Shown: positions 1 through 64,000, counted from the first letter of the stretch. The stretch: 64,000 nucleotides of DNA from Candidatus Bathyarchaeota archaeon (GCA_963833575.1 CAWHXY010000004.1:288001-352000), one strand, 5' to 3'. The notes: generated from the letters alone by a model not told the origin. Numbers and translations: made by a program.

Positions 1-1250
1 TGTCGTTTCATTGCTTCTTCAGCTTCGTGTTCTGAATCGTAAACTTTCGCTGGTCCTTGATGTTTCATCATCTTAGGTGACACTGCCGCCATTTTCACAA
101 CTGCACCATGAGGAGCTAAATTGCCTTTGAGTATAGCTACGCCGCCTTCCTTGTGAACAGGATTATTGAGTGGGCGAATGACTTCGGCATTGATTATTTT
201 GGCTTCTGCGACGTTTTCCCCAACAGTTTTACCAGTAACTGTTAAGGCATCGAAGTGAACGAATTGTTTAAGCTCTTTAATTAGTGCAGGTATGCCGCCG
301 GCATTGCCTAGATCTGCCATGTCATAATCTCCGCTTGGAACCATGCTGCAGAGGTGTGGGACTTTTCGTCCTATTTCGTCATATTTTGCTAGACTAAGTT
401 TAGCTCCTGCTTCTGTAGCGATAGCTGAAAGGTGCAAGATCGAATTTGTAGAGCCTCCAAGCGCCATGTCTACTGCCGCAGCGTTTTCAAAGGCGTTCTG
501 GGTCATGATTTGTGAAGGCTTAATGTCTTTTTTGACTAATTCAACGATTTGTGTTCCGGTTTGCTTGGCAATTCTTTGTTTAAGTGCGCCATTTGCAAGA
601 GCTGTGGCACAGTAAGGAAGAGACATGCCTAAGGCTTCAGTCAAGCAAGCCATGGTGTTTGCTGTGAACATACCGTTGCAGGAACCACAGCCGGGGCAAG
701 CTACGTTTTCAAGTCTTGCTGATTCTGCGGCAGTCATTTTGCCGGCGAAGACTTTGCCGACGGCTTCAAAAACATTGTTGACTCCGACTTTTTGTCCATC
801 CAGTACGCCTGACTCCATTGGTCCACCTGTGACGGATATAGCAGGCACATTTATTCTTGCGGCTGCCATAAGCATTCCTGGAGTGACTTTATCACAGTTT
901 GAAATCATCACCATGCCGTCGAGACGGTGAGCTTGCATCATTATTTCAACTGAGTCAGCTATTAATTCGCGACTTGGAAGCGAATACCGCATGCCTTCAT
1001 GCCCCATGGCTATGCCATCGCACACGGCTATCGTGTCAAATTCAAAAGGTATTCCGCCTGCTTCCAGAATTCCCTCTTTAACCGCTTCACCTAGAGCTCT
1101 AAGGTGAACATGCCCTGGAACAATTGATGTGTAACTGTTAGCTACTCCGATGAATGGTTTAGCGAAATCTTGATCTGTTAAACCTAGACTTTTCAGTAGG
1201 GCTCGGTGTGGTGCTCGTTCAGTTCCTTTTTTTATTTCGTCGCTCCTCAT
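1..1250 (-). CDS. ilvD: dihydroxy-acid dehydratase (5' part; runs off window start)
   Basis: Manual minus-strand translation from ATG at 1250: MRSDEIKKGTERAPHRALLKS, then VPGHVHL, CDGIAMGHEGM, NCDKVTPG, CPGCGSCNGMFTANTM and LKGNLAPHGAVVK, all IlvD motifs. Confidence 0.95.
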   Translation of the reverse strand, partial: MRSDEIKKGTERAPHRALLKSLGLTDQDFAKPFIGVANSYTSIVPGHVHLRALGEAVKEGILEAGGIPFEFDTIAVCDGIAMGHEGMRYSLPSRELIADSVEIMMQAHRLDGMVMISNCDKVTPGMLMAAARINVPAISVTGGPMESGVLDGQKVGVNNVFEAVGKVFAGKMTAAESARLENVACPGCGSCNGMFTANTMACLTEALGMSLPYCATALANGALKQRIAKQTGTQIVELVKKDIKPSQIMTQNAFENAAAVDMALGGSTNSILHLSAIATEAGAKLSLAKYDEIGRKVPHLCSMVPSGDYDMADLGNAGGIPALIKELKQFVHFDALTVTGKTVGENVAEAKIINAEVIRPLNNPVHKEGGVAILKGNLAPHGAVVKMAAVSPKMMKHQGPAKVYDSEHEAEEAMKR

Positions 1251-1337
1251 ACCTGTAACCTCGTGTGCATTAAGACACCCATAATTTTATATTTAAGGTT
1301 GACGCACTGAAAAAAAGAGATGTAACTTAAATGGGGT

Positions 1338-2858
1338 ATTGCTTTATTCAACCGTTTCCCTAAACATGTAAAATTTTTAGACACCACCCTCCGTGATGGA
1401 GAACAAACACCTGGAGTATCACTTGTTCCTGAAAATAAATTAAGAATTGCTCAACGTTTAGACGAACTTGGTGTAGACGTAATCGAAGTTGGGTTCGCCG
1501 CCGTTTCTGAAGGCGAAATGGAATCAGTACGCCTAATTGCTAAACAAGGCTTGAAAGCTGCAATCTCAAGCGCAGCAAGAGGAACAAAAAACGACATCGA
1601 TGCTGTCCTAAAAGCTGGAGCCTCAACAGTAAGCATGATCATTCCAACATCTGATTTACACATTGAATGTAAACTACACAAGACACGAGAACAAATCCTT
1701 AAGTCAACAGACGAATGTGTAGGATACGCTAAAAGACATGGTTTAGTGGTGGAGCTTTTAGCGGAAGATGCAACCCGCTCTGACTTTGATTACTTAACAA
1801 AGGTTTTCCAAACCGCCGTTGATGCTGGAGTAGACAGAGTTATTCCATGCGATACCGTCGGAATCTTAACGCCAGAGCGTTCAGCAGAGTTCTTCTCGAA
1901 ACTAAAAGACAAAATAAAGGTTCCAGTAGGCGTACATTGCCACAATGATTTTGGCATGGCCGTCGCCAACACAATTGCCGCTTTAGGCTCTGGTGCAGAA
2001 GAAGTACATGCAACCATAAACGGACTAGGGGAACGCGCAGGAAACGCATCACTGGAAGAAGTAGTTGTGACATTAAAGTCGCTCTACAAAATGGATATAA
2101 ACATAAAAACAGAGTTGCTCTACAGTACCTCCCAGCTGGTTTCAAGATTAACTGGGGTTTATGTACAACCTAACAAAGCAATTGTCGGCGAAAATGCTTT
2201 CACTCATGAGTCAGGAATTCATACACAGGGGATGCTTGCCAACCCGTTAACTTACGAACCTATTGCTCCAGAATTGGTCGGTTGCAAACGCCGCATTTCA
2301 CCCGGGAAACATTCTGGATCTCATGCAATACGCGCAGATTTAGAAAGCATGGGTCTCAAACCTAGTCAAGAACAGTTTAAGGAGATATTCCAACGTATCA
2401 AAGAGCTAGGTGATAAAGGCAAAACCGTCATGGATGCCGATGTGCTTGCTATAGCAGAAAACGTTATGGGCTTAAGCAAAGCTAAACCGATTCGGCTGGA
2501 AGAAATGACATTTGTTGGTGGCGATAAAGTAACGGCAACTGCTTCTGTACGACTCGCATTGAACGGCAAGGATGTATGGGGTGCAGCAGTCGGAGTAGGC
2601 CCAGTAGATGCAGCCATAAATGCGGTCAAGAATGCTATTGCAGAAGTCGAACCTATCACGCTTGAACAATATATGGTTAAAGCCATTACAGGCGGCACAG
2701 ACGCCATGGTCGAAGTAGAAGTGCGAATGCGCAAAGGCAACAGAGCAGTGACAGCTATGGGAGTCCGCGAAGACATAGTTAAAGCAAGTATGGAAGCAGT
2801 CTTAAGCGCTATGAACGTGTTAACAACAGACTACAACAACAAAAAAAGCCACAGCTAA
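1338..2858 (+). CDS. 2-isopropylmalate synthase / (R)-citramalate synthase (LeuA/CimA family); true start uncertain, upstream of the track ATG at 1518
   Basis: In-frame upstream LDTTLRDGEQ (from 1377), HCHNDFGMAVAN, GLGERAGN, GENAFTHESGIH and a C-terminal regulatory domain (GVGPVDA); divergent from ilvD. Confidence 0.9.
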   Translation: MALFNRFPKHVKFLDTTLRDGEQTPGVSLVPENKLRIAQRLDELGVDVIEVGFAAVSEGEMESVRLIAKQGLKAAISSAARGTKNDIDAVLKAGASTVSMIIPTSDLHIECKLHKTREQILKSTDECVGYAKRHGLVVELLAEDATRSDFDYLTKVFQTAVDAGVDRVIPCDTVGILTPERSAEFFSKLKDKIKVPVGVHCHNDFGMAVANTIAALGSGAEEVHATINGLGERAGNASLEEVVVTLKSLYKMDINIKTELLYSTSQLVSRLTGVYVQPNKAIVGENAFTHESGIHTQGMLANPLTYEPIAPELVGCKRRISPGKHSGSHAIRADLESMGLKPSQEQFKEIFQRIKELGDKGKTVMDADVLAIAENVMGLSKAKPIRLEEMTFVGGDKVTATASVRLALNGKDVWGAAVGVGPVDAAINAVKNAIAEVEPITLEQYMVKAITGGTDAMVEVEVRMRKGNRAVTAMGVREDIVKASMEAVLSAMNVLTTDYNNKKSHS

Positions 2859-2974
2859 AATATGCACTGAATTTTTTTCTTAGTATTTTGCAAGAATTTT
2901 TCCTAAGTCAGTAATACAATACTAATAATTCAAGTAAGCAAACTTAAGTATTACCAAAATAATAAGTATTAATA

Positions 2975-3253
2975 GTGATAGATTTGTTTGAAGTCATCAG
3001 TGTTACAAAAAAAGGACAAGCGACAATACCCAAAAAACTAAGAAAGAAATACGGAATTAAAGACAAAATATTAGTAGAAGACAATGGAAAAGAAATAATA
3101 ATAAAACCTCTTCCATCTCCAGATGAAGCCTTTGGTTCATTAAAATCAATGTTCAAAGGAAAAACAGCAAAGGAATTACTCGAAGAAGCAAGAAAAGAAG
3201 AATTTACGCAAGATGAAAAGTGGATTAAACGTGCTAGAGCGGCTAACATTTGA
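2975..3253 (+). CDS. AbrB/MazE/SpoVT-family antitoxin (VapB-like)
   Basis: VTKKGQATIPKKLRKKYGI AbrB signature; overlaps a PIN gene. Confidence 0.85.
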   Translation: MIDLFEVISVTKKGQATIPKKLRKKYGIKDKILVEDNGKEIIIKPLPSPDEAFGSLKSMFKGKTAKELLEEARKEEFTQDEKWIKRARAANI

Positions 3254-3632
3254 TTCTGAACCTATTTTAGCCTTTTACTTAGGTGAAGCAGGCGGCGAAA
3301 TAGTTAACGAATTCCTAAAAAAAATTCAAAAAGGCGAAACTGAAGGTTACATCAACGTAGTTAACTTAACTGAAATTTATTACATTTTATCAAGGGGAAG
3401 CCCGTTGATCGCTGAAAAAACCCAAAGAGAACTCCGTTTATTCGGTTTAAAGGTTATTCCAGTAGAAGATAACGGTTTATGGCGCGAAGCTGGAAAAATA
3501 AAATGCAACCATTCACTATCGCTTGCAGACGCTTTCGCTGTTGCCACAGCTCAGAATTTAAAGACCAAACTTGTAGTCGGCAGCGACAAAGAATTCAACA
3601 ACATGGATGTCCAACTTCTAAGAATACGTTGA
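3213..3632 (+). CDS. vapC: PIN-domain VapC toxin
   Basis: FDSEPI, NLTEIYY, SLADAFAVATA and GSDKEF acidic PIN motifs. Confidence 0.85.
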   Translation: MKSGLNVLERLTFDSEPILAFYLGEAGGEIVNEFLKKIQKGETEGYINVVNLTEIYYILSRGSPLIAEKTQRELRLFGLKVIPVEDNGLWREAGKIKCNHSLSLADAFAVATAQNLKTKLVVGSDKEFNNMDVQLLRIR

Positions 3633-3641
3633 ATTTTACCA

Positions 3642-4478
3642 CTACGCGCTTATTTTTGGTGGTGGACGCACTCGTTTTCTGCCGAGTTTAATGCGTAGCG
3701 CGATGCGGTAGAGTTTGCGCAGTGACTTTACCAACTGCTCAAGGGTTGGTGCTGAGGAGAATATGAGTGGTATTTGCTCGTACTCAGCTATTCGTATGGC
3801 TTCTGCGTCAGGCGGAGTTTTGTGGAACACCACAATCCTTGGCTTTAAACTGCTGACTCGTACAATCATCATGGGCAAGGCGCCTGTTTCTACATTTGTG
3901 AAAATGAGTGCGCGATCAGTCGTAGCTCCGAAAAGCTGGGTGTACTCCGAACCTGAGTAGGTTTCAACCGCTTTGGTGCTATCGATAACTGTGTAACCAT
4001 TCACTTCTTTAACATACTTATCTTTACAAGCCACTACTTCGCCGTTAATTGCCCTGCACAAATACTCAACTCGAACTGGAATAGGAAACTCACGCAAATC
4101 TACCACAGCCATACTTGGTGAACTAGTAAGTCTGGCGAATTCCCGAATAAAGCGGCTGCCTTTTCCTTCATCAATGTGCAAAAGCGAGAGCACGAATCGT
4201 CTTATGAATTTGGCTCCCGGACTTTTTCGTCGCCCACTCTCATAGTCGCTAATAACACCTGAAGATGACAACCCCATAGTCTCGGAAAGCGTCGTTTGGG
4301 AAACAGCGAAAAGCTCTCGCCATTTCCTCATAGTAGATCCTGGTTTGCCTGAAAGAATTATTTCTCCAGCAATTCTTCTTGCTAAAACTTCCCTGAGGCT
4401 AGGCGATACTGACATTAAGTGGCTCCACGGTTTGCACTCTTCTCTTAAGTTAGACATATAAAACTTTAGTGCCTTCAA
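3642..4478 (-). CDS. archaeal XRE-type HTH transcriptional regulator (COG1709-like)
   Basis: RIAGEIILS, MRKWRELF, VISDYESGRRKSPG and GYTVIDS match this conserved archaeal family. Confidence 0.8.
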   Translation of the reverse strand: MKALKFYMSNLREECKPWSHLMSVSPSLREVLARRIAGEIILSGKPGSTMRKWRELFAVSQTTLSETMGLSSSGVISDYESGRRKSPGAKFIRRFVLSLLHIDEGKGSRFIREFARLTSSPSMAVVDLREFPIPVRVEYLCRAINGEVVACKDKYVKEVNGYTVIDSTKAVETYSGSEYTQLFGATTDRALIFTNVETGALPMMIVRVSSLKPRIVVFHKTPPDAEAIRIAEYEQIPLIFSSAPTLEQLVKSLRKLYRIALRIKLGRKRVRPPPKISA

Positions 4479-4704
4479 AAAAATAGAGAATCAACGGTTA
4501 AGCTCTTTTTCCAAAAAATTATGTATATTAACTTTGGGGTAAAGCATGGATTTTTAGTTCTTATTAATTTGAGTTATCGCTTGCTGCATTTTGAAATTCT
4601 AAATTGATTTATTAGGAAGTTTTGCGTAGTAGAGGAGTAACGTTCCCAGTCGAAAAGACAGCAAGAACGTTCCTCGCAATGAAAATAAAAAGGAGTTGAT
4701 ATAT

Positions 4705-4995
4705 ATGGCAGAAAAACCAAATGATGTAATCTTCGTTGGAAACAAACCACCCATGAGCTATGTACTCGCTATCATAACAGCATTCTCTTCAGGCGCAGGG
4801 AAAGAAATTACCCTAAAAGCAAGAGGACAAGCAATTACTACCGCCGTTGACGTTGCAGAAATTACAAGAAGCCGCTTCCTAAAAGACCTCAAAGTAACAA
4901 AGATCGCAATCGGCACCGCAGAGATGCCACCAAGAGAAGGCGAAAACAGGTCTCGAATGGTTTCAACGATAGAAATTACTCTTACAAAAGAGTAA
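4705..4995 (+). CDS. albA: DNA/RNA-binding protein Alba (paralogue 1)
   Basis: IFVGNKPPMSYVLA, LKARGQAITTAVDVAEI, VSTIEI; GGAG RBS. Confidence 0.93.
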   Translation: MAEKPNDVIFVGNKPPMSYVLAIITAFSSGAGKEITLKARGQAITTAVDVAEITRSRFLKDLKVTKIAIGTAEMPPREGENRSRMVSTIEITLTKE

Positions 4996-5066
4996 ACCAT
5001 GGCGAACAAAAACCATTAACCTGGGAGTATAAGCTCTCCAATCTTTTTACATATTAATTTTTTGTA

Positions 5067-5912
5067 CTATTTTTTCATGTAAATCTCAACTTTCTCTACA
5101 ATTTGACTGAAAGCTTTAGCTGCAGATGAATCTTTGTGTGCAATAATAAATGGGTGGCCTTTGTCCGAATCCGCTCCTACGGTAGGATCTATAGGAATAC
5201 TTCCTAGAAAGGGAACACCAGTTTCTTGAGCCATTTTTTTGCCGCCTCCTGACTGGAAAATCTCGGTTTTTTTTCCACAATGGGGGCAAACAAAACCGCT
5301 CATGTTCTCTACAACGCCAATTATGGGCATTTTCATTCTTTCAGCGAAAGTAATTGCCTTTTTTACTACTGTACTTGAAAGGCCTGTGGGCATGGTGACG
5401 ATTACAACTCCGTCCATTTCTGGGAGAAGTTGAGCAATGCTGAGTGGTTCATCACCGGTTCCTGGAGGCAAATCGATGAATAGATAATCAAGTTCTCCCC
5501 AAACAATATCAGTGAGGAACTGGCGAATTGCCCTCATCTTTAGTGGTCCACGCCAAATTGTAGGAGCCTCCTCTGGCAAAAAGAAGTCAATAGACATAAC
5601 TTTCATACCTAACGGGCCCTCAACTGGGAAAGCTCCTAAGGGACCAGTTTCTACGATTTGACCTTCTAAACCAAGAAGTTTAGGAACACTTGGCCCATGA
5701 ATATCCGCGTCTAAAACGCCAACTTTGTTTCCCATTTGCGCAAAAGCGGTTGCCAGATTCACGGTTACAGTGCTTTTTCCTACGCCACCTTTACCGCTTA
5801 TAATGGCAATTTTATGTTTAATTTTGCCCATTCTTTCTTTTAGATTCTGTTGTGATTCTGTTTGCTGATTCTTGTAAGCTTCAAGTTGAGCCATGTTTCT
5901 TTCTAAAGCCAT
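5067..5912 (-). CDS. Mrp/NBP35 Fe-S cluster carrier ATPase
   Basis: SGKGGVGKST Walker A, DADIHGPS, DLPPGTGD, ENMSGFVCPHC. Confidence 0.93.
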   Translation of the reverse strand: MALERNMAQLEAYKNQQTESQQNLKERMGKIKHKIAIISGKGGVGKSTVTVNLATAFAQMGNKVGVLDADIHGPSVPKLLGLEGQIVETGPLGAFPVEGPLGMKVMSIDFFLPEEAPTIWRGPLKMRAIRQFLTDIVWGELDYLFIDLPPGTGDEPLSIAQLLPEMDGVVIVTMPTGLSSTVVKKAITFAERMKMPIIGVVENMSGFVCPHCGKKTEIFQSGGGKKMAQETGVPFLGSIPIDPTVGADSDKGHPFIIAHKDSSAAKAFSQIVEKVEIYMKK

Positions 5913-6029
5913 TCAAAAAACACCAATTTACAAGTTGTTAAGGTTTGATTCTTAAGTGAGCTAAAAAAGTTTGCGGTTGATTGATACTGCTGAGTTACCA
6001 CAAAGGTAAAAAAATTCGAGAAATATTTT

Positions 6030-6353
6030 TTATGCTTCCTCAACCGAGGATAGCTCAAACTTGAATAAATCTCCGCCCTTTTCTTTAATTATTTTTATTG
6101 TTTCTTTGTCTGATACTTTGGCCATACTCTTTTCTTCTTCAGGAGACATTTTCGCTTTGAACACTCGAAATGTCGCCACATAATTTTCTCCCTTTTCCAT
6201 TTCTTCTAACAAACTGCTGTTAGGCACATCGAGTACAAAAGGCACCATCGTCTCCATATCCAGTGCATCAATTTCCCGAAGTTTAAGGTCTATATCAATA
6301 ACATTAATTCGTTTTGTTTTGAACTCATAAAATTCCCACTTAGGCTCTTTCAT
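6030..6353 (-). CDS. hypothetical protein
   Basis: 107-aa ORF with GAGGT RBS; no motif recognised. Confidence 0.6.
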   Translation of the reverse strand: MKEPKWEFYEFKTKRINVIDIDLKLREIDALDMETMVPFVLDVPNSSLLEEMEKGENYVATFRVFKAKMSPEEEKSMAKVSDKETIKIIKEKGGDLFKFELSSVEEA

Positions 6354-6464
6354 TATTTTTTACCTCATATTTGTGTTATTATAGCCTATTTATATTGATT
6401 TTTCATTGCCTCGTTTGACAAAAGAAGAAATTCACGATAGTTTTATGGATTCACAATTAAGTTG

Positions 6465-6965
6465 TTAACCCACTTTATAACCTATTTTTCGCAGGAACCC
6501 ACGACGTTCAATGATGTCAGCTTCAGTTTCTATGCCTGTACTTTTTAACCCGTCAACAACGCCAATAATGCCTCTTCCCTGAGCAGTTTCAGCAACTATT
6601 ACTTCTAACGGGTTGGCAGTGGCCGCGTAAATTGTGCACACTTCAGGCACAATCTTGATTTTATCAAGAACATTAAGAGGATAAGCATTTTTAATGTAAA
6701 TGAGAAAGCTATGGCCACAGGCAATTTCAAGGGCTTTTTGTGCAGCTAAACGGCGTAGTTCGTCATCGTTTCCTTCGTGGCGAACTAGGCAAGGTCCAGA
6801 ACTCTCGCAAAAACCCAAACCGAATTTAATATTGGGCACAGAATTAACCAGTGCCTCGTAGAGGTCTTCAGCGGTTTTTATGAAGTGTGCCATGCCAATG
6901 ATTGTGTTGCAATCTTTAGGCGGGTCGACTTTTACTGTTTTTATCTCCAATTTTAAGCCTTCCAA
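6465..6965 (-). CDS. adenosine-specific kinase family protein (PAE2307-like)
   Basis: GMAHFIKTAEDLYE, FCESSGPCLVR, CGHSF, ATANPLEV, RGIIGVVDG. Confidence 0.85.
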   Translation of the reverse strand: MEGLKLEIKTVKVDPPKDCNTIIGMAHFIKTAEDLYEALVNSVPNIKFGLGFCESSGPCLVRHEGNDDELRRLAAQKALEIACGHSFLIYIKNAYPLNVLDKIKIVPEVCTIYAATANPLEVIVAETAQGRGIIGVVDGLKSTGIETEADIIERRGFLRKIGYKVG

Positions 6966-7065
6966 CTTACTGTTAATCGTTTCTAGGGATATAATGTTTT
7001 AACCAATCGCCTTTAAGCTGGCAAAACCTAAATATCAAAGAATTGTATCTGATTCGGGAATGCAC

Positions 7066-7142
7066 GGGCTGGTAGTTCAGCTGGTATGAACGCTTGACTT
7101 GCACTCAAGAGGTCGGGGGTTCAAATCCCCCCCAGTCCACCA
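7066..7142 (+). tRNA. tRNA-Ala(TGC), CCA encoded, no intron
   Basis: Acceptor stem GGGCTGG/CCAGTCC with G3:U70; anticodon arm CTTGA-CTTGCAC-TCAAG; T-arm GGGGG-TTCAAAT-CCCCC; ends ACCA. Confidence 0.97.
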
Positions 7143-7168
7143 GAATAACTCCCGGACATTTTGGGGAT

Positions 7169-7340
7169 TTATTTTCTTTTTCTGAATAGCTTGTTGCCGC
7201 TAAAGTCGCAGACAAATTCAAAGCCTGCGTCTATAAGTTGGCAAGATTCCAATTCAGAGTGTGCGACACGAGCTGTGAAGTCATCGTCTTTGACACGACC
7301 AGCTGAGTGTAAAGCAGTGTGTTGTTGATTGATTTGTGAG
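7169..7340 (-). pseudogene. C-terminal remnant of a tyrosine recombinase/integrase, frameshifted
   Basis: Translation gives HKSINNTLLYTQLV (His...catalytic Tyr box), a frameshift, then KDDDFTARVAHSELESCQLIDAGFEFVCDFSGNKLFRKRK*; converges on the tRNA 3' end. Confidence 0.75.
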
Positions 7341-7460
7341 TAACCTTTTGGCTGATGGATTATAGCTAAGAAAAAATATCACTTGCGATATAAGGCTTCA
7401 CCGTCCTTGCGTCAAATCTACTGCTCACCTAATACTGCCTTGAACGCCCATAAACAAGCG

Positions 7461-7533
7461 AAAATAGGGGTTTTGCGGGTTAAATCACGAGGCTGATCAG
7501 GGTTCAAATTCGCACAATCCAATTGCACGCCAC
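7461..7533 (+). repeat. att-like scar R1 (conserved arm + degenerate tRNA T-arm fragment)
   Basis: AAAATAGGGGTTTTGCGGGTTAAATC...CAGGGTTCAAATTCG resembles R2-R4. Confidence 0.5.
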
Positions 7534-8089
7534 TAAAAAAACTCCTAAGGTCTTCTAAGGATTGGCGGGCATAGAAAGAACCGCCTTAGAATTATTATGT
7601 TTGTTTTTATAGGTTCTGATGATTAGATAATTAACTAAAGACCTTCCTCTATACCCCCCAATTTATTGAAGGCCTTTGACGCACAATTCTTCAAGAGCCT
7701 TCAATGTTCTGTTCCCAAGTCCCTTATCGCCGGAGAAAAAAGTGCCTGACAAGAATGCTGGGCGGAATTCTTCCAAAGTTATCTTGATGCTTCTAAAAGG
7801 AGCACAATTTGTCTCTCTCCTTTAACTCGTTTTTGACCACTTAGTCTGATGAGAAATACGAGCTGATAGAGGCGTCCAATTTGAGTTAAGCGAGTTAAAT
7901 CATATTTGCCAAGCAAGTTAGCTGCTTAAAATTTGAAAGGTGAGAGTTAGGGCGTTTTCTGCCCTTTTGCCTTGAATCGAGCGCTGTTCAGTTTTTCAGT
8001 TAAAGAATTAAGCCGATGCTTGAACTCTTCAGGAGATTCAGCGTTGTTAAAGACTGCCATCAAAAAACCTCAGTCACCTAAGTCCTACC

Positions 8090-8377
8090 CTAACTTTGTT
8101 GTCGCTCCGTGCAGATTTTTTGGCAAAGCACATGGTTTAGCTCCTGCTCAAGACTCCGCAGCTTCTTCTGTTGAGCCAACATGATAGACATGACCATGGG
8201 TTCAAAAATTATTGGATTGGTGGCGCAACTGCTTGCTGAAGCGAGACTGCGGCAACTATCCATCATCTGGTCAAAGGCTTGCCGATCTTCTTCGCTCGCC
8301 AATCCATCTTTGAAATTTTTCCATTTGCCAATCTCGACTTCCAAAGCCATTCTATAAGAAGGAATCGTCTTACCCAA
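8090..8377 (-). CDS. small alpha-helical protein resembling those encoded beside archaeal PolB2
   Basis: MGKTIPSYRMALE..EIGKWKNF...AFDQMM...NPIIFEPMVMSI; GGAGGTG RBS 8 nt before TTG; family assignment from recall. Confidence 0.6.
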   Translation of the reverse strand: MGKTIPSYRMALEVEIGKWKNFKDGLASEEDRQAFDQMMDSCRSLASASSCATNPIIFEPMVMSIMLAQQKKLRSLEQELNHVLCQKICTERQQS

Positions 8378-8565
8378 CTCCGACACACCTCCATAACTCT
8401 ACTATCATTTTCATAAACAAACACCTAGTTCGAGCATATCGCCTAAACTGTTTAAAAAGCAATTCAAGAAACATGTATTCGGGGCAGTAGAGAGAAGAGT
8501 GAAAATGAAAGTTAGATTGGACAAATGGGTTTCAAATAGTTTGTATTTTTAGAAAGGGTTTGCTG

Positions 8566-8656
8566 AGGCTCTGGAAAACAAAGGAGAAAATAAAGCAAAT
8601 GCAAATGCCCTATCTTCCAAATGCTATAGCTATCTCGTGAATTCTAACCAGAGCCT
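8566..8656. mobile_element. 91-bp MITE-like inverted-repeat element
   Basis: Perfect 9-bp terminal inverted repeat AGGCTCTGG...CCAGAGCCT, extendable with GCTGAG/CTCAGC. Confidence 0.35.
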
Positions 8657-8735
8657 GCTCAGCCCCACTCTTCGTCCGATTATTTTTCTTCTTGACTAAA
8701 AAAAGGGAAATTGATTTTTTTGGGATGCAATTTTT

Positions 8736-11700
8736 TTAAGCTTTCTTTCTGAGGATTAGAAATCCGACGACCGCGACTGCGATGATTATCGCGATTCCTA
8801 CTGCTAATATGTATGTCAATAGGTTTGCATTTGTTGCTATGTCTGCTAATGTTGTCGCTTGCGGCGATGCTGTTGCTGCTGGACCGCCGACAACCATAGT
8901 GGTTTCAGCAGTTGATGGCCAGTATCCGTTGGTACCTGCGAACGTGGAGGTCACAGTATAGATGCCTGGAACGTTTGGAGGCGTCCAACCGAAATGATAT
9001 GAGCCACTTGCATCAGTTGTCGCGCTGCCAAGGGTTACGTAGTTGCCGTTAGGATCAAAGCCAGTCAAGGTCACTGTAACACCTGTGAAGTTGGTTGGTT
9101 CTGCTTGTTGCTGGTAGACATAGCTCATCCACGAGCTCATGCTTGTATCGGAAGCACACGGAACTCCGTTAGGAAAGTCAGCTGCCTGCTCAGTTTGCTT
9201 TGTGCCAGCGGCAATATCCATCACTGTTCCTTGGATAACTACTTTTGTACCTGCTGTAATAGCATCTTGTGGTGCCTGTACTGTGGTAGCGCTTGGTCCT
9301 CTGCCAGCACAGTAAGCTTGCATGTCGTAACCATTAAGGAATACTGCATAGCCGTCTGCGAGAGCTGGCGTGTTCATACTACCGTAATCTGAAAGTGTCC
9401 ATACTTCTTGTCCCGTAGTGGCGTTAATAGCGCGCATCAGTGCTCCTTTGTAAATCGGGTCGGTGACCGTGTGCTCATTACTCATCAGGTATACTATTCC
9501 GTTGCCACTAATAGGTCCAACGTAGTTCGGATATTCACCGTAAGGGGAGCTTAAGCTATAAGTGCTGTTGCCTGCGCCTCCGTTACCGTAAGTGAAGTCT
9601 AAAGCTCCAGTCAAATCGTTATAGGCGTACAATACTCCTCCCATTCCATCAGCGTAGTAATGACCGTAAGCCAGTGCACCGAGTATACCGTAGCCAAGCT
9701 CATAGTATTGGAGACCAGGTGTCATGGTTGCAGTTGGACCCCATATCTGTGCGCCTGTGTTCAGATTAAATCCCACAAATTGCATTGTTTCCTCATAATA
9801 TTCAACGAAGGTGCGGGTTTGCCAGTCGGCGCCTTGAATGCTGATAGTGAAGTTGCCTGCTGGTGGATTGTAGTTCTGCATCCATAATATCGAACCGATT
9901 GCTCCCCGAGACGCGTTGAGGTTAATGGCGAAGAGTGTGTATGGAAGTTGTGGCCAGCCTGTTGAAGTTGTCGAGAAGCCAACAGGTAGAGAGCCGTTTC
10001 TGCAAAGCATTATGTCACCAAAGTTAGCTGCAACTACAGTTACTGGATTTGTTCCGGATTGTGCATAACCATCAGCTCCTGCGGTTCCTTGTTCAGTTGG
10101 TGTTACTAGCAGTCCGTTGGCGGTGTTATAAGTGGGTTGCAAAGGCATGGTGTTGAGCCATGGTATCGAGACGTTCCAGTCGTAAGTGGTTTGAGCCATG
10201 GTATTAGTTGGATATATAGTGCTGGAGTTTAAGGGGATGTTTGCATTGGCTATGATTGAGGAACCATACGGGACGAAGACGGTTGCACCGGGGGCGCCTG
10301 GTGACGTAGGTGGTAGTGTGGCAGTGGTGCCAAACGGTGTTATTGGAACACCTGTAGATGAAACGAGTGCTCCGTTGGTTGCATTTATGATTGATGGGTT
10401 AGTACTTCCGCCCGAGCTGTATGGGTTTACATCGTATTGCCATATCTTAGATGAGTTCCACTCTTGTAGATACCACTGTGGATTCGTCGAAGTGCCGCAG
10501 TTGGCAAAGACATATCTGATCTGTTCGCTGCTTGGGCCTGGTACAGTCGCAGTTGTTAGAGCTGTGGCTGGCTTGCCCATCTCTAGCTGGCCCGTCGCGG
10601 GTGCAAATCCTGGAACATTAGTGATGTTGAACAAGCATGTACCTGTCAATCCATCGAAAACCTCCCACATTGAAGGCAAACCGGTTACACTTCCTCCTAT
10701 AGGTGAGAATAGCATTGGTTGGAATGCGCCGTGTTGTTCGCCGTTCCAAAGGTTGTAGATGTAAGCGAATGATATGCCATTTATATTATTCGAAGACCAA
10801 ATAAGTTGTCCTGTTTGCAGGTTGATGCATTCCTCTGGCCCAGTTCCGGTGACTCCTACTGTGCTCTTGAAGTACATCATTCCGTCTACTATTATCACTT
10901 GACCTCCGAACCCTGAGAATGAACTGGCGAATCTTCCAAGATAGCAAGAGCCCTCGAAGTAGCCAACTCCTTGAGCATCAGTATACAGGTTTCCTCCGAC
11001 TGTTCCACCTGATGTCAGCGGCAGCGTCCACATGACGTGAGGAGTCAGAGGTCCTACAGAATCGCCATGAAACACTGAGGAGCTAGTATAGCCTGCTGCT
11101 TGTGGTGAACCTGTGCCTAGCCAGTCAGACGAAATTGTGTACCAATTAGAGTTCTCACCGTATATTGGTCGAGTCCAGTAGCTTGTCGGCATCGGTTCGC
11201 TGTTTACGGCTGATGGTATCGGTGTTTGTTGAACAGTGACTGTTGTTGATGCGCTGCTTGGCAGATAAGTGTCGTTGATTAGTATTGAACCGGAGTAGCC
11301 ATTGCCTCCTGCTCCATATACTTGTCCTGGGTAATTAAAGGTGAGAGTGTACGTGCCAACCTGAGTGGGAGTGAAGGTAGCGTACACATTTGATGTTGGA
11401 TCCCAGACAGTAGGCCAAGTCTGCGTTGTGTTTGTGCCGTCAGGCGCTGTGATAGTGAGCTTGAAGTTCTGGAATCTCCAAACGTTTGATGTCAATGATG
11501 CGCTTGCTGTGGCGCCAGTCGTTCCAGGGAGAGCAGTCGTTCCGCCAGCTGCTCCATAAACAGCGTTGAGCCAGGCATAAACAGTTTCTGTTTGACCGAC
11601 ACCTATAGGGCTTGGCGTCGCTTGAATGTAGGCATATGTTGGAATTTGCCATGCGGGTGTATGTGCTAAGGCATTTGGTATTAGTGCCATTGAAGTTGCC

Positions 11701-11762
11701 ATTGAAAGTATAAAGAATATTGCAATCAATATAGCTGAAATTTTATTTTTTAGTATTTTCAT
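8736..11762 (-). CDS. secreted, C-terminally anchored PQQ-like beta-propeller repeat protein (paralogue 1)
   Basis: Signal peptide MKILKNKISAILIAIFF, repeated A.N..TG...W motifs, C-terminal TM + RKK. Start placed at ATG 11762; the extra N-terminus in the ORF track spans the promoter. Confidence 0.85.
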   Translation of the reverse strand: MKILKNKISAILIAIFFILSMATSMALIPNALAHTPAWQIPTYAYIQATPSPIGVGQTETVYAWLNAVYGAAGGTTALPGTTGATASASLTSNVWRFQNFKLTITAPDGTNTTQTWPTVWDPTSNVYATFTPTQVGTYTLTFNYPGQVYGAGGNGYSGSILINDTYLPSSASTTVTVQQTPIPSAVNSEPMPTSYWTRPIYGENSNWYTISSDWLGTGSPQAAGYTSSSVFHGDSVGPLTPHVMWTLPLTSGGTVGGNLYTDAQGVGYFEGSCYLGRFASSFSGFGGQVIIVDGMMYFKSTVGVTGTGPEECINLQTGQLIWSSNNINGISFAYIYNLWNGEQHGAFQPMLFSPIGGSVTGLPSMWEVFDGLTGTCLFNITNVPGFAPATGQLEMGKPATALTTATVPGPSSEQIRYVFANCGTSTNPQWYLQEWNSSKIWQYDVNPYSSGGSTNPSIINATNGALVSSTGVPITPFGTTATLPPTSPGAPGATVFVPYGSSIIANANIPLNSSTIYPTNTMAQTTYDWNVSIPWLNTMPLQPTYNTANGLLVTPTEQGTAGADGYAQSGTNPVTVVAANFGDIMLCRNGSLPVGFSTTSTGWPQLPYTLFAINLNASRGAIGSILWMQNYNPPAGNFTISIQGADWQTRTFVEYYEETMQFVGFNLNTGAQIWGPTATMTPGLQYYELGYGILGALAYGHYYADGMGGVLYAYNDLTGALDFTYGNGGAGNSTYSLSSPYGEYPNYVGPISGNGIVYLMSNEHTVTDPIYKGALMRAINATTGQEVWTLSDYGSMNTPALADGYAVFLNGYDMQAYCAGRGPSATTVQAPQDAITAGTKVVIQGTVMDIAAGTKQTEQAADFPNGVPCASDTSMSSWMSYVYQQQAEPTNFTGVTVTLTGFDPNGNYVTLGSATTDASGSYHFGWTPPNVPGIYTVTSTFAGTNGYWPSTAETTMVVGGPAATASPQATTLADIATNANLLTYILAVGIAIIIAVAVVGFLILRKKA

Positions 11763-11798
11763 TTTGTGTTTTTCTTCCTTTCTATTTTTGTTTCGATT

Positions 11799-11873
11799 GA
11801 GAAGAAGCTGAGAAAGATGCCTCTTCCCAACTACTTTGCTCTCTTTATCTTTGAGTGTAAATAATTTGCGTAA
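11799..11873 (-). promoter_or_regulatory. BRE/TATA promoter plus 5'-UTR hairpin of beta-propeller paralogue 1
   Basis: TTACGCAAATTATTTA, then stem GGGAAGAGGC/GCTTCTTCTC; same layout as 63728-63800. Confidence 0.6.
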
Positions 11874-12120
11874 AGCATTTGGGGAATAATACAGCAAAAA
11901 ACTACCATTTTTTAAATATAAAAGAAAAAAATTGTAATGAAAAAGGCAAATTCTATTCAAAAAATCCTAAAAAACCTGTTTTTACGTACACGCGAGTTAA
12001 TAGTCTTCAAGAGGAAAATTCATTAAATAACTTGCATATAAAACTTAACTATTTTACCAAAATTATAAATTCTAAAGCTTTTTATCTACATGCACCATGA
12101 AAAGCTATTCAGGAATATAG

Positions 12121-12594
12121 ATGAGTGCTAAAGCAGAAATTGACGAAATTGACATCATAATTTTGAAGGAACTAATTAAAGATGCGAGAACAAAATGCAC
12201 AGAAATAGCAAGAAAGTGCGGGTTATCAGTTCCTGCCATAACAATGCGAATAGAACGGCTAAAAGCAACTGGTGTAATAACCGGAGCAGCACTTTACATA
12301 AACATGAGCGTTATAGGCTACCTTCAACCAGCCACCATAATGATAGAAGCTACTCCTGACCAAGAATCAACAGTCATCAAAATAGCAAAACAGCTGTCGA
12401 ATTTAGTGATGATAGATAGAAGCGTTGGCATGAGCAATTTAGTCCTTTTCTTAGTTGCTGAAGATATAAAAAAAATAGACGCAATAAAGCAGAGCATTAA
12501 AAAACAAGCGAAAGTAGGAAAAATACAAGTCAGCTTCTGGCACACTCCAGAGTTTATCTTTGAAAATATTGACCTTCAACAAACAGGATCTTGA
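12121..12594 (+). CDS. Lrp/AsnC family transcriptional regulator
   Basis: IDEIDIIILKELIKDART..EIARKCGLS....RIERLKATGVI. Confidence 0.88.
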   Translation: MSAKAEIDEIDIIILKELIKDARTKCTEIARKCGLSVPAITMRIERLKATGVITGAALYINMSVIGYLQPATIMIEATPDQESTVIKIAKQLSNLVMIDRSVGMSNLVLFLVAEDIKKIDAIKQSIKKQAKVGKIQVSFWHTPEFIFENIDLQQTGS

Positions 12595-13067
12595 AGTCCA
12601 TGGATAAGATTGATGAAAGCATATTAAAGGAAATTACAAAAAATGCCCAAACACCTTTTCTAAAAGTCGCAGACAAACTCGGCATTTCATCTAAGACTGT
12701 TAAAGAAAGGTACGAAAAAATGAAGAAGAATGGAATAATTCTACGTCAAACTATTACACTTGATCTTTCAAAAATAGGGTATCAAGGCAAAGCGTACTTA
12801 GCAATTACGAATTCCCCAGACCAAGATAGAGCAACGACCATAAGAGCCCTGAAACGAGTGCCCAACATATTCATGATAACAGAAATCGTAGGAGATTTCG
12901 ATATTTTAGCACTTGCAGTAATTAGAGACCTCAACAGTTCAATCAATCTTGTAAAGGAAATCAGAGAAATCCCAAGCGTACAGCAGGTGCAAGTAGCTCT
13001 TGTTGCTGATGCCTCCTTCCCAGTTGGAGAGAGGTTTAGCGAACTTTTCATAAGAGAGACCCATTAA
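12591..13067 (+). CDS. Lrp/AsnC family transcriptional regulator
   Basis: MDKIDESILKEITKNAQTPF..VADKLGIS..TVKERY; VGDFDI RAM domain. Confidence 0.88.
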   Translation: MKSMDKIDESILKEITKNAQTPFLKVADKLGISSKTVKERYEKMKKNGIILRQTITLDLSKIGYQGKAYLAITNSPDQDRATTIRALKRVPNIFMITEIVGDFDILALAVIRDLNSSINLVKEIREIPSVQQVQVALVADASFPVGERFSELFIRETH

Positions 13068-13220
13068 AGCAATTTGACTTTTTGCAAGCATGCGCTAGTA
13101 TTTTTTTGAGAAACTTGGCACGCCCAGTTGCAATCGTTCCACTATTCAGATGCTTAGACATTTGGCACTAATAGGTAATGTTCCGTTGGTGTTTGAGTTG
13201 TGGGTTAGCACGCCGCGCTG

Positions 13221-13277
13221 AAAAAAAGGGATTTCGCGAGTGACAACTCAAGGGCTTCGAATCCCATCCCCGCACCA
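13221..13277 (+). repeat. att-like scar R2 (arm + 3' fragment of a different tRNA)
   Basis: AAAAAAAGGGATTTCGCGAGTGAC...GGGCTTCGAATCCCATCCCCGCACCA. Confidence 0.65.
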
Positions 13278-13318
13278 AATTTTCTTAAGCATTAAAGTCC
13301 TAATTATGTTGAGAATGC

Positions 13319-13984
13319 ATGAATTGGAAATGGAAGCTCCTATCGTTCATGGTCGTCATGATTATTGTGGTTTCAGGAGTCACAGTCTTCTTTCTAAACT
13401 CAGTGAATGCCCCTAAGCAGCAAGAATTGCCGATTCGCATCGCATGTGTTGGAGATAGTATAACAAATGATTCTGGTTACCCAGATGACCTTTGGATGCT
13501 TCTTGGCGCAAACTACAACGTAAGCAAATTCGGCGCGGGCGGTGCAACGGTAACGCTAAATTCTGAAAAGCCCTACATCGACCAAATTGAAATGCAGGAA
13601 GCAAAGAACTTCCAACCAAATATCATCATTATCATGTTAGGAACTAATGATGCTTACCCAGGCTTTCAAAGATTCAACGCAACCTTTGTAGAGGATTACA
13701 AACAGCTAATTGCCCAATTTCAAGCGCTGCCTACAAACCCGAAAATTTGGGTTGTTAAGCCACCGCCGATTTTCAATAACGGCACAGGGTTAAGCACCGA
13801 ATTCTTTGATTCAACCATTATTCCCAGAATTGAATTGGTCGCAAAAGAAACCAACTTGCCCATAATCGATGTCTATTCAGTGCTGGCTGGCCATCCCGAT
13901 TTTTTTGTTGATGGGGTGCACCCGAAAAGTGAAGGCGCAAAAGCAATCGCTTACGAGATTTACAAGGCATTAACTTCAACTTAA
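13319..13984 (+). CDS. SGNH/GDSL hydrolase, N-terminally membrane-anchored
   Basis: ACVGDSIT, MLGTND and DGVHP catalytic blocks. Confidence 0.9.
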   Translation: MNWKWKLLSFMVVMIIVVSGVTVFFLNSVNAPKQQELPIRIACVGDSITNDSGYPDDLWMLLGANYNVSKFGAGGATVTLNSEKPYIDQIEMQEAKNFQPNIIIIMLGTNDAYPGFQRFNATFVEDYKQLIAQFQALPTNPKIWVVKPPPIFNNGTGLSTEFFDSTIIPRIELVAKETNLPIIDVYSVLAGHPDFFVDGVHPKSEGAKAIAYEIYKALTST

Positions 13985-14047
13985 TGCTAACTTTTGCCCA
14001 TTCCGTTTTTGGTTTGTTAGATAAAACTTTACCCTACAACGATCACT

Positions 14048-14110
14048 AAAAAGGGATTTTGCGAGTGAAATCTCTTGCAGAGCGAGGATCAAATCCCCCC
14101 CCAGTCCACT
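14048..14110 (+). repeat. att-like scar R3: direct repeat of the tRNA-Ala 3' end (attR-like)
   Basis: AAAAAGGGATTTTGCGAGTGAA...TCAAATCCCCCCCCAGTCCAC matches tRNA 7120-7140 with one extra C. Confidence 0.8.
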
Positions 14111-14668
14111 CCAACACAAACTTTTCACTGACTAAACGATAGAATAAGTCAAACTTAGAAATTGTTTATTGTATTTTATAGTTCTGGTGACAAGCTATTT
14201 TCCCGAAGAATCTTTCTCCGTCTATACCCCAAGATTTTTGAAGGACCTTGTACATGCCGCCAAGCTCTTGCTGGGCAAACAAATCCGGATAGCAGTTCTA
14301 TTTATTATCAATATTCTCAGTTCATAAGACTTATTTTCGAAGAAAAAGCAGAAGACTATTGAAACAACTTGCGCGTCAATGAAAAAATCTTAGGCTCTCT
14401 CGCGTTGATATTTCTTAGTTCAGGCTGCGTACCTGCTTACTTTCATTTTAAGCTTTATGCGATTGTGTTTTGGATGTCTGGTTTTGCTTTGATGAATGTA
14501 CATATTTTTGTTTTGTCGCGGAAAAAATTCTAAGGCCTGCCGCAAATCGAGCAGTATAAAGACAACCAAGACAAATATTATTTTATACGTTCTGATGATG
14601 AGATAAAATTCAAAATACCTCTTCTCTTCTGCAGGAGTGAAATTTCAGAAGACTTAGTAGATTCACTA

Positions 14669-14956
14669 CTAATTTATGTTTGGCGGATTTATTTCGCTCG
14701 CAACGATCAGAACCTGCTCCGTCAAGAACTGTTCCAACCAGTCAAGCCTATCGGAGCTGTCAAGTGCTTCTTTGTGTGCAGCCACATGAGTCTTAACGGC
14801 AATGCTCATGGCTTTCAAATCCGGAACAATTAAGATTTCAGAGCCGCATATACATCTTATAATAGGCATCCCTTTGTCACGTAGAGCGAGTTTGTTTTTG
14901 CGGTTTTGACCTGAATTGCAATTAATTTCTTGAGTACTTCGTTTTGTCATGCCCAT
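14669..14956 (-). CDS. small CxC...HxxxH putative zinc-binding protein
   Basis: IIRCICGSEILIVPDLKAM..AVKTHVAAH. Confidence 0.6.
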   Translation of the reverse strand: MGMTKRSTQEINCNSGQNRKNKLALRDKGMPIIRCICGSEILIVPDLKAMSIAVKTHVAAHKEALDSSDRLDWLEQFLTEQVLIVASEINPPNIN

Positions 14957-15435
14957 TCAATCTAGACTTGCCCACTTTTTGGTCTGCAACGGGAGCAAGT
15001 GGATTTCCATATTATCCTGCAAAACATAAAAAAGATTGTGATAGGCTTAGCGCAATCACATGCGAATAATTCCTTTTATTTATTTAGTTTTAGATTCATT
15101 CTTGATTCTAGAGAAAAGTTTTATCAACAAAATGCTTGATTTCTTGAATCAAACAACCGCTGACTGGCTTTCTTTCGCAAATTTGATCAGCGTAGAGGCA
15201 GACTGAGTGAATTGACAAGTGCGATACGCCCACAAGCAGAATCATGAACAGCATGCCTTGACCATTTTTTTTTCACACGCATATAGCTTAAAATTCTCTT
15301 TCTTGATTCAAAATACATAATTTGTCAATTAACTGGAATCAAACAACGTGAAATAGCAAAAAGTTTATAAAAAATCAGCCCGTTATTGCACTGGAAAGAC
15401 CACCTCTGAAACTGGAGAATCATGAGGCACAGCAG

Positions 15436-15705
15436 ATGAGACGATCAAAACTAGAAAGTTACGTTGACATCCTCAAAGTATTAGCGCATACCGGTCCATT
15501 AAAGCTAACACACATCATGTACAAATCTAATTTCAACGGAAACATACTCAGAGAATATCTTGACTTTCTAATCAAGCAAGGCTTGATAGAAGAACGAACA
15601 ATCAAAAAGAGACACTCACTTTTCGCCGTTACTCAACGAGGCATGACAGTGCTGAAGCATTTCCAAGAACTCACGCAAGAAATATCCGCCATAGAAGAAC
15701 CATAA
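15436..15705 (+). CDS. winged-helix DNA-binding protein (archaeal HTH_45-like)
   Basis: MRRSKLE.YVDILKVL...LKLTHIMYKSN....EYLDFLIKQGLI...VTQRG. Confidence 0.85.
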   Translation: MRRSKLESYVDILKVLAHTGPLKLTHIMYKSNFNGNILREYLDFLIKQGLIEERTIKKRHSLFAVTQRGMTVLKHFQELTQEISAIEEP

Positions 15706-15767
15706 ATTCAAACAAAGACCCGATTCTAATTGGGCTCAATAGGATAATACAACTCGAAATTTTGTGT

Positions 15768-15935
15768 ATGAAAAACCTTTATGCCCAAGTTAAGAAGACG
15801 CATGAAGGTTTCCCTTGCAAGTGGGTGACCACTAAAGTAACATTTCAAGAGTATGTTCACTTGATGAAAGAGCAGGTTGGGAAAACAGAAGAAATTAAGA
15901 AGAAATTGAACAATTACGAGTCTTTGAAAGACTGA
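15768..15935 (+). CDS. small hypothetical protein (55 aa)
   Basis: Manual ORF MKNLYAQVKK...YESLKD*, below the track cutoff. Confidence 0.3.
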   Translation: MKNLYAQVKKTHEGFPCKWVTTKVTFQEYVHLMKEQVGKTEEIKKKLNNYESLKD

Positions 15936-16092
15936 GGCAACAAAAAGTGCAAAGAACAAATCAGCAATAAGAAATTCAACACGATTAGCCGTTTGGAAAA
16001 CTATGAGACAGCCTAACTCAATGCTTACAGCAAAAAACGGCCAGAAAAAGTCAAATAAGAACTGAAGATAGAACTGGAGCCGCTGCTCAATT

Positions 16093-16920
16093 TCAAGTTA
16101 CATCGTTTGTTTGATACTCAGGCGGTGGGGGTGGAGGCGGAACATCTAACATTTTGTTTTGTTTTCGCTTTCTCACAAATAACCCAACTACGAACGCGGC
16201 GACAACTATAATCGCGACAGATATGGCAATCAAGTATACGGAAACGCCTTGGCTAGAATTGGCTCCTTTTTGTTCTGCAACGTTTGCCAGGTCCAAGTAA
16301 GTAGATACATCCTGAAGAGTAATCAAGGCTTGGGTCCAGTTTCCAGCGTTAGCTTGTGATGGTGCAAGGTCGTAAGCGGCTTGTGCCTGCTGCAGGTATG
16401 ACTTAGCACTGGCAATTTGATAGTGGGTTCTGTTGGCCGTGTTCATTTGATTTTCAACCTGAGTTAACAAAGTGTTGTAGAGTTTTTCTTCGGCTGGACC
16501 AACCTGTATTGTTGAAGATGGAGAATCCCATGAGAAAGTGTTAGATGACGCATCTACACCGTCAACACCGACATAATAGGTGTGTAGACCCTCTGTAACG
16601 TTAGTTGGTATCTGAACTGAAAATGACTCTGAAAGAACTGAGTTGGAGGTTGAAACATAGCCTGGAGTGCTATTCAAGTTAACCCCATAGAAGCCATCTG
16701 TTGGCATCCAGTCAAAATGAATGCCTACGTAGTATATCGTCAGCTCTTGACTGCTCTGGAAAGTCACTTGTGCGCCAATTATGTCGCCACCATAAAAAGT
16801 GGAATTTGCCCAAGTAACGGTCGCTGACGCATCACTTGAGTCAAGAGCAAAAACTAAACCGCTAGAAACAAAAAGCATACTTACGCAAACCGCAATTAGA
16901 ACTATTCCAAGTGATTTCAA
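16093..16920 (-). CDS. secreted/membrane-anchored hypothetical protein
   Basis: Signal peptide, Ig-like region, helical region, C-terminal TM + RKRK + poly-Pro. Confidence 0.75.
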   Translation of the reverse strand: MKSLGIVLIAVCVSMLFVSSGLVFALDSSDASATVTWANSTFYGGDIIGAQVTFQSSQELTIYYVGIHFDWMPTDGFYGVNLNSTPGYVSTSNSVLSESFSVQIPTNVTEGLHTYYVGVDGVDASSNTFSWDSPSSTIQVGPAEEKLYNTLLTQVENQMNTANRTHYQIASAKSYLQQAQAAYDLAPSQANAGNWTQALITLQDVSTYLDLANVAEQKGANSSQGVSVYLIAISVAIIVVAAFVVGLFVRKRKQNKMLDVPPPPPPPEYQTNDVT

Positions 16921-17109
16921 CGGGAATCTCCTCTCTCACTACCGCTAACTCTACAAACTATATAATTTTTTGCCGTGAATTGCTACCGATAACCGATTAA
17001 GAAATCTATCACAAAAACTTCTTTTTGTACGCTTGCTATTGAGAATAACTCTTAAGATCTTAAAGCTCCAATGACTCCGTCAAAGATAACGAACGCTTAT
17101 TCAAGAAAG

Positions 17110-17172
17110 AAAAAAAGGCTCTTTGCGAGTGACATATCCACTCTGACTTCGTCTAAGTCCACCCAAGTCCAC
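17110..17172 (+). repeat. att-like scar R4
   Basis: AAAAAAAAGGCTCTTTGCGAGTGAC... followed by AGTCCAC twice (tRNA-Ala acceptor end). Confidence 0.55.
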
Positions 17173-17184
17173 TTTCATGTTCTC

Positions 17185-17358
17185 TTAAATCTTTCTTTGT
17201 TTCTGAATAATTCTCAACGCAAAGAAGAGAGTGAACAAGAGTGCTAGAAAAACCACAAACCACACTGCAAAGATTTCACCAGTAAGCAAGTAGGTGGTTA
17301 CTATTACCAAAAGCAACACTAAAAGAAGAATTACCATAAGTTTCATACGTAGATCCAT
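17185..17358 (-). CDS. small two-TM membrane protein (57 aa)
   Basis: Manual ORF MDLRMKLMVILLLVLLLVIV...LRIIQKQRKI*; GAGG RBS. Confidence 0.55.
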   Translation of the reverse strand: MDLRMKLMVILLLVLLLVIVTTYLLTGEIFAVWFVVFLALLFTLFFALRIIQKQRKI

Positions 17359-17510
17359 ATCTTCTTCCTCAAATCGTCTATTCTCTGTTTTATGGATTTA
17401 AGACTTTAGAAAATAGAATATGTCATAATAATTCATACATTTTGAAACCGAATGTATGTAGGTATGAAAATTATATTTATCTATGAAAAATTGTTTGTTG
17501 ATTAAGGGTT

Positions 17511-17675
17511 TTAGAATTTCTTGACTTCTAATTTTACGATTTTGTGGCAGTTTAAGCATTTTGTATAAACTAGTTCAAATCCTTTGAGTATGTCAAAGTT
17601 TCTTTGTGTATACAATCTCTGGTTTCCATGTTCACAAGTTACTTGCCTAAAATAAACTATGTTGTCCTCTTCCAT
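17511..17675 (-). CDS. small putative zinc-binding protein (54 aa)
   Basis: Manual ORF MEEDNIVYFRQVTCEH...CLNCHKIVKLEVKKF*; AGGAG RBS. Confidence 0.6.
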   Translation of the reverse strand: MEEDNIVYFRQVTCEHGNQRLYTQRNFDILKGFELVYTKCLNCHKIVKLEVKKF

Positions 17676-17822
17676 TAGTCTCCTTTCCTCGCTAATGTGA
17701 GAAGTTCTCCTTTCTCCTCAAACAAGGAAGTGCTGTTTAATGCTTAAAAGGGATATTTCGAAATCCGAAATATGTCAGCTGATTTTGAAGACTGAAAGCT
17801 AAGTCAGTTTCTTCCTTCGCGC

Positions 17823-18794
17823 TTAGCCTTTGACGATTGGGCTTCCGTTCTTGTAGGAGCATTGGATGCCGTATTTTTTTACGCATGCAAGGCATAGCAC
17901 TGGGTCGCACAAGCTTGTGCTTAGGTATTTCTCGCCTCCATCGGGGGCAATAGCCACTAAAACTCCTTCTGAAAGCTCTTTTGCCTTTTGAAGGGCAACA
18001 TGGAAAATTGCTCCAGAGCTAGGTCCAACGAAAAGCGCTTCTTCCAGAGCCAAAAGCCTAGCAGCCTCATCAGCGGTCTTGGGATTAACATAATGCACTT
18101 CGTCGACTAGCTCTTTGTTCCAGATGGCGGGTACGTACTGAGTTTTTAAATCTTTTAAGCCTTGAATTGCTGTTCCTACTTCAGGCTGGACAGCGATTAT
18201 TTTCACGTGGGGGTTGTGCTCTTTTAGTCGTTTTGAGACTCCCATGAGTGTGCCTGACGTTCCGATTCCCCCGAAGAAGTGAGTTATCTGCCCGTTTGTA
18301 TCTCGCCAGATTTCTTCGCCAGTGGTTTCGTAATGTGCCAAAACGTTTGATTGGCTAGCGAACTGATTGGGCAAAAAATAATTTTCCGGGTTCTTGCTAA
18401 CCATCTCATGAGCTAAGTCTTCGGCTCCATCCATACCCTTGGGTCCATCGCTTAACACGATTTTGGCGCCAAGCGAAATTAGGATTTGACGTCTCTCAAG
18501 CGTCATCGTCTCAGGCATAACCAAAACAAGGTCATAACTCTTAGCGCGACAAACCAAAGCCAACCCGATACCCGTATTTCCGCTAGTTGGTTCTATAACG
18601 GTTTTTCTATGGTTAAGCTGCCCAGATTTTTCTGCCTGCTCAATCATGTATTTTGCAATACGGTCCTTAACTGAGCCTCCCGGGTTGCACTTTTCTAGCT
18701 TAACAAACAACTTGACTTCAGGATTAGAATTTAGGCGTCGTATTTCGACCAGAGGAGTGTTGCCGATAAGATCGAGAACAGTTTTGACAGTCAA
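17823..18794 (-). CDS. PLP-dependent cysteine synthase family protein (CysK/CysM)
   Basis: IGNTPLV, NPGGSVKDR, EPTSGNTG, GIGTSGT, GPSSG, PDGGEKYLST. Confidence 0.93.
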   Translation of the reverse strand: MTVKTVLDLIGNTPLVEIRRLNSNPEVKLFVKLEKCNPGGSVKDRIAKYMIEQAEKSGQLNHRKTVIEPTSGNTGIGLALVCRAKSYDLVLVMPETMTLERRQILISLGAKIVLSDGPKGMDGAEDLAHEMVSKNPENYFLPNQFASQSNVLAHYETTGEEIWRDTNGQITHFFGGIGTSGTLMGVSKRLKEHNPHVKIIAVQPEVGTAIQGLKDLKTQYVPAIWNKELVDEVHYVNPKTADEAARLLALEEALFVGPSSGAIFHVALQKAKELSEGVLVAIAPDGGEKYLSTSLCDPVLCLACVKKYGIQCSYKNGSPIVKG

Positions 18795-18899
18795 GTAAAT
18801 GCACCCTAAACATGTAAGATAGTTTAAAGGAACTATAAATCATGTGCTTGCAAAAATAGAAAGATTAGTTTAAATTTAAAGCAAACACTGTTTTTGTAT

Positions 18900-19502
18900 A
18901 TGAGTAAACAGTTGAAAAGATGCTGGAATACGGATGAACCGCTATACATCAAGTATCATGATGAAGAGTGGGGTGTTCCGTTACATGATGATAAAAAACT
19001 TTTCGAATTCTTGATTCTAGATGGTTTCCAAGCTGGTTTGTCGTGGTGGCTGATTCTTAAGAGACGAAACGAACTGAGAAAAGCATTTGACAATTTTGAT
19101 CCTGAAAAAATGGCAAAATACTCATCCGACGACGTTGCACGCTTATTGAATGCACCCGGCGTAATCAAAAACAAATCCAAAATCTCTTCAGCTATTAACA
19201 ACGCCAAACAGTTTCTAAAGCTTCAAATAGAATTCGGTTCATTTGACGCCTTCATTTGGCAATTTGTAAAAGGAAAAACAATCAACAATAAATTCACTTC
19301 TTTTTCAAACGTCCCAGCTGAAACGGAAGAATCTAGGGCCATGAGCAAAGAATTGAAGAAAAAAGGATTCAAGTTTGTTGGACCTACAATATGTTATGCT
19401 TTTATGCAGGCAGCCGGTATGGTGAACGACCATTTAGTTGACTGCTTTCGATATAAAGAAATCGTGAAAACTAAAACCAACGTGTCTCATTCTCCTAAGT
19501 AA
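18900..19502 (+). CDS. tag: DNA-3-methyladenine glycosylase I
   Basis: RCW...YHDEEWG, FQAGLSW, FKFVGPT, GMVNDHLVDC. Confidence 0.95.
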   Translation: MSKQLKRCWNTDEPLYIKYHDEEWGVPLHDDKKLFEFLILDGFQAGLSWWLILKRRNELRKAFDNFDPEKMAKYSSDDVARLLNAPGVIKNKSKISSAINNAKQFLKLQIEFGSFDAFIWQFVKGKTINNKFTSFSNVPAETEESRAMSKELKKKGFKFVGPTICYAFMQAAGMVNDHLVDCFRYKEIVKTKTNVSHSPK

Positions 19503-19602
19503 TTGAATATCTGAAATTGATCCATTTTCATTTTCAGGGCAAGATTTTATTTTCATTTTCAAGCATGGTATTAGATCATATAATCGAAAGTGGTGGTTTC
19601 AC

Positions 19603-20142
19603 ATGGTAAACAATTCGACTACAAACAAGGGTTGGTTTATCAAAGGATTAGGTGCAAAAGGGCCTGATCCGAACTTGAAAGAGAAATTAATGCTCTTTGG
19701 CCAGTTCATTGGCGATTGGAATATTGTCGAAGCCCACTATACGCAAGCCGACGGAACTGAAGTCAAAATGAAAGGAGAGGTTCATTTTGGATGGATCCTT
19801 GGTGGGACAGCAATACAGGATGTTTGGATGGGCTGCCGAGAAGGTTCTCGAAAAGTCACTCTTTTCGGGACAACTATTCGATTCTATGAGCCTAAGATAG
19901 ATGCTTGGCGCAGCACTTGGCTCTTTCCCATCAAAGGTCTTGTGCAAACTTTCATTGCTCGAAAGGTCGATGACGAGATTGTTCTCGAGAGCAAGACTGA
20001 TGAAGGTTACCCAGAAAAATGGATATTCTCTCAAATTACACCAAATTCTTTCAGATGGCATTCCCAGGAAACACATGATAACGGTAAAACTTGGCAGCTT
20101 ACAGAGGAAATGCAAATCCAAAAGGCTGAAGCAAACCGGTAG
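19603..20142 (+). CDS. hypothetical beta-barrel protein (DUF1579-like)
   Basis: FGQFIGDW, F.WILGGTAIQD, GTTIRFY, DNGKTW. Confidence 0.7.
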   Translation: MVNNSTTNKGWFIKGLGAKGPDPNLKEKLMLFGQFIGDWNIVEAHYTQADGTEVKMKGEVHFGWILGGTAIQDVWMGCREGSRKVTLFGTTIRFYEPKIDAWRSTWLFPIKGLVQTFIARKVDDEIVLESKTDEGYPEKWIFSQITPNSFRWHSQETHDNGKTWQLTEEMQIQKAEANR

Positions 20143-20199
20143 CTTTCCGATTGTAAGTTAATTAAGTCAAACAAAGAGTATATTTAAGGGGCTAAGGCA

Positions 20200-20628
20200 G
20201 TGAAAATCAGCTATGAAAAATCTGAGAAGCCTTCTTCATCAAAAGTAACTGTTGGTTCAATAGCCAGAATGCCTGTTCCAACCGTTGATCCTTCAGATCA
20301 TGTTTCTAAAATTGCTTCACTTATGGTAAATTGTAACATAGGTGCCGTTATTGTCATGCGAGAAACCGAACCTTTAGGCATAGTCACGGAGAAAGATCTT
20401 ATACGAAAAGTAATATACGCGCATAAAAACGCTCAAGATATCGTCGCCCAGGAAATAATGAAGGCACCATTGATAACAATATCGTGGGATAGGACCATTG
20501 AGGAGGCACTCGAAATTATGCAACATAATGGCGTGAGAAGATTGGTAGTTCTCAAGGGCGAGAGCATGGTTGGTCTATTAACTGAGAGACGACTCTTGCA
20601 TGCAAAATTATCAAACGAACCTAAATGA
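20200..20628 (+). CDS. CBS-pair protein
   Basis: IGAVIV, GIVTEKD, VRRLVV, GLLTER. Confidence 0.85.
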   Translation: MKISYEKSEKPSSSKVTVGSIARMPVPTVDPSDHVSKIASLMVNCNIGAVIVMRETEPLGIVTEKDLIRKVIYAHKNAQDIVAQEIMKAPLITISWDRTIEEALEIMQHNGVRRLVVLKGESMVGLLTERRLLHAKLSNEPK

Positions 20629-20743
20629 AACTTAAGAATTTGTGCTGACCAAGTGTTTTGATAGATATTGTGACGCGGTCAAATTTGTATTTGAACCAAA
20701 CTTAAAACAGCGGAATTTGCCGAGAAATAAGTGGTAAAATGAG

Positions 20744-21064
20744 TTGAATCTCTTGTCAAAAATCTATAATAATCCTGAGGTCCCAATCGAAGTGAAAACT
20801 GGTGAATTCTTCACCATTTCATTGGAGTCGAATCCTACAACAGGGTTCATATGGGATGCGAAATATGATTCTACACTCATCGAAGAGCTCAAATCAAAAA
20901 GTTTTATTCCAATTTCCAAAGCATTGGGTGCCGAAGGTAAAGAATTATTTGAGTTCCAGTCAAAAAAAGTAGGTCACACTTTCATTACTATGAAATATAA
21001 AAGGTCTTGGGAGAACGAAACACCGCGGAAAACGTTGATTTTCAAAGTCGAAGTTAAAGAATAG
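20744..21064 (+). CDS. chagasin-family (I42) cysteine protease inhibitor
   Basis: LESNPTTGFIW, LGAEG, YKRSWE chagasin loops. Confidence 0.9.
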   Translation: MNLLSKIYNNPEVPIEVKTGEFFTISLESNPTTGFIWDAKYDSTLIEELKSKSFIPISKALGAEGKELFEFQSKKVGHTFITMKYKRSWENETPRKTLIFKVEVKE

Positions 21065-21214
21065 GGTTTTTGAAGAAATCGAGACAGTGGATTGAGTGTA
21101 AGAATCGATTGAAGGTCAATTGTTTCTCAATTCTAAAGAAAAATGATTTGTAGAAAAGGCTTAAAAGTTCAGACATCATTAAACGCTTGTAGAGTTTTTA
21201 GGGGAAATACAAAC

Positions 21215-21979
21215 ATGTCTATGAAAATTCAGAGATATGGTTGGATTCCAGATCTGCCGGATCATCGAGACTATATGTTTGCTGCTGCGCCTGAATTCCT
21301 TACCAAACTTCCGCCAAGTTACGATTTGACAAGCCTGTGCCCCCCTGTCTATGATCAAGGCCAATTGGGAAGTTGCACTGCAAATGCTATTGCAGCTGCA
21401 GTCGAGTTTGATTTAATGAAACAGAAACAGAAGAATATTTTTGTTCCATCGAGACTTTTCATATACTATAATGAGCGTGTCATTGAAGGTACGGTGGCTT
21501 CAGATTCTGGTGCTCAAATCAGAGACGGCATTAAGAGCATAGCAGCACAAGGTGACTGCCCTGAAAAGCTTTGGCCCTATGTCATCGCTAAGTTTGCGGT
21601 TAAGCCATCAACAAATTGCTACAGCCAAGCCAAGAAATACAAGGCGATTAATTATCAGAGACTTGTTCAAGATCTCAACCAGTTTAAGGGATGCTTGTAT
21701 TCGGGCTACCCATTTGTTTTTGGATTTACTGTCTATGAAAGCTTTGAAAGCCAAACGGTTGCTCAAACTGGTCACGCACCTATGCCAGCACCCGAAGAAA
21801 GATCATTAGGGGGACATGCTGTAATGGCAGTTGGATACGACGATTCAAACCAGTGGTTTACAGTTAGGAATTCTTGGGGGAACAACTGGGGAATGAAAGG
21901 TTACTTCACTCTGCCCTATGCATATTTTCTCAATGACAATCTTTCGAGCGACTTTTGGACGATACGCGTGGTAACATAA
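21215..21979 (+). CDS. papain-family (C1) cysteine peptidase
   Basis: YGWIPDLPDHRD, DQGQLGSCTANA, GGHAVMAVGY, RNSWGNNWG. Confidence 0.93.
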   Translation: MSMKIQRYGWIPDLPDHRDYMFAAAPEFLTKLPPSYDLTSLCPPVYDQGQLGSCTANAIAAAVEFDLMKQKQKNIFVPSRLFIYYNERVIEGTVASDSGAQIRDGIKSIAAQGDCPEKLWPYVIAKFAVKPSTNCYSQAKKYKAINYQRLVQDLNQFKGCLYSGYPFVFGFTVYESFESQTVAQTGHAPMPAPEERSLGGHAVMAVGYDDSNQWFTVRNSWGNNWGMKGYFTLPYAYFLNDNLSSDFWTIRVVT

Positions 21980-22142
21980 AACAATCTTCCATTTCTTTTT
22001 TTCCCATTTTGTTTAATCCCAGTTCCTTCGCTTGTTTTTTGATGGTTTTCAGTCTATCTGTACTACAAGTTTATCAAAAATCATTGCTGGGCAAAGCTTA
22101 AAGACAAAGATCCCCGCAAACTAGAGATATTGAGTAGGTAGC

Positions 22143-22733
22143 ATGCAGGCGTTAAGTATTGTTTTAGTATTAATCAGCATCGGAACCATGGTAGGACCAA
22201 TTGCAGGAGCTGTAATAATCTATAGAGATAATTTGTCTCAACTTGTTGTTCCGCCACAAATCAACAACCTCATCAATAATAACGACGGCAATAGCAATAA
22301 TAACAATAATAATGGCAACGTTGGAAGCGGAAATTTCGGTGTGGGTAATAGTGGCGGAGGATTTCCAACACCAACCTTGGTAAATGAACAAATTAACCTT
22401 GAAGCAAAAACCTTCACTGTTACCTTTAACGTGACAAATAGTTTCAATTATGATTTAACCGTAAATTCATTGAACGCTACCGTAGAAAGTAGCCAAGACC
22501 ACTATCAACTAGGAACAATCAGTTTGGGCTCGCCCGTTACAATAGTTGCTAATCAGAGTTCACTAGTAACAGTTTCAGGGGCATGGACACAGGAAGCAGT
22601 AGATCACGTACAAAATAATTTTCCAGACGCTACATCGATTAACGTTGACTTAGCCTACGTAACGATAGATGTAAATGGCATAATAATTCAACAAACTCAA
22701 CCGATAAACGTAGGCGAGATTCCTCTAACTTGA
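22143..22733 (+). CDS. membrane-anchored hypothetical protein (LEA-like fold possible), Asn/Gly-rich linker
   Basis: N-terminal TM, beta-rich body (FNVTNSFNYDL). Confidence 0.65.
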   Translation: MQALSIVLVLISIGTMVGPIAGAVIIYRDNLSQLVVPPQINNLINNNDGNSNNNNNNGNVGSGNFGVGNSGGGFPTPTLVNEQINLEAKTFTVTFNVTNSFNYDLTVNSLNATVESSQDHYQLGTISLGSPVTIVANQSSLVTVSGAWTQEAVDHVQNNFPDATSINVDLAYVTIDVNGIIIQQTQPINVGEIPLT

Positions 22734-22737
22734 ACCG

Positions 22738-23358
22738 GTGTGCCTGATGCTAAAAGAAATAGCGTTAAACAAAATTAACATAATTGCCATGACTGCGGGA
22801 ATTTCCACTCTATTATTAATAGCAATTTCAGTTTTTGTCCCCTGGTGGCAATTCACTGTTGGAAAACCAACAATCGCACTAATTAGTTTCTCACCAGTAA
22901 ACTTCAACCTTATGCTCTTGGGAAACTCAATGGCAATACCGTTGATTTGGGCGACTAATCTAGCATGTTTTCTAACGTTGCTTTCTGGCGGGATCATAAT
23001 GTTAATTTATTCTTTGAAACCAAACAAATCTTACTCAAAAAAACTACTTGGATTTGGATATAAACAACCGGTGTTTTCAGTCATACTCTTTGTCGTCGAA
23101 TTAATTGCTTTGACCATAGTCGCAAATAGCGTTGCAGGATTTAATGTTCCTATACAAGGCGCAGGTGTACTCCAGATTCCACAATCAATAACCCAGGGAA
23201 GCGGCGTAAACATATCAGTCAACGTTTTGGCAGCTTTAGAGTGGCCATTCTACTTTGGGATTATCGTGGCAGGATTATGCATTACGGCTCGGCTCTACCA
23301 ACCAAAAAAATTAGCAGTTGTAGAACCTTCTGCACCTATTGTGGCTATGAAAAATTAA
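22738..23358 (+). CDS. multi-pass membrane protein
   Basis: About 4 hydrophobic segments; co-oriented with 22143. Confidence 0.65.
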   Translation: MCLMLKEIALNKINIIAMTAGISTLLLIAISVFVPWWQFTVGKPTIALISFSPVNFNLMLLGNSMAIPLIWATNLACFLTLLSGGIIMLIYSLKPNKSYSKKLLGFGYKQPVFSVILFVVELIALTIVANSVAGFNVPIQGAGVLQIPQSITQGSGVNISVNVLAALEWPFYFGIIVAGLCITARLYQPKKLAVVEPSAPIVAMKN

Positions 23359-23426
23359 CTAACCTACGCCTTCCTTTTTTTACTCTATTTAGGTTAAAAA
23401 TTCAATGCGGTCAGCTCAAATTTGCC

Positions 23427-24665
23427 TCAATCATTTATTGCATTTGTTTTTTGTTGTTCTAGCCAGTTCCTTGATTTCATAACAGTTTTTCCAGCAAACT
23501 TCAATTCCAATGCATCTTCATAAGGACAGATTTCAACACATCTTGCGCAGAGCATGCATCGTGATTCAGTTACATCGCCCCCTTTCTTTTCATAAACGTC
23601 CGTTGCTCCAGTTGGACAAACACGCTTACAGACCCCACATTTAGTGCATTTCTCCTCGTTCTTGGTCAATTTTGTCAAAGCAATTTGTTTGAAGGGTGTA
23701 AAACTGCTAAATAGCGCTGTTAATGCGCCGAGGGGACAGATTCGACACCAGAATCGCCTAAAGATTAGAGCAACAATTGTGACTGCTATCAGGATGGCTA
23801 AGTTTAGCGATGTAATGTAGTAGCCACTTATCCAGAGTGGGCCGTAGGCTATCTGGGAGATGTATGACCACTTCATTGAGCCTATTCCAGCCAAGATTAA
23901 GATGCAAAGGGGTCGCATGGGGCAAACTAAACAGAAGGGCTCGTTGAGGGCACCAACATTTCCTGCTTCGGTTCCTTCTGGTCCGCCGGGTCTAGTGCCG
24001 GGAACAATTTGAGTGCCGAAAATCGCATAAGAAGCAAAAATAACACTGAGAATCAAAAAAACGGCAATAATGATATATCGTGATTGGCCAAGCGCCGTGT
24101 TTGTTTTTTCAGAAAAACGTAAATGACGTATTCGTGTAGCTTTTCGAATTCGTGTCAAAACATCCTGATACAAGCCAAAGGGACATAGCCAACCGCAGAA
24201 AAATCTACCCGCTATAATAGCTGCAACAGCTACCATACCCAAAACTATACCGATTTTTTCCAAGCCAGAAGTTGAATAGATTACTTCATAGCCTCTCGGA
24301 TAGTTCCAAAATGGAAAAATGTAAGCTTGCAGTTGCCATATTGGACAAGTAACCGTTCGCCCATTAGGATAGTAACATGCCAAAATGGGGATAGAAAATC
24401 CGTCTGGAAACTGGTTTCCAAGTAAATTTGTTCCAACCAACGCACTTCGCGGCGAAGGACCCAAAGGAGCAAACAACGGCTGATTAAATGGACCTATAAT
24501 GAGCCCCATAAAGACGGCAAATACAGCGACTATTTGAATAAAAAGCCTAAGAGAACTAACTTTTTTCGTTTTGTCATGAGTTAATTTATAGATAAGTAAA
24601 ACTCCGACGATGACAATTGCCACGTAAACGGGTAATACGATACTAATCGGAGTTTCTGTAATCAT
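23427..24665 (-). CDS. NapH/MauN-like membrane polyferredoxin (4Fe-4S binding)
   Basis: GRFFCGWLCPFG, RFWCRICPLG and two CxxCxxCxxxCP motifs. Confidence 0.9.
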   Translation of the reverse strand: MITETPISIVLPVYVAIVIVGVLLIYKLTHDKTKKVSSLRLFIQIVAVFAVFMGLIIGPFNQPLFAPLGPSPRSALVGTNLLGNQFPDGFSIPILACYYPNGRTVTCPIWQLQAYIFPFWNYPRGYEVIYSTSGLEKIGIVLGMVAVAAIIAGRFFCGWLCPFGLYQDVLTRIRKATRIRHLRFSEKTNTALGQSRYIIIAVFLILSVIFASYAIFGTQIVPGTRPGGPEGTEAGNVGALNEPFCLVCPMRPLCILILAGIGSMKWSYISQIAYGPLWISGYYITSLNLAILIAVTIVALIFRRFWCRICPLGALTALFSSFTPFKQIALTKLTKNEEKCTKCGVCKRVCPTGATDVYEKKGGDVTESRCMLCARCVEICPYEDALELKFAGKTVMKSRNWLEQQKTNAIND

Positions 24666-25423
24666 CTTTGCACTTCTTCCTCGCGATATTTTAATGCTGG
24701 GCTTGGCTTCTTAGACTTCACCAATTCGTCATTGTTCGGAGACTTTGTTTCTCTCACTTTGATTACAACAGATGCAGCAACCACAACCGACAATGAAACA
24801 ATTATTGCAAGCGCCACTGAATGCTGCTGATAGAAAGGCAAGTTTGAACCCATAGTACTGCTATCGAAAAAAGCCCAGTGGATAATACTGACATTTCCTG
24901 ATGACGCGCCGTTGACAAAAATTGTCCCATCTGGCGAAATTGTCCATTCTTGCCCTTCGGGTAAAAACACAAAATTATTACCCACTATAACGCTCCAATC
25001 GACTGCAGTAAATGTCTCTCCCGCGGTGGCTTGGCCAAAATTGAAAACCTGTTTGCCTTGACCTTCAAGCGTATATAGTAGCAAAGAGCTCCGGCGCGTA
25101 AAATTGAGAGCCGAGTAAAAATCAATTGTAATGTTTGAATTTTGGGCTGAAACTGTAAAATTTTGAAGTGTCTGTGATCCAAGGAGATTTAGATTTGTAA
25201 AAGTCCAAGAGTCATTTTCAAGTATTGCTTTGGAATAAGTACCATTGACTGCGAAGCTTACAGTGCCATTGTAGAGGGGGATGTTGAATTTTTCTGTTGG
25301 GGTAAGAGTTAGGGTATTTTGTGCTTGCGTAATAGGATAAATCCATGGGGAAAACGAGAGAATAATAATTATGGTAACTCCAACTGAAACTTTGCTATTT
25401 ATTGTTACCATACCCCAAGCCAC
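24662..25423 (-). CDS. secreted/membrane-anchored hypothetical protein
   Basis: Signal peptide, many NxS/T sequons, C-terminal TM; overlaps next start. Confidence 0.7.
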   Translation of the reverse strand: MAWGMVTINSKVSVGVTIIIILSFSPWIYPITQAQNTLTLTPTEKFNIPLYNGTVSFAVNGTYSKAILENDSWTFTNLNLLGSQTLQNFTVSAQNSNITIDFYSALNFTRRSSLLLYTLEGQGKQVFNFGQATAGETFTAVDWSVIVGNNFVFLPEGQEWTISPDGTIFVNGASSGNVSIIHWAFFDSSTMGSNLPFYQQHSVALAIIVSLSVVVAASVVIKVRETKSPNNDELVKSKKPSPALKYREEEVQR

Positions 25424-25551
25424 GTTTCACAATAATAAATTACCATGTTAAGCTATAAGAGTTTTCTAGAAGCATGGTGATGACTCCGCAGATAAGAAAA
25501 TGTGGATTTATCCGTTTTGCCTATTAATAAGAAATGCTAGATGAAAGTTAA

Positions 25552-26373
25552 ATGAAGAAATCCTTGGTAATTGCCTCGGTACTTATAATAATCACAGTTG
25601 TAGTAAGTGCTTCAATACTTGTTTTTCTAAACAATAACAAACCCGCAAATCCCCCATCGACACCACGCTACACTTACGCGGTAGTTAACACGTATCCGCA
25701 TGACACAAACGCCTTCACAGAAGGACTCGTGTATTCAGATGGCTCTCTCTACGAGAGCACAGGACTCAATAGCGCCTCATCATTACGCAGAGTCAACCTA
25801 ACAACTGGGGCTGTTCAGCAAGAGGTAACGTTGCCAAGCCAATACTTCGGCGAAGGAATAACAGTTGTCAACAACACCATTTTCCAGCTTACATGGCAGT
25901 CAAACATAGGCTTCATCTACAATAAAACCACCTTTGCATTAATAGGAAACTTCACTTACCCAACAGAAGGCTGGGGCTTAACCTTCAATGGAACCCAGTT
26001 GATCATGAGCGACGGAACAAACAACCTCTACTTTATTGACCCAACCACTTTTGAACGCACAGGACAAATCCAAGTTCACGACGGAAACAAAACAATAGTA
26101 AACATTAACGAACTAGAATATGTCAACGGCGACGTTTACGCCAACATTTGGCATACAAGCACAATTGCCATAATCAACCCACAAACGGGACAAGTCAAAG
26201 GATGGATAGACCTCACTGGACTATCAAGCGCAAACGAAAACAACTCAAATTCCGAAGCAGTACTGAACGGTATCGCATACGACCAAAAAAACGATAGATT
26301 GTTTGTAACAGGTAAAGATTGGGCAAACCTGTATGAAATAACAATAATGCCAGAAGCCGCAATACCCGCTTAA
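25552..26373 (+). CDS. glutaminyl-peptide cyclotransferase
   Basis: YPHDTNAFTEGL, YESTG, FGEGIT, QLTW, EGWGLT, NELEY, VLNGIAYD. Confidence 0.92.
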   Translation: MKKSLVIASVLIIITVVVSASILVFLNNNKPANPPSTPRYTYAVVNTYPHDTNAFTEGLVYSDGSLYESTGLNSASSLRRVNLTTGAVQQEVTLPSQYFGEGITVVNNTIFQLTWQSNIGFIYNKTTFALIGNFTYPTEGWGLTFNGTQLIMSDGTNNLYFIDPTTFERTGQIQVHDGNKTIVNINELEYVNGDVYANIWHTSTIAIINPQTGQVKGWIDLTGLSSANENNSNSEAVLNGIAYDQKNDRLFVTGKDWANLYEITIMPEAAIPA

Positions 26374-26414
26374 AATAACGCTTATTTTAAACCGTTCTGC
26401 ATTAGCTTCTTTCA

Positions 26415-27221
26415 TTAATGCTGGGCTGTATAGTAAGAGAGAATTGCAAGCGGAACAACAAGAATATAGGAAACTAATGTTCCAAGCCAAATGCCCAAGA
26501 TGGGAAACAAATAACGCACAGACACACTGAAAGGAATAATCGTAAAGATTCCACTCAAAACTAACGGTTTAGTCATAGCACGAGAGAATTCCGTACCCAT
26601 GCTTCTATTCAAAATAACAAGGGTTGACGTGAAAACTGCTGGAAACGCAGCTGCGATACCTCCAAGGACGGATCCGCCAATTTGACTTAAAAGAACTGAA
26701 AGCAAAACAAGAGAGCCAGCGCCTACCCCACGTAAAATAACCTCATGAAATTTGTATGTCTTTTTTTCTCCTTTTAGATTCTGGATCTTTAGTTTCTTGA
26801 AGAAAAAATAAGTCAAAACTGAAATTACAGTTCCACCAACTAATGAAAACATAAAATCACTAAGACCGGAAACAACAATCAAGGCAGAAGCAGCAAACCA
26901 AATCATAAGAGAGAAGGTTATACCGCGAATAAACCTTTTCTGCGCAAAAAAAGCATAGAAAAACAGGTATGCACTCGTGACACCGAAGGCTAATGGGAAA
27001 ACTGTTGTTGCCTGAACTGCAGCGTTTGAAGATTGGTTAATCCCTATAAAGAAAAAAGAGAAAGCTGATGCTGAAGGAAGCCCACCAAGGACGCCGCCTA
27101 AAACGCTGCCTCTCTTTTCAGCTACGTTAGTGATTATGCTTACCCAAAGGCTTCCAACCGCAAAAGCCAAAACAAGATGCAGAACTATTGAGGCATCAAC
27201 CATAATTTCACTATTTGTCAA
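26415..27221 (-). CDS. integral membrane protein (DUF3147-like)
   Basis: About 8 TM; GGVLGGLPS and GGIAAAFPA internal repeat. Confidence 0.7.
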   Translation of the reverse strand: MTNSEIMVDASIVLHLVLAFAVGSLWVSIITNVAEKRGSVLGGVLGGLPSASAFSFFFIGINQSSNAAVQATTVFPLAFGVTSAYLFFYAFFAQKRFIRGITFSLMIWFAASALIVVSGLSDFMFSLVGGTVISVLTYFFFKKLKIQNLKGEKKTYKFHEVILRGVGAGSLVLLSVLLSQIGGSVLGGIAAAFPAVFTSTLVILNRSMGTEFSRAMTKPLVLSGIFTIIPFSVSVRYLFPILGIWLGTLVSYILVVPLAILSYYTAQH

Positions 27222-27274
27222 CTTAATGTTTTATTAACTTTCTAGCGTGCTTTTGCGGATCCTGCCAGTTCATT

Positions 27275-27961
27275 TTACCATAGAAAAGGAATTAATCGAT
27301 ATCGAACCTTTTGGCAATATTCCAAGTAACCTTCCAAGTGCGCAGTCAAGAACTTTTCTTCCCCGACAATTCTCACGGCAATTGCAGCCAAAATAGGTGG
27401 AAAAGCAAGCAATCCCCAAAACGAGCCTAAAGCAAGAGGAGTAAAAAGCAACATTACAAGCGCTCCAGAATACATTGGATGACGTACTTTCCCGTATGGA
27501 CCACTTGAAATTACTTTTTGCCCTTCATTAACCTCAACAAGGACAGAGGTATAGCTGTTTTCTTTGAATACTAGAAAAATCATGAAAATACCAAGCGCTG
27601 CGAAAACATCCCCAACTAAACTCAGGTAAGAAGGAACACTTGACCGTTGGTAATGATGGTCAATAGATGGAATGAGAATTAGCAGTATGAAAAAAATGCT
27701 TATGGCAGCTTGTGTGATTTTTTGTGTATTTTCTTTTTCAGACGCGCCAACCTTCAGTCGACTTGCGATGAGGTTAAGGTCTTTCTTTAAAAAATAAGCA
27801 CTTACTGCTGTTATGCATGCTAAAAAGACAAGCCAATATACCCATGCTTGCCAATAATTCAGTGTCCAAGCAGGCAAAAACAATGCAACCCACAACAAAA
27901 CCGCAAGTGCAGATAATCCCAAAATCGCCTGTTTGGTTATACTCAGACCAGATTTACTCAT
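27275..27961 (-). CDS. isoprenylcysteine carboxyl methyltransferase family protein
   Basis: VISSGPYGKVRHPMYSG, EEKFL, Y.EYCQKVRYRLIP. Confidence 0.9.
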   Translation of the reverse strand: MSKSGLSITKQAILGLSALAVLLWVALFLPAWTLNYWQAWVYWLVFLACITAVSAYFLKKDLNLIASRLKVGASEKENTQKITQAAISIFFILLILIPSIDHHYQRSSVPSYLSLVGDVFAALGIFMIFLVFKENSYTSVLVEVNEGQKVISSGPYGKVRHPMYSGALVMLLFTPLALGSFWGLLAFPPILAAIAVRIVGEEKFLTAHLEGYLEYCQKVRYRLIPFLW

Positions 27962-27997
27962 ACATCGCCAACTCGGAAAATTACTTAAAGAGAATGT

Positions 27998-28363
27998 TTA
28001 AGCTTTGCACTCTTTGAGTTTGCCTAATTCTAAAGCGCCCTTAATTAATCGCTCCAACGATTCAAAATCAGAGTGTTGAACAGTGGTTTGCTCAAAGCTT
28101 ACATAGTTGTTACTTTTTGCTTTGATAACACATCTTTCGAATTCTTCATGTAAAATATCCTTAGTCATAATTGGCTTACCATCAAGCAGTCGTAGATCAC
28201 AAGTGAGGCAATATTCAAAATCAAACTCTAGCTTCCTTCCTTTGGAATTGTCTTCACCGAAGTATTTGATATCTTTCGCTAATTTACCAAAGTCGACATC
28301 GTCAAATTCAACAAACAACACCCGAGTCTTTTTAATATCATGCATATGGCTCAAAGTAGTCAA
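27998..28363 (-). CDS. hypothetical protein
   Basis: 121-aa ORF, no motif recognised. Confidence 0.5.
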   Translation of the reverse strand: MTTLSHMHDIKKTRVLFVEFDDVDFGKLAKDIKYFGEDNSKGRKLEFDFEYCLTCDLRLLDGKPIMTKDILHEEFERCVIKAKSNNYVSFEQTTVQHSDFESLERLIKGALELGKLKECKA

Positions 28364-28459
28364 TTCTCAGCGCCCGCTGACTCTCTCTTAATGACTTCAT
28401 CATTAAAACGGTTTTGCAATTACTATGACGACTTTAAAATTATATATAATGGGTAATGG

Positions 28460-28942
28460 TTGATATGGTCTCTTGAATGTATAGTCACCGTTAGTTTGGG
28501 GGAAAATTGGTTGGATGAAGTATTAGACATGTTAGATAAGACTGCGAAGCGAATTCAGAAAACTTTGGATGAAACTAAAGAAGCCACTTGGAAGCAATCT
28601 GCGCTATACGAGCAAATCATGAAGTCACCCGAAGCATCGGACCACCAAAAAATCAAGGCATTTGTAAAGAAAACTCGCTATTTAGATCAGCTTGAAGCCC
28701 TGAACTCCCAACTCAGTTTGCTATATACTCTACAGATTTTTGCGTTTAAAGTTAAAGTTCTTGAAGTAACCGTTGGCAACATAAATGACCAACTTTCAAA
28801 ATCTGGAATACTCCTAAAATCAGCAGAAATAGAAAACATAAAAACAAACATTGACTCCCTCAAAATCCTCATAGAAGCACAGTACGAATCCATGAAAGAA
28901 ATCCACGAAAGCCAAAACAAAACCTTAGACTACATCCATTAA
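28460..28942 (+). CDS. coiled-coil hypothetical protein
   Basis: Heptad-rich ORF; start may lie a few codons downstream. Confidence 0.7.
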   Translation: MIWSLECIVTVSLGENWLDEVLDMLDKTAKRIQKTLDETKEATWKQSALYEQIMKSPEASDHQKIKAFVKKTRYLDQLEALNSQLSLLYTLQIFAFKVKVLEVTVGNINDQLSKSGILLKSAEIENIKTNIDSLKILIEAQYESMKEIHESQNKTLDYIH

Positions 28943-29125
28943 ACGTTTTAGCTAGAACACATCTAAAACCTCATAAAAATAATAAGAGTGACGTGCTATT
29001 TCCTAGTTGGGAGAAAAACAGTCCTTAACTAAACTAACTGACTCTTACGCTCTGCCATAAAACTTACTCTTTTCATACAAAAACAAAAATAAAGAAAACA
29101 AAAGAAGGGGATCTTGCCATCTTTT

Positions 29126-30364
29126 TTATGATGAACCTGTGCTAGTTGGAGCTGGTCGGGTACCCAAGACTAGTGATATGCTAAGGGTTTGACTGTTTCG
29201 TACCACTGTTAAGTTCACGGTTTGTCCGGGTAATGTGTATTCTTCTAAGTATGATGATAGATCGTCCATGTTTCTGATTCGTGAACCGTTTATGCCTACT
29301 ATTATGTCGCCACCTGTGTAAACCGTGGTGCCGTCAACTACGATTTGATTGGTACCTGTTTTGATTCCAGCTTTATCTGCCGGTCCACCATTTATCACTT
29401 GCTCAATTAAGACCCCGTATGTGACTTCTGTTCCCATCTGCTTTGAAATGTCGTAAGTCATGTCTGCTCCGCCTATGCCAAGGTATGGATGGGCATTGTA
29501 CGTTCCGTTAGTTGCCAAAGCGTTGATTTCCCGCATTATTGTATCTGAGGGCACGGCAAAGCCTAATCCTTGCGAGCTAGTAACTATGGCTGTTGTTATG
29601 CCGATAACTTGACCTTCATAGTTGAGCAGCGGTCCTCCTGAATTGCCCGAGTTTATGGCGGTGCTTGTCTGTATAATGTCAGATATAGCATATGCGTTTC
29701 CTGTATCTTCAGTAATTGTTCGGTTTAGGGCGCTGATTATTCCTGTAGTCATAGAACCTGTTAATCCGTAGGGGCTGCCTATGGCAATTGCTTCGTCACC
29801 GACTTTCAAACTTGATGAGCTTACAATTGTTAATGGAACTAGTTCAGATTGTGGAGCGTCAGTCGAAAGTATAGCTAAGTCTGAGTATATGTCTGAGCCT
29901 AACACTTTGGCAGTGTAGGTGTTACCGTCTTGGAATGTAACTGTAACGTTTACGCCTCCGTCGACAACGTGATAGTTTGTGACAACGACATCTTGACCAT
30001 TAAGATCATAAATGAAGCCTGAACCTTGAACTTGAGAGTAGGAAGCTTGATTGAACATGTTAGATTCTAATTGGAAGTCTTCAATAACTACTACTGAAGA
30101 TGCCGCCTGCTGATATATCTCGGAGAGCGAATTGTTGTCCGTAGAATCAACAGCGACTGATTGGTTTGAAGTAACTGACGCAGATGAGTCTGAGCTTGCG
30201 GCTTGATTTGAGTTGCTTGTTTCTTGCGTTTGCTGGCTGCTACTTGCAGTTGGATGGTCAATATAGTATCCAGCTAATCCTGCTGTAAGGCTAGCTACAA
30301 AAAGTACAGTGATTATTAGAATGGCAAGTTTGACATTTCTTGGTTTCTTACTAGGAGTTTCCAA
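29126..30364 (-). CDS. HtrA/DegP-like serine protease with PDZ domain
   Basis: TM anchor, GSGF, VTNYHVV, SDLA, AINSGNSGGPL, PDZ (GGPADKAG, GDII). Confidence 0.93.
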   Translation of the reverse strand: METPSKKPRNVKLAILIITVLFVASLTAGLAGYYIDHPTASSSQQTQETSNSNQAASSDSSASVTSNQSVAVDSTDNNSLSEIYQQAASSVVVIEDFQLESNMFNQASYSQVQGSGFIYDLNGQDVVVTNYHVVDGGVNVTVTFQDGNTYTAKVLGSDIYSDLAILSTDAPQSELVPLTIVSSSSLKVGDEAIAIGSPYGLTGSMTTGIISALNRTITEDTGNAYAISDIIQTSTAINSGNSGGPLLNYEGQVIGITTAIVTSSQGLGFAVPSDTIMREINALATNGTYNAHPYLGIGGADMTYDISKQMGTEVTYGVLIEQVINGGPADKAGIKTGTNQIVVDGTTVYTGGDIIVGINGSRIRNMDDLSSYLEEYTLPGQTVNLTVVRNSQTLSISLVLGTRPAPTSTGSS

Positions 30365-30604
30365 TATTTATCCCTCACATAGGTTGCATAAGCCTAAAGG
30401 AATAAATATTGTTCCAAATCGCACCCAAATTAATTCTAAATTATATCCAACCCCACAGCAAATAAGCTATTTTCACATGGTAGAGATATTGAAAAAATGG
30501 AGTAGATGCTTTTCAATTTTAGGCAAAGCAAAAAGAATGATTTCTTCAGACTAACTCTGAGTTATTCCTTGAAATGACTGACTTAAACTGGCTTAAACTC
30601 TTCC

Positions 30605-31003
30605 TTAAGACTGGGATAGATACGGCTGCATGTATTTTCCGAGGAAATCAAAGGTTTCAGCATGGAAAAGATGGCTTTTGCAGTGGCAGTCTGAGCATCC
30701 AAAGCCAGCAATGGACTCAGCGTTCTTATCCAGTAGGCTGGCGATTTTGCATTCTTTTGGTTTGTTACCTTGCGTATAGTAGACGCCAATCACCTTTGCC
30801 TCTTTGTTGTTTAGCAGGTAGTCGATATGCCAGAACAAGCGTTTCTGTCTACTTTGGTGTCTCTTCACCCTTAGCTCAAGATTGTTTTGTGCTGAACCCA
30901 CATAAGCATACAAGCCCGACGGGAAAGACAACAAGCCCAAGGCACCGATGTTCAGGCTTATTGTTTTGGCTATTTCGACGATTAGCACGTATATGCCCTT
31001 CAA
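30605..31003 (-). CDS. GIY-YIG nuclease family protein (DUF123)
   Basis: KGIYVL, YAYVGSA, WHIDYLL, GFGCSDCHCKSHL. Confidence 0.9.
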   Translation of the reverse strand: MKGIYVLIVEIAKTISLNIGALGLLSFPSGLYAYVGSAQNNLELRVKRHQSRQKRLFWHIDYLLNNKEAKVIGVYYTQGNKPKECKIASLLDKNAESIAGFGCSDCHCKSHLFHAETFDFLGKYMQPYLSQS

Positions 31004-31239
31004 CAGCTACTCTCACCTAACTACACCAAGAATTACCTAAGCGTCTAATTTTAAGTCTGAGTTTTTTGTTGCCTTTTCTACAATAACTTGTAAGTAAAAG
31101 CGCTACTACGCAACTATTTCTACTGGAATAAGATAGAATAAGCGTTTCTTTTTTAGGTCATTTTTACTTGATAGAGCTGCGTTTGCGTTAAGAATTAAAT
31201 ATTGAACTAATTACTGTTGCTAAATGAGGAGACTGAATC

Positions 31240-32226
31240 TTGGATGAAGAAGAGTTCAGAAACTACTGTTTAGACAGAAGACTGGATGAAAAGACAATAC
31301 AAGCGCACATCCAGATTGTTAAAGAATTCGAAGCTTTCTTAACAATAAAGTGCCAAAACAGAAGCATAGCTAATACAACTTCCGCCAATTTACACAATTT
31401 CGTCAGACACTTAATAGGCACAAATAGGAACACGTGGGATAACATGCTTCCTATAGTAAGATACGCCCGTTTCATGAACAATAAAAAAATAATTGTTGCT
31501 GTGCTGGAGCTTCTTGACGGAAGTGACGTTTTGGAGAACCTCTCAAACACCATAAAGCAGACAACAGGTAACACCAAACATAAGGCGATTTTCAAAGGAA
31601 TCACGCTACCCCCTCTGGGCACTCTTCCAAAAGATAGGGCAAAAATAACTAAGAAGTTCATGGATAATCTTGAATCAGAATTGGGCGAAGCCAAGTGCAT
31701 AGAAATTCTTTTAAGTGGACCTCATGCCGAGCCTAAGGAACAGTTCTTGCCTGAACAAAAAAAGTTCCTGAAATCTAAGGACATAGATGACTATCTTGGA
31801 AAGAAACATGAAGAATACGTTGCAGAGCTCAAGAACCATATGAAAGAAAAAACACTCTATTACACTCAGGAAATCACCAAAGAAGTTCTTGACTACGTAA
31901 AAGAAACTCCCACCTGTCAAGTAGGCGTGAGAGACGGAAACATAATCTTCGTCACCAAGATTCCCTACATGGCTAAGAAATATCTGCGAGAGAAAGACCC
32001 AAAGAAGAAGCGATATTATGCCTGCCACTGTCCGTGGGTACGTGAAGCCATAAAGTTAGACACAAAAATTTCACCCAATTTCTGCTATTGTAGCGCAGGA
32101 TTTGAGAAACGTGTATGGGACGTTATTTTTGGTCAAGATGTCAAAGCAGATGTTTTAGAAACTGTCCTAAAAGGTGATTCAATCTGCAAATTTGCCATTC
32201 ATATTCCCAAAGAACACCTTGTTTAA
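31240..32226 (+). CDS. hypothetical protein with C-terminal Cys-rich V4R-like domain
   Basis: YYACHCPW, FCYCSAG, ETVLKGDSICKF. Confidence 0.7.
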   Translation: MDEEEFRNYCLDRRLDEKTIQAHIQIVKEFEAFLTIKCQNRSIANTTSANLHNFVRHLIGTNRNTWDNMLPIVRYARFMNNKKIIVAVLELLDGSDVLENLSNTIKQTTGNTKHKAIFKGITLPPLGTLPKDRAKITKKFMDNLESELGEAKCIEILLSGPHAEPKEQFLPEQKKFLKSKDIDDYLGKKHEEYVAELKNHMKEKTLYYTQEITKEVLDYVKETPTCQVGVRDGNIIFVTKIPYMAKKYLREKDPKKKRYYACHCPWVREAIKLDTKISPNFCYCSAGFEKRVWDVIFGQDVKADVLETVLKGDSICKFAIHIPKEHLV

Positions 32227-32247
32227 GAAAATGGCGGTGTCTACGGT

Positions 32248-32352
32248 ATGGTAGAAGACCATCATGATAGTGAGATTGCAACCGAGAGACTTTTTCTGAA
32301 GCAATTCAGGAAAGAAGACCTTGAGTGCGAGTTAAAAACAAGTAGCGATTAA
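32248..32352 (+). pseudogene. N-terminal fragment of a RimJ/RimL-type GNAT acetyltransferase
   Basis: EIATERLFLKQFRKEDL then stop at codon 35. Confidence 0.4.
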
Positions 32353-32422
32353 ATTAAAGAAAAGGGCAGCCTGGTGGTTTTGAGCCACTCATGCGTGCAA
32401 TGTAGTTTTTAGTGTTTTAGGC

Positions 32423-33346
32423 TTATTCTACGATCTTTTCCCAACTTGTGACTAAGTCGAGAACTTCTTGGCCTGCTTTGCCGCCGTAGCTCTTTAGGCG
32501 TTCGCGTGCGTCTTTCTGTGCAATCATTTGTTTTTGGAATTCTACCATTTGGTAAGCTTTGTCTGTTAAGTATAGGAGTCCGTCAACGCCTGCTCTTGCC
32601 ATGCGAACTGAAACTGTTAGTAGTTCACTTGGGGTTGGACATTCTCTTGGATCGTCTCCGGGCCCAATGACATAGAGTGCAATGTTTAGTTTTACGTCTT
32701 TGAAGAGTTTCTTGAAGTTGCGAGTAAGCATTTCCCAATACCAAGGTGTTGCATAGTTTTTGCTAAACATAACAACTAGGAATTCATCAGTGAGTGGTGC
32801 GAGATCGTCGAAGTTGACGCCGAAGCGTTCATAGTTTGTAACTGGGTCTGGAAGTACACCTATAACGAATTGGCTTTTTGCTCTGTCACGTACGCGTTCG
32901 CTTGTTGCCGCCATGTATTCAGTGATTTCTTTTCGTCTCCATTCATACCAGCTTAAGCCGCTTTTTTCATGGAGTGCTTTGCAGCGTGGGCATATGCAGT
33001 GTCCGTGGTCTGCGAAGTGGATGCTGTTTAGCCAGATACCTGGGCTTTTTCTTGCTACGTCTTCCATGTAATCTAGTTGTTCTGCGCGGTGTTCAGGTTG
33101 AGTTGCGCATAGAACGTCCCATCTGACGTTAAAGTTGTCGTTTGTTCGCCATGCTGGACCTAAAGCTGATTGAGAAATCCAATCTGGGTGATTGCGTGCA
33201 GTTACGTTGTCTCCGAAAATAGCGATGTTGCTGTACATATCGGGTTGCGGTGGCATTCGCCTTCCAACTTCCGGTTTAACGCGGAAAAGGTCAAAGTCAA
33301 AGCCTGGAACTTTCTTTGCTTCAAACATGTATGTGCCGAATTTCAT
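32423..33346 (-). CDS. glycoside-hydrolase-like TIM-barrel hypothetical protein with CxCxxC
   Basis: HPDWIS, GHCICPRC, WRRKEIT, FGVNF. Confidence 0.6.
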   Translation of the reverse strand: MKFGTYMFEAKKVPGFDFDLFRVKPEVGRRMPPQPDMYSNIAIFGDNVTARNHPDWISQSALGPAWRTNDNFNVRWDVLCATQPEHRAEQLDYMEDVARKSPGIWLNSIHFADHGHCICPRCKALHEKSGLSWYEWRRKEITEYMAATSERVRDRAKSQFVIGVLPDPVTNYERFGVNFDDLAPLTDEFLVVMFSKNYATPWYWEMLTRNFKKLFKDVKLNIALYVIGPGDDPRECPTPSELLTVSVRMARAGVDGLLYLTDKAYQMVEFQKQMIAQKDARERLKSYGGKAGQEVLDLVTSWEKIVE

Positions 33347-33630
33347 CTTGCTTCTACCTTTTTAGAAACCAAAACGTTCGGCGATGTTATAAAGTTTTGC
33401 ATAAGTAGCCTAAAATTGTTTGGAAAGCACAAAATGCAAATTGGCGATTGCTTACAATGCATAATCACACCGCTAAACTTGTTTCGGCTGTGTTAAATCA
33501 TCTGTTTTGGGACATAAACAGTGAAAAACCAAACAAGCAAGCATTCTAAATTTTAGTGATTATCTACGCAAGCTTTTTAGGGCAAAATCCCTTCGCAACA
33601 ATACCAACTTAGCCTCCTTAAGGTGCTGCA

Positions 33631-36261
33631 ATGAGCCAATGGCACACGAAAGAAACACAAGAGCTAATTCATGAACTAGGTGTTAACCCTGAAAGAGGCT
33701 TAGCTGATCAGGAGGCAGCACAGCGGCTAAACAAATACGGTAAAAACGTGTTAGTTAAGCCGAGAGAAATACGGTTTTTTAGTATTTTTAAAGAAGAAGT
33801 AACTGAACCCATGATACTGCTCCTAATCGCGATAGGAGTAATCTATGCTTATTTAGGAATTACAACTGGCAACGGGTTAACGGATGCCTTGACAATTATA
33901 GTTATAATTATTGTGTTGGTTTTTGCGGAAGTTTGGAACGAGTATAGAGCCAAACGTTCAATCGCCTCCCTTAAAAAACTGGCGCCTCCAACAGCGCTGG
34001 TTCTCAGAAATGGGCAACCCAAAGAAATCCAAACAGCCAATCTTGTTCCAGGCGACATTCTTATCCTGAAAACTGGGCAAAGGGTACCTGCTGACGCCCG
34101 ATTGATTGAAGCATTCGGTTTAGAAGTTAACGAGTCCTCTCTCACTGGCGAATCTTATCCGGTAAACAAAGATGCAGCGGCAACACTGCCAGCTGAAACC
34201 AAAATCACTGATCAGTCAAACATGCTGTTCACTGGCACCGTTATTACCAGAGGCAGAGCCAAAGCAGTTATTGTTGCTACAGGCGTGCAAAGTGAACTTG
34301 GAAAAATCGCAGGCATAACAATCGCCGCAAAAGAACCAAAAACTACGTTGCAACTTGCGATGAAGCAACTTTCCAAAACTTTAGTATGGATTGCACTTTT
34401 CTTCAGCATCCTAATCCCTATCTTAAGTTATGTCAGAGGCATCCAACCGAACCCAGGACAAGCATTACTTTATGGATTATCCTTAGCCTTTGTTGTTATA
34501 CCCGAAGAGCTACCAATCATCATTACGATGGTTTTAGGCGTCGGAAGCTATGCACTCTCACGCAAAGGCGCCATTGTGAAACGTTTACGAGCCGCAGAAG
34601 CCCTTGGAAACGTAACAGTCATAGCCACAGACAAAACAGGCACCATAACAGAAAACAAAATGCGGCTAGAACACCTCTACTTCGACGGCTCAATTCACAA
34701 AAGCCAAGACTTCAAAGAAAATGAAAAAGCAGCATTAAAAACCGCGTTCTTAGCCAGCGACACAGTTGGAAACGTGGTAAGTGGCGTAGTTTTGGGCAAT
34801 CCCATGGCGCAAGCAACCTTGGAACGGTTGAGGCAAGATGGAGTCGATGCTCAAAGTGTTTCTAAAGGCTGGGTTCTGAAAGATGAGTTAAGCTTTGATG
34901 TTAAAAGAAAAATGGCATCATACATCTACCAATATGGCAACTCTACAGTTGTTTTATCAAGTGGTGCGCCAGAGAAAATTTTAGCTAACTCTACAAAAAT
35001 CTTGCTGAAAGGCGAAGAAGCCCCCCTCGATGATGCCCTCAGAAGTGAAGCCAGTGAAGCTATGGCGCAGATGGCTCAGTCTGGTGAACGCCTACTCGGC
35101 TTTGGCTACCATAGGCTACAATCTGTCTCAGGGGACGATAGGCAAAATTTTGAAAGCGACATTGTTTTCGTCGGCATCTTGGGATTTATTGATCCCCCAC
35201 GAAAAGAGGTCAAGGGAGCCATCCAAACATGCCAAGAAGCAGGCATAAAAGTCATAATGATTACAGGTGATCACCCAGAAACCGCCAAAGCCATCGCAGC
35301 CCAAGTCGGAATAGATAGCACCTACGTATTAACTGGAAACGAAATCGCAAAAATGACCGACGAAGACCTCAAGAAAGCATTAAAGAACACTTTTGTTTTT
35401 GCACGAGTCACGCCTGAAGACAAACTGCGGCTAGTTCATCTGCTAAAAGAAAACAGCGAAATCGTAGCTGTCACAGGTGACGGAATCAATGATGCCCCAG
35501 CCCTCAAAGAAGCCCACATTGGCATAGCAATGGGCATCCGCGGAACCGACGTTGCCAAAGAAACCGCAGACATGATACTAACTAACGACAATTTCGCAAC
35601 CATCCAAGTTGCCGTGAAAGAAGGAAGAAAACTATTCAGCAACCTACGCAAAGGCGTCCGATACTACTTAGCCTGCAAAGTAGCGCTGGTTTCAATTTTC
35701 CTTGTCCCCATCATTCTGGGAATTCCGTTGCCTTTTGCTCCAATCCAGATTATAGTGTTGGAGTTATTCATGGATTTGGCTGCATCCGCCACTTTTGTTG
35801 CAGAACCCGAAGAAGCAGGCATAATGAATAAGCCGCCGAATGATCCGAAAGAGAAATTCCTAAACCAACGCATGATAAAAACCCTCATTTTAGGTGCTTT
35901 AAGCCTCTTCCTAGCAGTCACCATAACTTTTCTGTTTGCCTGGTACACAACTCACAGCATACCTTTTGCAAGGACAGTGGCGTTTGCGACATGGATGTTT
36001 GGCCACATCTTCCTTGCGCTTAACTTCCGATCTGACAAAGAACCCTTAGTAAGAGAGGGCTTGCTTTCAAACAAGGTTATGCTCCTTTGGGCGCTGCTCG
36101 TGTTTGTAGTTTTGCTCGTAGGCACATCACTTCCAGCTACGCAGACAGCTTTGCAGATCGCGAGTTTAAACCTGCAAGATTGGGTGCTGGTTATTGCTGT
36201 AGCCTTTGCGGCAACGTTCTGGATGGAACTTAAGAAAATCCTGAGGAAAAACCCTGATTGA
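33631..36261 (+). CDS. cation-transporting P-type ATPase (P2 type)
   Basis: ESSLTGES, PEELP, DKTGT, DPPR, MITGDH, TGDGINDAPALK. Confidence 0.95.
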   Translation: MSQWHTKETQELIHELGVNPERGLADQEAAQRLNKYGKNVLVKPREIRFFSIFKEEVTEPMILLLIAIGVIYAYLGITTGNGLTDALTIIVIIIVLVFAEVWNEYRAKRSIASLKKLAPPTALVLRNGQPKEIQTANLVPGDILILKTGQRVPADARLIEAFGLEVNESSLTGESYPVNKDAAATLPAETKITDQSNMLFTGTVITRGRAKAVIVATGVQSELGKIAGITIAAKEPKTTLQLAMKQLSKTLVWIALFFSILIPILSYVRGIQPNPGQALLYGLSLAFVVIPEELPIIITMVLGVGSYALSRKGAIVKRLRAAEALGNVTVIATDKTGTITENKMRLEHLYFDGSIHKSQDFKENEKAALKTAFLASDTVGNVVSGVVLGNPMAQATLERLRQDGVDAQSVSKGWVLKDELSFDVKRKMASYIYQYGNSTVVLSSGAPEKILANSTKILLKGEEAPLDDALRSEASEAMAQMAQSGERLLGFGYHRLQSVSGDDRQNFESDIVFVGILGFIDPPRKEVKGAIQTCQEAGIKVIMITGDHPETAKAIAAQVGIDSTYVLTGNEIAKMTDEDLKKALKNTFVFARVTPEDKLRLVHLLKENSEIVAVTGDGINDAPALKEAHIGIAMGIRGTDVAKETADMILTNDNFATIQVAVKEGRKLFSNLRKGVRYYLACKVALVSIFLVPIILGIPLPFAPIQIIVLELFMDLAASATFVAEPEEAGIMNKPPNDPKEKFLNQRMIKTLILGALSLFLAVTITFLFAWYTTHSIPFARTVAFATWMFGHIFLALNFRSDKEPLVREGLLSNKVMLLWALLVFVVLLVGTSLPATQTALQIASLNLQDWVLVIAVAFAATFWMELKKILRKNPD

Positions 36262-36415
36262 GACTATCTTATGGGATTCTTTCCTAAATGAAAAGGTAGA
36301 CGTTTCTGTTCTTTAATAATATAGGATAATTTCACGGCAACATTAGTGCTTAAGATTTGTGCTTCATAACGGTTAAGTTATTTTCCACGTAGAATATGCA
36401 TTGGCTTGACAGAAG

Positions 36416-37606
36416 ATGACTAGTCTTCACAAACTCGGAATTTTTGTTGTTTTCCTTGCGCTGATACTTCTTTCTTCCTGCATTTGTGGTGCTTACGCTC
36501 AAAACAATACCAATAGCACTCAAAATAACCAAACTCAAAGTCCAACTGAGACAGGTCAGGTTCCTGCGCCTTCAATAGAAAGCAATCCTGTGAGGCCAGG
36601 CGAAACAGGTTTCGGAATTACAGTAATTAGTGGAGATTTTAATTCCAACTGGTATGCAGTCAGAGGTGACGGTTCCTCAGGTAACAACTTGGAGGGCTTA
36701 TACTCTAACATTCAATACGATATTGGCAACAGTCAAATGTGCTTTGAGACACAACTGGCCTCTAGTAACGATGGTGGTTCGGGAAACTTTGGAGTTGGAC
36801 AACCAAATGCTACCAGCTCATATGCAATTTCTATTGACTGTGATGGCGCAATTATTCCGATAAATCTCTACAATTGTGCCTACTTCAACGAGTCAAGAAC
36901 TAACGTTATCTATGTTGGGGATCTTCCTGAATTTAATAACACTTTTACATTTCATAATGTTTCGCTTGACACTTACGGTCATGGTTCTTCAACCGTTACA
37001 ATATCGTTAACTCAGCAGTTTATCGCTAACTGGACTGAAATGACAGTTAAAATGGATACTGACGTAGATTTTTCCAATATGCAACTGTATTCTCCAATCA
37101 CTCAGCAACCGATTAGTGCTGGAACCCCATTTTCCCTAACACTAATTTACACTGTCGACATGTCAAACTATACAGCTTCACAAGAACTCGGCCACGCAGT
37201 TAACTTTCAACCCACAGTAACCCCAACACAAATCTATTATACTGGCGACAATGGTTTTGGCTACCAGTATGAAATGGCTAATATGAACTTTGGTGATTCA
37301 TACACTGAGGTTCAAGGAAACAATCAAATTCCCAACCAAACACCAGAAACCTACTTCCAGTCCCAGAGGCCGGGAGTTCAAGGAGCTGGAGCTTCATTCG
37401 TTTTATGTTTCCAAACGTTCAATGGCTTAACCTATGGTTTAACTACTGGCTTAAACAGCGACCCAACACTGACGATTCCTCATAAACCCGTTCAGTCCAC
37501 GAATCAAATCCTATTTGTTCTAATATTATTTGCAGTTGTTGCTGTGACAGCAATTTTAGGCGTGGCGCTCTTGGTTCGGCATCGACGGCACCCTATTCAA
37601 CCTTAA
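36416..37606 (+). CDS. secreted surface protein with C-terminal TM anchor
   Basis: Signal peptide; C-terminal TM + RHRRH. Confidence 0.75.
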   Translation: MTSLHKLGIFVVFLALILLSSCICGAYAQNNTNSTQNNQTQSPTETGQVPAPSIESNPVRPGETGFGITVISGDFNSNWYAVRGDGSSGNNLEGLYSNIQYDIGNSQMCFETQLASSNDGGSGNFGVGQPNATSSYAISIDCDGAIIPINLYNCAYFNESRTNVIYVGDLPEFNNTFTFHNVSLDTYGHGSSTVTISLTQQFIANWTEMTVKMDTDVDFSNMQLYSPITQQPISAGTPFSLTLIYTVDMSNYTASQELGHAVNFQPTVTPTQIYYTGDNGFGYQYEMANMNFGDSYTEVQGNNQIPNQTPETYFQSQRPGVQGAGASFVLCFQTFNGLTYGLTTGLNSDPTLTIPHKPVQSTNQILFVLILFAVVAVTAILGVALLVRHRRHPIQP

Positions 37607-37960
37607 ATGCCCTCTCGATAACGGGGCCAATTGCCTCGCGATTAAATCGGTCTTACCAAGTAAATTTAGTTAGCATTCAAGTGGGTTGGTAGGTCTTCTT
37701 TCCAAATATTTTGCTAAAGTAACTGTTTTTTGCTTGCGTTTCAGCTTTCACAAAAGAAGTCTCTCTGATAGACCAACAACACTTCTTTTTGTATTTTTGT
37801 TCATTGTGTTTTGAGTTTGGGTTTGGTATTAAAATCTAATCCAACCAACATAAAAGAAGGCAACCTATCCTTGAAAAGTTATAGGTGGCAACATTAGGTT
37901 ACTAATTTCTAAAAAATAATAAGGTGTTCACTCGATTCAGGTTACAAGTATCACATAATG

Positions 37961-37987
37961 TTAAGACTAAATTTTAATGCACACCCC
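37961..37987. repeat. cassette site A (core AAATTTT 37969-37975)
   Basis: TTAAGACT-AAATTTT-AATGCACACCCC. Confidence 0.7.
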
Positions 37988-38016
37988 ATTTATGGAGTTA
38001 AAAATACGATAAGCTG

Positions 38017-38895
38017 TCAAAGTGAGAAGCCCTGTGTCATCGAAGAAACGCCCATAGTACAATTAACTAATATGCTACCGTAAACGCCTTCTCCATACCC
38101 CGTGAAAGTCTCCCAATAGATGGTCACGATGTATCTTTGTTGATTTGGCAAAGAGATGCTGTAAGTTCCTTGCTTTTGCAAAGCATAACTGTAATGTATA
38201 CCAACCGTGAATGTTGACGCAGTACCGGTTGGGCTTGATGCCACAAACTGAATCTGGGTTATCCAAGTATCATTGCTGGAGATATCTTCGACTGTGCCAG
38301 AAACTTGAATTTGAGGGGTTAAGACTGTTAATGTATAGGCGCTGGAGTATGTTTTGCCATTAGCTGCTGTCGATTTGATATCTATTTGATAGATTCCCGC
38401 AGGTGTTGCTGCCAAAGCATTGATTACAAGAATGCTAGTGAATGTGTTATTGCTCGATGGCGTTCCTGATTGTTTGAAGAAAGAGCAGAGAATGCTATTT
38501 GGCTCGGCTACAGCGTTTAAAGTGACAGCTTGGGCAGAGCCCTGCAGGCAGGTTATGTTGATGTTGGTTTGAATGCTGTTTCCTTGCTGGATAGTCCCGT
38601 TGTTTGGATAGACACCAATGTTGTAGTCAAAGGGAATGTATGGAGGTGACGTAACATCTGGAGCCAGAGAAGATTCATGGATTGGCAAAGTCCTTTGTAA
38701 GTATATACCCGCAATCACAGTTATGATTAATATGCCTATTATAGCACTGGCAATTGCTATTTTTCCAGTTTTGTTAAAGTTTTTTGGATTGTGAGCTTGG
38801 ATTTCATTAAGTTTCTTTATTGCGTTGCATAATTTCAAGTCAATTTTGCCGAAACTATGGAAGACTGTTTTTGTTTTCATCAGGCTTTCTATCAA
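38017..38895 (-). CDS. membrane-anchored Ig-like hypothetical protein (sole gene between sites A and B)
   Basis: TM IASAIIGILIITVIAG, Thr/Ser-rich beta domains; start uncertain. Confidence 0.65.
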   Translation of the reverse strand: MIESLMKTKTVFHSFGKIDLKLCNAIKKLNEIQAHNPKNFNKTGKIAIASAIIGILIITVIAGIYLQRTLPIHESSLAPDVTSPPYIPFDYNIGVYPNNGTIQQGNSIQTNINITCLQGSAQAVTLNAVAEPNSILCSFFKQSGTPSSNNTFTSILVINALAATPAGIYQIDIKSTAANGKTYSSAYTLTVLTPQIQVSGTVEDISSNDTWITQIQFVASSPTGTASTFTVGIHYSYALQKQGTYSISLPNQQRYIVTIYWETFTGYGEGVYGSILVNCTMGVSSMTQGFSL

Positions 38896-39082
38896 AGAGG
38901 TAAAGTGGAGCGGCTTTTAGTTCTATTCTTGGAACATGCTGTTCCCACTCTGGAACAACTCTTGAAATGTACGTCTTAGCCTTAATACCTACATTATTTT
39001 CCTATTGAGCGTGAGTGAAACCTCTTTGGTTACGCTTTAAATTTGATCGCTGAAAAACTTAATCTGCGAACGTAAAAAATAA

Positions 39083-39110
39083 TTGTGTGTACTAAATTTT
39101 AATGCTAGAA
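39083..39110. repeat. cassette site B (core 39094-39100)
   Basis: TTGTGTGTACT-AAATTTT-AATGCTAGAA. Confidence 0.75.
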
Positions 39111-39220
39111 AGCCCTAGAATAAGCATTTAACTTTTTTACCTAAACATCATATTTGATTGTAAAGAGAGAGGGTTGAGATACCGATTAAATATTTTGAAG
39201 CGCCTGAAATCAAAAAGCAA
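39094..39220 (+). pseudogene. diverged duplicate of site G, promoter and first ~14 codons of the metallopeptidase (48406-48534)
   Basis: About 80% identity by eye; shares CCGATTAAATATTTTGAAGCGCCTGAAAT; start ATG changed to ATA. Confidence 0.85.
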
Positions 39221-39388
39221 AGGTAAAGATATGACATCAAATTTGGTGTTAGCACAAAAACGCGAACTGATAGAATAAAGAAGCAAATTGACTGACACGC
39301 ATGTAGAGAGAGTTAGTCAAGAAACCTTGACTAATTTTAGTTAAGAGACTTTTACGAATACCCTTTTATCGTAACCCATTTCTAACCA

Positions 39389-42043
39389 ATGTATATGGGT
39401 AATATCAGCAAGAGTTTGGCTTTGTTGCTTACTATAATCTTCTTAACATCTCTAGTTACACTTAGTTCGCATGTTCCACTAATGCCCTTAGTCAAAGGAC
39501 AAAATACTTGGAGCACCCAGACTGTAGCGACTGGCGGATCTTTTGGACCCATCTATATTGCTCTTGACTCGGATAATAATCCACACATCGCCTACAGTGG
39601 AGCAAATGGGTTGCTGTATTATGCTAGTTGGGACGGGTCAAAATGGAACATACAAAGCATCGTTCAAGGAGGCACTCCCAACCAGCTTCTATTAGACACG
39701 CATAACAATCCATATGTCCTCTATAAAGGGTCAAACGGCGTAACCTATTATGCGACTTGGAATGGGCTAAGCTGGGTTTTTCAGGCTGTACCTGAAGGCT
39801 ACGGATACTCTTTTGCCTTGGATTCAACAGGCACCCTACACGTAGCTTATGCGATGCAATTATTAGTTAGTGATTATCCTCAAGGAGTCACCAATGACAT
39901 TGCAATGTTAAAATATGCAAGTTGGACAGGATCAAACTGGATCATCCAAACCATAGACTCACCAATTAGCTACACTGACAGCATTTATCTTGCCTTTGAC
40001 CAACAAGATAACCCACACATAATGTATGGATATGACACTTATTATCCACCGAGCGGCGGTTATATTTCAACAGTTAAGTTTGCAGTTTGGAACGGTTCTA
40101 ATTGGAGTATCCAAACAGCCCTCTCTAATTTGGATTTCTTTGGAAACATGGTTTTAGATTCCAGCGGCGACACACATTTCATTTATGCAATTCACTATCC
40201 GCATGAAACAACTATCAATGCTACGTTGGGATATGCCATTTGGGATGGGGCAATATTGCGTACCCAACCCGTCATTTCGAATGCTGCTTTAGGCATGTTT
40301 GTAGGAGCGAACCTCGTTTTAGACGCTAATAATAATCCACACATCGAATTCTTCAATAGCTCAATAATGTACGCGAGCTTAACGGGCACAAACTGGAATA
40401 TCCAAACCGTTGCACCAAACAACTTTGCATATGGAGAGGGACCCCTGGCGTTGGACTCCAAGAATAACCCGTTTATCTGCTACTGGGTAGATGACATACG
40501 TAACACCACCGCTTTTGTGAGCCAATTACTCATTACCTCACCCACACTCCCGCATAATACTCAAAAGACGAATCCTTCGCCTACAAACCCTAATTCTCCA
40601 CCACCCATTTCAGCCTCTGCTTCCAAACTATGGAACTTCAAACCTGCTTACAGTGAAATCCTTTCTCCCGTTGTCGTAAATGGCTTCATTTATTTTTTGT
40701 CTGGAGACAGTGCATCATCCCCATTAGTCTTGTATTGCCTTGACGCTTCAACTGGCGCTCAAGTTTGGAATCATGCTGGATACCTTAATGGATTCACAGT
40801 TGCCAACGGCTACGTCTATGTTGGCGGCGCTTCTCAAGGGTCTTCTTTCTCTATGCAGGGAGTCATTTCCTGCCTGAATGCCAATAGTGGTGTTCAACTA
40901 TGGAATTATTCCGATGGTACAAGCTTTTCAACTCCTGTAGTTAACGGCGGCATAGTCTATGCTGGCGGATTCGGCTACACCCTATCCACAGGTGTAAACA
41001 TCGGCTTCATCTATGCTTTTAATTCATCAACGGGAGATAAACTGTGGAGTTTCTTAGGTCCAAAAAGTACCCGTTTTGATTCCCAAACCCTTGTTGTGGA
41101 AAACACAAACTTATACGCAATGAGCGCAGCCTACTCAGAACAAGACGCTTCATGGCAAAGCGGCATTTACGCATTCAATGCTTACACAAGTGAAAAACTA
41201 TGGAACTACACATCCCCAGGCCAATTTAGTTCCTTTGTAGCATCCGACCAAAACATATACGTTAGCTCCAATTTTGTGGACACCAGAAATTACATCGATG
41301 CTGAAAAGTCAGGCGGCTACGTTTACGAAGGCGGTGTCCTCGCATTAAATGCACAAAGTGGAACAAGAATCTGGAATTACTCAATCAACAATTCTGTGGG
41401 AATACCTGTTATTACAAATAATATGATTTATGTGGCTTCTGGCGACGGGGTCGTTTACTCTTTTAATGTAACAGACGGCTATGTGATTTGGAATTACACT
41501 TCTGGGACAGGCCTGGGTTCTCTTTTGTCAGCGAACAATTACCTTTATGTGGGTTCCTCCTCAGGCATCTACTGTTTCGACGAAGAGAGTGGCAAAGTTG
41601 TTTGGAATTTTGCAACCAGCGATTTCACTGGTTCTTCAGGCACTAATCCGACATTTGCTGACGGCATAATTTACTTGGGATGGAACGGACCCATGTTTTT
41701 CTCGCCTACAACTCAGCACAACTTTTACGCTCTTGATGCATGGACAGGGCAAAAACTTTGGAACTATACGCTGGGATATACGATATGGTCCTCTCCTGTA
41801 GTTGTAGGTGACATCGTTTACATAGGCTGCAATTTTGTAAGTACCAAAAGCCCAGATTATGAGAGCCCAGGTGCTGTTTATGCCCTCAAATCAAGCGTTG
41901 ACTCTTTACCGTTGGCTTCCCCTTCATCATCCCCAACATCAACACCCATAATCCCAGAGACAATACTTCTGTTATTTGTTATTGCAATAGTTACTATTGC
42001 CGGTTTAGTGGTTTACTTCAAGAAATACAAGGTTAAACATTGA
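39389..42043 (+). CDS. secreted double beta-propeller protein (PQQ/BamB-like C-terminal half), IPE-TM anchor
   Basis: ALDS.NNPHI repeats, then A..A.TG...WNY repeats; C-terminal IPET + TM + KK. Confidence 0.85.
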   Translation: MYMGNISKSLALLLTIIFLTSLVTLSSHVPLMPLVKGQNTWSTQTVATGGSFGPIYIALDSDNNPHIAYSGANGLLYYASWDGSKWNIQSIVQGGTPNQLLLDTHNNPYVLYKGSNGVTYYATWNGLSWVFQAVPEGYGYSFALDSTGTLHVAYAMQLLVSDYPQGVTNDIAMLKYASWTGSNWIIQTIDSPISYTDSIYLAFDQQDNPHIMYGYDTYYPPSGGYISTVKFAVWNGSNWSIQTALSNLDFFGNMVLDSSGDTHFIYAIHYPHETTINATLGYAIWDGAILRTQPVISNAALGMFVGANLVLDANNNPHIEFFNSSIMYASLTGTNWNIQTVAPNNFAYGEGPLALDSKNNPFICYWVDDIRNTTAFVSQLLITSPTLPHNTQKTNPSPTNPNSPPPISASASKLWNFKPAYSEILSPVVVNGFIYFLSGDSASSPLVLYCLDASTGAQVWNHAGYLNGFTVANGYVYVGGASQGSSFSMQGVISCLNANSGVQLWNYSDGTSFSTPVVNGGIVYAGGFGYTLSTGVNIGFIYAFNSSTGDKLWSFLGPKSTRFDSQTLVVENTNLYAMSAAYSEQDASWQSGIYAFNAYTSEKLWNYTSPGQFSSFVASDQNIYVSSNFVDTRNYIDAEKSGGYVYEGGVLALNAQSGTRIWNYSINNSVGIPVITNNMIYVASGDGVVYSFNVTDGYVIWNYTSGTGLGSLLSANNYLYVGSSSGIYCFDEESGKVVWNFATSDFTGSSGTNPTFADGIIYLGWNGPMFFSPTTQHNFYALDAWTGQKLWNYTLGYTIWSSPVVVGDIVYIGCNFVSTKSPDYESPGAVYALKSSVDSLPLASPSSSPTSTPIIPETILLLFVIAIVTIAGLVVYFKKYKVKH

Positions 42044-42259
42044 CTATTATTTTTCTTTATTTTGGATGTTAAACGTGCGTGTTCACATGCAAACGCGTAC
42101 TCTGTGAGCGCGAAAGTTAGACCCTGAGTCTTCTAAACAAGAAAAGGTACCTCAGCTAATTGTATCAAGCGCACATAGTGCTTATGTTGCGTATGTGTGT
42201 GTTGGCGAAACGATTATACGCTTTCGAGTTGTTGACGCTGGGTTCATAAATCTCTTGTC

Positions 42260-42883
42260 TCACAGCGTTTTTATCAGCGTTTCTATGTTGAAAAATGTGT
42301 TGGCACAACCGTTCTTTAGCAACGGAACAGATTGCCAAGGCATGCCCACACCACTCAACCATTCACCAGACATAAGCACTTCTGCACCGCATGCAACGCC
42401 CACAACACCCTCGTACTTCTTCTGCTTCAAAATATTAGGCATACAAGAACCCCCAGATAAAACGTAAACGTCGTACCCTTTTTCTCTAGCAATGCGTTCT
42501 GCCTTGTTGACACAACAATCAGGTGAGCAATGAGCACAAACGTAAGAGGGCAAGCTCGGCTCGAAAACTGCTTGGCATTGACTATCCATGTATTTTCTAC
42601 AGCAGTGAGGAAGGAAAAGAGCCCTTTTTTTAGTCTGCAGAAATTCCTGTCTCTCCACCAAATTCAAAGTTTGCATATGAAGGAAGTCTCTAATTAGTTC
42701 CACGGAATCTTGGATGTTAAGTCCAGTAATTTCCTGAATTCTGAATTTTCTGATTAAAACCATTAACATCCGTGAGGTTTTTGAGAAAACCTTGTCCATA
42801 CCCGTTTGGTTGGCGATGATGGCGAGTTCTATGAAAAAGTGTTGCGGAGCCTTCGAAATGTCGAAAGTAAACTTGTAGGGCAT
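42260..42883 (-). CDS. DUF116 domain protein
   Basis: LFLPHC, CAHCSPDC, LSGGS, VVGVAC, PLLKNGC. Confidence 0.85.
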   Translation of the reverse strand: MPYKFTFDISKAPQHFFIELAIIANQTGMDKVFSKTSRMLMVLIRKFRIQEITGLNIQDSVELIRDFLHMQTLNLVERQEFLQTKKRALFLPHCCRKYMDSQCQAVFEPSLPSYVCAHCSPDCCVNKAERIAREKGYDVYVLSGGSCMPNILKQKKYEGVVGVACGAEVLMSGEWLSGVGMPWQSVPLLKNGCANTFFNIETLIKTL

Positions 42884-43290
42884 AACTCAAAATAAACAAA
42901 GGGGCCAAACTTAAAAAGAGTATCTTGCCACGGCCAGATGGATTTGAAGTTTTGCTTTGTCGCATGCCTAAATCTCATATTCATAATGCCATTTTCTTGA
43001 GTGACTTCAGTCCCCACAGGAATAGAAAGAGGGGCTACTGGTGCTGACTAAAATAATAATAACAATAGTTAGGTATTGGTATGAGGAGTAAGAAACATAG
43101 TAAAACTTACCCCCTGCTAATTAAACAAAATAATGTTATTAGGGGTAAAAAATAATAGAAAAATTACCCCTCACAAAAACCAATCTAAAGGTAAAACCGA
43201 AACTAAGGGAAATGTCTTTGTTGTTTAATCGCTTTATAGGGAGGGTTGCTCAGTATAAGCGGTAGCGTTATGATTAAATGGTGATTGTAT

Positions 43291-43578
43291 ATGTCGGAAA
43301 AATCAAAAATTGTTTTCGTTGGAAATAAAATGCCGATGGATTATGTTATGGCAATTATGACAGGCTTGTCGGCGAATGATTCTAAAGAAATAACTTTGAA
43401 AGCGAGAGGAAAGGCAATAACTACAGCCGTTGACGCAGCCGAAATAGTGAGAAATCGCTTCCTAAAAGACCTGAAAGTACACAAAATCGCGATAGGAACA
43501 GAAGAGATGCCGGCGAGAGAGGGCGAAACCAGAACACGGATGGTTTCAACAATTGAAATAATGCTTACAAAAGCTTAG
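43291..43578 (+). CDS. albA: DNA/RNA-binding protein Alba (paralogue 2)
   Basis: VFVGNKMPMDYV, LKARGKAITTAVDAAEI, VSTIEI; GGTGA RBS. Confidence 0.92.
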   Translation: MSEKSKIVFVGNKMPMDYVMAIMTGLSANDSKEITLKARGKAITTAVDAAEIVRNRFLKDLKVHKIAIGTEEMPAREGETRTRMVSTIEIMLTKA

Positions 43579-43622
43579 AATATTTTGCGAAACACACGCT
43601 AAGTAAAACAAAAAGGACGGCA

Positions 43623-43673
43623 TGTTTTGGTCTTCTGCAGTCTGATTGAAAATCACGTTGCAGAACCAAGACA
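43623..43673. terminator. long imperfect hairpin between convergent genes
   Basis: TGTTTTGG..TTCTGCA..TGATT-GAA-AATCA..TGCAGAA-CCAAGACA. Confidence 0.45.
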
Positions 43674-43691
43674 AAATGCTTTCTCAGCTTT

Positions 43692-43901
43692 TTACATATT
43701 TGGGCTATTCTCTGACTTCTCTTTAAACTTCTTTTGCTTTAATTCCTTTCTTTTGACTTTGGCTCCATATCTTTTCCTAACGTAAATTGCCCTACAACTA
43801 TTGGCATGGTACATTTTTTTTGGATCATACGTTTTGAATACAATGCCGCAGGGGCAGGTTACACTGAGAACTTTACTGCTTAGTCTTTCGAAGTTTTCCA
43901 T
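43692..43901 (-). CDS. small basic zinc-finger-like protein
   Basis: CPCG...YHANSCR, Lys-rich tail. Confidence 0.6.
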   Translation of the reverse strand: MENFERLSSKVLSVTCPCGIVFKTYDPKKMYHANSCRAIYVRKRYGAKVKRKELKQKKFKEKSENSPNM

Positions 43902-44267
43902 ATCACTCTACCCAACAATTTTTACATTCAAGGAACTTGAGAAGAACCGTATCCACAGCATTATACTCAATGATTAAAGATAATAAGTCCTTCTTTTCCT
44001 CTTCAGCACTCCATAGATGCCCTAAAGACTAATTGTTCTAAAGTTACTCTTTTCTTTTTCAATCTTTCCACGCTTCTATTAGGTAGACAAGGCAACGCGA
44101 AAATGGCTCTTTGTAAGGCTATATTTTCTTGTACTGTTATCCCTATATACTCCGCAATGCTATAGCATAGACTTGTCAGAATTTTTTAAGAAGAAGAATA
44201 CAAGCCTATTCCAAGTTACTTTGTTTTCTCAAGACAGTTCTGACAAAAAATATGGAAGAAAATAACT

Positions 44268-44909
44268 TTGAACCATAAAAAACCAATCATAATCGAGCAC
44301 CTCGCCTATATTTCAGTGAAGCACCACGTTTACCTTTCAGAGCTCTATCAGGCTTTAGTTTCGGCAAGAGAAAGTGGAAAATCTACCTGTGAGACTTTAA
44401 CAATCAAGTACCGCGGAAACAAAACCGACCAAGCTATCTTTCTTATCACAAAAAGCAATATCGTCATAGCGCAGTTCCGAGTTGAGGAAGAATTTCTGCT
44501 TAGAAAGAACATAAGTTTTGAGAGCTGGCTGGATACTGACAAAATACGCAGACAAATAACTAAACAAAACCTCAGACTTGATTCGATGTTAATTCAAAAC
44601 TTGCGATACGGAATGAAGAAGGTTAATCTAACGGCGGAAGTTTTGGAAACCGAAAAAACCCACCTAATACACACCCAGTACGGAAACAGCGTCATGCTGA
44701 CTGGGGTCTGGATAGGTGATGAAACTGGAAAAGTCAAGCTTAGTCTCTGGGGCGAACAAGCAAACTTGCCAGTCATAGGTGACATAGTGCAAATCAAGCA
44801 TGCATCAGTACGAACTTTCAGGGGAGAACAACTTCTGAGTTTGGGAAAATTCGGTTCATTCAGCATTCTACGCTCGTTAATTGTTGATAATAGTAATGTG
44901 ACCGCATAA
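44268..44909 (+). CDS. protein with C-terminal SSB/RPA-like OB fold
   Basis: GMKKVNLTAEVLE, IGDETGKVKLSLWGEQ, FRGEQLLSLGKFG. Confidence 0.8.
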   Translation: MNHKKPIIIEHLAYISVKHHVYLSELYQALVSARESGKSTCETLTIKYRGNKTDQAIFLITKSNIVIAQFRVEEEFLLRKNISFESWLDTDKIRRQITKQNLRLDSMLIQNLRYGMKKVNLTAEVLETEKTHLIHTQYGNSVMLTGVWIGDETGKVKLSLWGEQANLPVIGDIVQIKHASVRTFRGEQLLSLGKFGSFSILRSLIVDNSNVTA

Positions 44910-45431
44910 AAGCTCTCCAATCTCTTTTAGAATTAGTGTCACTATCTAAGAGTGAAGAAGGAATTTTACACTTAACCCTGTCATCGGTCAAGCAATAAGA
45001 AAACTCCGACAAAAAGAGAAAACAGAAGGTTTAGAAAAATGAATTGGAGATTAATTAAAGTGAATTTATTCGCATGTCGGTTCTATTTGTTAAGAGAAAT
45101 TTCACATTTTAAGCATCAATTGCCAAGTTTTCAGATATTTTAGCAAGTTTGGTTTGCTTCTAAGTGCAATTGAAAGCAGTAGCCATTTTTCTTCATCGGA
45201 AAGAGCCCATAATTCAATAACTGACTCCAAAATTTCCTCAGTTATTATTATTCTTTCCGTATTAATTGAGATTTTTCTAGCGCGCCGCGCCCTCCTGAGT
45301 CGAAATGTCCTTTCAACCGATAGGAAGACTTAAAGAAAACAAGCTAACAATACGCATACAGAGCGGAAGAACTTGGAAAAACACAGCGACGACTTATTTA
45401 CTTTTACCTTTTTCGGTTTTGGTGAAAATAT

Positions 45432-45605
45432 ATGAAAGATTTTAAATGTCCAATATGTGGTGGACCAACTGAAAAGGTTTGGGAAAATGAAACTAAAACA
45501 AGATACGGAATGAAATGTAGAGATGGTCATAAAAACACCAATACCAAATCGGGTGGTTCACAAGAATACTCCGTGTTTCTTGTTTCAAGTGAAGAACTGG
45601 AATAG
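45432..45605 (+). CDS. small zinc-ribbon protein (57 aa)
   Basis: Manual ORF MKDFKCPICGG...MKCRDGH...EELE*; GGTGA RBS. Confidence 0.65.
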   Translation: MKDFKCPICGGPTEKVWENETKTRYGMKCRDGHKNTNTKSGGSQEYSVFLVSSEELE

Positions 45606-46171
45606 TTAGAGTTACTTGTCGAAGAGTCCCGTAGACACAGAGAGCTCAGTAATAAAACAGCAGATACACAAGCGAAAATGTGTCCACTTCTTAATGAAAT
45701 GCAGAACTCTGACGCTGGCAAAAGACATGATTAAGGGCGTATTTAATCCTCTGCTCCTCTCTGCGAAATGCACGAAACCGAAAACTGCTTATACACTACC
45801 CCCTCAGATAAGGATTAAAGGAAACAATGTTTCCATACACGATAAGAAATCAAATTTTTCGAATCAAAAAACTTTAGAGGTAGAAAAGAAATGACAACAA
45901 AAAAATCTAAAAAAAATCGCTTACCACCCAAAACAGACTCCAAACATAGACCCAAAGAGACCCAAAAGAAAAATCAAAACACCAACAAAAGAATTGAGAC
46001 ATTTTTACCCATTTCAAATGAAGAGATGCCCAAAGACTAACTAACCATGGTAAATAATTGGTGTGCCCTTTTCCCTTAACAGATATGTAAGCTCTGAGTA
46101 TATTCTCTTTTAGGTCTGCTGAGCAGATTCTACTGAGTGTCTAATACTGTACAGTTCCCCAGTAGTAGAAA

Positions 46172-46200
46172 GGGGTGTTCACTAAAATTTAATGCAGGGG
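46172..46200. repeat. cassette site D (core AAAATTT 46184-46190, reverse orientation or central substitution)
   Basis: GGGGTGTTCACT-AAAATTT-AATGCAGGGG. Confidence 0.7.
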
Positions 46201-46208
46201 CTTGCAGC

Positions 46209-46427
46209 TTAGAGTCCAAGGTGGTCGTGTAGGGTCTTCTGGCTTATGTCCGTCCACTCATGACCGCAGCTTTTGCACTTGAAAGTTACCCTAAAATTCT
46301 CGATACGTTCCCGCTTGTAGCCGCCCCTGTATCCAGGCTCCATAACCTCATATGGGTTTTCGAGCTGCTCACGTTTTACCTCTTTCGCCTGGAACAACCG
46401 ACCGCATGACGGGCATCTTTTGAACAT
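46209..46427 (-). CDS. small zinc-ribbon protein (sole gene between sites D and E)
   Basis: CPSCG...FKCKSCGHEW. Confidence 0.75.
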   Translation of the reverse strand: MFKRCPSCGRLFQAKEVKREQLENPYEVMEPGYRGGYKRERIENFRVTFKCKSCGHEWTDISQKTLHDHLGL

Positions 46428-46520
46428 GATTCCAGCTTCAATCAGGTATTGGAATTTTATGTCTTAAATGTTTGCCCCGCAATGTACGTTGTAATCGGGC
46501 ATGAAAGCCTTCCAAAATCA

Positions 46521-46550
46521 GTGTGTGTGCATTAAATTTTAATCTTTTTC
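46521..46550. repeat. cassette site E (core 46534-46540)
   Basis: GTGTGTGTGCATT-AAATTTT-AATCTTTTTC. Confidence 0.8.
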
Positions 46551-47531
46551 CCCTCTGCTTCTAACTAACTCCTACTTACTACTTCTCTTTACTATTACTC
46601 TCTACTCTTTCTCCTTATTTACACACAAGACAGACAAACAAAAAATCAAAAAAGAAAAGAAGATGTTTAGCTAAGGTTTCTTGGTGTGCCGCTTTTTTGC
46701 TGCCAATTCAATCGTGCAAAGGGTCACTGCCACTGCTGCAGCCGCAACTAAAATGAGCGCTGCACTGCTGAACTCAGGTACTGTCGGAGTAGAAGTTGCA
46801 GAAGTTGTCGGGCTAACGGAAGCAGATGCAGTTGGGCTTGATGACGCAGACGTAGTTTTAACGTACACGTTTCCTGTTTGAACTGCGGTGAAACCGTTGT
46901 TTGTGATTGTGAAATAATCGTCTTGAGTTATGCCTAGTACGCTATATATGCCTTCGAAAGTGGTTGAGTTGGTTATAGCCCAAGTGCCAGAATGGTTACT
47001 AAATAGTCCTGTGCCATTTTCATAAAGAATTATAGTGTATCCTGTTCCGCTTGAAGTTTGTTCCGCATACGTACCAGCCATACTTGACATAGTAGGTGTT
47101 GCACTTGCGTTGGCTGCTGACAAAGCAAAAATCGCGATGAGCATTAAACCTAGTAGCTTCCAAACTTTGACTTTCATGTTTATCCCTTAATGTTTCTTCG
47201 GTAGCACGCTATTGATACGTGCCCTAACTGGCTTAGTTTGTTTCAATAAACATAAAAAACTTTGCTATAAAAGCCTGAAGTAGCCTTATTGCGCGGTAAG
47301 TTAAACTAAATGAAAAGAAGTAGCGAATTGCTTAATATTTTAGACTTTAAACCATGCTTTCTTTCTTCGTTAACCGTCTTTGTTGTGAAAAAACAGAGCC
47401 CCTGCTTGTGAGGGGGTGCCCTTTAGGGTGATGTTCCTCACTAAGCGAGGTGTTTTTGCTTCACTATTTCAGCATGTGTGTTTGTCTTTGTCTGTCTGAC
47501 TTGTGTGTGCTAAAGGAGAGAGAAAAAGATT
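46541..47531. mobile_element. inverted-repeat-bounded single-gene cassette (E-F)
   Basis: Perfect 10-bp ends AATCTTTTTC/GAAAAAGATT, sub-terminal IRs at 46610-46643 and 47476-47520, flanked by AAATTTT direct repeats. Confidence 0.7.
46671..47177 (-). CDS. small secreted protein with Ser/Thr linker and PEF-CTERM-like anchor
   Basis: Signal peptide; VPEF + TM + KKRH. Confidence 0.8.
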   Translation of the reverse strand: MKVKVWKLLGLMLIAIFALSAANASATPTMSSMAGTYAEQTSSGTGYTIILYENGTGLFSNHSGTWAITNSTTFEGIYSVLGITQDDYFTITNNGFTAVQTGNVYVKTTSASSSPTASASVSPTTSATSTPTVPEFSSAALILVAAAAVAVTLCTIELAAKKRHTKKP

Positions 47532-47546
47532 AAATTTTAATCTTGG
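47522..47546. repeat. cassette site F (core 47532-47538)
   Basis: GAAAAAGATT-AAATTTT-AATCTTGG. Confidence 0.8.
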
Positions 47547-47653
47547 AGGTTCTACGCAGGAACCTATAGAGGGCCTATCCTCGCAGGTTCCGTTTTTTCG
47601 TTTTCTCTTCAGATAAGCTTTTACTTTGAAAATAAAAGCAAGTAATTGTAACT

Positions 47654-48205
47654 TTAGTTTAGTCCTTTAATGTTTGTGTCTTTAAGGTTAAATTCTATAT
47701 GGTAGGTTTGATTTTCAAAAATTGTCGTATAAATAATTCTAACGGGCCACAGAAGAACTTTATCTATGTAATATGTAGCGTTAATAGCTTGGTTGGTGTA
47801 ATCGTAGACTATGCAATCTCGGCTTCCTAAGCTTCTGACGGTTATTTTCGTATTATAGGTTCTTGCAAGTGTCATACCTTTAGGCTGAAAGTTGATGTTT
47901 GTTTTATTGACCCACAAAGTAGTTTGGTCGGATAATGTTGGCGCAAAAGATGTGGCAATTGATGAGTTTGTCTTGATTTGCACGTGGGTGGCGTTTAAGT
48001 CAGTAATTTGTATCGTTTCGTTTACGCTACTTGGTATAGAAATGGAGTCTATTTGGCCTTCATATGTTGCATATGCCCCTTTAAACATCCAAGACTCAGC
48101 CATGCTGTGCTGGGAATTATCCATAAGTTGGATTCCAATAATCAAAACTAATGATGAAATGGCTAAAACGATAGCGAACCCAACAATTATCCAACCTTTT
48201 CCCAT
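47654..48205 (-). CDS. membrane-anchored hypothetical protein (sole gene between sites F and G)
   Basis: N-terminal TM, WMFKGAYATY, L.DTNI end. Confidence 0.75.
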   Translation of the reverse strand: MGKGWIIVGFAIVLAISSLVLIIGIQLMDNSQHSMAESWMFKGAYATYEGQIDSISIPSSVNETIQITDLNATHVQIKTNSSIATSFAPTLSDQTTLWVNKTNINFQPKGMTLARTYNTKITVRSLGSRDCIVYDYTNQAINATYYIDKVLLWPVRIIYTTIFENQTYHIEFNLKDTNIKGLN

Positions 48206-48397
48206 ACTTAGCTAAGGAATGAATTGCGTTAAAAGGGTTATCACGTTTAACAATTTTCCCTCTCCTTTAAGGATATGTCCAGAAACCTCAGCAAACCATT
48301 TTATTTTTTAGGTTAAACCAAAATTGGCAATATGGTGAATAGTCAAAATCAACCGTTAAATTAACCCACGATAAGACCCTTTCAAACGCGAGACAAA

Positions 48398-48422
48398 TCA
48401 TGGTAAAATTTTAATGCCAGAA
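48398..48422. repeat. cassette site G (core 48406-48412), junction with conserved chromosome
   Basis: CATGGTA-AAATTTT-AATGCCAGAA. Confidence 0.65.
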
Positions 48423-48492
48423 ATCCCTTGAATATGCGCTTAACTTTTTAACCTTAACGACATATTTGCATGTGAAAGAGAGAGGGTTTGGC

Positions 48493-48903
48493 ATGCCGAT
48501 TAAATATTTTGAAGCGCCTGAAATTAAAAAACAAGTAGACCAGCTGGCTGAAGAATGCGAGTTCTACCACGTTGTACCCCAATTCGTTTACTGCATACGC
48601 AGCAGAGGTTCTAAAGCCAGACGCACTATTGCCCGCATTCATGGTTTAGGCAAAGTTTGGCAAGGCGTTCTGAACATGCCGGCGTCGTACACGATTGAAG
48701 TTATCTCGGAAGTTTATGACAGGATGTCACCTGAAGATAAAGAAAGAACATTGATTCATGAACTGATGCATATCCCAGGAGGATTTTCAGGAGGCTTTCG
48801 CCCGCACAAAGGATATGTGGAAAGAAAAAATGTCGAAGCAGTTTACAAGAAGCTTCAGAGTGATAGGGCTGCAAAAAAACAGAAACCGCTTTTTTTCGGG
48901 TAA
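48493..48903 (+). CDS. putative HExxH metallopeptidase (archaeal COG4900-like)
   Basis: RSRGSKARRTIARIHGL, LIHELMHIP, GGFRPH. Confidence 0.85.
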   Translation: MPIKYFEAPEIKKQVDQLAEECEFYHVVPQFVYCIRSRGSKARRTIARIHGLGKVWQGVLNMPASYTIEVISEVYDRMSPEDKERTLIHELMHIPGGFSGGFRPHKGYVERKNVEAVYKKLQSDRAAKKQKPLFFG

Positions 48904-49056
48904 ACTCTGCCATTTTCTTAACTTTTTTGAGCTTTGCAAGTAAGATTAAAGTTAGTCTCAAGTTTAACACCGAAAAGTAAAAAAAGCATGTAAAAACAAA
49001 TATTGACAAGACTTAAACGAACAAGTTCTATTCCATGAAATATTGAGGTTTAACAA

Positions 49057-50724
49057 ATGAAACACGTTATGAAAAGTCTGAAGCATAACGGAATATTCGT
49101 TCCAACTTACGATTACAAAGGCTTCACCATCAAAATTAACGGACAACCCGTAAAGTTGACTCCCAAAAGCGAGCAGATGGCGGTTGCCTGGGTACGAAAA
49201 ACCCTCTCAACTGTGTCGCCGCCAGACCAAGTTTTCAAACATAATTTCATGCGTGAATTTCTAAATGAAATCAAAGCTGAAAATCCTTCAGCCACCTTTC
49301 TGAACAATTTTGTTCCAAGTTACCTCCACAATATAGAGCATCCGCCAGCAACCCTAAACAACGGCAGCCAGCCAGCAAACCAGGAAATTGATTTCTCACA
49401 AGTCGCCAACTACATTGAAAGCGAAAAAGCCAAAAAAGAAGCCCTCACCAAAGAAATCAAAAAACAACAGGCTGAAGAACGCAAAGTTAAACGCTTGGAA
49501 TTCAAAGAAAAATATGGCTACGCCGAGGTTGATGGACAAAAGCTGGAGATTGCCAACTGGACATCTGAGCCATCATGCCTTTTTGCTGGTCGAGGAGATC
49601 ATCCGCAACGGGGCAAATGGAAGGATGGCCCAAGCGAATCTGACATTATTCTTAATTTACCTAAAGATGATAAAGGTAAACTCCTGGTTCCAAGGCCAGC
49701 TGGAAACTGGAAGGATATAGTTTGGGAACCTAACAAAATGTATGTTGCCAAATGGGAAGACAAGCTAACAGGAAAAATCAAATATGTCTGGTTTAGCGAC
49801 ACAGCATTTCTCAAACAAAATCGCGAAAAAGAAAAGTTCCAAAAAGCTGAAACATTGGGCAAACAAATCAAAACTATAGAGCAGCACATTTTGCGAAATC
49901 TTAATGATAAAGACGATTTGAGGCGCAAAACTGCAACTGTCGCGTGGCTTATTTTGGTGCCAAACATGAGGGTCGGCGACGAAAAAGACCCAGACGAAGC
50001 CGACACAGTAGGCGCCATAACACTCAGAGCCGAACACATCAAAATAGAAGGCAACATCATCCACTTCGACTTCCTCGGCAAAGACAGCGTCAGATGGATA
50101 AAAGACATACCAGCACCACCCGAAGTCATACGAAACCTACAGCACTACGCCAAAACAAGCAAAGAATACCTCTTCGAAGGCGTCGACTCCAAAATGGTCG
50201 CCCGATTTCTATCTGAAAAAATGCCGAAACTCACCGCTAAGGTTTTCCGTACATGGAGATGCACAAAAACCGTCCGAGAAGAATTAGAGAAAAGCGGAAT
50301 AACAAAAGAAGACCCAGATTACTGCAAGGTTTACGCCGCAAAAATGGCCAATTTCAAAGTCGCCGAAGTCGCAAACCACAAACGCAAAGTTCCACCAACC
50401 TTTGACCAGCGCTTAGAGAAGAAGGAAGCAAACATCAAATCATTAGAGGCGCAGCTTGTGGTGAAGAAGGCGGCTGGCAAAAAAACCGAAACATTAGAAA
50501 CTCGAATAAAGCGGGCCAAGCTTGACTTAGAACTAACCAAACTAACCAAAGAATACAATTTAGGAACATCGCTCAAATCTTACATTGACCCGACAGCTTA
50601 TGTGAAATGGGCTAAAAAAGTCAAGTTCGACGTCGAAAAATTCTACCCCACAACACTCCGAAACAAGTTCAGCTGGGCACTGCAGAGCGGCAAAGCGCAA
50701 GCAGCCGAGTGCATAACTGCATGA
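49057..50724 (+). CDS. DNA topoisomerase IB (eukaryote-like)
   Basis: LKHNGI, F.GRGDHPQRGKWK, MRVGDEK, FDFLGKDSV, LTAKVFRT, NH, LGTSLKSYIDP (full catalytic pentad). Confidence 0.95.
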   Translation: MKHVMKSLKHNGIFVPTYDYKGFTIKINGQPVKLTPKSEQMAVAWVRKTLSTVSPPDQVFKHNFMREFLNEIKAENPSATFLNNFVPSYLHNIEHPPATLNNGSQPANQEIDFSQVANYIESEKAKKEALTKEIKKQQAEERKVKRLEFKEKYGYAEVDGQKLEIANWTSEPSCLFAGRGDHPQRGKWKDGPSESDIILNLPKDDKGKLLVPRPAGNWKDIVWEPNKMYVAKWEDKLTGKIKYVWFSDTAFLKQNREKEKFQKAETLGKQIKTIEQHILRNLNDKDDLRRKTATVAWLILVPNMRVGDEKDPDEADTVGAITLRAEHIKIEGNIIHFDFLGKDSVRWIKDIPAPPEVIRNLQHYAKTSKEYLFEGVDSKMVARFLSEKMPKLTAKVFRTWRCTKTVREELEKSGITKEDPDYCKVYAAKMANFKVAEVANHKRKVPPTFDQRLEKKEANIKSLEAQLVVKKAAGKKTETLETRIKRAKLDLELTKLTKEYNLGTSLKSYIDPTAYVKWAKKVKFDVEKFYPTTLRNKFSWALQSGKAQAAECITA

Positions 50725-50996
50725 GCATCGCTGAGAACAAAGATGGCATAATCATCACAATTTATGTTAAACCCAACTCCCCCAAATTCAAAGTTGAGCT
50801 TGACGGCGACGAAATCATTGTCCACTCAACCGAGGAACCAGTCAAGGGCAAAGTCAACAAGGAAATTTTGAAAGAATTTACCAAACTTTTGCGAGTAAAA
50901 GTTGAGCTTGCCTCAGGCGCCACCTCAAAACAGAAGCAGCTATCTGTAAAAGGCATAAGCAAGAACCAAGCGATGCAGCTTTTGCAGTTACTGTAG
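50721..50996 (+). CDS. DUF167 (YggU-like) protein
   Basis: VKPNS, EPVKGKVNKEI, SGATSKQK; overlaps the TopIB stop. Confidence 0.85.
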   Translation: MSIAENKDGIIITIYVKPNSPKFKVELDGDEIIVHSTEEPVKGKVNKEILKEFTKLLRVKVELASGATSKQKQLSVKGISKNQAMQLLQLL

Positions 50997-51291
50997 TTGT
51001 GTACAACAGGATATATTACGAGAATCGAAATATCCCTTATATGCAAAACAAGCCCATGAGTAAGATGGAAAGAAATGTAGTTCAAGGGAAAGGGGCAAAC
51101 CCCCAATCACCTTACCCCAAAAACATTAGCACGAAACAATTTTGATGATTGCCTTTTCTGCAAATACGCTTTATGGTTAGTTTTTAGGTTGATAGCTGTT
51201 AGCAAAAGATTTTTTGCATAACCCATAGGATGCTCTGTCTTTAAGAATCGCAAATGTTTTTAGATTAATCAGGCTATTAGAAGGATCGTTT

Positions 51292-51591
51292 ATGAAAACA
51301 CTTGATGAGATAAAAGTTCAATTGGAGTCTGTTAAACCTGTTCTTCAAGAGAAATTTCAAGTGGAAGCCATCGGTATTTTTGGTTCTTATTCTCAGGGGC
51401 AACAGAAACAAAAAAGTGACGTAGACATCCTTGTTTCCTTTAGACAACCGAATGATATTGACCTTTTGGATTTTATCGCTTTGAAACAGTTTCTAAGCCG
51501 AAAACTCAAAACAAAAGTGGACCTAGTTGAGAAACAAGCTTTGAAGACTCGAATTAAAGATAGAATACTACAAGAGACAATCTATGTATGA
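51292..51591 (+). CDS. minimal nucleotidyltransferase (MNT) antitoxin
   Basis: GIFGSYSQG....SDVDILV, KVDLV. Confidence 0.9.
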
Positions 51592-51926
51592 CAAGAGACA
51601 CAAAACTGTATTTTGAAGACATCTTGAAGTCAATCCAAGAGGTTGAGGACTTTATGAAAAACCTCTCTTGTGACCAATTCTCAAAAGATACCAAAGCAAT
51701 TAGGGCAGTAACAATGGATTTTATTGTAATTGGCGAAGCAGCCAAGCATGTGCCTGCTGAAGTTAGAAAAAGATGCCCGGAAATTCCTTGGTCAAAGGTG
51801 GTTGGAATGAGAAACATTTTAACCCATGACTACCCTGAAACCAACATTGAAATAATATGGAAAACAGCGAAGAAACGCCTACCAGTTTTGAAACCTATAA
51901 TTGAAGAGTTGCTGAATGAACATTGA
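51588..51926 (+). CDS. HEPN/DUF86 (HepT-like) RNase toxin
   Basis: [18 protein letters not shown] (RX4H). Confidence 0.9.
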
Positions 51927-51978
51927 TTTAGGTAATTTTTTTGTCGACTAATTTTGAGTCAGTTGCTTAAAAGATTCT

Positions 51979-53191
51979 TTGTTAAATTTCAACCCTCAAA
52001 CTGACATATTATTGCAATACAGAAAACTTATCAACCAAGCCCAAAATATAGCGAAGCATATGACGGTTCAAAATTCATTGGCTTATCTGGACAAAGCACT
52101 TTCAGAAAATCCACCTTTAAGAAAAATAGTCGTTGAAACCTATCCCGAAGAATACTTGAAAATTCTTGACCGGCTTTTTCAAGAATTGTATTCCAATGGA
52201 TGTAAAGGAATCGAAACTAAATTTTATGAAACCTCACCAGAGTTGTTTAGGTTTCAGGCTACAATATCAGAAATGGATTTTGCGATGTTTTTCATTAAGA
52301 ATAAGATGCCTGTTGAGCTCTTATCTAACAACTTTTTCCAAGGAAGAATGGCTCCAGATATACATGGTATCGGTAAATCGAGAGAATACTATGTGGAAGT
52401 AAAAAAATATAGAACTTGACGAGGAACAGCACAATTTTGGTTGTAAGATTGCAGAATACCTGAATTCTATTAAATTATCATATATGGTCGTATTAAAAGC
52501 AGCCACATGTTTGTCAATGCCAGCATACATAGCGGAAGAACGGAAGAAAAAAGAGATTATTTGTGCAGAAACCTTTGAGGATTTTAAGGAAAAAGTAAAA
52601 GGACTCACCCAAGGTGCCTCAAAAATCTCTATTGAAATGGAAAATGCTGATATTGATTTACATCCCACAAAAAAAGACAACTCCTATCTTGGCATCTCTA
52701 CTATGAAAGAAGCCATATCACAACCGGATAACTATAGCCAAAGAATTAGGTATGATATTACCAGCAAAGCTCAAAAAAGGTCATTTTGGAAAGGCAAAGA
52801 ACTTGACTGCTTATTCATTATCGCATTAAAGGATAATTCGTGGCTTTTTGGTATCGATGAGTATAATGTAGATTTGTTTGGACACTGTCATTATTATATG
52901 CCCCCTCTGAAGCCCCCAAAAATAGAAATTGACACAAAATTGGCACAAGCAATTGCTCGAGGCTGGAAGGATTACATGACAAAAATATGTATACTGAATA
53001 ATAATTCCTCAGTTATAATCGAGAATCAAAGAGGCATGTTTTTCACAGAGCCAATCCTAACTAATGTCACTGCTATTATTGTTGAAAGCAAGCAGCGTCA
53101 TTTTCTATTGGCAAATCCCTTTGCCGATGAGAGAATTAACGCGCCCATTGTACTTCAAGAGGTCGGTAACACAATAACGGGATGGGAATAG
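51979..53191 (+). pseudogene. hypothetical PD-(D/E)xK-like protein split by a frameshift in an A7 run
   Basis: APDIHG...YYVEVK. Deleting one A at 52401-52407 joins 51979-52419 via KNIELDEEQH... to 52484-53191. Confidence 0.65.
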
Positions 53192-53391
53192 GTCAACTTT
53201 GCTTTTCATTTAAAAAGCGAGTATAATCATACTAAGGAAAAGCGAATGGAAAAGAAACAAAAATCTATTTTTTTGGCAAGGATTTTCTTTCGGCAAGAAA
53301 GAACTGAGGGGCTCAATTCCCATACCCAGCTCCAAATGTTCGTTGAAAACAGTTAATGTCAACTGTTTACCGTTCTAATATCCATTGAATT

Positions 53392-54660
53392 TTAGGTTTG
53401 TTGTTTGAATCTAAGCATTGCAGCTATACCGCCAAAGGCATTCTTTAGCATTTGTCCTTCTTCAGTTTCAGTGGAAATAACTTCTACATCAGTGTTCCCA
53501 AGTTCGGCCAACTCAGCTAAGTCGTCGACCACGTCTTTTTTATCTATAACTGTAAAGGAGGGTGCACTGCATTTGGCGCATGGTTTGCCGATGAGACCTT
53601 TCTCGAAATCAGCTACTTGTTCTTTTTTTAGGGTGTGTTGTTCTTCGTAGCCGCATGCGCTGCATTTAACGGTGACACGGATCAAATCTAAGCTTTCTGA
53701 CAGGATAAGTAAACGAACCGCTCCTGATTGCAGTAGCCGCCTTACTTCGGCTTCACCGTAAGTTATCATGCCGGTGTCGTGGCCTACTTCGTAGAGGAAT
53801 TTTTGCATGATTGCTTTTTCTTCGATGTAGCGAACTTTCTTCATGATCTCTGGGGCTTTATCCATTACTTCTTTAACGCCTTGTTCCTCGACGTAAGCGG
53901 TGTCCACGACATCGAGGATTTTGTCTTTTAGTTGGTAGTTTAGGTAGCCTCCTTTCTCAAAATCATATTTTGTCGGTCCAGGACCACCAAGAATAATGCC
54001 TTTTAAATTGTCAAGTGGCAAGAAAGCTTCGTTCGCATGGACCCCAACACGGGTAAAGTACTCGTTTAACTGCATGTCTCTTAAGCGTTCATATCGTCGG
54101 GCTGATTGTCCACCTGCCTTAGTTTTGCCTGTAACACCTGAATGCATCTGGCGAACAATGTCTAGTCGTTTGCCCTGCAATATTGCAATGCTAGCGTTGT
54201 TAGCATCCACCAGCAAGATGCCGTAGCTTTCTTTTTCCCGCAGCATTTCCTGCAGATGTTCAGTGTGGAAACGTGAGTCACATCGATAAAGGAAAATTCG
54301 AATTGGTTCAGGCGGAACAATAACGTAGGCTTCCATGCGTTCTGTACCAGGCGCAGCACCTTCAGCTAAGAGGGCCCCAGTAAAAATTACTATGCCTTTC
54401 TCTCCAGGATCTTTAAACAGTTTGAGTTTTTGCTGGGCTTTAGTGATTGCGTCGAGTACGTTTTTGCGTGTAACGTTTGATTTGATGTTGCTGGCAGTTC
54501 CATATTCGTTGCGAAGAAGGTTTAATGCGTCGCTGATTTGTTTGCCCGGCGGAACATAAACAGTGATTAGTTCTGTGTGGCTGCCTTCTTTGCTGGCTAG
54601 AGAGTTAAGTGTTTTTCTTAGCCTGAATAGTTCAAGGGACGATTTTTTCGCTGTACTCAA
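53392..54660 (-). CDS. prf1: peptide chain release factor aRF1
   Basis: TASNIKS, YRCDSRF, GGQSARR, GGPGPTK, FGGIAAMLRF. Confidence 0.97.
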   Translation of the reverse strand: MSTAKKSSLELFRLRKTLNSLASKEGSHTELITVYVPPGKQISDALNLLRNEYGTASNIKSNVTRKNVLDAITKAQQKLKLFKDPGEKGIVIFTGALLAEGAAPGTERMEAYVIVPPEPIRIFLYRCDSRFHTEHLQEMLREKESYGILLVDANNASIAILQGKRLDIVRQMHSGVTGKTKAGGQSARRYERLRDMQLNEYFTRVGVHANEAFLPLDNLKGIILGGPGPTKYDFEKGGYLNYQLKDKILDVVDTAYVEEQGVKEVMDKAPEIMKKVRYIEEKAIMQKFLYEVGHDTGMITYGEAEVRRLLQSGAVRLLILSESLDLIRVTVKCSACGYEEQHTLKKEQVADFEKGLIGKPCAKCSAPSFTVIDKKDVVDDLAELAELGNTDVEVISTETEEGQMLKNAFGGIAAMLRFKQQT

Positions 54661-54742
54661 TTAATTTCACTAAATCTGTCGGTATTGGATAAGTAACGTT
54701 AAAAGGAACAAAATAAAAGTTCCGACTAAAAAATGGAACCTG

Positions 54743-55759
54743 TTACGCTTTTGGCTTGGCTGGGGGTGCCGCTGCTGGTTCAGGCATGGGTGCGCCAATG
54801 GCTTCTCTGAGGTAAGCCTTGAAAGGACCTAATTTTCCACCGTAATTGCCTGAGGAAATCTTTACAACTCCGGGTACGCCTATTGCTGCGGTAACTCCTT
54901 CTTTCATGCCTTTTTTGACAGCGTCCAGTGACAGCCCGTTCATGACTATTTCGTAGACGCATGTTACGCCTTCTGGAACAACACTGTCAGGCACTAATGT
55001 ACGCAAAGTTGGGCAGTAAACATGGTTAGTTGAAGCTTTCAGTTTGTATTTGAGTGAGCCAGCTTTGCTTCCTGCGCGGCAAACTCCTCCTGGAAACTGC
55101 ATAATTACGTCAGGAGCATTTGCGCGGATTGCATCTGCTGCAGCTTCAGCCGCTAAAAGTCCAGATGTCTGATCTTTCGCAAATATCATAAAGTTGCCGC
55201 CTGCAACCGCTTCCATGGCGCCAAACCCGTTTTCAACAAAGAAGTTGCCTTCCATAACGGGGATTTTCCAGCATTTTCTTCCGCCATACATGGCTTTTTT
55301 CTGGAACCCATCGCCGAAATAACGTAGGCTGTTGCCAACATCTAATGTGCGTTTACTCTTGTCTAAGCCGTTGAAGGCTGCAGTTGTCGGGCAAGTTAGA
55401 GTGCATTGGCCGATACGCTGCATTAGTTGGTGCTTGAGTTCAAAGCGGTCTCGGTTATAAATTTGAATAAGTACTCCAGGCCGTTTGTCAGGTGTCTGGT
55501 CTGCAGGAACAGTTCGTTCGACTGCTGCTTCCGCAGTCGCCTCAATTACGCTTGTAGCAAAACCTGTAGTTAAAGATCCGGCAATTAATGCCCATTTTTC
55601 GCTTTGAGCTGTAATTAAGACTCTTCCTGCCCAAAGACCAAACATTTCTGCAAAGGTGTCTTGAACCTGCACAACGTTTCCTTTGGGTGATTTTACGTAA
55701 AACATTTTTTCTTTATCGTCATAGCTTTGGATTTCAAGCGGATTAGTGTTTGAGGACAT
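54743..55759 (-). CDS. ftr: formylmethanofuran:tetrahydromethanopterin formyltransferase
   Basis: DTFAEMF, TGFATSVI, TPDKRPG, RIGQCTLTCPT, GGNF, ASTN, YEIV, GNYGGKLG. Confidence 0.93.
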   Translation of the reverse strand: MSSNTNPLEIQSYDDKEKMFYVKSPKGNVVQVQDTFAEMFGLWAGRVLITAQSEKWALIAGSLTTGFATSVIEATAEAAVERTVPADQTPDKRPGVLIQIYNRDRFELKHQLMQRIGQCTLTCPTTAAFNGLDKSKRTLDVGNSLRYFGDGFQKKAMYGGRKCWKIPVMEGNFFVENGFGAMEAVAGGNFMIFAKDQTSGLLAAEAAADAIRANAPDVIMQFPGGVCRAGSKAGSLKYKLKASTNHVYCPTLRTLVPDSVVPEGVTCVYEIVMNGLSLDAVKKGMKEGVTAAIGVPGVVKISSGNYGGKLGPFKAYLREAIGAPMPEPAAAPPAKPKA

Positions 55760-55899
55760 TGACTGGACCTTGCAGTTCAGTTGGGAATTGTGTAATTTAA
55801 GAGTTTTCGTGAATGACTGAGACTTTTCCCGTTTTTTAACGCCAATTATTAATGATTTTTACTTCTTCGATGAAGGTTATCGGGTTTTTAGTGTGCGGT

Positions 55900-57918
55900 T
55901 TATTTCTTTTTTCTAAAATAGACTAATACTGTTAGCGAGGCGCCCAAAAAAATCGCTAAGATAATTGGGAAAGTTGGAATCTCGGGAATATTAGTTGTCG
56001 TTGAAGATGTTGGAGATATTGTCCGGGTTGGGGATGGTGTAGGACTTGCAGTTGGAGTTGGGTCTGGAGTAGCTTCAGGGGTTTGTGTTGGTGAAGGTGT
56101 TGGCGAGGGTGTGGGCGTTGGACTTGGGGTAGGCGTTGGGCTGGGAGTGGGAGTAGGAACAGGAGAAGTCGATACTGAGATTATGTGTGATGTTACCACG
56201 TTGGTAAAAGTGTAATTTCCCGTTATAGGTTGTTGAGAGCCGTCAACTAAGACTTGGGTTATTACATAGCCGTCGTTGGCTGAGTAATTGAATGTTTGAT
56301 TATCGCCGTAGTTGACATTGATTGAGCCTGAAGGGGTTATGTTGCTGAAAGAATCGCTTGAGGAAGAAATTGTTGTGTTGCTTGTTGTTCCGATATAAAG
56401 TCGTGAGCTTGGAAGTTCAGATATAAGGGTTTCAGAGGTAATGCTGTTCCAATCATCTGCGAAAGTTAACCGCCAAACACCGGAACTGTTTAGATTATAC
56501 TCAAAAATATTGGTTCCGAACATTGATTGGAACGTTCCAGGGGAACCTACACTTAAAGTCAAGGTATGGCTTGTGAGATTTATGTTGCATAGACCACCGT
56601 CAATTACGTTATTAATATCCTCATATGTGCAATCCTGTAAAGGCACAGCCAATGAACCCGTTACTGGGACGGTAGAAAGCAGCAATAATAGAACTGCTCC
56701 GTCTGCCGTAGCTTCTACACTAACCGGAACATCAGAATGCATCCTAAACATGTTGGTGGAATTATCAAATAATTTGCTTTGCAGCGTTAAATTCCAGGCT
56801 GGGGCTGGGCCTGCTGAGCCACCTAATAATCCCTGCACTTGACTCTGCATAGAACTGTTCATGCTACCGTAAAATCCAAGCATTGCAGCCCAAGATACAA
56901 TGGTGTTCTCAAGCCTCTCCTGAGGGTTACCGCTAGAACCATTAACACCCGTTGCATGAACAACAACGTAGTCTTTCCATTGAGGACTACTCCAATTTTG
57001 GTTAAGCGCTCTGGTTTCCATGTCAGCAAGCAAATTACTTGCATTTGAGATCGATGGGGCATAATACTGAAGTTTCCAAATAACCTGATCCATTGAACCA
57101 GCTTCACATTCGAAACAAGCCCAATCAATAGCATATTTGTAAAAGTTCCCGCCTGAATAATCCCAGTTATCCCAAAGATTGGAATTAGTCCAATTCCACC
57201 AATATTGAGCCTGTGTCAGCCCATCAGGCATACCCAGTAACCAAAAGGTCAAGTACATATCAATTGTCTCTGAGGCTTCATCATAATATCTAGGTCCGTA
57301 CCCTATGCCCCAACCCACAAGATTGGAGCCGACGCAAAGAACTGGTTTACCATAAGCGGTAACACTTTTATTAAATACTGAATATGCCGTCGAAAGGTTC
57401 CATTTAGATGTTTCATAACCTAATTGGGCAGCCCATTGATAGGCGTACAAATCGTATCTATTATAGACAAGAAAAGAAGCAAGTCCAGAGTTAGAATAAT
57501 CAAATGGTAACCCGCCAACATTAGGCAACATCGGCATTTTATCTAATGCTGATTCTACCGTTGTTGCATTGATGCTGACTTCGAATTTGCTTAGTTCAAA
57601 ATACCAATAAAACACTTCTTCAGCTGCGGAAACTGAAGTTATGTTAATAGAATCAACTGCCGTTTGAAGTTGATTGATTGTAGTTTGCCCTAATGCAATT
57701 CCATCGTAAATTGTTTGGAGGCTAGAATTCCAACCGACATTAGTGCTTATACTGTTTTCCAAAGATGCTATCATCGAATCTGAACCTGCTGACTGAGAAG
57801 AAATAGTGGTCACTTCACCACCAGCAAAAACTAATGCTCCAACAAAGCAGCTAAAAACTAAAAGGGTCACAAGACACAAAGTCGAAATCTTTGTCATTTC
57901 CGAAGTTTTTTTGGTCAT
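55900..57918 (-). CDS. secreted surface protein with Pro/Thr linker and IPE-TM anchor
   Basis: Signal peptide, Trp/Tyr-rich domain, small repeat domain (GDNQTF...VDG...YTFTNV), PTPS repeats, IPEIP + TM + RKKK. Confidence 0.8.
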
Positions 57919-58138
57919 GCATCGTCAGCTAACATCATAGTTTTTCCAGGACTGAAATTGGCTGTTGCTTGATGCGAGTTAAGAGCCACTCTGCGCCTGT
58001 ATAGCAACCGAGAGATACCCAATACCAATCGCTCATAAGCTTCTCATCTAAACTTCATCATTAAGTTTACGCATTTAAAATAAAGACAAAAACTAGAATT
58101 TACATTTAATTACGTTGAAGCCTATCTTAAAAAATATT

Positions 58139-58843
58139 TCATGGCTCAACTTTGATTATTTGTGGGATTTTTCCTGCAGTCCCAACTTGACCCTTATAAA
58201 TTATAAACACACCTAATACACCTTGTATCGCCAATCCTTTGCTTATTCCTTCGTTAATTGCCGCCTGCACGTCTTCGCCTTTAATTACGTTGCCTACCGA
58301 TGTTGCTGCTGCATCGGCTAAAGCAGCGTTTTTGCAAAAAATCGTTGCTACCTCAGCATCACCAAAACTAAATGCATGACTAAAGCGTCCCGAACTAGTT
58401 GCGACGCCAATTGGGAAGTCTATAAGTCGAAAACCGAACTTTTTTGATAGTGGTTCTTCTCCAGCGGCGACAGCTACATCAATTGGGATGTTTGATGTTG
58501 CTGAGATTTCTCCACCGTTTTCTACAACAGCCACTTCACACCCAGTATCGATCATTTCATCTACTGCCAAATCTGCAATAACACCCGCCACTGCCGCCAT
58601 GGGTCCAACGTCTGCCTTTTCTGCGGCTTGAGCCATCAACTTTGCAACAATTGGTTTTTCAGGCGGAGGGATTGGTTTGAGAGAATACAGAAATTTTGGG
58701 TTTGCCATAGTGTAGATTTCGAGTTCTTGTCTGTTGCGTTTGATTGATCCGATAGCGGTTTGAATCGCTCTTTGCTTGTCAGAAATTATGGTACATTGAG
58801 ATTCTTTTAAAACAAAGTTTTCTTTGAAGAGGTTACGGGTCAT
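58139..58843 (-). CDS. UPF0280 ApbE-like protein
   Basis: VGPMAAVAG, ENGGEI, GVATSSG, SFGDA, ADAAAT. Confidence 0.9.
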   Translation of the reverse strand: MTRNLFKENFVLKESQCTIISDKQRAIQTAIGSIKRNRQELEIYTMANPKFLYSLKPIPPPEKPIVAKLMAQAAEKADVGPMAAVAGVIADLAVDEMIDTGCEVAVVENGGEISATSNIPIDVAVAAGEEPLSKKFGFRLIDFPIGVATSSGRFSHAFSFGDAEVATIFCKNAALADAAATSVGNVIKGEDVQAAINEGISKGLAIQGVLGVFIIYKGQVGTAGKIPQIIKVEP

Positions 58844-59274
58844 TTGTTTTTCCTATTATTCGCTGATTGATCATTGTTATTTGGTTTGACTGATTTTATG
58901 GCTCTTGCTGGGCATGCGTCAACGCAAATACTGCAGGTGCTACCGACGCATTTTTCCTTGTCAAATACTACAGTGGAATCATAGTCTACATGTATAGCTT
59001 CGACAGGGCAGAGAGCGACACATGAGCCGCAGCTAAAACATTTCTCTGAGTCAACTTCGATGAGTTTAGGCACTGTTACTGAGATGCCTCTTTCTCTGAA
59101 AGCTTTCACTATTGTTTCTTGTTGCTCGTCTGGGATTTCAGCGAGAATTTCTCCGCCTTTTGAGTTCATGTGTGCGGACAAAATGATCATTGGCACTTTG
59201 TATTCTATGATTATTTGGGATGCTATAGGCTGGGATACTTGTTCTTCTGAGAATCTGATTAGAATACGTGCCAT
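58840..59274 (-). CDS. NIL domain + 4Fe-4S ferredoxin (MA1822-like partner)
   Basis: N-terminal NIL-like region; CFSCGSCVALCP and CVG..CSICVDACP. Confidence 0.85.
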   Translation of the reverse strand: MARILIRFSEEQVSQPIASQIIIEYKVPMIILSAHMNSKGGEILAEIPDEQQETIVKAFRERGISVTVPKLIEVDSEKCFSCGSCVALCPVEAIHVDYDSTVVFDKEKCVGSTCSICVDACPARAIKSVKPNNNDQSANNRKNK

Positions 59275-59277
59275 GCT

Positions 59278-60783
59278 TTACCGCCGTCCTAACAGTTTAG
59301 AAACGTCTTCTGAAGTGATTATTCCCAGAACTTTTCGTTCAATATCGACTACTGGTAATGCTGAAATGTTGTGTTGCGCCATACGTTTTGAAGCGACTTC
59401 GAGGGGTTCATCAGGTTTTGCTGTGAAAACATTGTGTGTTTCAATGTCAATTAATGCTTTTTTGCCTTCAGCCATAGCGCGAGTTACATCCCAAGAAGTA
59501 ACTATTCCTTTCAACTTGCCAGTTTCATCAATTACAACTATGTGATTGACGGATTTAGTGACGATCTTGTGAGCTATCGCTTGTATTTCCTCATTTTCTG
59601 TACATGTGACTGCAGAATGCATAACGCTCATGACGAAGGGTATTTCTTCAGTCTGTCTCATAGGTCTAAAGACAGTGTCGTTTGGTAAACGCTCAACAGG
59701 CGAGCTTAAGAAGAATGTTCCTTGTTCGATCCAAGATTTTAGCGTCGCCGAAACTTTCTTAGCCATTTTTATGCTCGACAATGAGCTCACACGTACTTTC
59801 TTATCGTTAATTGTTATTGATCCAGATTTTAGCTCTTTATAACTCACTTGCCTAAGCTTCGGCCTATCCCTACGCGGGACACTATAATCAACCACATCAG
59901 TCATGATTTCGCTGTCACGAATCGCTGTCTTCTTCGCCAAACCCTCATTTAAAATTGGAATCGGAATTCCTAAACCTACATACATTGAAGTACCATACCG
60001 TGTAAAAGCTGCACCCTGCAAAAACTCTGGAGACATTTTTTTAGCGTCCCCTTTTACCATTAGAGTGCCGTTTAGGTTTTTGGGGCTATGCTGGGTGCCT
60101 TCACCAATAACGTATCCTTGTCCTCCTCCAAGGAAGATGCGGGTGCCCATGCCGATGGTTTCGTAATCGGGATCATTCATAAGCGGGTTCAATTCGCCAG
60201 CACCAGAAAAAGTGGCGTTTCGTAATCTGGGCAAAAGTTTGCTCATGTAAGTGTAAATTGTTTCATCGCTGGTATTTACTGCACAGTTATAGCGTTGGTA
60301 ACAGTTGCGAAAATTTAGGAGATAAAATTGGTTTAGATCGTCTTTGGTTATGTTTGTTTTTAGTTGAGTTCTTGGGTAACAGTCTGTTCCGTAGCCTATT
60401 GCTCGGAGTTCAACTTCTTCTCCAGCTACCAATTCTTGGATAACGTGTCCGCCGCCATATTCGAATGGTTGTTTTTCTGACATGTTTGTTGCTCCAACAA
60501 AAAGGTCGACTGCTGCGCCAGGATGGCAAACTTCTACGTCGTTCATCCAGGCTTTGTCAATTTTTATTGGTGGGTCAGAGTGCCCAAGGTTGATAACTGC
60601 ACCAGAGGAACACATGGCACCAAAAGTGCCCGTTGTTACAACATCGACTTCTTTAAAAGCAACTTCAACGCCGCTGCTTTCGACTAGCTTTTTCATTTCT
60701 TCAGCAGTTAAAACTTGAGCGTCGCCGTTCTTAATTTTTTGGTTAATTTCTTCTACTGTCCGAGTATTGGCATGTTTAGACAA
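59278..60783 (-). CDS. L-aspartate semialdehyde sulfurtransferase (DUF39 + CBS; MA1821/MJ0100-like homocysteine biosynthesis)
   Basis: RTVEEINQKI, VDVVTTGTFGAMCSSG, YGGGHVI, NDP, C-terminal CBS pair; TTG start at 60783. Confidence 0.92.
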   Translation of the reverse strand: MSKHANTRTVEEINQKIKNGDAQVLTAEEMKKLVESSGVEVAFKEVDVVTTGTFGAMCSSGAVINLGHSDPPIKIDKAWMNDVEVCHPGAAVDLFVGATNMSEKQPFEYGGGHVIQELVAGEEVELRAIGYGTDCYPRTQLKTNITKDDLNQFYLLNFRNCYQRYNCAVNTSDETIYTYMSKLLPRLRNATFSGAGELNPLMNDPDYETIGMGTRIFLGGGQGYVIGEGTQHSPKNLNGTLMVKGDAKKMSPEFLQGAAFTRYGTSMYVGLGIPIPILNEGLAKKTAIRDSEIMTDVVDYSVPRRDRPKLRQVSYKELKSGSITINDKKVRVSSLSSIKMAKKVSATLKSWIEQGTFFLSSPVERLPNDTVFRPMRQTEEIPFVMSVMHSAVTCTENEEIQAIAHKIVTKSVNHIVVIDETGKLKGIVTSWDVTRAMAEGKKALIDIETHNVFTAKPDEPLEVASKRMAQHNISALPVVDIERKVLGIITSEDVSKLLGRR

Positions 60784-61063
60784 GGAGCTTACCTTAATGT
60801 CAATCGAAAAGGTGCCGCACGTTAATATTTTTTGCGCAAAAACCATGAATATGCTTAATGTGATTACATTTTGAAACAAAATACCGTTGAAGGGCTCATA
60901 GTCTGGGTTCAGAATAAGAGGAATTTTTACGAGACAAGAATAGTCATAAATGGAGGCGAAAATTTTCTAAAGATTGGGCAGAGGGCAACCTGTAATTTTA
61001 AGTAATAGTTCTATTAAAAAGCTGACAAAAAAAGAAGGAAATGGTTTTTTTAGGTTGTATTTT

Positions 61064-63700
61064 TTATGGTCGTTTTCTGAGAACGAGGATGGTTGCTACA
61101 AAACCTATTGCTATTGCAATTATTATTGCGACTGCTGCTATGGTGATGTACATTCCTGTTGGCTGTTCAGCTACTACTGGTGCTGGTGATGCTGTTGCTG
61201 CTGGGGGACTCTCGTAGAATGATGTTTCAGCTGATGATGGCCAATACGCGTTTGTTCCTGCAAAGGTCGCTGTTGCTGTGAAGCTTCCGGAGATTGTCGG
61301 TTTATATGTTAATGTGTACATGCCTTTTGCGTCGGTTGTTGCAGTGCCGATTGGGTATGTGTTGCCGTTAGAGTCAGTCACGCTTATTGTAATTGGTACA
61401 CCTGTGAAGTTGGTTGGCTGTGCTTGTTGCTGGTATATGTAAGCCATCCATTGGGTCATGCTTGAGTCAGATGCTACTGGAACGCCATTTGGAAAGTCAG
61501 CTGCTTGCTCTGTTTGTTTTGTGCCAGCAGAAATGTCTGTAACTGATCCGCTAATAATAATTGAATCGCCGAATGCTTCAGCGTTAGCAGTTGTGGCGCT
61601 TGGTCCTCTGCCTACACCGTAGATTTGGTTATCGTATCCATTATCGAAAACGGTCATTCCGTCTGCCAATGCAAATGCTGTTGAGGAACCTGTGGCTGCT
61701 GAAATCGTCCAGATTTCTTGTCCTGATGTGGCGTTAATTGCGCGTATTAAGGCACCTTTATAGATTGGTGTTTCGAAAGTGTGCTCACTTGTTACGGTGT
61801 ATACTATTCCGTTGGCAATTGCGCTTATGACTGTCGGGTAATTGCGAGCAAATTCAAGACCACTGCTAGTGGTGTTGCCTGCGCCGCCGTTACCGTATGT
61901 CCATAGTAGATTTCCATTTGTCAAATCAAAACAGTATACGAGTCCGCTGTAACCGCCTGCGTATAGTTTGCCGTAAGCCAATGTTGGTCCTTGACCGCCG
62001 TATCCCATTGAGAAGAAGTCAAGTGCTGCTTCTGGTGTTGTTGGTCCCCAAATTTGTTTGCCAGTGTTCATGCTGTACCCTATGTATTGCATAGTTTCCG
62101 CGTAGTATTCAGTGAAAACTCCGACTGATGGATCAGCTCCGTCGTATGATACGGTTAGGTTGCCTGCTGGAGCATTCAGATTATTTGTCCATTCTACAGT
62201 GCCGATTGTGCCGCTAGTTGCGTTAAGGTTTATGCCGAAGTAGGTGTAGGGAGTCCATGATTGTGAACCGAAGATGTTGTTTCCAGCATTTGGCATCGCG
62301 CCAGCTTCGCCGATCAGCATGCCGTTATAGAAGGCGCTTTCTATTGAAGGTGTTGCAGAAAGTGTGTTAAGCGATGGAATTGAAATGTTCCAATCGTACA
62401 AGCTTGGATCATTTCCGCTTAGTATTACTGGGACTACTGGAGGTGTTGTTGATGGACCTGAGTAATTGTTGCCCCAAAGTCTGGATGAGTTCCATTCTTG
62501 CAGATAGTAGTTTGGTTTCGTTGGTGTGCCATAGTTTACTAAGCTTACGATTAAGCGTTCGCCTTCTGGACCCATGAGTGCGGTGCCTGTGGGAACGTTT
62601 GTTATGTTGAATATTGAAGTTCCTGAGTCTGCGTCATAAGCTTGCCATTTTAGCGGTACTGGTGGACCTAGGAAGGATCCTCCAATTGCTGCAATTAAGA
62701 TTGGTGGGTAGACTCCGTGTTCGTTTGGATCTTGGACGTCATAAATATATCCGAATGATAGGGCAGGTATCGTTGTGCTTCTCCATTTTTCTTGGCCTGT
62801 TTGCAAGTCAACGCAGACTGTTGCGCCCGAGCTGGACCCGGCAAAAGATAGCGGTTCAGTGTAGTAGAGCATTCCGTCCATTATTATCGGGTTAGTGAAT
62901 CTAGTTGCGTATGCAGTTCCTTCGAAGTATGTGTCGCCTGCAGTTTGGAAGTCGTTGCCTCCTGTTACTCCTCCGCTTTGAAGGACTTTTGTCCACATTA
63001 TGTGGCTGGTTTGAGATCCTACTGCGTAAGGTTGGAAGGTTGCGCCTAGCATTCCACTGGAGTAGCCTGGTGCGCTTGTTCCTAGCCAGTTTGACGAAAT
63101 TGTCCACCAGTTAGGGTTCAAGCCGTATATTGGGCGTGTCCAGTAAGCCGATGGTAGGGGACTTGTTGGGATTGCTGTTACTTGTGCTTGTTGAACAGTG
63201 AAGGTTGCTGAGGCAGAGCTGGGTAGGAAGGTGTCGTTTGTGTATGCACTCGGAGCAAGACCGAAGAAGCCTGGTGCCATTGTCCATGTGTATAATTGTC
63301 CTGGAAAAGTGAAGTTAGCGGTGTATGTGCCGGTTTGGGTTGGGGTGAAGTAGTAGTTCTGGTTTGATGTTGGGTCTGTGATTACTGGGAAGGTCTGGGT
63401 TGTTGTTGTGCCGTCAGGTGCTTTAATGGTGAGTTCGTAGTTGTGCCAGCGAATGTCATTGCCGAATTCTGCGCCTGGAGCTACCGCGCTAAGCCACATG
63501 CCAATAGTTATCCTTTGGCCAACACCGATTGGATCTGGAGCCGCATTAACGTATGCGTAGGTGGGAATATTCCATGGAGTTCCGCCTTGCCCTGGACCGT
63601 GTGCACTAACATTTGATATTAAAGTCATAGAAGCTGTCATGGAAACTATCAAAAATATTGCGATTGCAATAGTTACCACTTTATTTTTAGAGATGTTCAT
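61064..63700 (-). CDS. secreted PQQ-like beta-propeller repeat protein (paralogue 2)
   Basis: Shares W.IPTYAY, YWTRPIYG.N, YLQEWNSS, WTYGNGGAGN, AGTKQTEQAADFPNGVP and FAGTN.YWPS with 8736-11762. Confidence 0.88.
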   Translation of the reverse strand: MNISKNKVVTIAIAIFLIVSMTASMTLISNVSAHGPGQGGTPWNIPTYAYVNAAPDPIGVGQRITIGMWLSAVAPGAEFGNDIRWHNYELTIKAPDGTTTTQTFPVITDPTSNQNYYFTPTQTGTYTANFTFPGQLYTWTMAPGFFGLAPSAYTNDTFLPSSASATFTVQQAQVTAIPTSPLPSAYWTRPIYGLNPNWWTISSNWLGTSAPGYSSGMLGATFQPYAVGSQTSHIMWTKVLQSGGVTGGNDFQTAGDTYFEGTAYATRFTNPIIMDGMLYYTEPLSFAGSSSGATVCVDLQTGQEKWRSTTIPALSFGYIYDVQDPNEHGVYPPILIAAIGGSFLGPPVPLKWQAYDADSGTSIFNITNVPTGTALMGPEGERLIVSLVNYGTPTKPNYYLQEWNSSRLWGNNYSGPSTTPPVVPVILSGNDPSLYDWNISIPSLNTLSATPSIESAFYNGMLIGEAGAMPNAGNNIFGSQSWTPYTYFGINLNATSGTIGTVEWTNNLNAPAGNLTVSYDGADPSVGVFTEYYAETMQYIGYSMNTGKQIWGPTTPEAALDFFSMGYGGQGPTLAYGKLYAGGYSGLVYCFDLTNGNLLWTYGNGGAGNTTSSGLEFARNYPTVISAIANGIVYTVTSEHTFETPIYKGALIRAINATSGQEIWTISAATGSSTAFALADGMTVFDNGYDNQIYGVGRGPSATTANAEAFGDSIIISGSVTDISAGTKQTEQAADFPNGVPVASDSSMTQWMAYIYQQQAQPTNFTGVPITISVTDSNGNTYPIGTATTDAKGMYTLTYKPTISGSFTATATFAGTNAYWPSSAETSFYESPPAATASPAPVVAEQPTGMYITIAAVAIIIAIAIGFVATILVLRKRP

Positions 63701-63727
63701 TTTCCTTTATTTTCTCCTATATTTTTT

Positions 63728-63800
63728 AGACAAGAAGTAGCGAGATACTTCTTATCCGGCTTCCTCTTTTGTTACCTTTTTACTTAAATAACTTGCCTAA
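63728..63800 (-). promoter_or_regulatory. BRE/TATA promoter plus 5'-UTR hairpin of beta-propeller paralogue 2
   Basis: TTAGGCAAGTTATTTA, then stem GGATAAGAAGTA/TACTTCTTGTCT. Confidence 0.6.
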
Positions 63801-64000
63801 TTTGTCTTCAACTTCTGCCCAATTGACTGTAAAACGGTCCTTTTTTTGAAATTTTTCATTCCAAGAAATTTAAAGTGAATACTAACACATCTGAGCGGGA
63901 GAGGCAGGTTAATTCGCCATTAACCAATATCCAAGGGGCAATCTTAAGCCTCATTTAGTTTACGCTACTATGGCTTACAATATGCGTTCCCATTGGAAAG

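What the first reader, a model, noticed from the sequence alone, without database searches (positions are those of the whole stretch)
37961..48422. Candidate archaeal integron-like gene-cassette array built on a palindromic AAATTTT-core recombination site
Seen: six intergenic copies of an arm/7-bp core/inverted-arm site. A TTAAGACT-AAATTTT-AATGCACAC (37969); B GTGTGTACT-AAATTTT-AATGCTAG (39094); D GGTGTTCACT-AAAATTT-AATGCAGG (46184); E GTGTGCATT-AAATTTT-AATCTTTTTC (46534); F GAAAAAGATT-AAATTTT-AATCTTGG (47532); G CATGGTA-AAATTTT-AATGCCAG (48406). Intervals A-B, D-E, E-F and F-G each hold exactly one accessory gene, all on the minus strand, three of them surface or membrane proteins. Two arm types (GTGTGCATT/AATGCAC and AAGATT/AATCTT) occur in hybrid combinations, and the two ends of A-B, D-E and E-F are inverted repeats of each other. 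The array abuts the housekeeping-type metallopeptidase-TopIB locus at G. Known: lambda-type tyrosine recombinases use inverted arms around a 6-8 bp asymmetric overlap, and integrons and pdif modules stack single-gene cassettes. Inference: cassettes are captured serially at this site by a recombinase acting in trans, since none is encoded in the array. The site is neither attC-like nor a canonical 11-6-11 dif.
Basis: partly seen in the sequence, partly recalled or inferred. Interest (0 to 1): 0.88.

Follow-up and report, generated by a model that had tools for sequence, protein, structure and literature searches.

The report
Cas1 transposon insertion-site array, Bathyarchaeia
The repeated palindromic sites are real and mark a 12-kb island of inserted gene cassettes, but they look like the duplicated 13-base landing site of a Cas1-driven (casposon-like) transposon family rather than an integron-type recombination site.

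Summary
All six sites exist as described. I parse them as a 13-bp palindrome, ATTAAAWTTTAAT: 6 matches at ≤1 mismatch in the window against 0.45 expected, all within 37828-47541. About 18 good sites occur in the 2.75-Mb genome, in clusters. In 5 of 10 congeners examined the ATPase and metallopeptidase genes are adjacent, so window 36262-48493 is an insertion island. On contig C6 the same 13-mer directly flanks a 10-kb element with 287-bp, 99.65% terminal inverted repeats. That element holds the genome's only intact Cas1 and no PolB-sized ORF; no Cas2 or CRISPR array was found. Other Bathyarchaeia have homologous Cas1 elements flanked by identical 13-mers and similar cassette arrays. Cassette presence or absence breaks exactly at the 13-mer in two other species. 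Best reading (0.63): target-site duplications of a PolB-less casposon-like family, with non-autonomous and decayed members stacked by re-use of the target and Cas1 supplied in trans. The tyrosine-recombinase/integron mechanism is not supported, though the cassette-array idea is. Unexplained: flipped centre bases, a 130-bp repeat at B and G, and two cassettes without inverted ends.

The parts
36262..48493 (.). 12.2-kb insertion island between the P-type ATPase gene and the metallopeptidase gene
   Evidence: In G001, G003, G010, G008 and G013 (5 of 10 congeners examined) the ATPase stop and the metallopeptidase start are about 45-55 bp apart. None of the island's proteins is found in the 100-kb syntenic stretches of G001, G003, G014 or G016, apart from paralog-level hits.
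37828..37840 (.). Its right arm is of the CCAACC type.
   Evidence: The 138-bp A0-A stretch recurs at C4:215209-215367 and C7:534958-535114.
37966..37978 (.). Site A (ACTAAATTTTAAT)
   Evidence: Same 13-mer, in the same orientation, as site B.
38017..38895 (-). A-B cassette gene: 292-aa membrane-anchored protein with no Pfam or NCBIfam family
   Evidence: Its upstream 190 bp is 77% identical to the flank right of site S on C6. A 29%-identical paralog lies beside site C4:112494.
39091..39103 (.). Site B (ACTAAATTTTAAT)
39094..39220 (+). Truncated second copy of the chromosomal flank: a stretch like the ATPase 3' end, the metallopeptidase promoter, and codons 1-14 (start codon lost)
   Evidence: 82-88% identical to 48406-48534. 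Aligned with congeners' ATPase-metallopeptidase spacers.
39389..45605 (.). B-D block genes: PQQ beta-propeller surface protein (39389-42043 +), DUF116 (42260-42883 -), Alba (43285-43578 +), Zn-ribbon (43692-43901 -), SSB-like OB fold (44268-44909 +), Zn-ribbon (45432-45605 +)
   Evidence: Pfam and NCBIfam. Each has paralogs elsewhere in the genome and homologs across the genus.
43137..43177 (.). Inverted-repeat motif like the inner end of the C6 element's terminal repeat
   Evidence: 91% over 43 bp to repeat positions 245-287.
46063..46180 (.). D-left: subterminal sequence of casposon-TIR type
   Evidence: 73% over 131 bp to the flank left of site P on C6. 80% over 56 bp to a subrepeat of the C6 element at C6:322606-322661.
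46181..46193 (.). Site D (ACTAAAATTTAAT; centre base flipped relative to A, B, E, F)
46209..46427 (-). D-E cassette gene: 72-aa zinc-ribbon protein
   Evidence: This cassette is absent in G158, where the D-left flank is joined to the E-right arm at one site.
46531..46543 (.). Site E (ATTAAATTTTAAT, exact)
   Evidence: Homology of G197 (91%) and of one metagenome contig begins exactly at 46533.
46544..47528 (-). E-F element: about 1-kb non-autonomous element with CTTTTTC tips and a second 45-nt inverted block. It carries a 168-aa secreted protein with a C-terminal anchor (46671-47177 -).
   Evidence: Inverted ends z 9.3 against shuffles; families I1 and I15. Flanked by identical 13-mers. The same arms bound a 4-kb element with a PAS histidine kinase in G158.
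47529..47541 (.). Site F (ATTAAATTTTAAT, exact)
47654..48205 (-). F-G cassette gene: 183-aa N-terminally anchored protein with no family
   Evidence: 84-91% DNA homologs in at least 11 genus genomes. Of the 8 fetched, one (G198) has a site-like sequence at the position of F.
48403..48415 (.). Site G (GTAAAATTTTAAT, 2 mismatches): the degenerate outermost copy next to the chromosomal flank
48406..48534 (+). Functional copy of the flank: metallopeptidase promoter and first codons
33631..36261 (+). Left chromosomal neighbour: P-type cation ATPase
   Evidence: Pfam; synteny.
48493..50724 (+). Right chromosomal neighbours: metallopeptidase (48493-48903) and topoisomerase IB (49057-50724)
   Evidence: Pfam PF18894, PF01028, PF02919; synteny.

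Best explanation
The six sites (seven with 37828-37840) are copies of the 13-bp, nearly palindromic integration target ATTAAAWTTTAAT of a family of Cas1-solo, PolB-less, casposon-like transposons of Bathyarchaeia.

Proposed mechanism. A Cas1 integrase (casposase) joins the 3' ends of an element to staggered positions 13 bp apart in this target. Gap repair then duplicates the 13-mer on both sides. Because each insertion regenerates two targets, later insertions land in the same place. The result is a stack: 13-mer, element, 13-mer, element, and so on.

The window. The 12.2-kb segment between the ATPase and metallopeptidase genes is such a stack. It is made of non-autonomous members (clearest: E-F), casposon-end remnants (D-left, A0-A, 43137-43177) and other cargo. 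It has no integrase of its own. The only intact Cas1 of the genome sits in a 10-kb copy on contig C6 and would have to act in trans.

What is shown: the sites, their rarity and clustering; the insertion relative to congeners; Cas1 elements with long inverted repeats flanked by identical 13-mers; the same arrays in other genera; cassette polymorphism breaking at the 13-mer.

What is inferred: that Cas1 makes the joins; that the small cassettes were moved by it rather than left by decay; and the order of events.
For: (1) The C6 element (C6:321675-331702) has 287-bp terminal inverted repeats at 99.65% identity. It encodes Cas1 (PF01867 E 6.7e-36, TIGR00287 E 2.3e-39). The identical 13-mer flanks both ends.

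(2) It is the only intact Cas1 in the genome. No Cas2 was found and no CRISPR-like array (k-mer script). The largest ORF in the element is 347 aa.

(3) Among 11 TIR-bounded or site-bounded Cas1 elements examined, 5 have identical 13-mers in direct orientation. These are the G000 C6 element, G050 element a, G051 (ATCAAAATTTAGT), G038 (TTAAAATTTTTAT) and G079 (ATTAATGCGTAAT, with 271-bp 100% repeats). The last three 13-mers are asymmetric, so the direct orientation is meaningful.

(4) G050 carries two Cas1 elements and three further cassettes in tandem, separated only by the 13-mer. G158 has a Cas1 of 80% identity ending at such a site, next to homologs of the window's D-left and E-right arms.

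(5) The exact 13-mer occurs 4-31 times in 15 of 121 family genomes, against 0-3 for the reversed control pattern. Of those 15 genomes, 10 have a hit to this Cas1, against 36 of the other 106 (relatives are not independent).

(6) A and B share ACTAAATTTTAAT in the same orientation, and E and F share ATTAAATTTTAAT. E-F has significant inverted ends.

(7) Two Cas1 C-terminal remnants in the genome lie in or near arrays: C6:333146-333385, just right of site S, and C4:205443-205772.

(8) No other recombinase family was found in 10 ORFs of the C6 element or in 10 ORFs of the G050 and G134 elements.

(9) Literature. Casposases are site-specific integrases that make TSDs of about 14 bp and accept varied DNA ends (PMC6977970, passages). 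Tandem casposons sharing one TSD are known (PMC4779613 and PMC6563490, passages).
Against: The window's array holds no Cas1 or recognisable remnant of the family's core genes (tblastn E 1e-3 or better: none).

Only E-F has inverted ends beyond a few bases. A-B, B-D, D-E and F-G do not.

The centre of the 13-mer is flipped between the two flanks of 3 of 11 Cas1 elements: G050 element b with 98% repeats, G134 and G046. It is also flipped at D in the window. A simple target duplication does not predict this. Two further elements (G089, G060) show no flanking repeat, and one lies at a contig end.

The 130-bp B/G repeat is far longer than a 13-bp duplication.

Five of the 15 site-rich genomes gave no hit to this Cas1 (completeness 66-92%).

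The empty ATPase-metallopeptidase spacers of congeners contain no good copy of the 13-mer.

No activity has been observed. Cas1's catalytic residues were judged only from an alignment and a recalled motif.
Confidence: 0.63

Rival explanations
1. Integron- or pdif-like cassette system. A tyrosine recombinase (XerA-like or integrase) encoded elsewhere recombines circular cassettes conservatively at the palindrome, crossing over in the AAATTTT centre.
For: Conservative recombination predicts the same junctions: hybrid arms, with one site on each side of every cassette. It needs no inverted ends, which fits D-E and F-G. Heteroduplex at a mismatched centre could explain the flipped centre bases. 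The genome has five tyrosine-recombinase genes.
Against: None of the five lies in or near any site cluster (C6:133344, C1:827, C2:778, C7:19451, C4:4201). In G050, G013, G158, G053 and G077 none lies beside the arrays I located. The site flanks elements with 110-290-bp inverted repeats that carry Cas1 and no tyrosine recombinase. Asymmetric 13-mers are in direct orientation around recently inserted elements. 83 of 121 family genomes lack the exact 13-mer, so it is not a housekeeping dif site.
Confidence: 0.12
2. Decay only. Every unit was once a full Cas1 element, or is host DNA trapped between two elements. Small single-gene 'cassettes' are what deletions left behind and were never mobile as such.
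For: Cas1 C-terminal remnants lie next to arrays in this genome, and many fragments occur in relatives. There are solo end fragments (A0-A and D-left). Genes of the B-D block are a conserved block in the genus. D-E and F-G lack inverted ends.
Against: The E-F unit recurs at 88-93% identity in three other species (G197, G227, G149). In G197 the homology ends exactly at E's 13-mer. The same arms bound a 4-kb element with different cargo and no Cas1 in G158. D-E is present in G000 and absent in G158, with a single site at the junction. No core-gene remnant is left in 12 kb.
Confidence: 0.15
3. Regulatory palindrome: an operator of a dimeric transcription factor controlling surface-protein genes.
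For: The site is a 6-1-6 palindrome lying in intergenic DNA, often upstream of envelope-protein genes.
Against: Distances to the downstream start codon vary from about 105 to 350 nt, and site A lies between convergent genes. Homology between genomes breaks exactly at the site. It flanks transposon-like elements. It is absent from most congeners that keep the neighbouring genes.
Confidence: 0.02

Closest known systems
Casposons (families 1-4; e.g. MetMaz-C1 of Methanosarcina mazei, AciBoo-C1 of Aciduliprofundum boonei, NitNF5-C1/C2 of Nitrosopumilus)
   Same: A Cas1 homolog as the only candidate integrase, terminal inverted repeats, and a target duplication of about 14 bp. Site-specific re-use of one target gives tandem elements that share a duplication, together with solo repeats and decayed copies (passages of PMC4779613, PMC6563490, PMC6977970).
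   Different: No family-B polymerase. In its place are a conserved 201-aa protein with a weak primase-like (AEP) fold signal, a 113-aa protein and a 314-aa P-loop protein. The target is a short AT-rich palindrome kept across genera, not a tRNA or EF-2 gene end. Stacks hold up to 7-8 units, most of them small cargo cassettes without Cas1. Published arrays that I saw hold two elements.
Proposed 'family 5' casposases from hot springs (PMC9755687)
   Same: Archaeal Cas1-solo genes mostly without PolB and without the C-terminal HTH. They have inverted repeats and variable hypothetical neighbours, and were interpreted as non-self-replicating transposons (passages). Several of my closest Cas1 loci come from MAGs whose isolate names look like hot-spring sample codes (my reading of the names, not stated in the titles).
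   Different: Membership was not tested, because I had none of their sequences and supplements are closed. In the main text I searched, 'TSD' occurs 0 times and 'target site' once; I did not read that passage, and saw no account of a target site or of arrays.
Integrons (IntI, attI, attC cassettes)
   Same: A stack of mostly single-gene accessory cassettes next to a fixed chromosomal point. There is one recombination site per cassette boundary, and four cassettes share an orientation.
   Different: No IntI-type recombinase is adjacent. The site is a 13-bp palindrome rather than a 57-141-bp attC with bulged bases (attC features recalled). Cassettes carry their own upstream regions of 100-350 bp.
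pdif modules / IMEX elements (XerC/D at dif-like sites)
   Same: Modules of one or two genes bounded by short palindromic sites in alternating arm combinations, with the recombinase in trans.
   Different: Cas1 elements with long inverted repeats are bounded by it.
CRISPR arrays (Cas1-Cas2 spacer integration)
   Same: A Cas1-family integrase, and a short partly palindromic repeat that is duplicated at each insertion, giving a repeat-insert-repeat array.
   Different: Inserts are 0.35-10 kb and carry genes. The repeat is 13 bp, against the 24-47 bp quoted in PMC4779613. There is no Cas2, no regular spacing and no sign of an immune function.
Tn7-type attachment-site islands
   Same: Repeated site-specific insertion builds a genomic island of intact and decayed elements beside a housekeeping gene (analogy drawn in PMC4779613).
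   Different: The transposase family and the end structure are different.

Membership tests
Casposon (as defined in the literature) | Encodes a Cas1-family integrase not linked to a CRISPR-Cas locus | tested here: met
   This applies to the C6 element, not the window. PF01867 E 6.7e-36; TIGR00287 E 2.3e-39. It is the single intact Cas1. No Cas2 (control rang in 6 of 14 genomes) and no CRISPR-like repeats. The genome is 94% complete.
Casposon (as defined in the literature) | Terminal inverted repeats | tested here: met
   287 bp at 99.65% in the C6 element. 29-271-bp repeats surround Cas1 in 8 further relatives' loci.
Casposon (as defined in the literature) | Target-site duplication flanking the inverted repeats | tested here: met
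   Identical direct 13-mers in 5 of 11 elements examined. In 3 the centre is inverted, in 2 no repeat is evident, and 1 lies at a contig end.
Casposon (as defined in the literature) | Family-B DNA polymerase ('self-synthesizing') | tested here: not met
   No ORF above 347 aa in the C6 element. No Pfam family other than Cas1 in 10 of its ORFs. A genome-wide PF03175 search found nothing, but its control rang nowhere. PF00136 was not searched.
Casposon (as defined in the literature) | The window's own array contains the integrase | tested here: not met
   No Cas1 or other core gene of the family in the window (tblastn E 1e-3 or better; Pfam). The array can only be non-autonomous or decayed.
Proposed family 5 casposases (PMC9755687) | Cas1 falls in that clade of the Cas1 tree | not testable with these tools
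   No family 5 sequences were at hand and supplements are closed. Only shared traits are known: archaeal, PolB-less, no HTH (our Cas1 is 324 aa, the M. mazei casposase chain is 431 aa).
Integron | IntI-type tyrosine recombinase and attI next to the array | tested here: not met
   No PF00589 hit in the window. The nearest is C4:4201-4719, about 284 kb from the window start. Pfam on 10 island proteins gave no recombinase.
Integron | attC-type sites (long imperfect inverted repeats folding as bulged hairpins) | tested here: not met
   The boundaries are a 13-bp palindrome with variable simple-sequence arms. The attC definition is recalled.
Xer/dif (pdif modules, IMEX) | Site is the housekeeping dif or a close mimic of it, present in every genome that has the Xer recombinase | tested here: not met
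   The exact 13-mer is absent from 83 of 121 family genomes and occurs once in 2 of 4 genus genomes in that draw. There are about 18 copies in G000.
CRISPR array | Regular short repeats and spacers with Cas1-Cas2 | tested here: not met
   Spacing is 138-7090 bp in the window. No Cas2.

The most novel reading that the evidence does not exclude
These arrays may be a working Cas1-based gene-capture platform, a functional analogue of integrons. In this reading a solo Cas1 integrase repeatedly inserts gene-sized DNA into a 13-bp palindromic repeat that is duplicated at every insertion, including pieces without proper inverted ends such as D-E and F-G. The result is a repeat-cassette array of envelope, sensor and defence genes. 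It would be a living intermediate between casposon transposition and CRISPR spacer acquisition.
Probability: 0.25. Interest if true: 0.88.

Novelty: new variant of a known kind. Interest (0 to 1): 0.64.

Why it matters
Casposons are the proposed ancestors of the CRISPR adaptation machinery. Only pairs of tandem elements and a few target types are described in the papers I could search.

Here a PolB-less Cas1 element family uses one short palindromic target that is kept across several Bathyarchaeia genera. It builds arrays of up to seven or eight units, most of them small cargo cassettes. This is a repeat-insert-repeat architecture made by (probably) a Cas1 integrase but filled with genes. That makes two ideas directly testable: that repeat duplication by Cas1 predates immunity, and that a Cas1 integrase can serve as a gene-capture system.

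Practically, the 13-mer is a simple marker for variable islands in an abundant, uncultured archaeal class. A small site-specific integrase with a 13-bp landing site could also be of use as a tool.

Tried and rejected
Promoter or operator reading: rejected. Distances to gene starts vary, the sites are rare and clustered, and homology breaks fall at the site.

tRNA or known RNA gene as the integration target: none was found in 36000-49000. The only hit was a chance-level SNORD35 match at E 0.61, and the only tRNA in the window is at 7066.

Empty site for the C6 array. The methyltransferase left of site R has no ortholog in 5 congeners; it is itself inside a cassette. Using ValRS as the anchor showed that the 13.7-kb C6 array sits between a TPP riboswitch gene and ValRS, which are about 150 bp apart in G013 and G003, and about 0.5 kb apart in G001. 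The empty spacers hold only a weak look-alike of the site, so the pre-insertion target could not be read.

Public reads. One run holds 36% of the sampled words at depth 2-5 as short contigs. Three others hold relatives' pieces. No joint with adequate flanks, no circle junction and no empty site was seen, so this says nothing either way. One contig of run X4 starts its match at 46533.

Metagenome scan for a junction with CTTTTTC-type arms on both sides: one contig (L096) has such a site, but its context does not distinguish tandem elements from a circle.

Structure of the 314-aa conserved protein: the model was poor (pLDDT 39) and was not used. The 201-aa protein gave a moderate model (pLDDT 62). 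Foldseek's best hit was the RepB' primase at E 0.17. In the wide search 7 of the top 10 were primase/AEP folds at Z 4.7-5.8, below the tool's advised level. I treat this as a hint only.

The similarity of the first 25-35 nt of B-right and G-right to the ATPase 3' end is suggestive, and G004 keeps such a remnant next to its metallopeptidase gene. It was not tested statistically.

Literature. Searches for casposon + Bathyarchaeota, casposon + PolB + primase-polymerase, Cas1-solo/casposase/AEP, and Bathyarchaeia + mobile elements + Cas1 found no description of this target or of such arrays. Subscription journals and supplements were not visible.

Full report
**1. The observation.** Read symmetrically, the shared part is a 13-bp palindrome, ATTAAAWTTTAAT. 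The individual sites are:
- A and B: ACTAAATTTTAAT
- D: ACTAAAATTTAAT
- E and F: the exact consensus
- G: GTAAAATTTTAAT

At up to one mismatch the window has 6 matches where shuffles give 0.45, and 0 of 100 shuffles reach 6. All lie between 37828 and 47541. A shorter 11-mer test was not convincing (13 against 6.6 expected). Each of A-B, D-E, E-F and F-G holds one real-looking ORF on the minus strand. No recombinase family is present in the array.

**2. Rarity and clustering.** The window is C4:288001-352000 of a 2.75-Mb, 8-contig assembly that is 94% complete. A position-weight scan finds 25 hits at score 14 or more, against 6-10 in five Markov-3 simulations. About 18 score 17.5 or more. They lie in a few clusters:
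- C4:112494 and 113349
- C4:215361
- the window
- C6:285730-289304
- C6:320065-331702
- C7:469282 and C7:530165

This is not the pattern of a general promoter element.

**3. The region is an insertion.** In G001, G003, G010, G008 and G013 the P-type ATPase gene is followed after about 45-55 bp by the metallopeptidase and TopIB genes. In this genome 12.2 kb (36262-48493) lies between them. Flanking synteny is otherwise kept. Among the other five congeners, two have a 1.2-kb acyltransferase-like gene there and three have other content. The spot is therefore variable across the genus.

**4. The key to the site lies on another contig.** C6:321675 and C6:331702 bound a 10-kb element with these features:
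- Its ends are inverted repeats of 287 bp at 99.65% identity.
- The identical 13-mer stands directly outside both ends.
- It encodes Cas1 (PF01867 E 6.7e-36; TIGR00287 E 2.3e-39).
- It is the only intact Cas1 of the genome. No Cas2 and no CRISPR-like repeats were found.
- It has no ORF longer than 347 aa, hence no family-B polymerase.

Among solved structures this Cas1 is about equally distant from a CRISPR Cas1 (7cr6, E 1.8e-10) and the M. mazei casposase (6opm, E 2.8e-10). An alignment of 18 family members keeps the glutamate at position 143 invariant. In the eight members shown, a histidine and the acidic residues also stand at the places I recall as the Cas1 active site (motif recalled).

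Two Cas1 C-terminal remnants exist. One lies just right of the element's right-hand site, behind a surface-protein gene (C6:333146-333385). The other is at C4:205443-205772.

**5. The family.**

*Spread of the Cas1.* This Cas1 has hits at E 1e-10 or better in 46 of 121 genomes drawn from the taxonomic family. Many are full length at 45-69% identity and many are C-terminal fragments. Record titles of the closest loci name Bathyarchaeota or Bathyarchaeia MAGs.

*Shared genes.* Next to Cas1, relatives share a 201-aa protein (invariant LMLD.D), a 113-aa protein and a 314-aa protein with a GKT P-loop. The 201-aa model gives weak primase-type (AEP) matches only. Cargo in relatives includes a TIR-domain effector and a C5 methylase.

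*Flanking 13-mers.* In most loci the Cas1 gene lies between inverted repeats 3.8-10.5 kb apart. Of the 11 elements whose ends I could read:
- 5 have identical 13-mers in direct orientation on both sides. Three of these 13-mers are asymmetric (ATCAAAATTTAGT, TTAAAATTTTTAT, ATTAATGCGTAAT), the last around 271-bp repeats of 100% identity.
- 3 have the centre inverted between the two sides.
- 2 show nothing.
- 1 lies at a contig end.

*Arrays in other genomes.* G050 has, in one row: 13-mer, 8.0-kb Cas1 element, 13-mer, 7.7-kb Cas1 element with a different tip, 13-mer, 4.7-kb element, 13-mer, 0.9 kb, 13-mer, 0.8 kb, 13-mer. Arrays of 0.4-2.7-kb units occur in G013, G134, G048 and G158.

*Census of the 13-mer.* The exact 13-mer occurs 4-31 times in 15 of 121 genomes, and the reversed control occurs 0-3 times. 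83 genomes have none. Ten of the 15 have a hit to this Cas1, against 36 of the other 106. These genomes are related, so this is not a clean statistic.

**6. Breakpoints at the site.** A genus-wide search with the island DNA (101 genomes) finds the units separately in other species.
- G197 has the E-F unit at 91% identity. The match ends exactly at 46533, the first bases of E's 13-mer, beyond which G197 has unrelated sequence.
- A peat-metagenome contig also starts its match at 46533.
- In G158 the sequence left of D (45739-46193, 85%) is joined at a single 13-mer to the arm right of E. So the D-E unit is absent there.
- The same E-right and F-left arms enclose 4 kb with a PAS histidine kinase in G158, instead of 1 kb with a secreted protein here.
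- G158 also has a Cas1 of 80% identity ending at the neighbouring site.

**7. What the units carry.**
- In the window: a 292-aa membrane protein, a PQQ-propeller surface protein, DUF116, Alba, an SSB-like OB-fold protein, zinc ribbons, a 168-aa secreted and anchored protein, and a 183-aa anchored protein.
- Elsewhere in the genome: a GNAT acetyltransferase, DUF2284, an amidohydrolase, a methyltransferase and a beta-propeller surface protein.

Several end in a PEF-type C-terminal anchor by eye (not tested with a model). The genes of the B-D block are a conserved block in the genus and have paralogs in this genome. Part of the island is therefore a copy of ordinary chromosomal genes.

**8. Mechanism.** The most economical reading is casposon-type integration. 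Cas1 cuts the 13-bp target with a 13-nt stagger, joins the element ends, and repair duplicates the target. Re-use of the duplicated target stacks the units.

This fits the published behaviour of casposases: site-specific action, duplications of about 14 bp, tolerance of varied ends, and tandem elements sharing a duplication (passages of PMC6977970, PMC4779613 and PMC6563490).

In the window, A and B share one asymmetric 13-mer in the same orientation, and E and F share another. E-F has significant inverted ends. D-left carries subterminal casposon-end sequence. Arm types are simple-sequence tips, (CA)n, (CCAA)n and (CT)n-like, and each is seen at the ends of a Cas1 element in some genome. The array has no Cas1, so the enzyme must come from the C6 copy or from a lost one.

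**9. What does not fit.**
- D-E, F-G, A-B and B-D lack inverted ends beyond a few bases.
- The centre base is flipped at D, and between the flanks of three Cas1 elements elsewhere.
- B and G head a 130-bp repeat (85% identical) holding the metallopeptidase promoter and 14 codons, plus a stretch resembling the ATPase 3' end. This is too long for a target duplication.
- The congeners' empty spacers hold no good 13-mer.
- Five site-rich genomes gave no hit to this Cas1.

A conservative recombinase would explain the first two points as well or better. However, no tyrosine recombinase lies near any array in this genome or in five relatives. A conservative recombinase also gives no reason for 100-290-bp inverted repeats.

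**10. Comparison and novelty.** The C6 element meets three of the four defining features of casposons and fails the polymerase one. It resembles the PolB-less 'family 5' proposed from hot-spring data (PMC9755687, passages), but membership could not be tested. I found no description of three things:
- the short palindromic target kept across genera;
- arrays of up to seven or eight units made mostly of small cargo cassettes;
- cassette turnover at the 13-mer.

The searches were made, covering open-access papers and preprints only, without supplements.

I therefore file the finding as a new variant of a known kind.

Noticed in passing
L001 3763-3874 (-) = G000:C6:319762-319873: TPP riboswitch (RF00059, 62.3 bits) upstream of a 198-aa membrane protein. 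The 13.7-kb C6 array is inserted between it and the valyl-tRNA synthetase gene. The two are about 150 bp apart in G013 and G003, and about 0.5 kb apart in G001.
   Followed up: partly
L036:17472-17987 (-) and L038:11621-15035 (+): Cas1 elements of other Bathyarchaeia carry defence-type cargo: a CAP12/Pycsar TIR-domain effector (PF10137, E 2.4e-33), and a C5 DNA methylase followed by an HATPase protein.
   Followed up: no
window 39315-39371: A 57-bp stretch just upstream of the PQQ surface-protein gene recurs at 72-88% identity at 8 other places in the genome (C4, C6, C7, C8). It may be a shared promoter or leader of envelope-protein genes. A 43-bp stretch at 38914-38956 recurs likewise.
   Followed up: no
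window 43090-43180 and L001 5870-5960: An inverted-repeat motif (GGGGTAAAAAAT ... ATTTACCCC) lies at the inner end of the casposon-like element's terminal repeat. It also occurs upstream of the Alba gene in the island and at C4:114263-114370 and C7:538674-538818. Its function is unknown (protein-binding or origin-like?).
   Followed up: partly
window 45741-46079: This stretch is conserved at 75-90% identity in many genus genomes. It holds a 49-codon ORF for a very basic small protein (45893-46042 +). In G158 it forms its own unit between two 13-mers.
   Followed up: partly
window 8700-23400: About 15 kb with almost no homologs in the syntenic regions of G001 and G003: another variable region of the window. 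Not examined.
   Followed up: no
G000:C4:110181-114370: A second locus paralogous to parts of the island. It holds Alba plus a zinc ribbon (83% DNA identity), a 29%-identical paralog of the A-B cassette protein, and two 13-mer sites (112494, 113349). This suggests duplication or parallel seeding of arrays.
   Followed up: partly
L014 (G004:C46), about 17640-17670 of the oriented locus: The closest congener examined also has the ATPase gene separated from the metallopeptidase gene. It keeps only a remnant of about 25 nt of the ATPase 3' end next to the metallopeptidase promoter, and no 13-mer was seen at that junction.
   Followed up: partly
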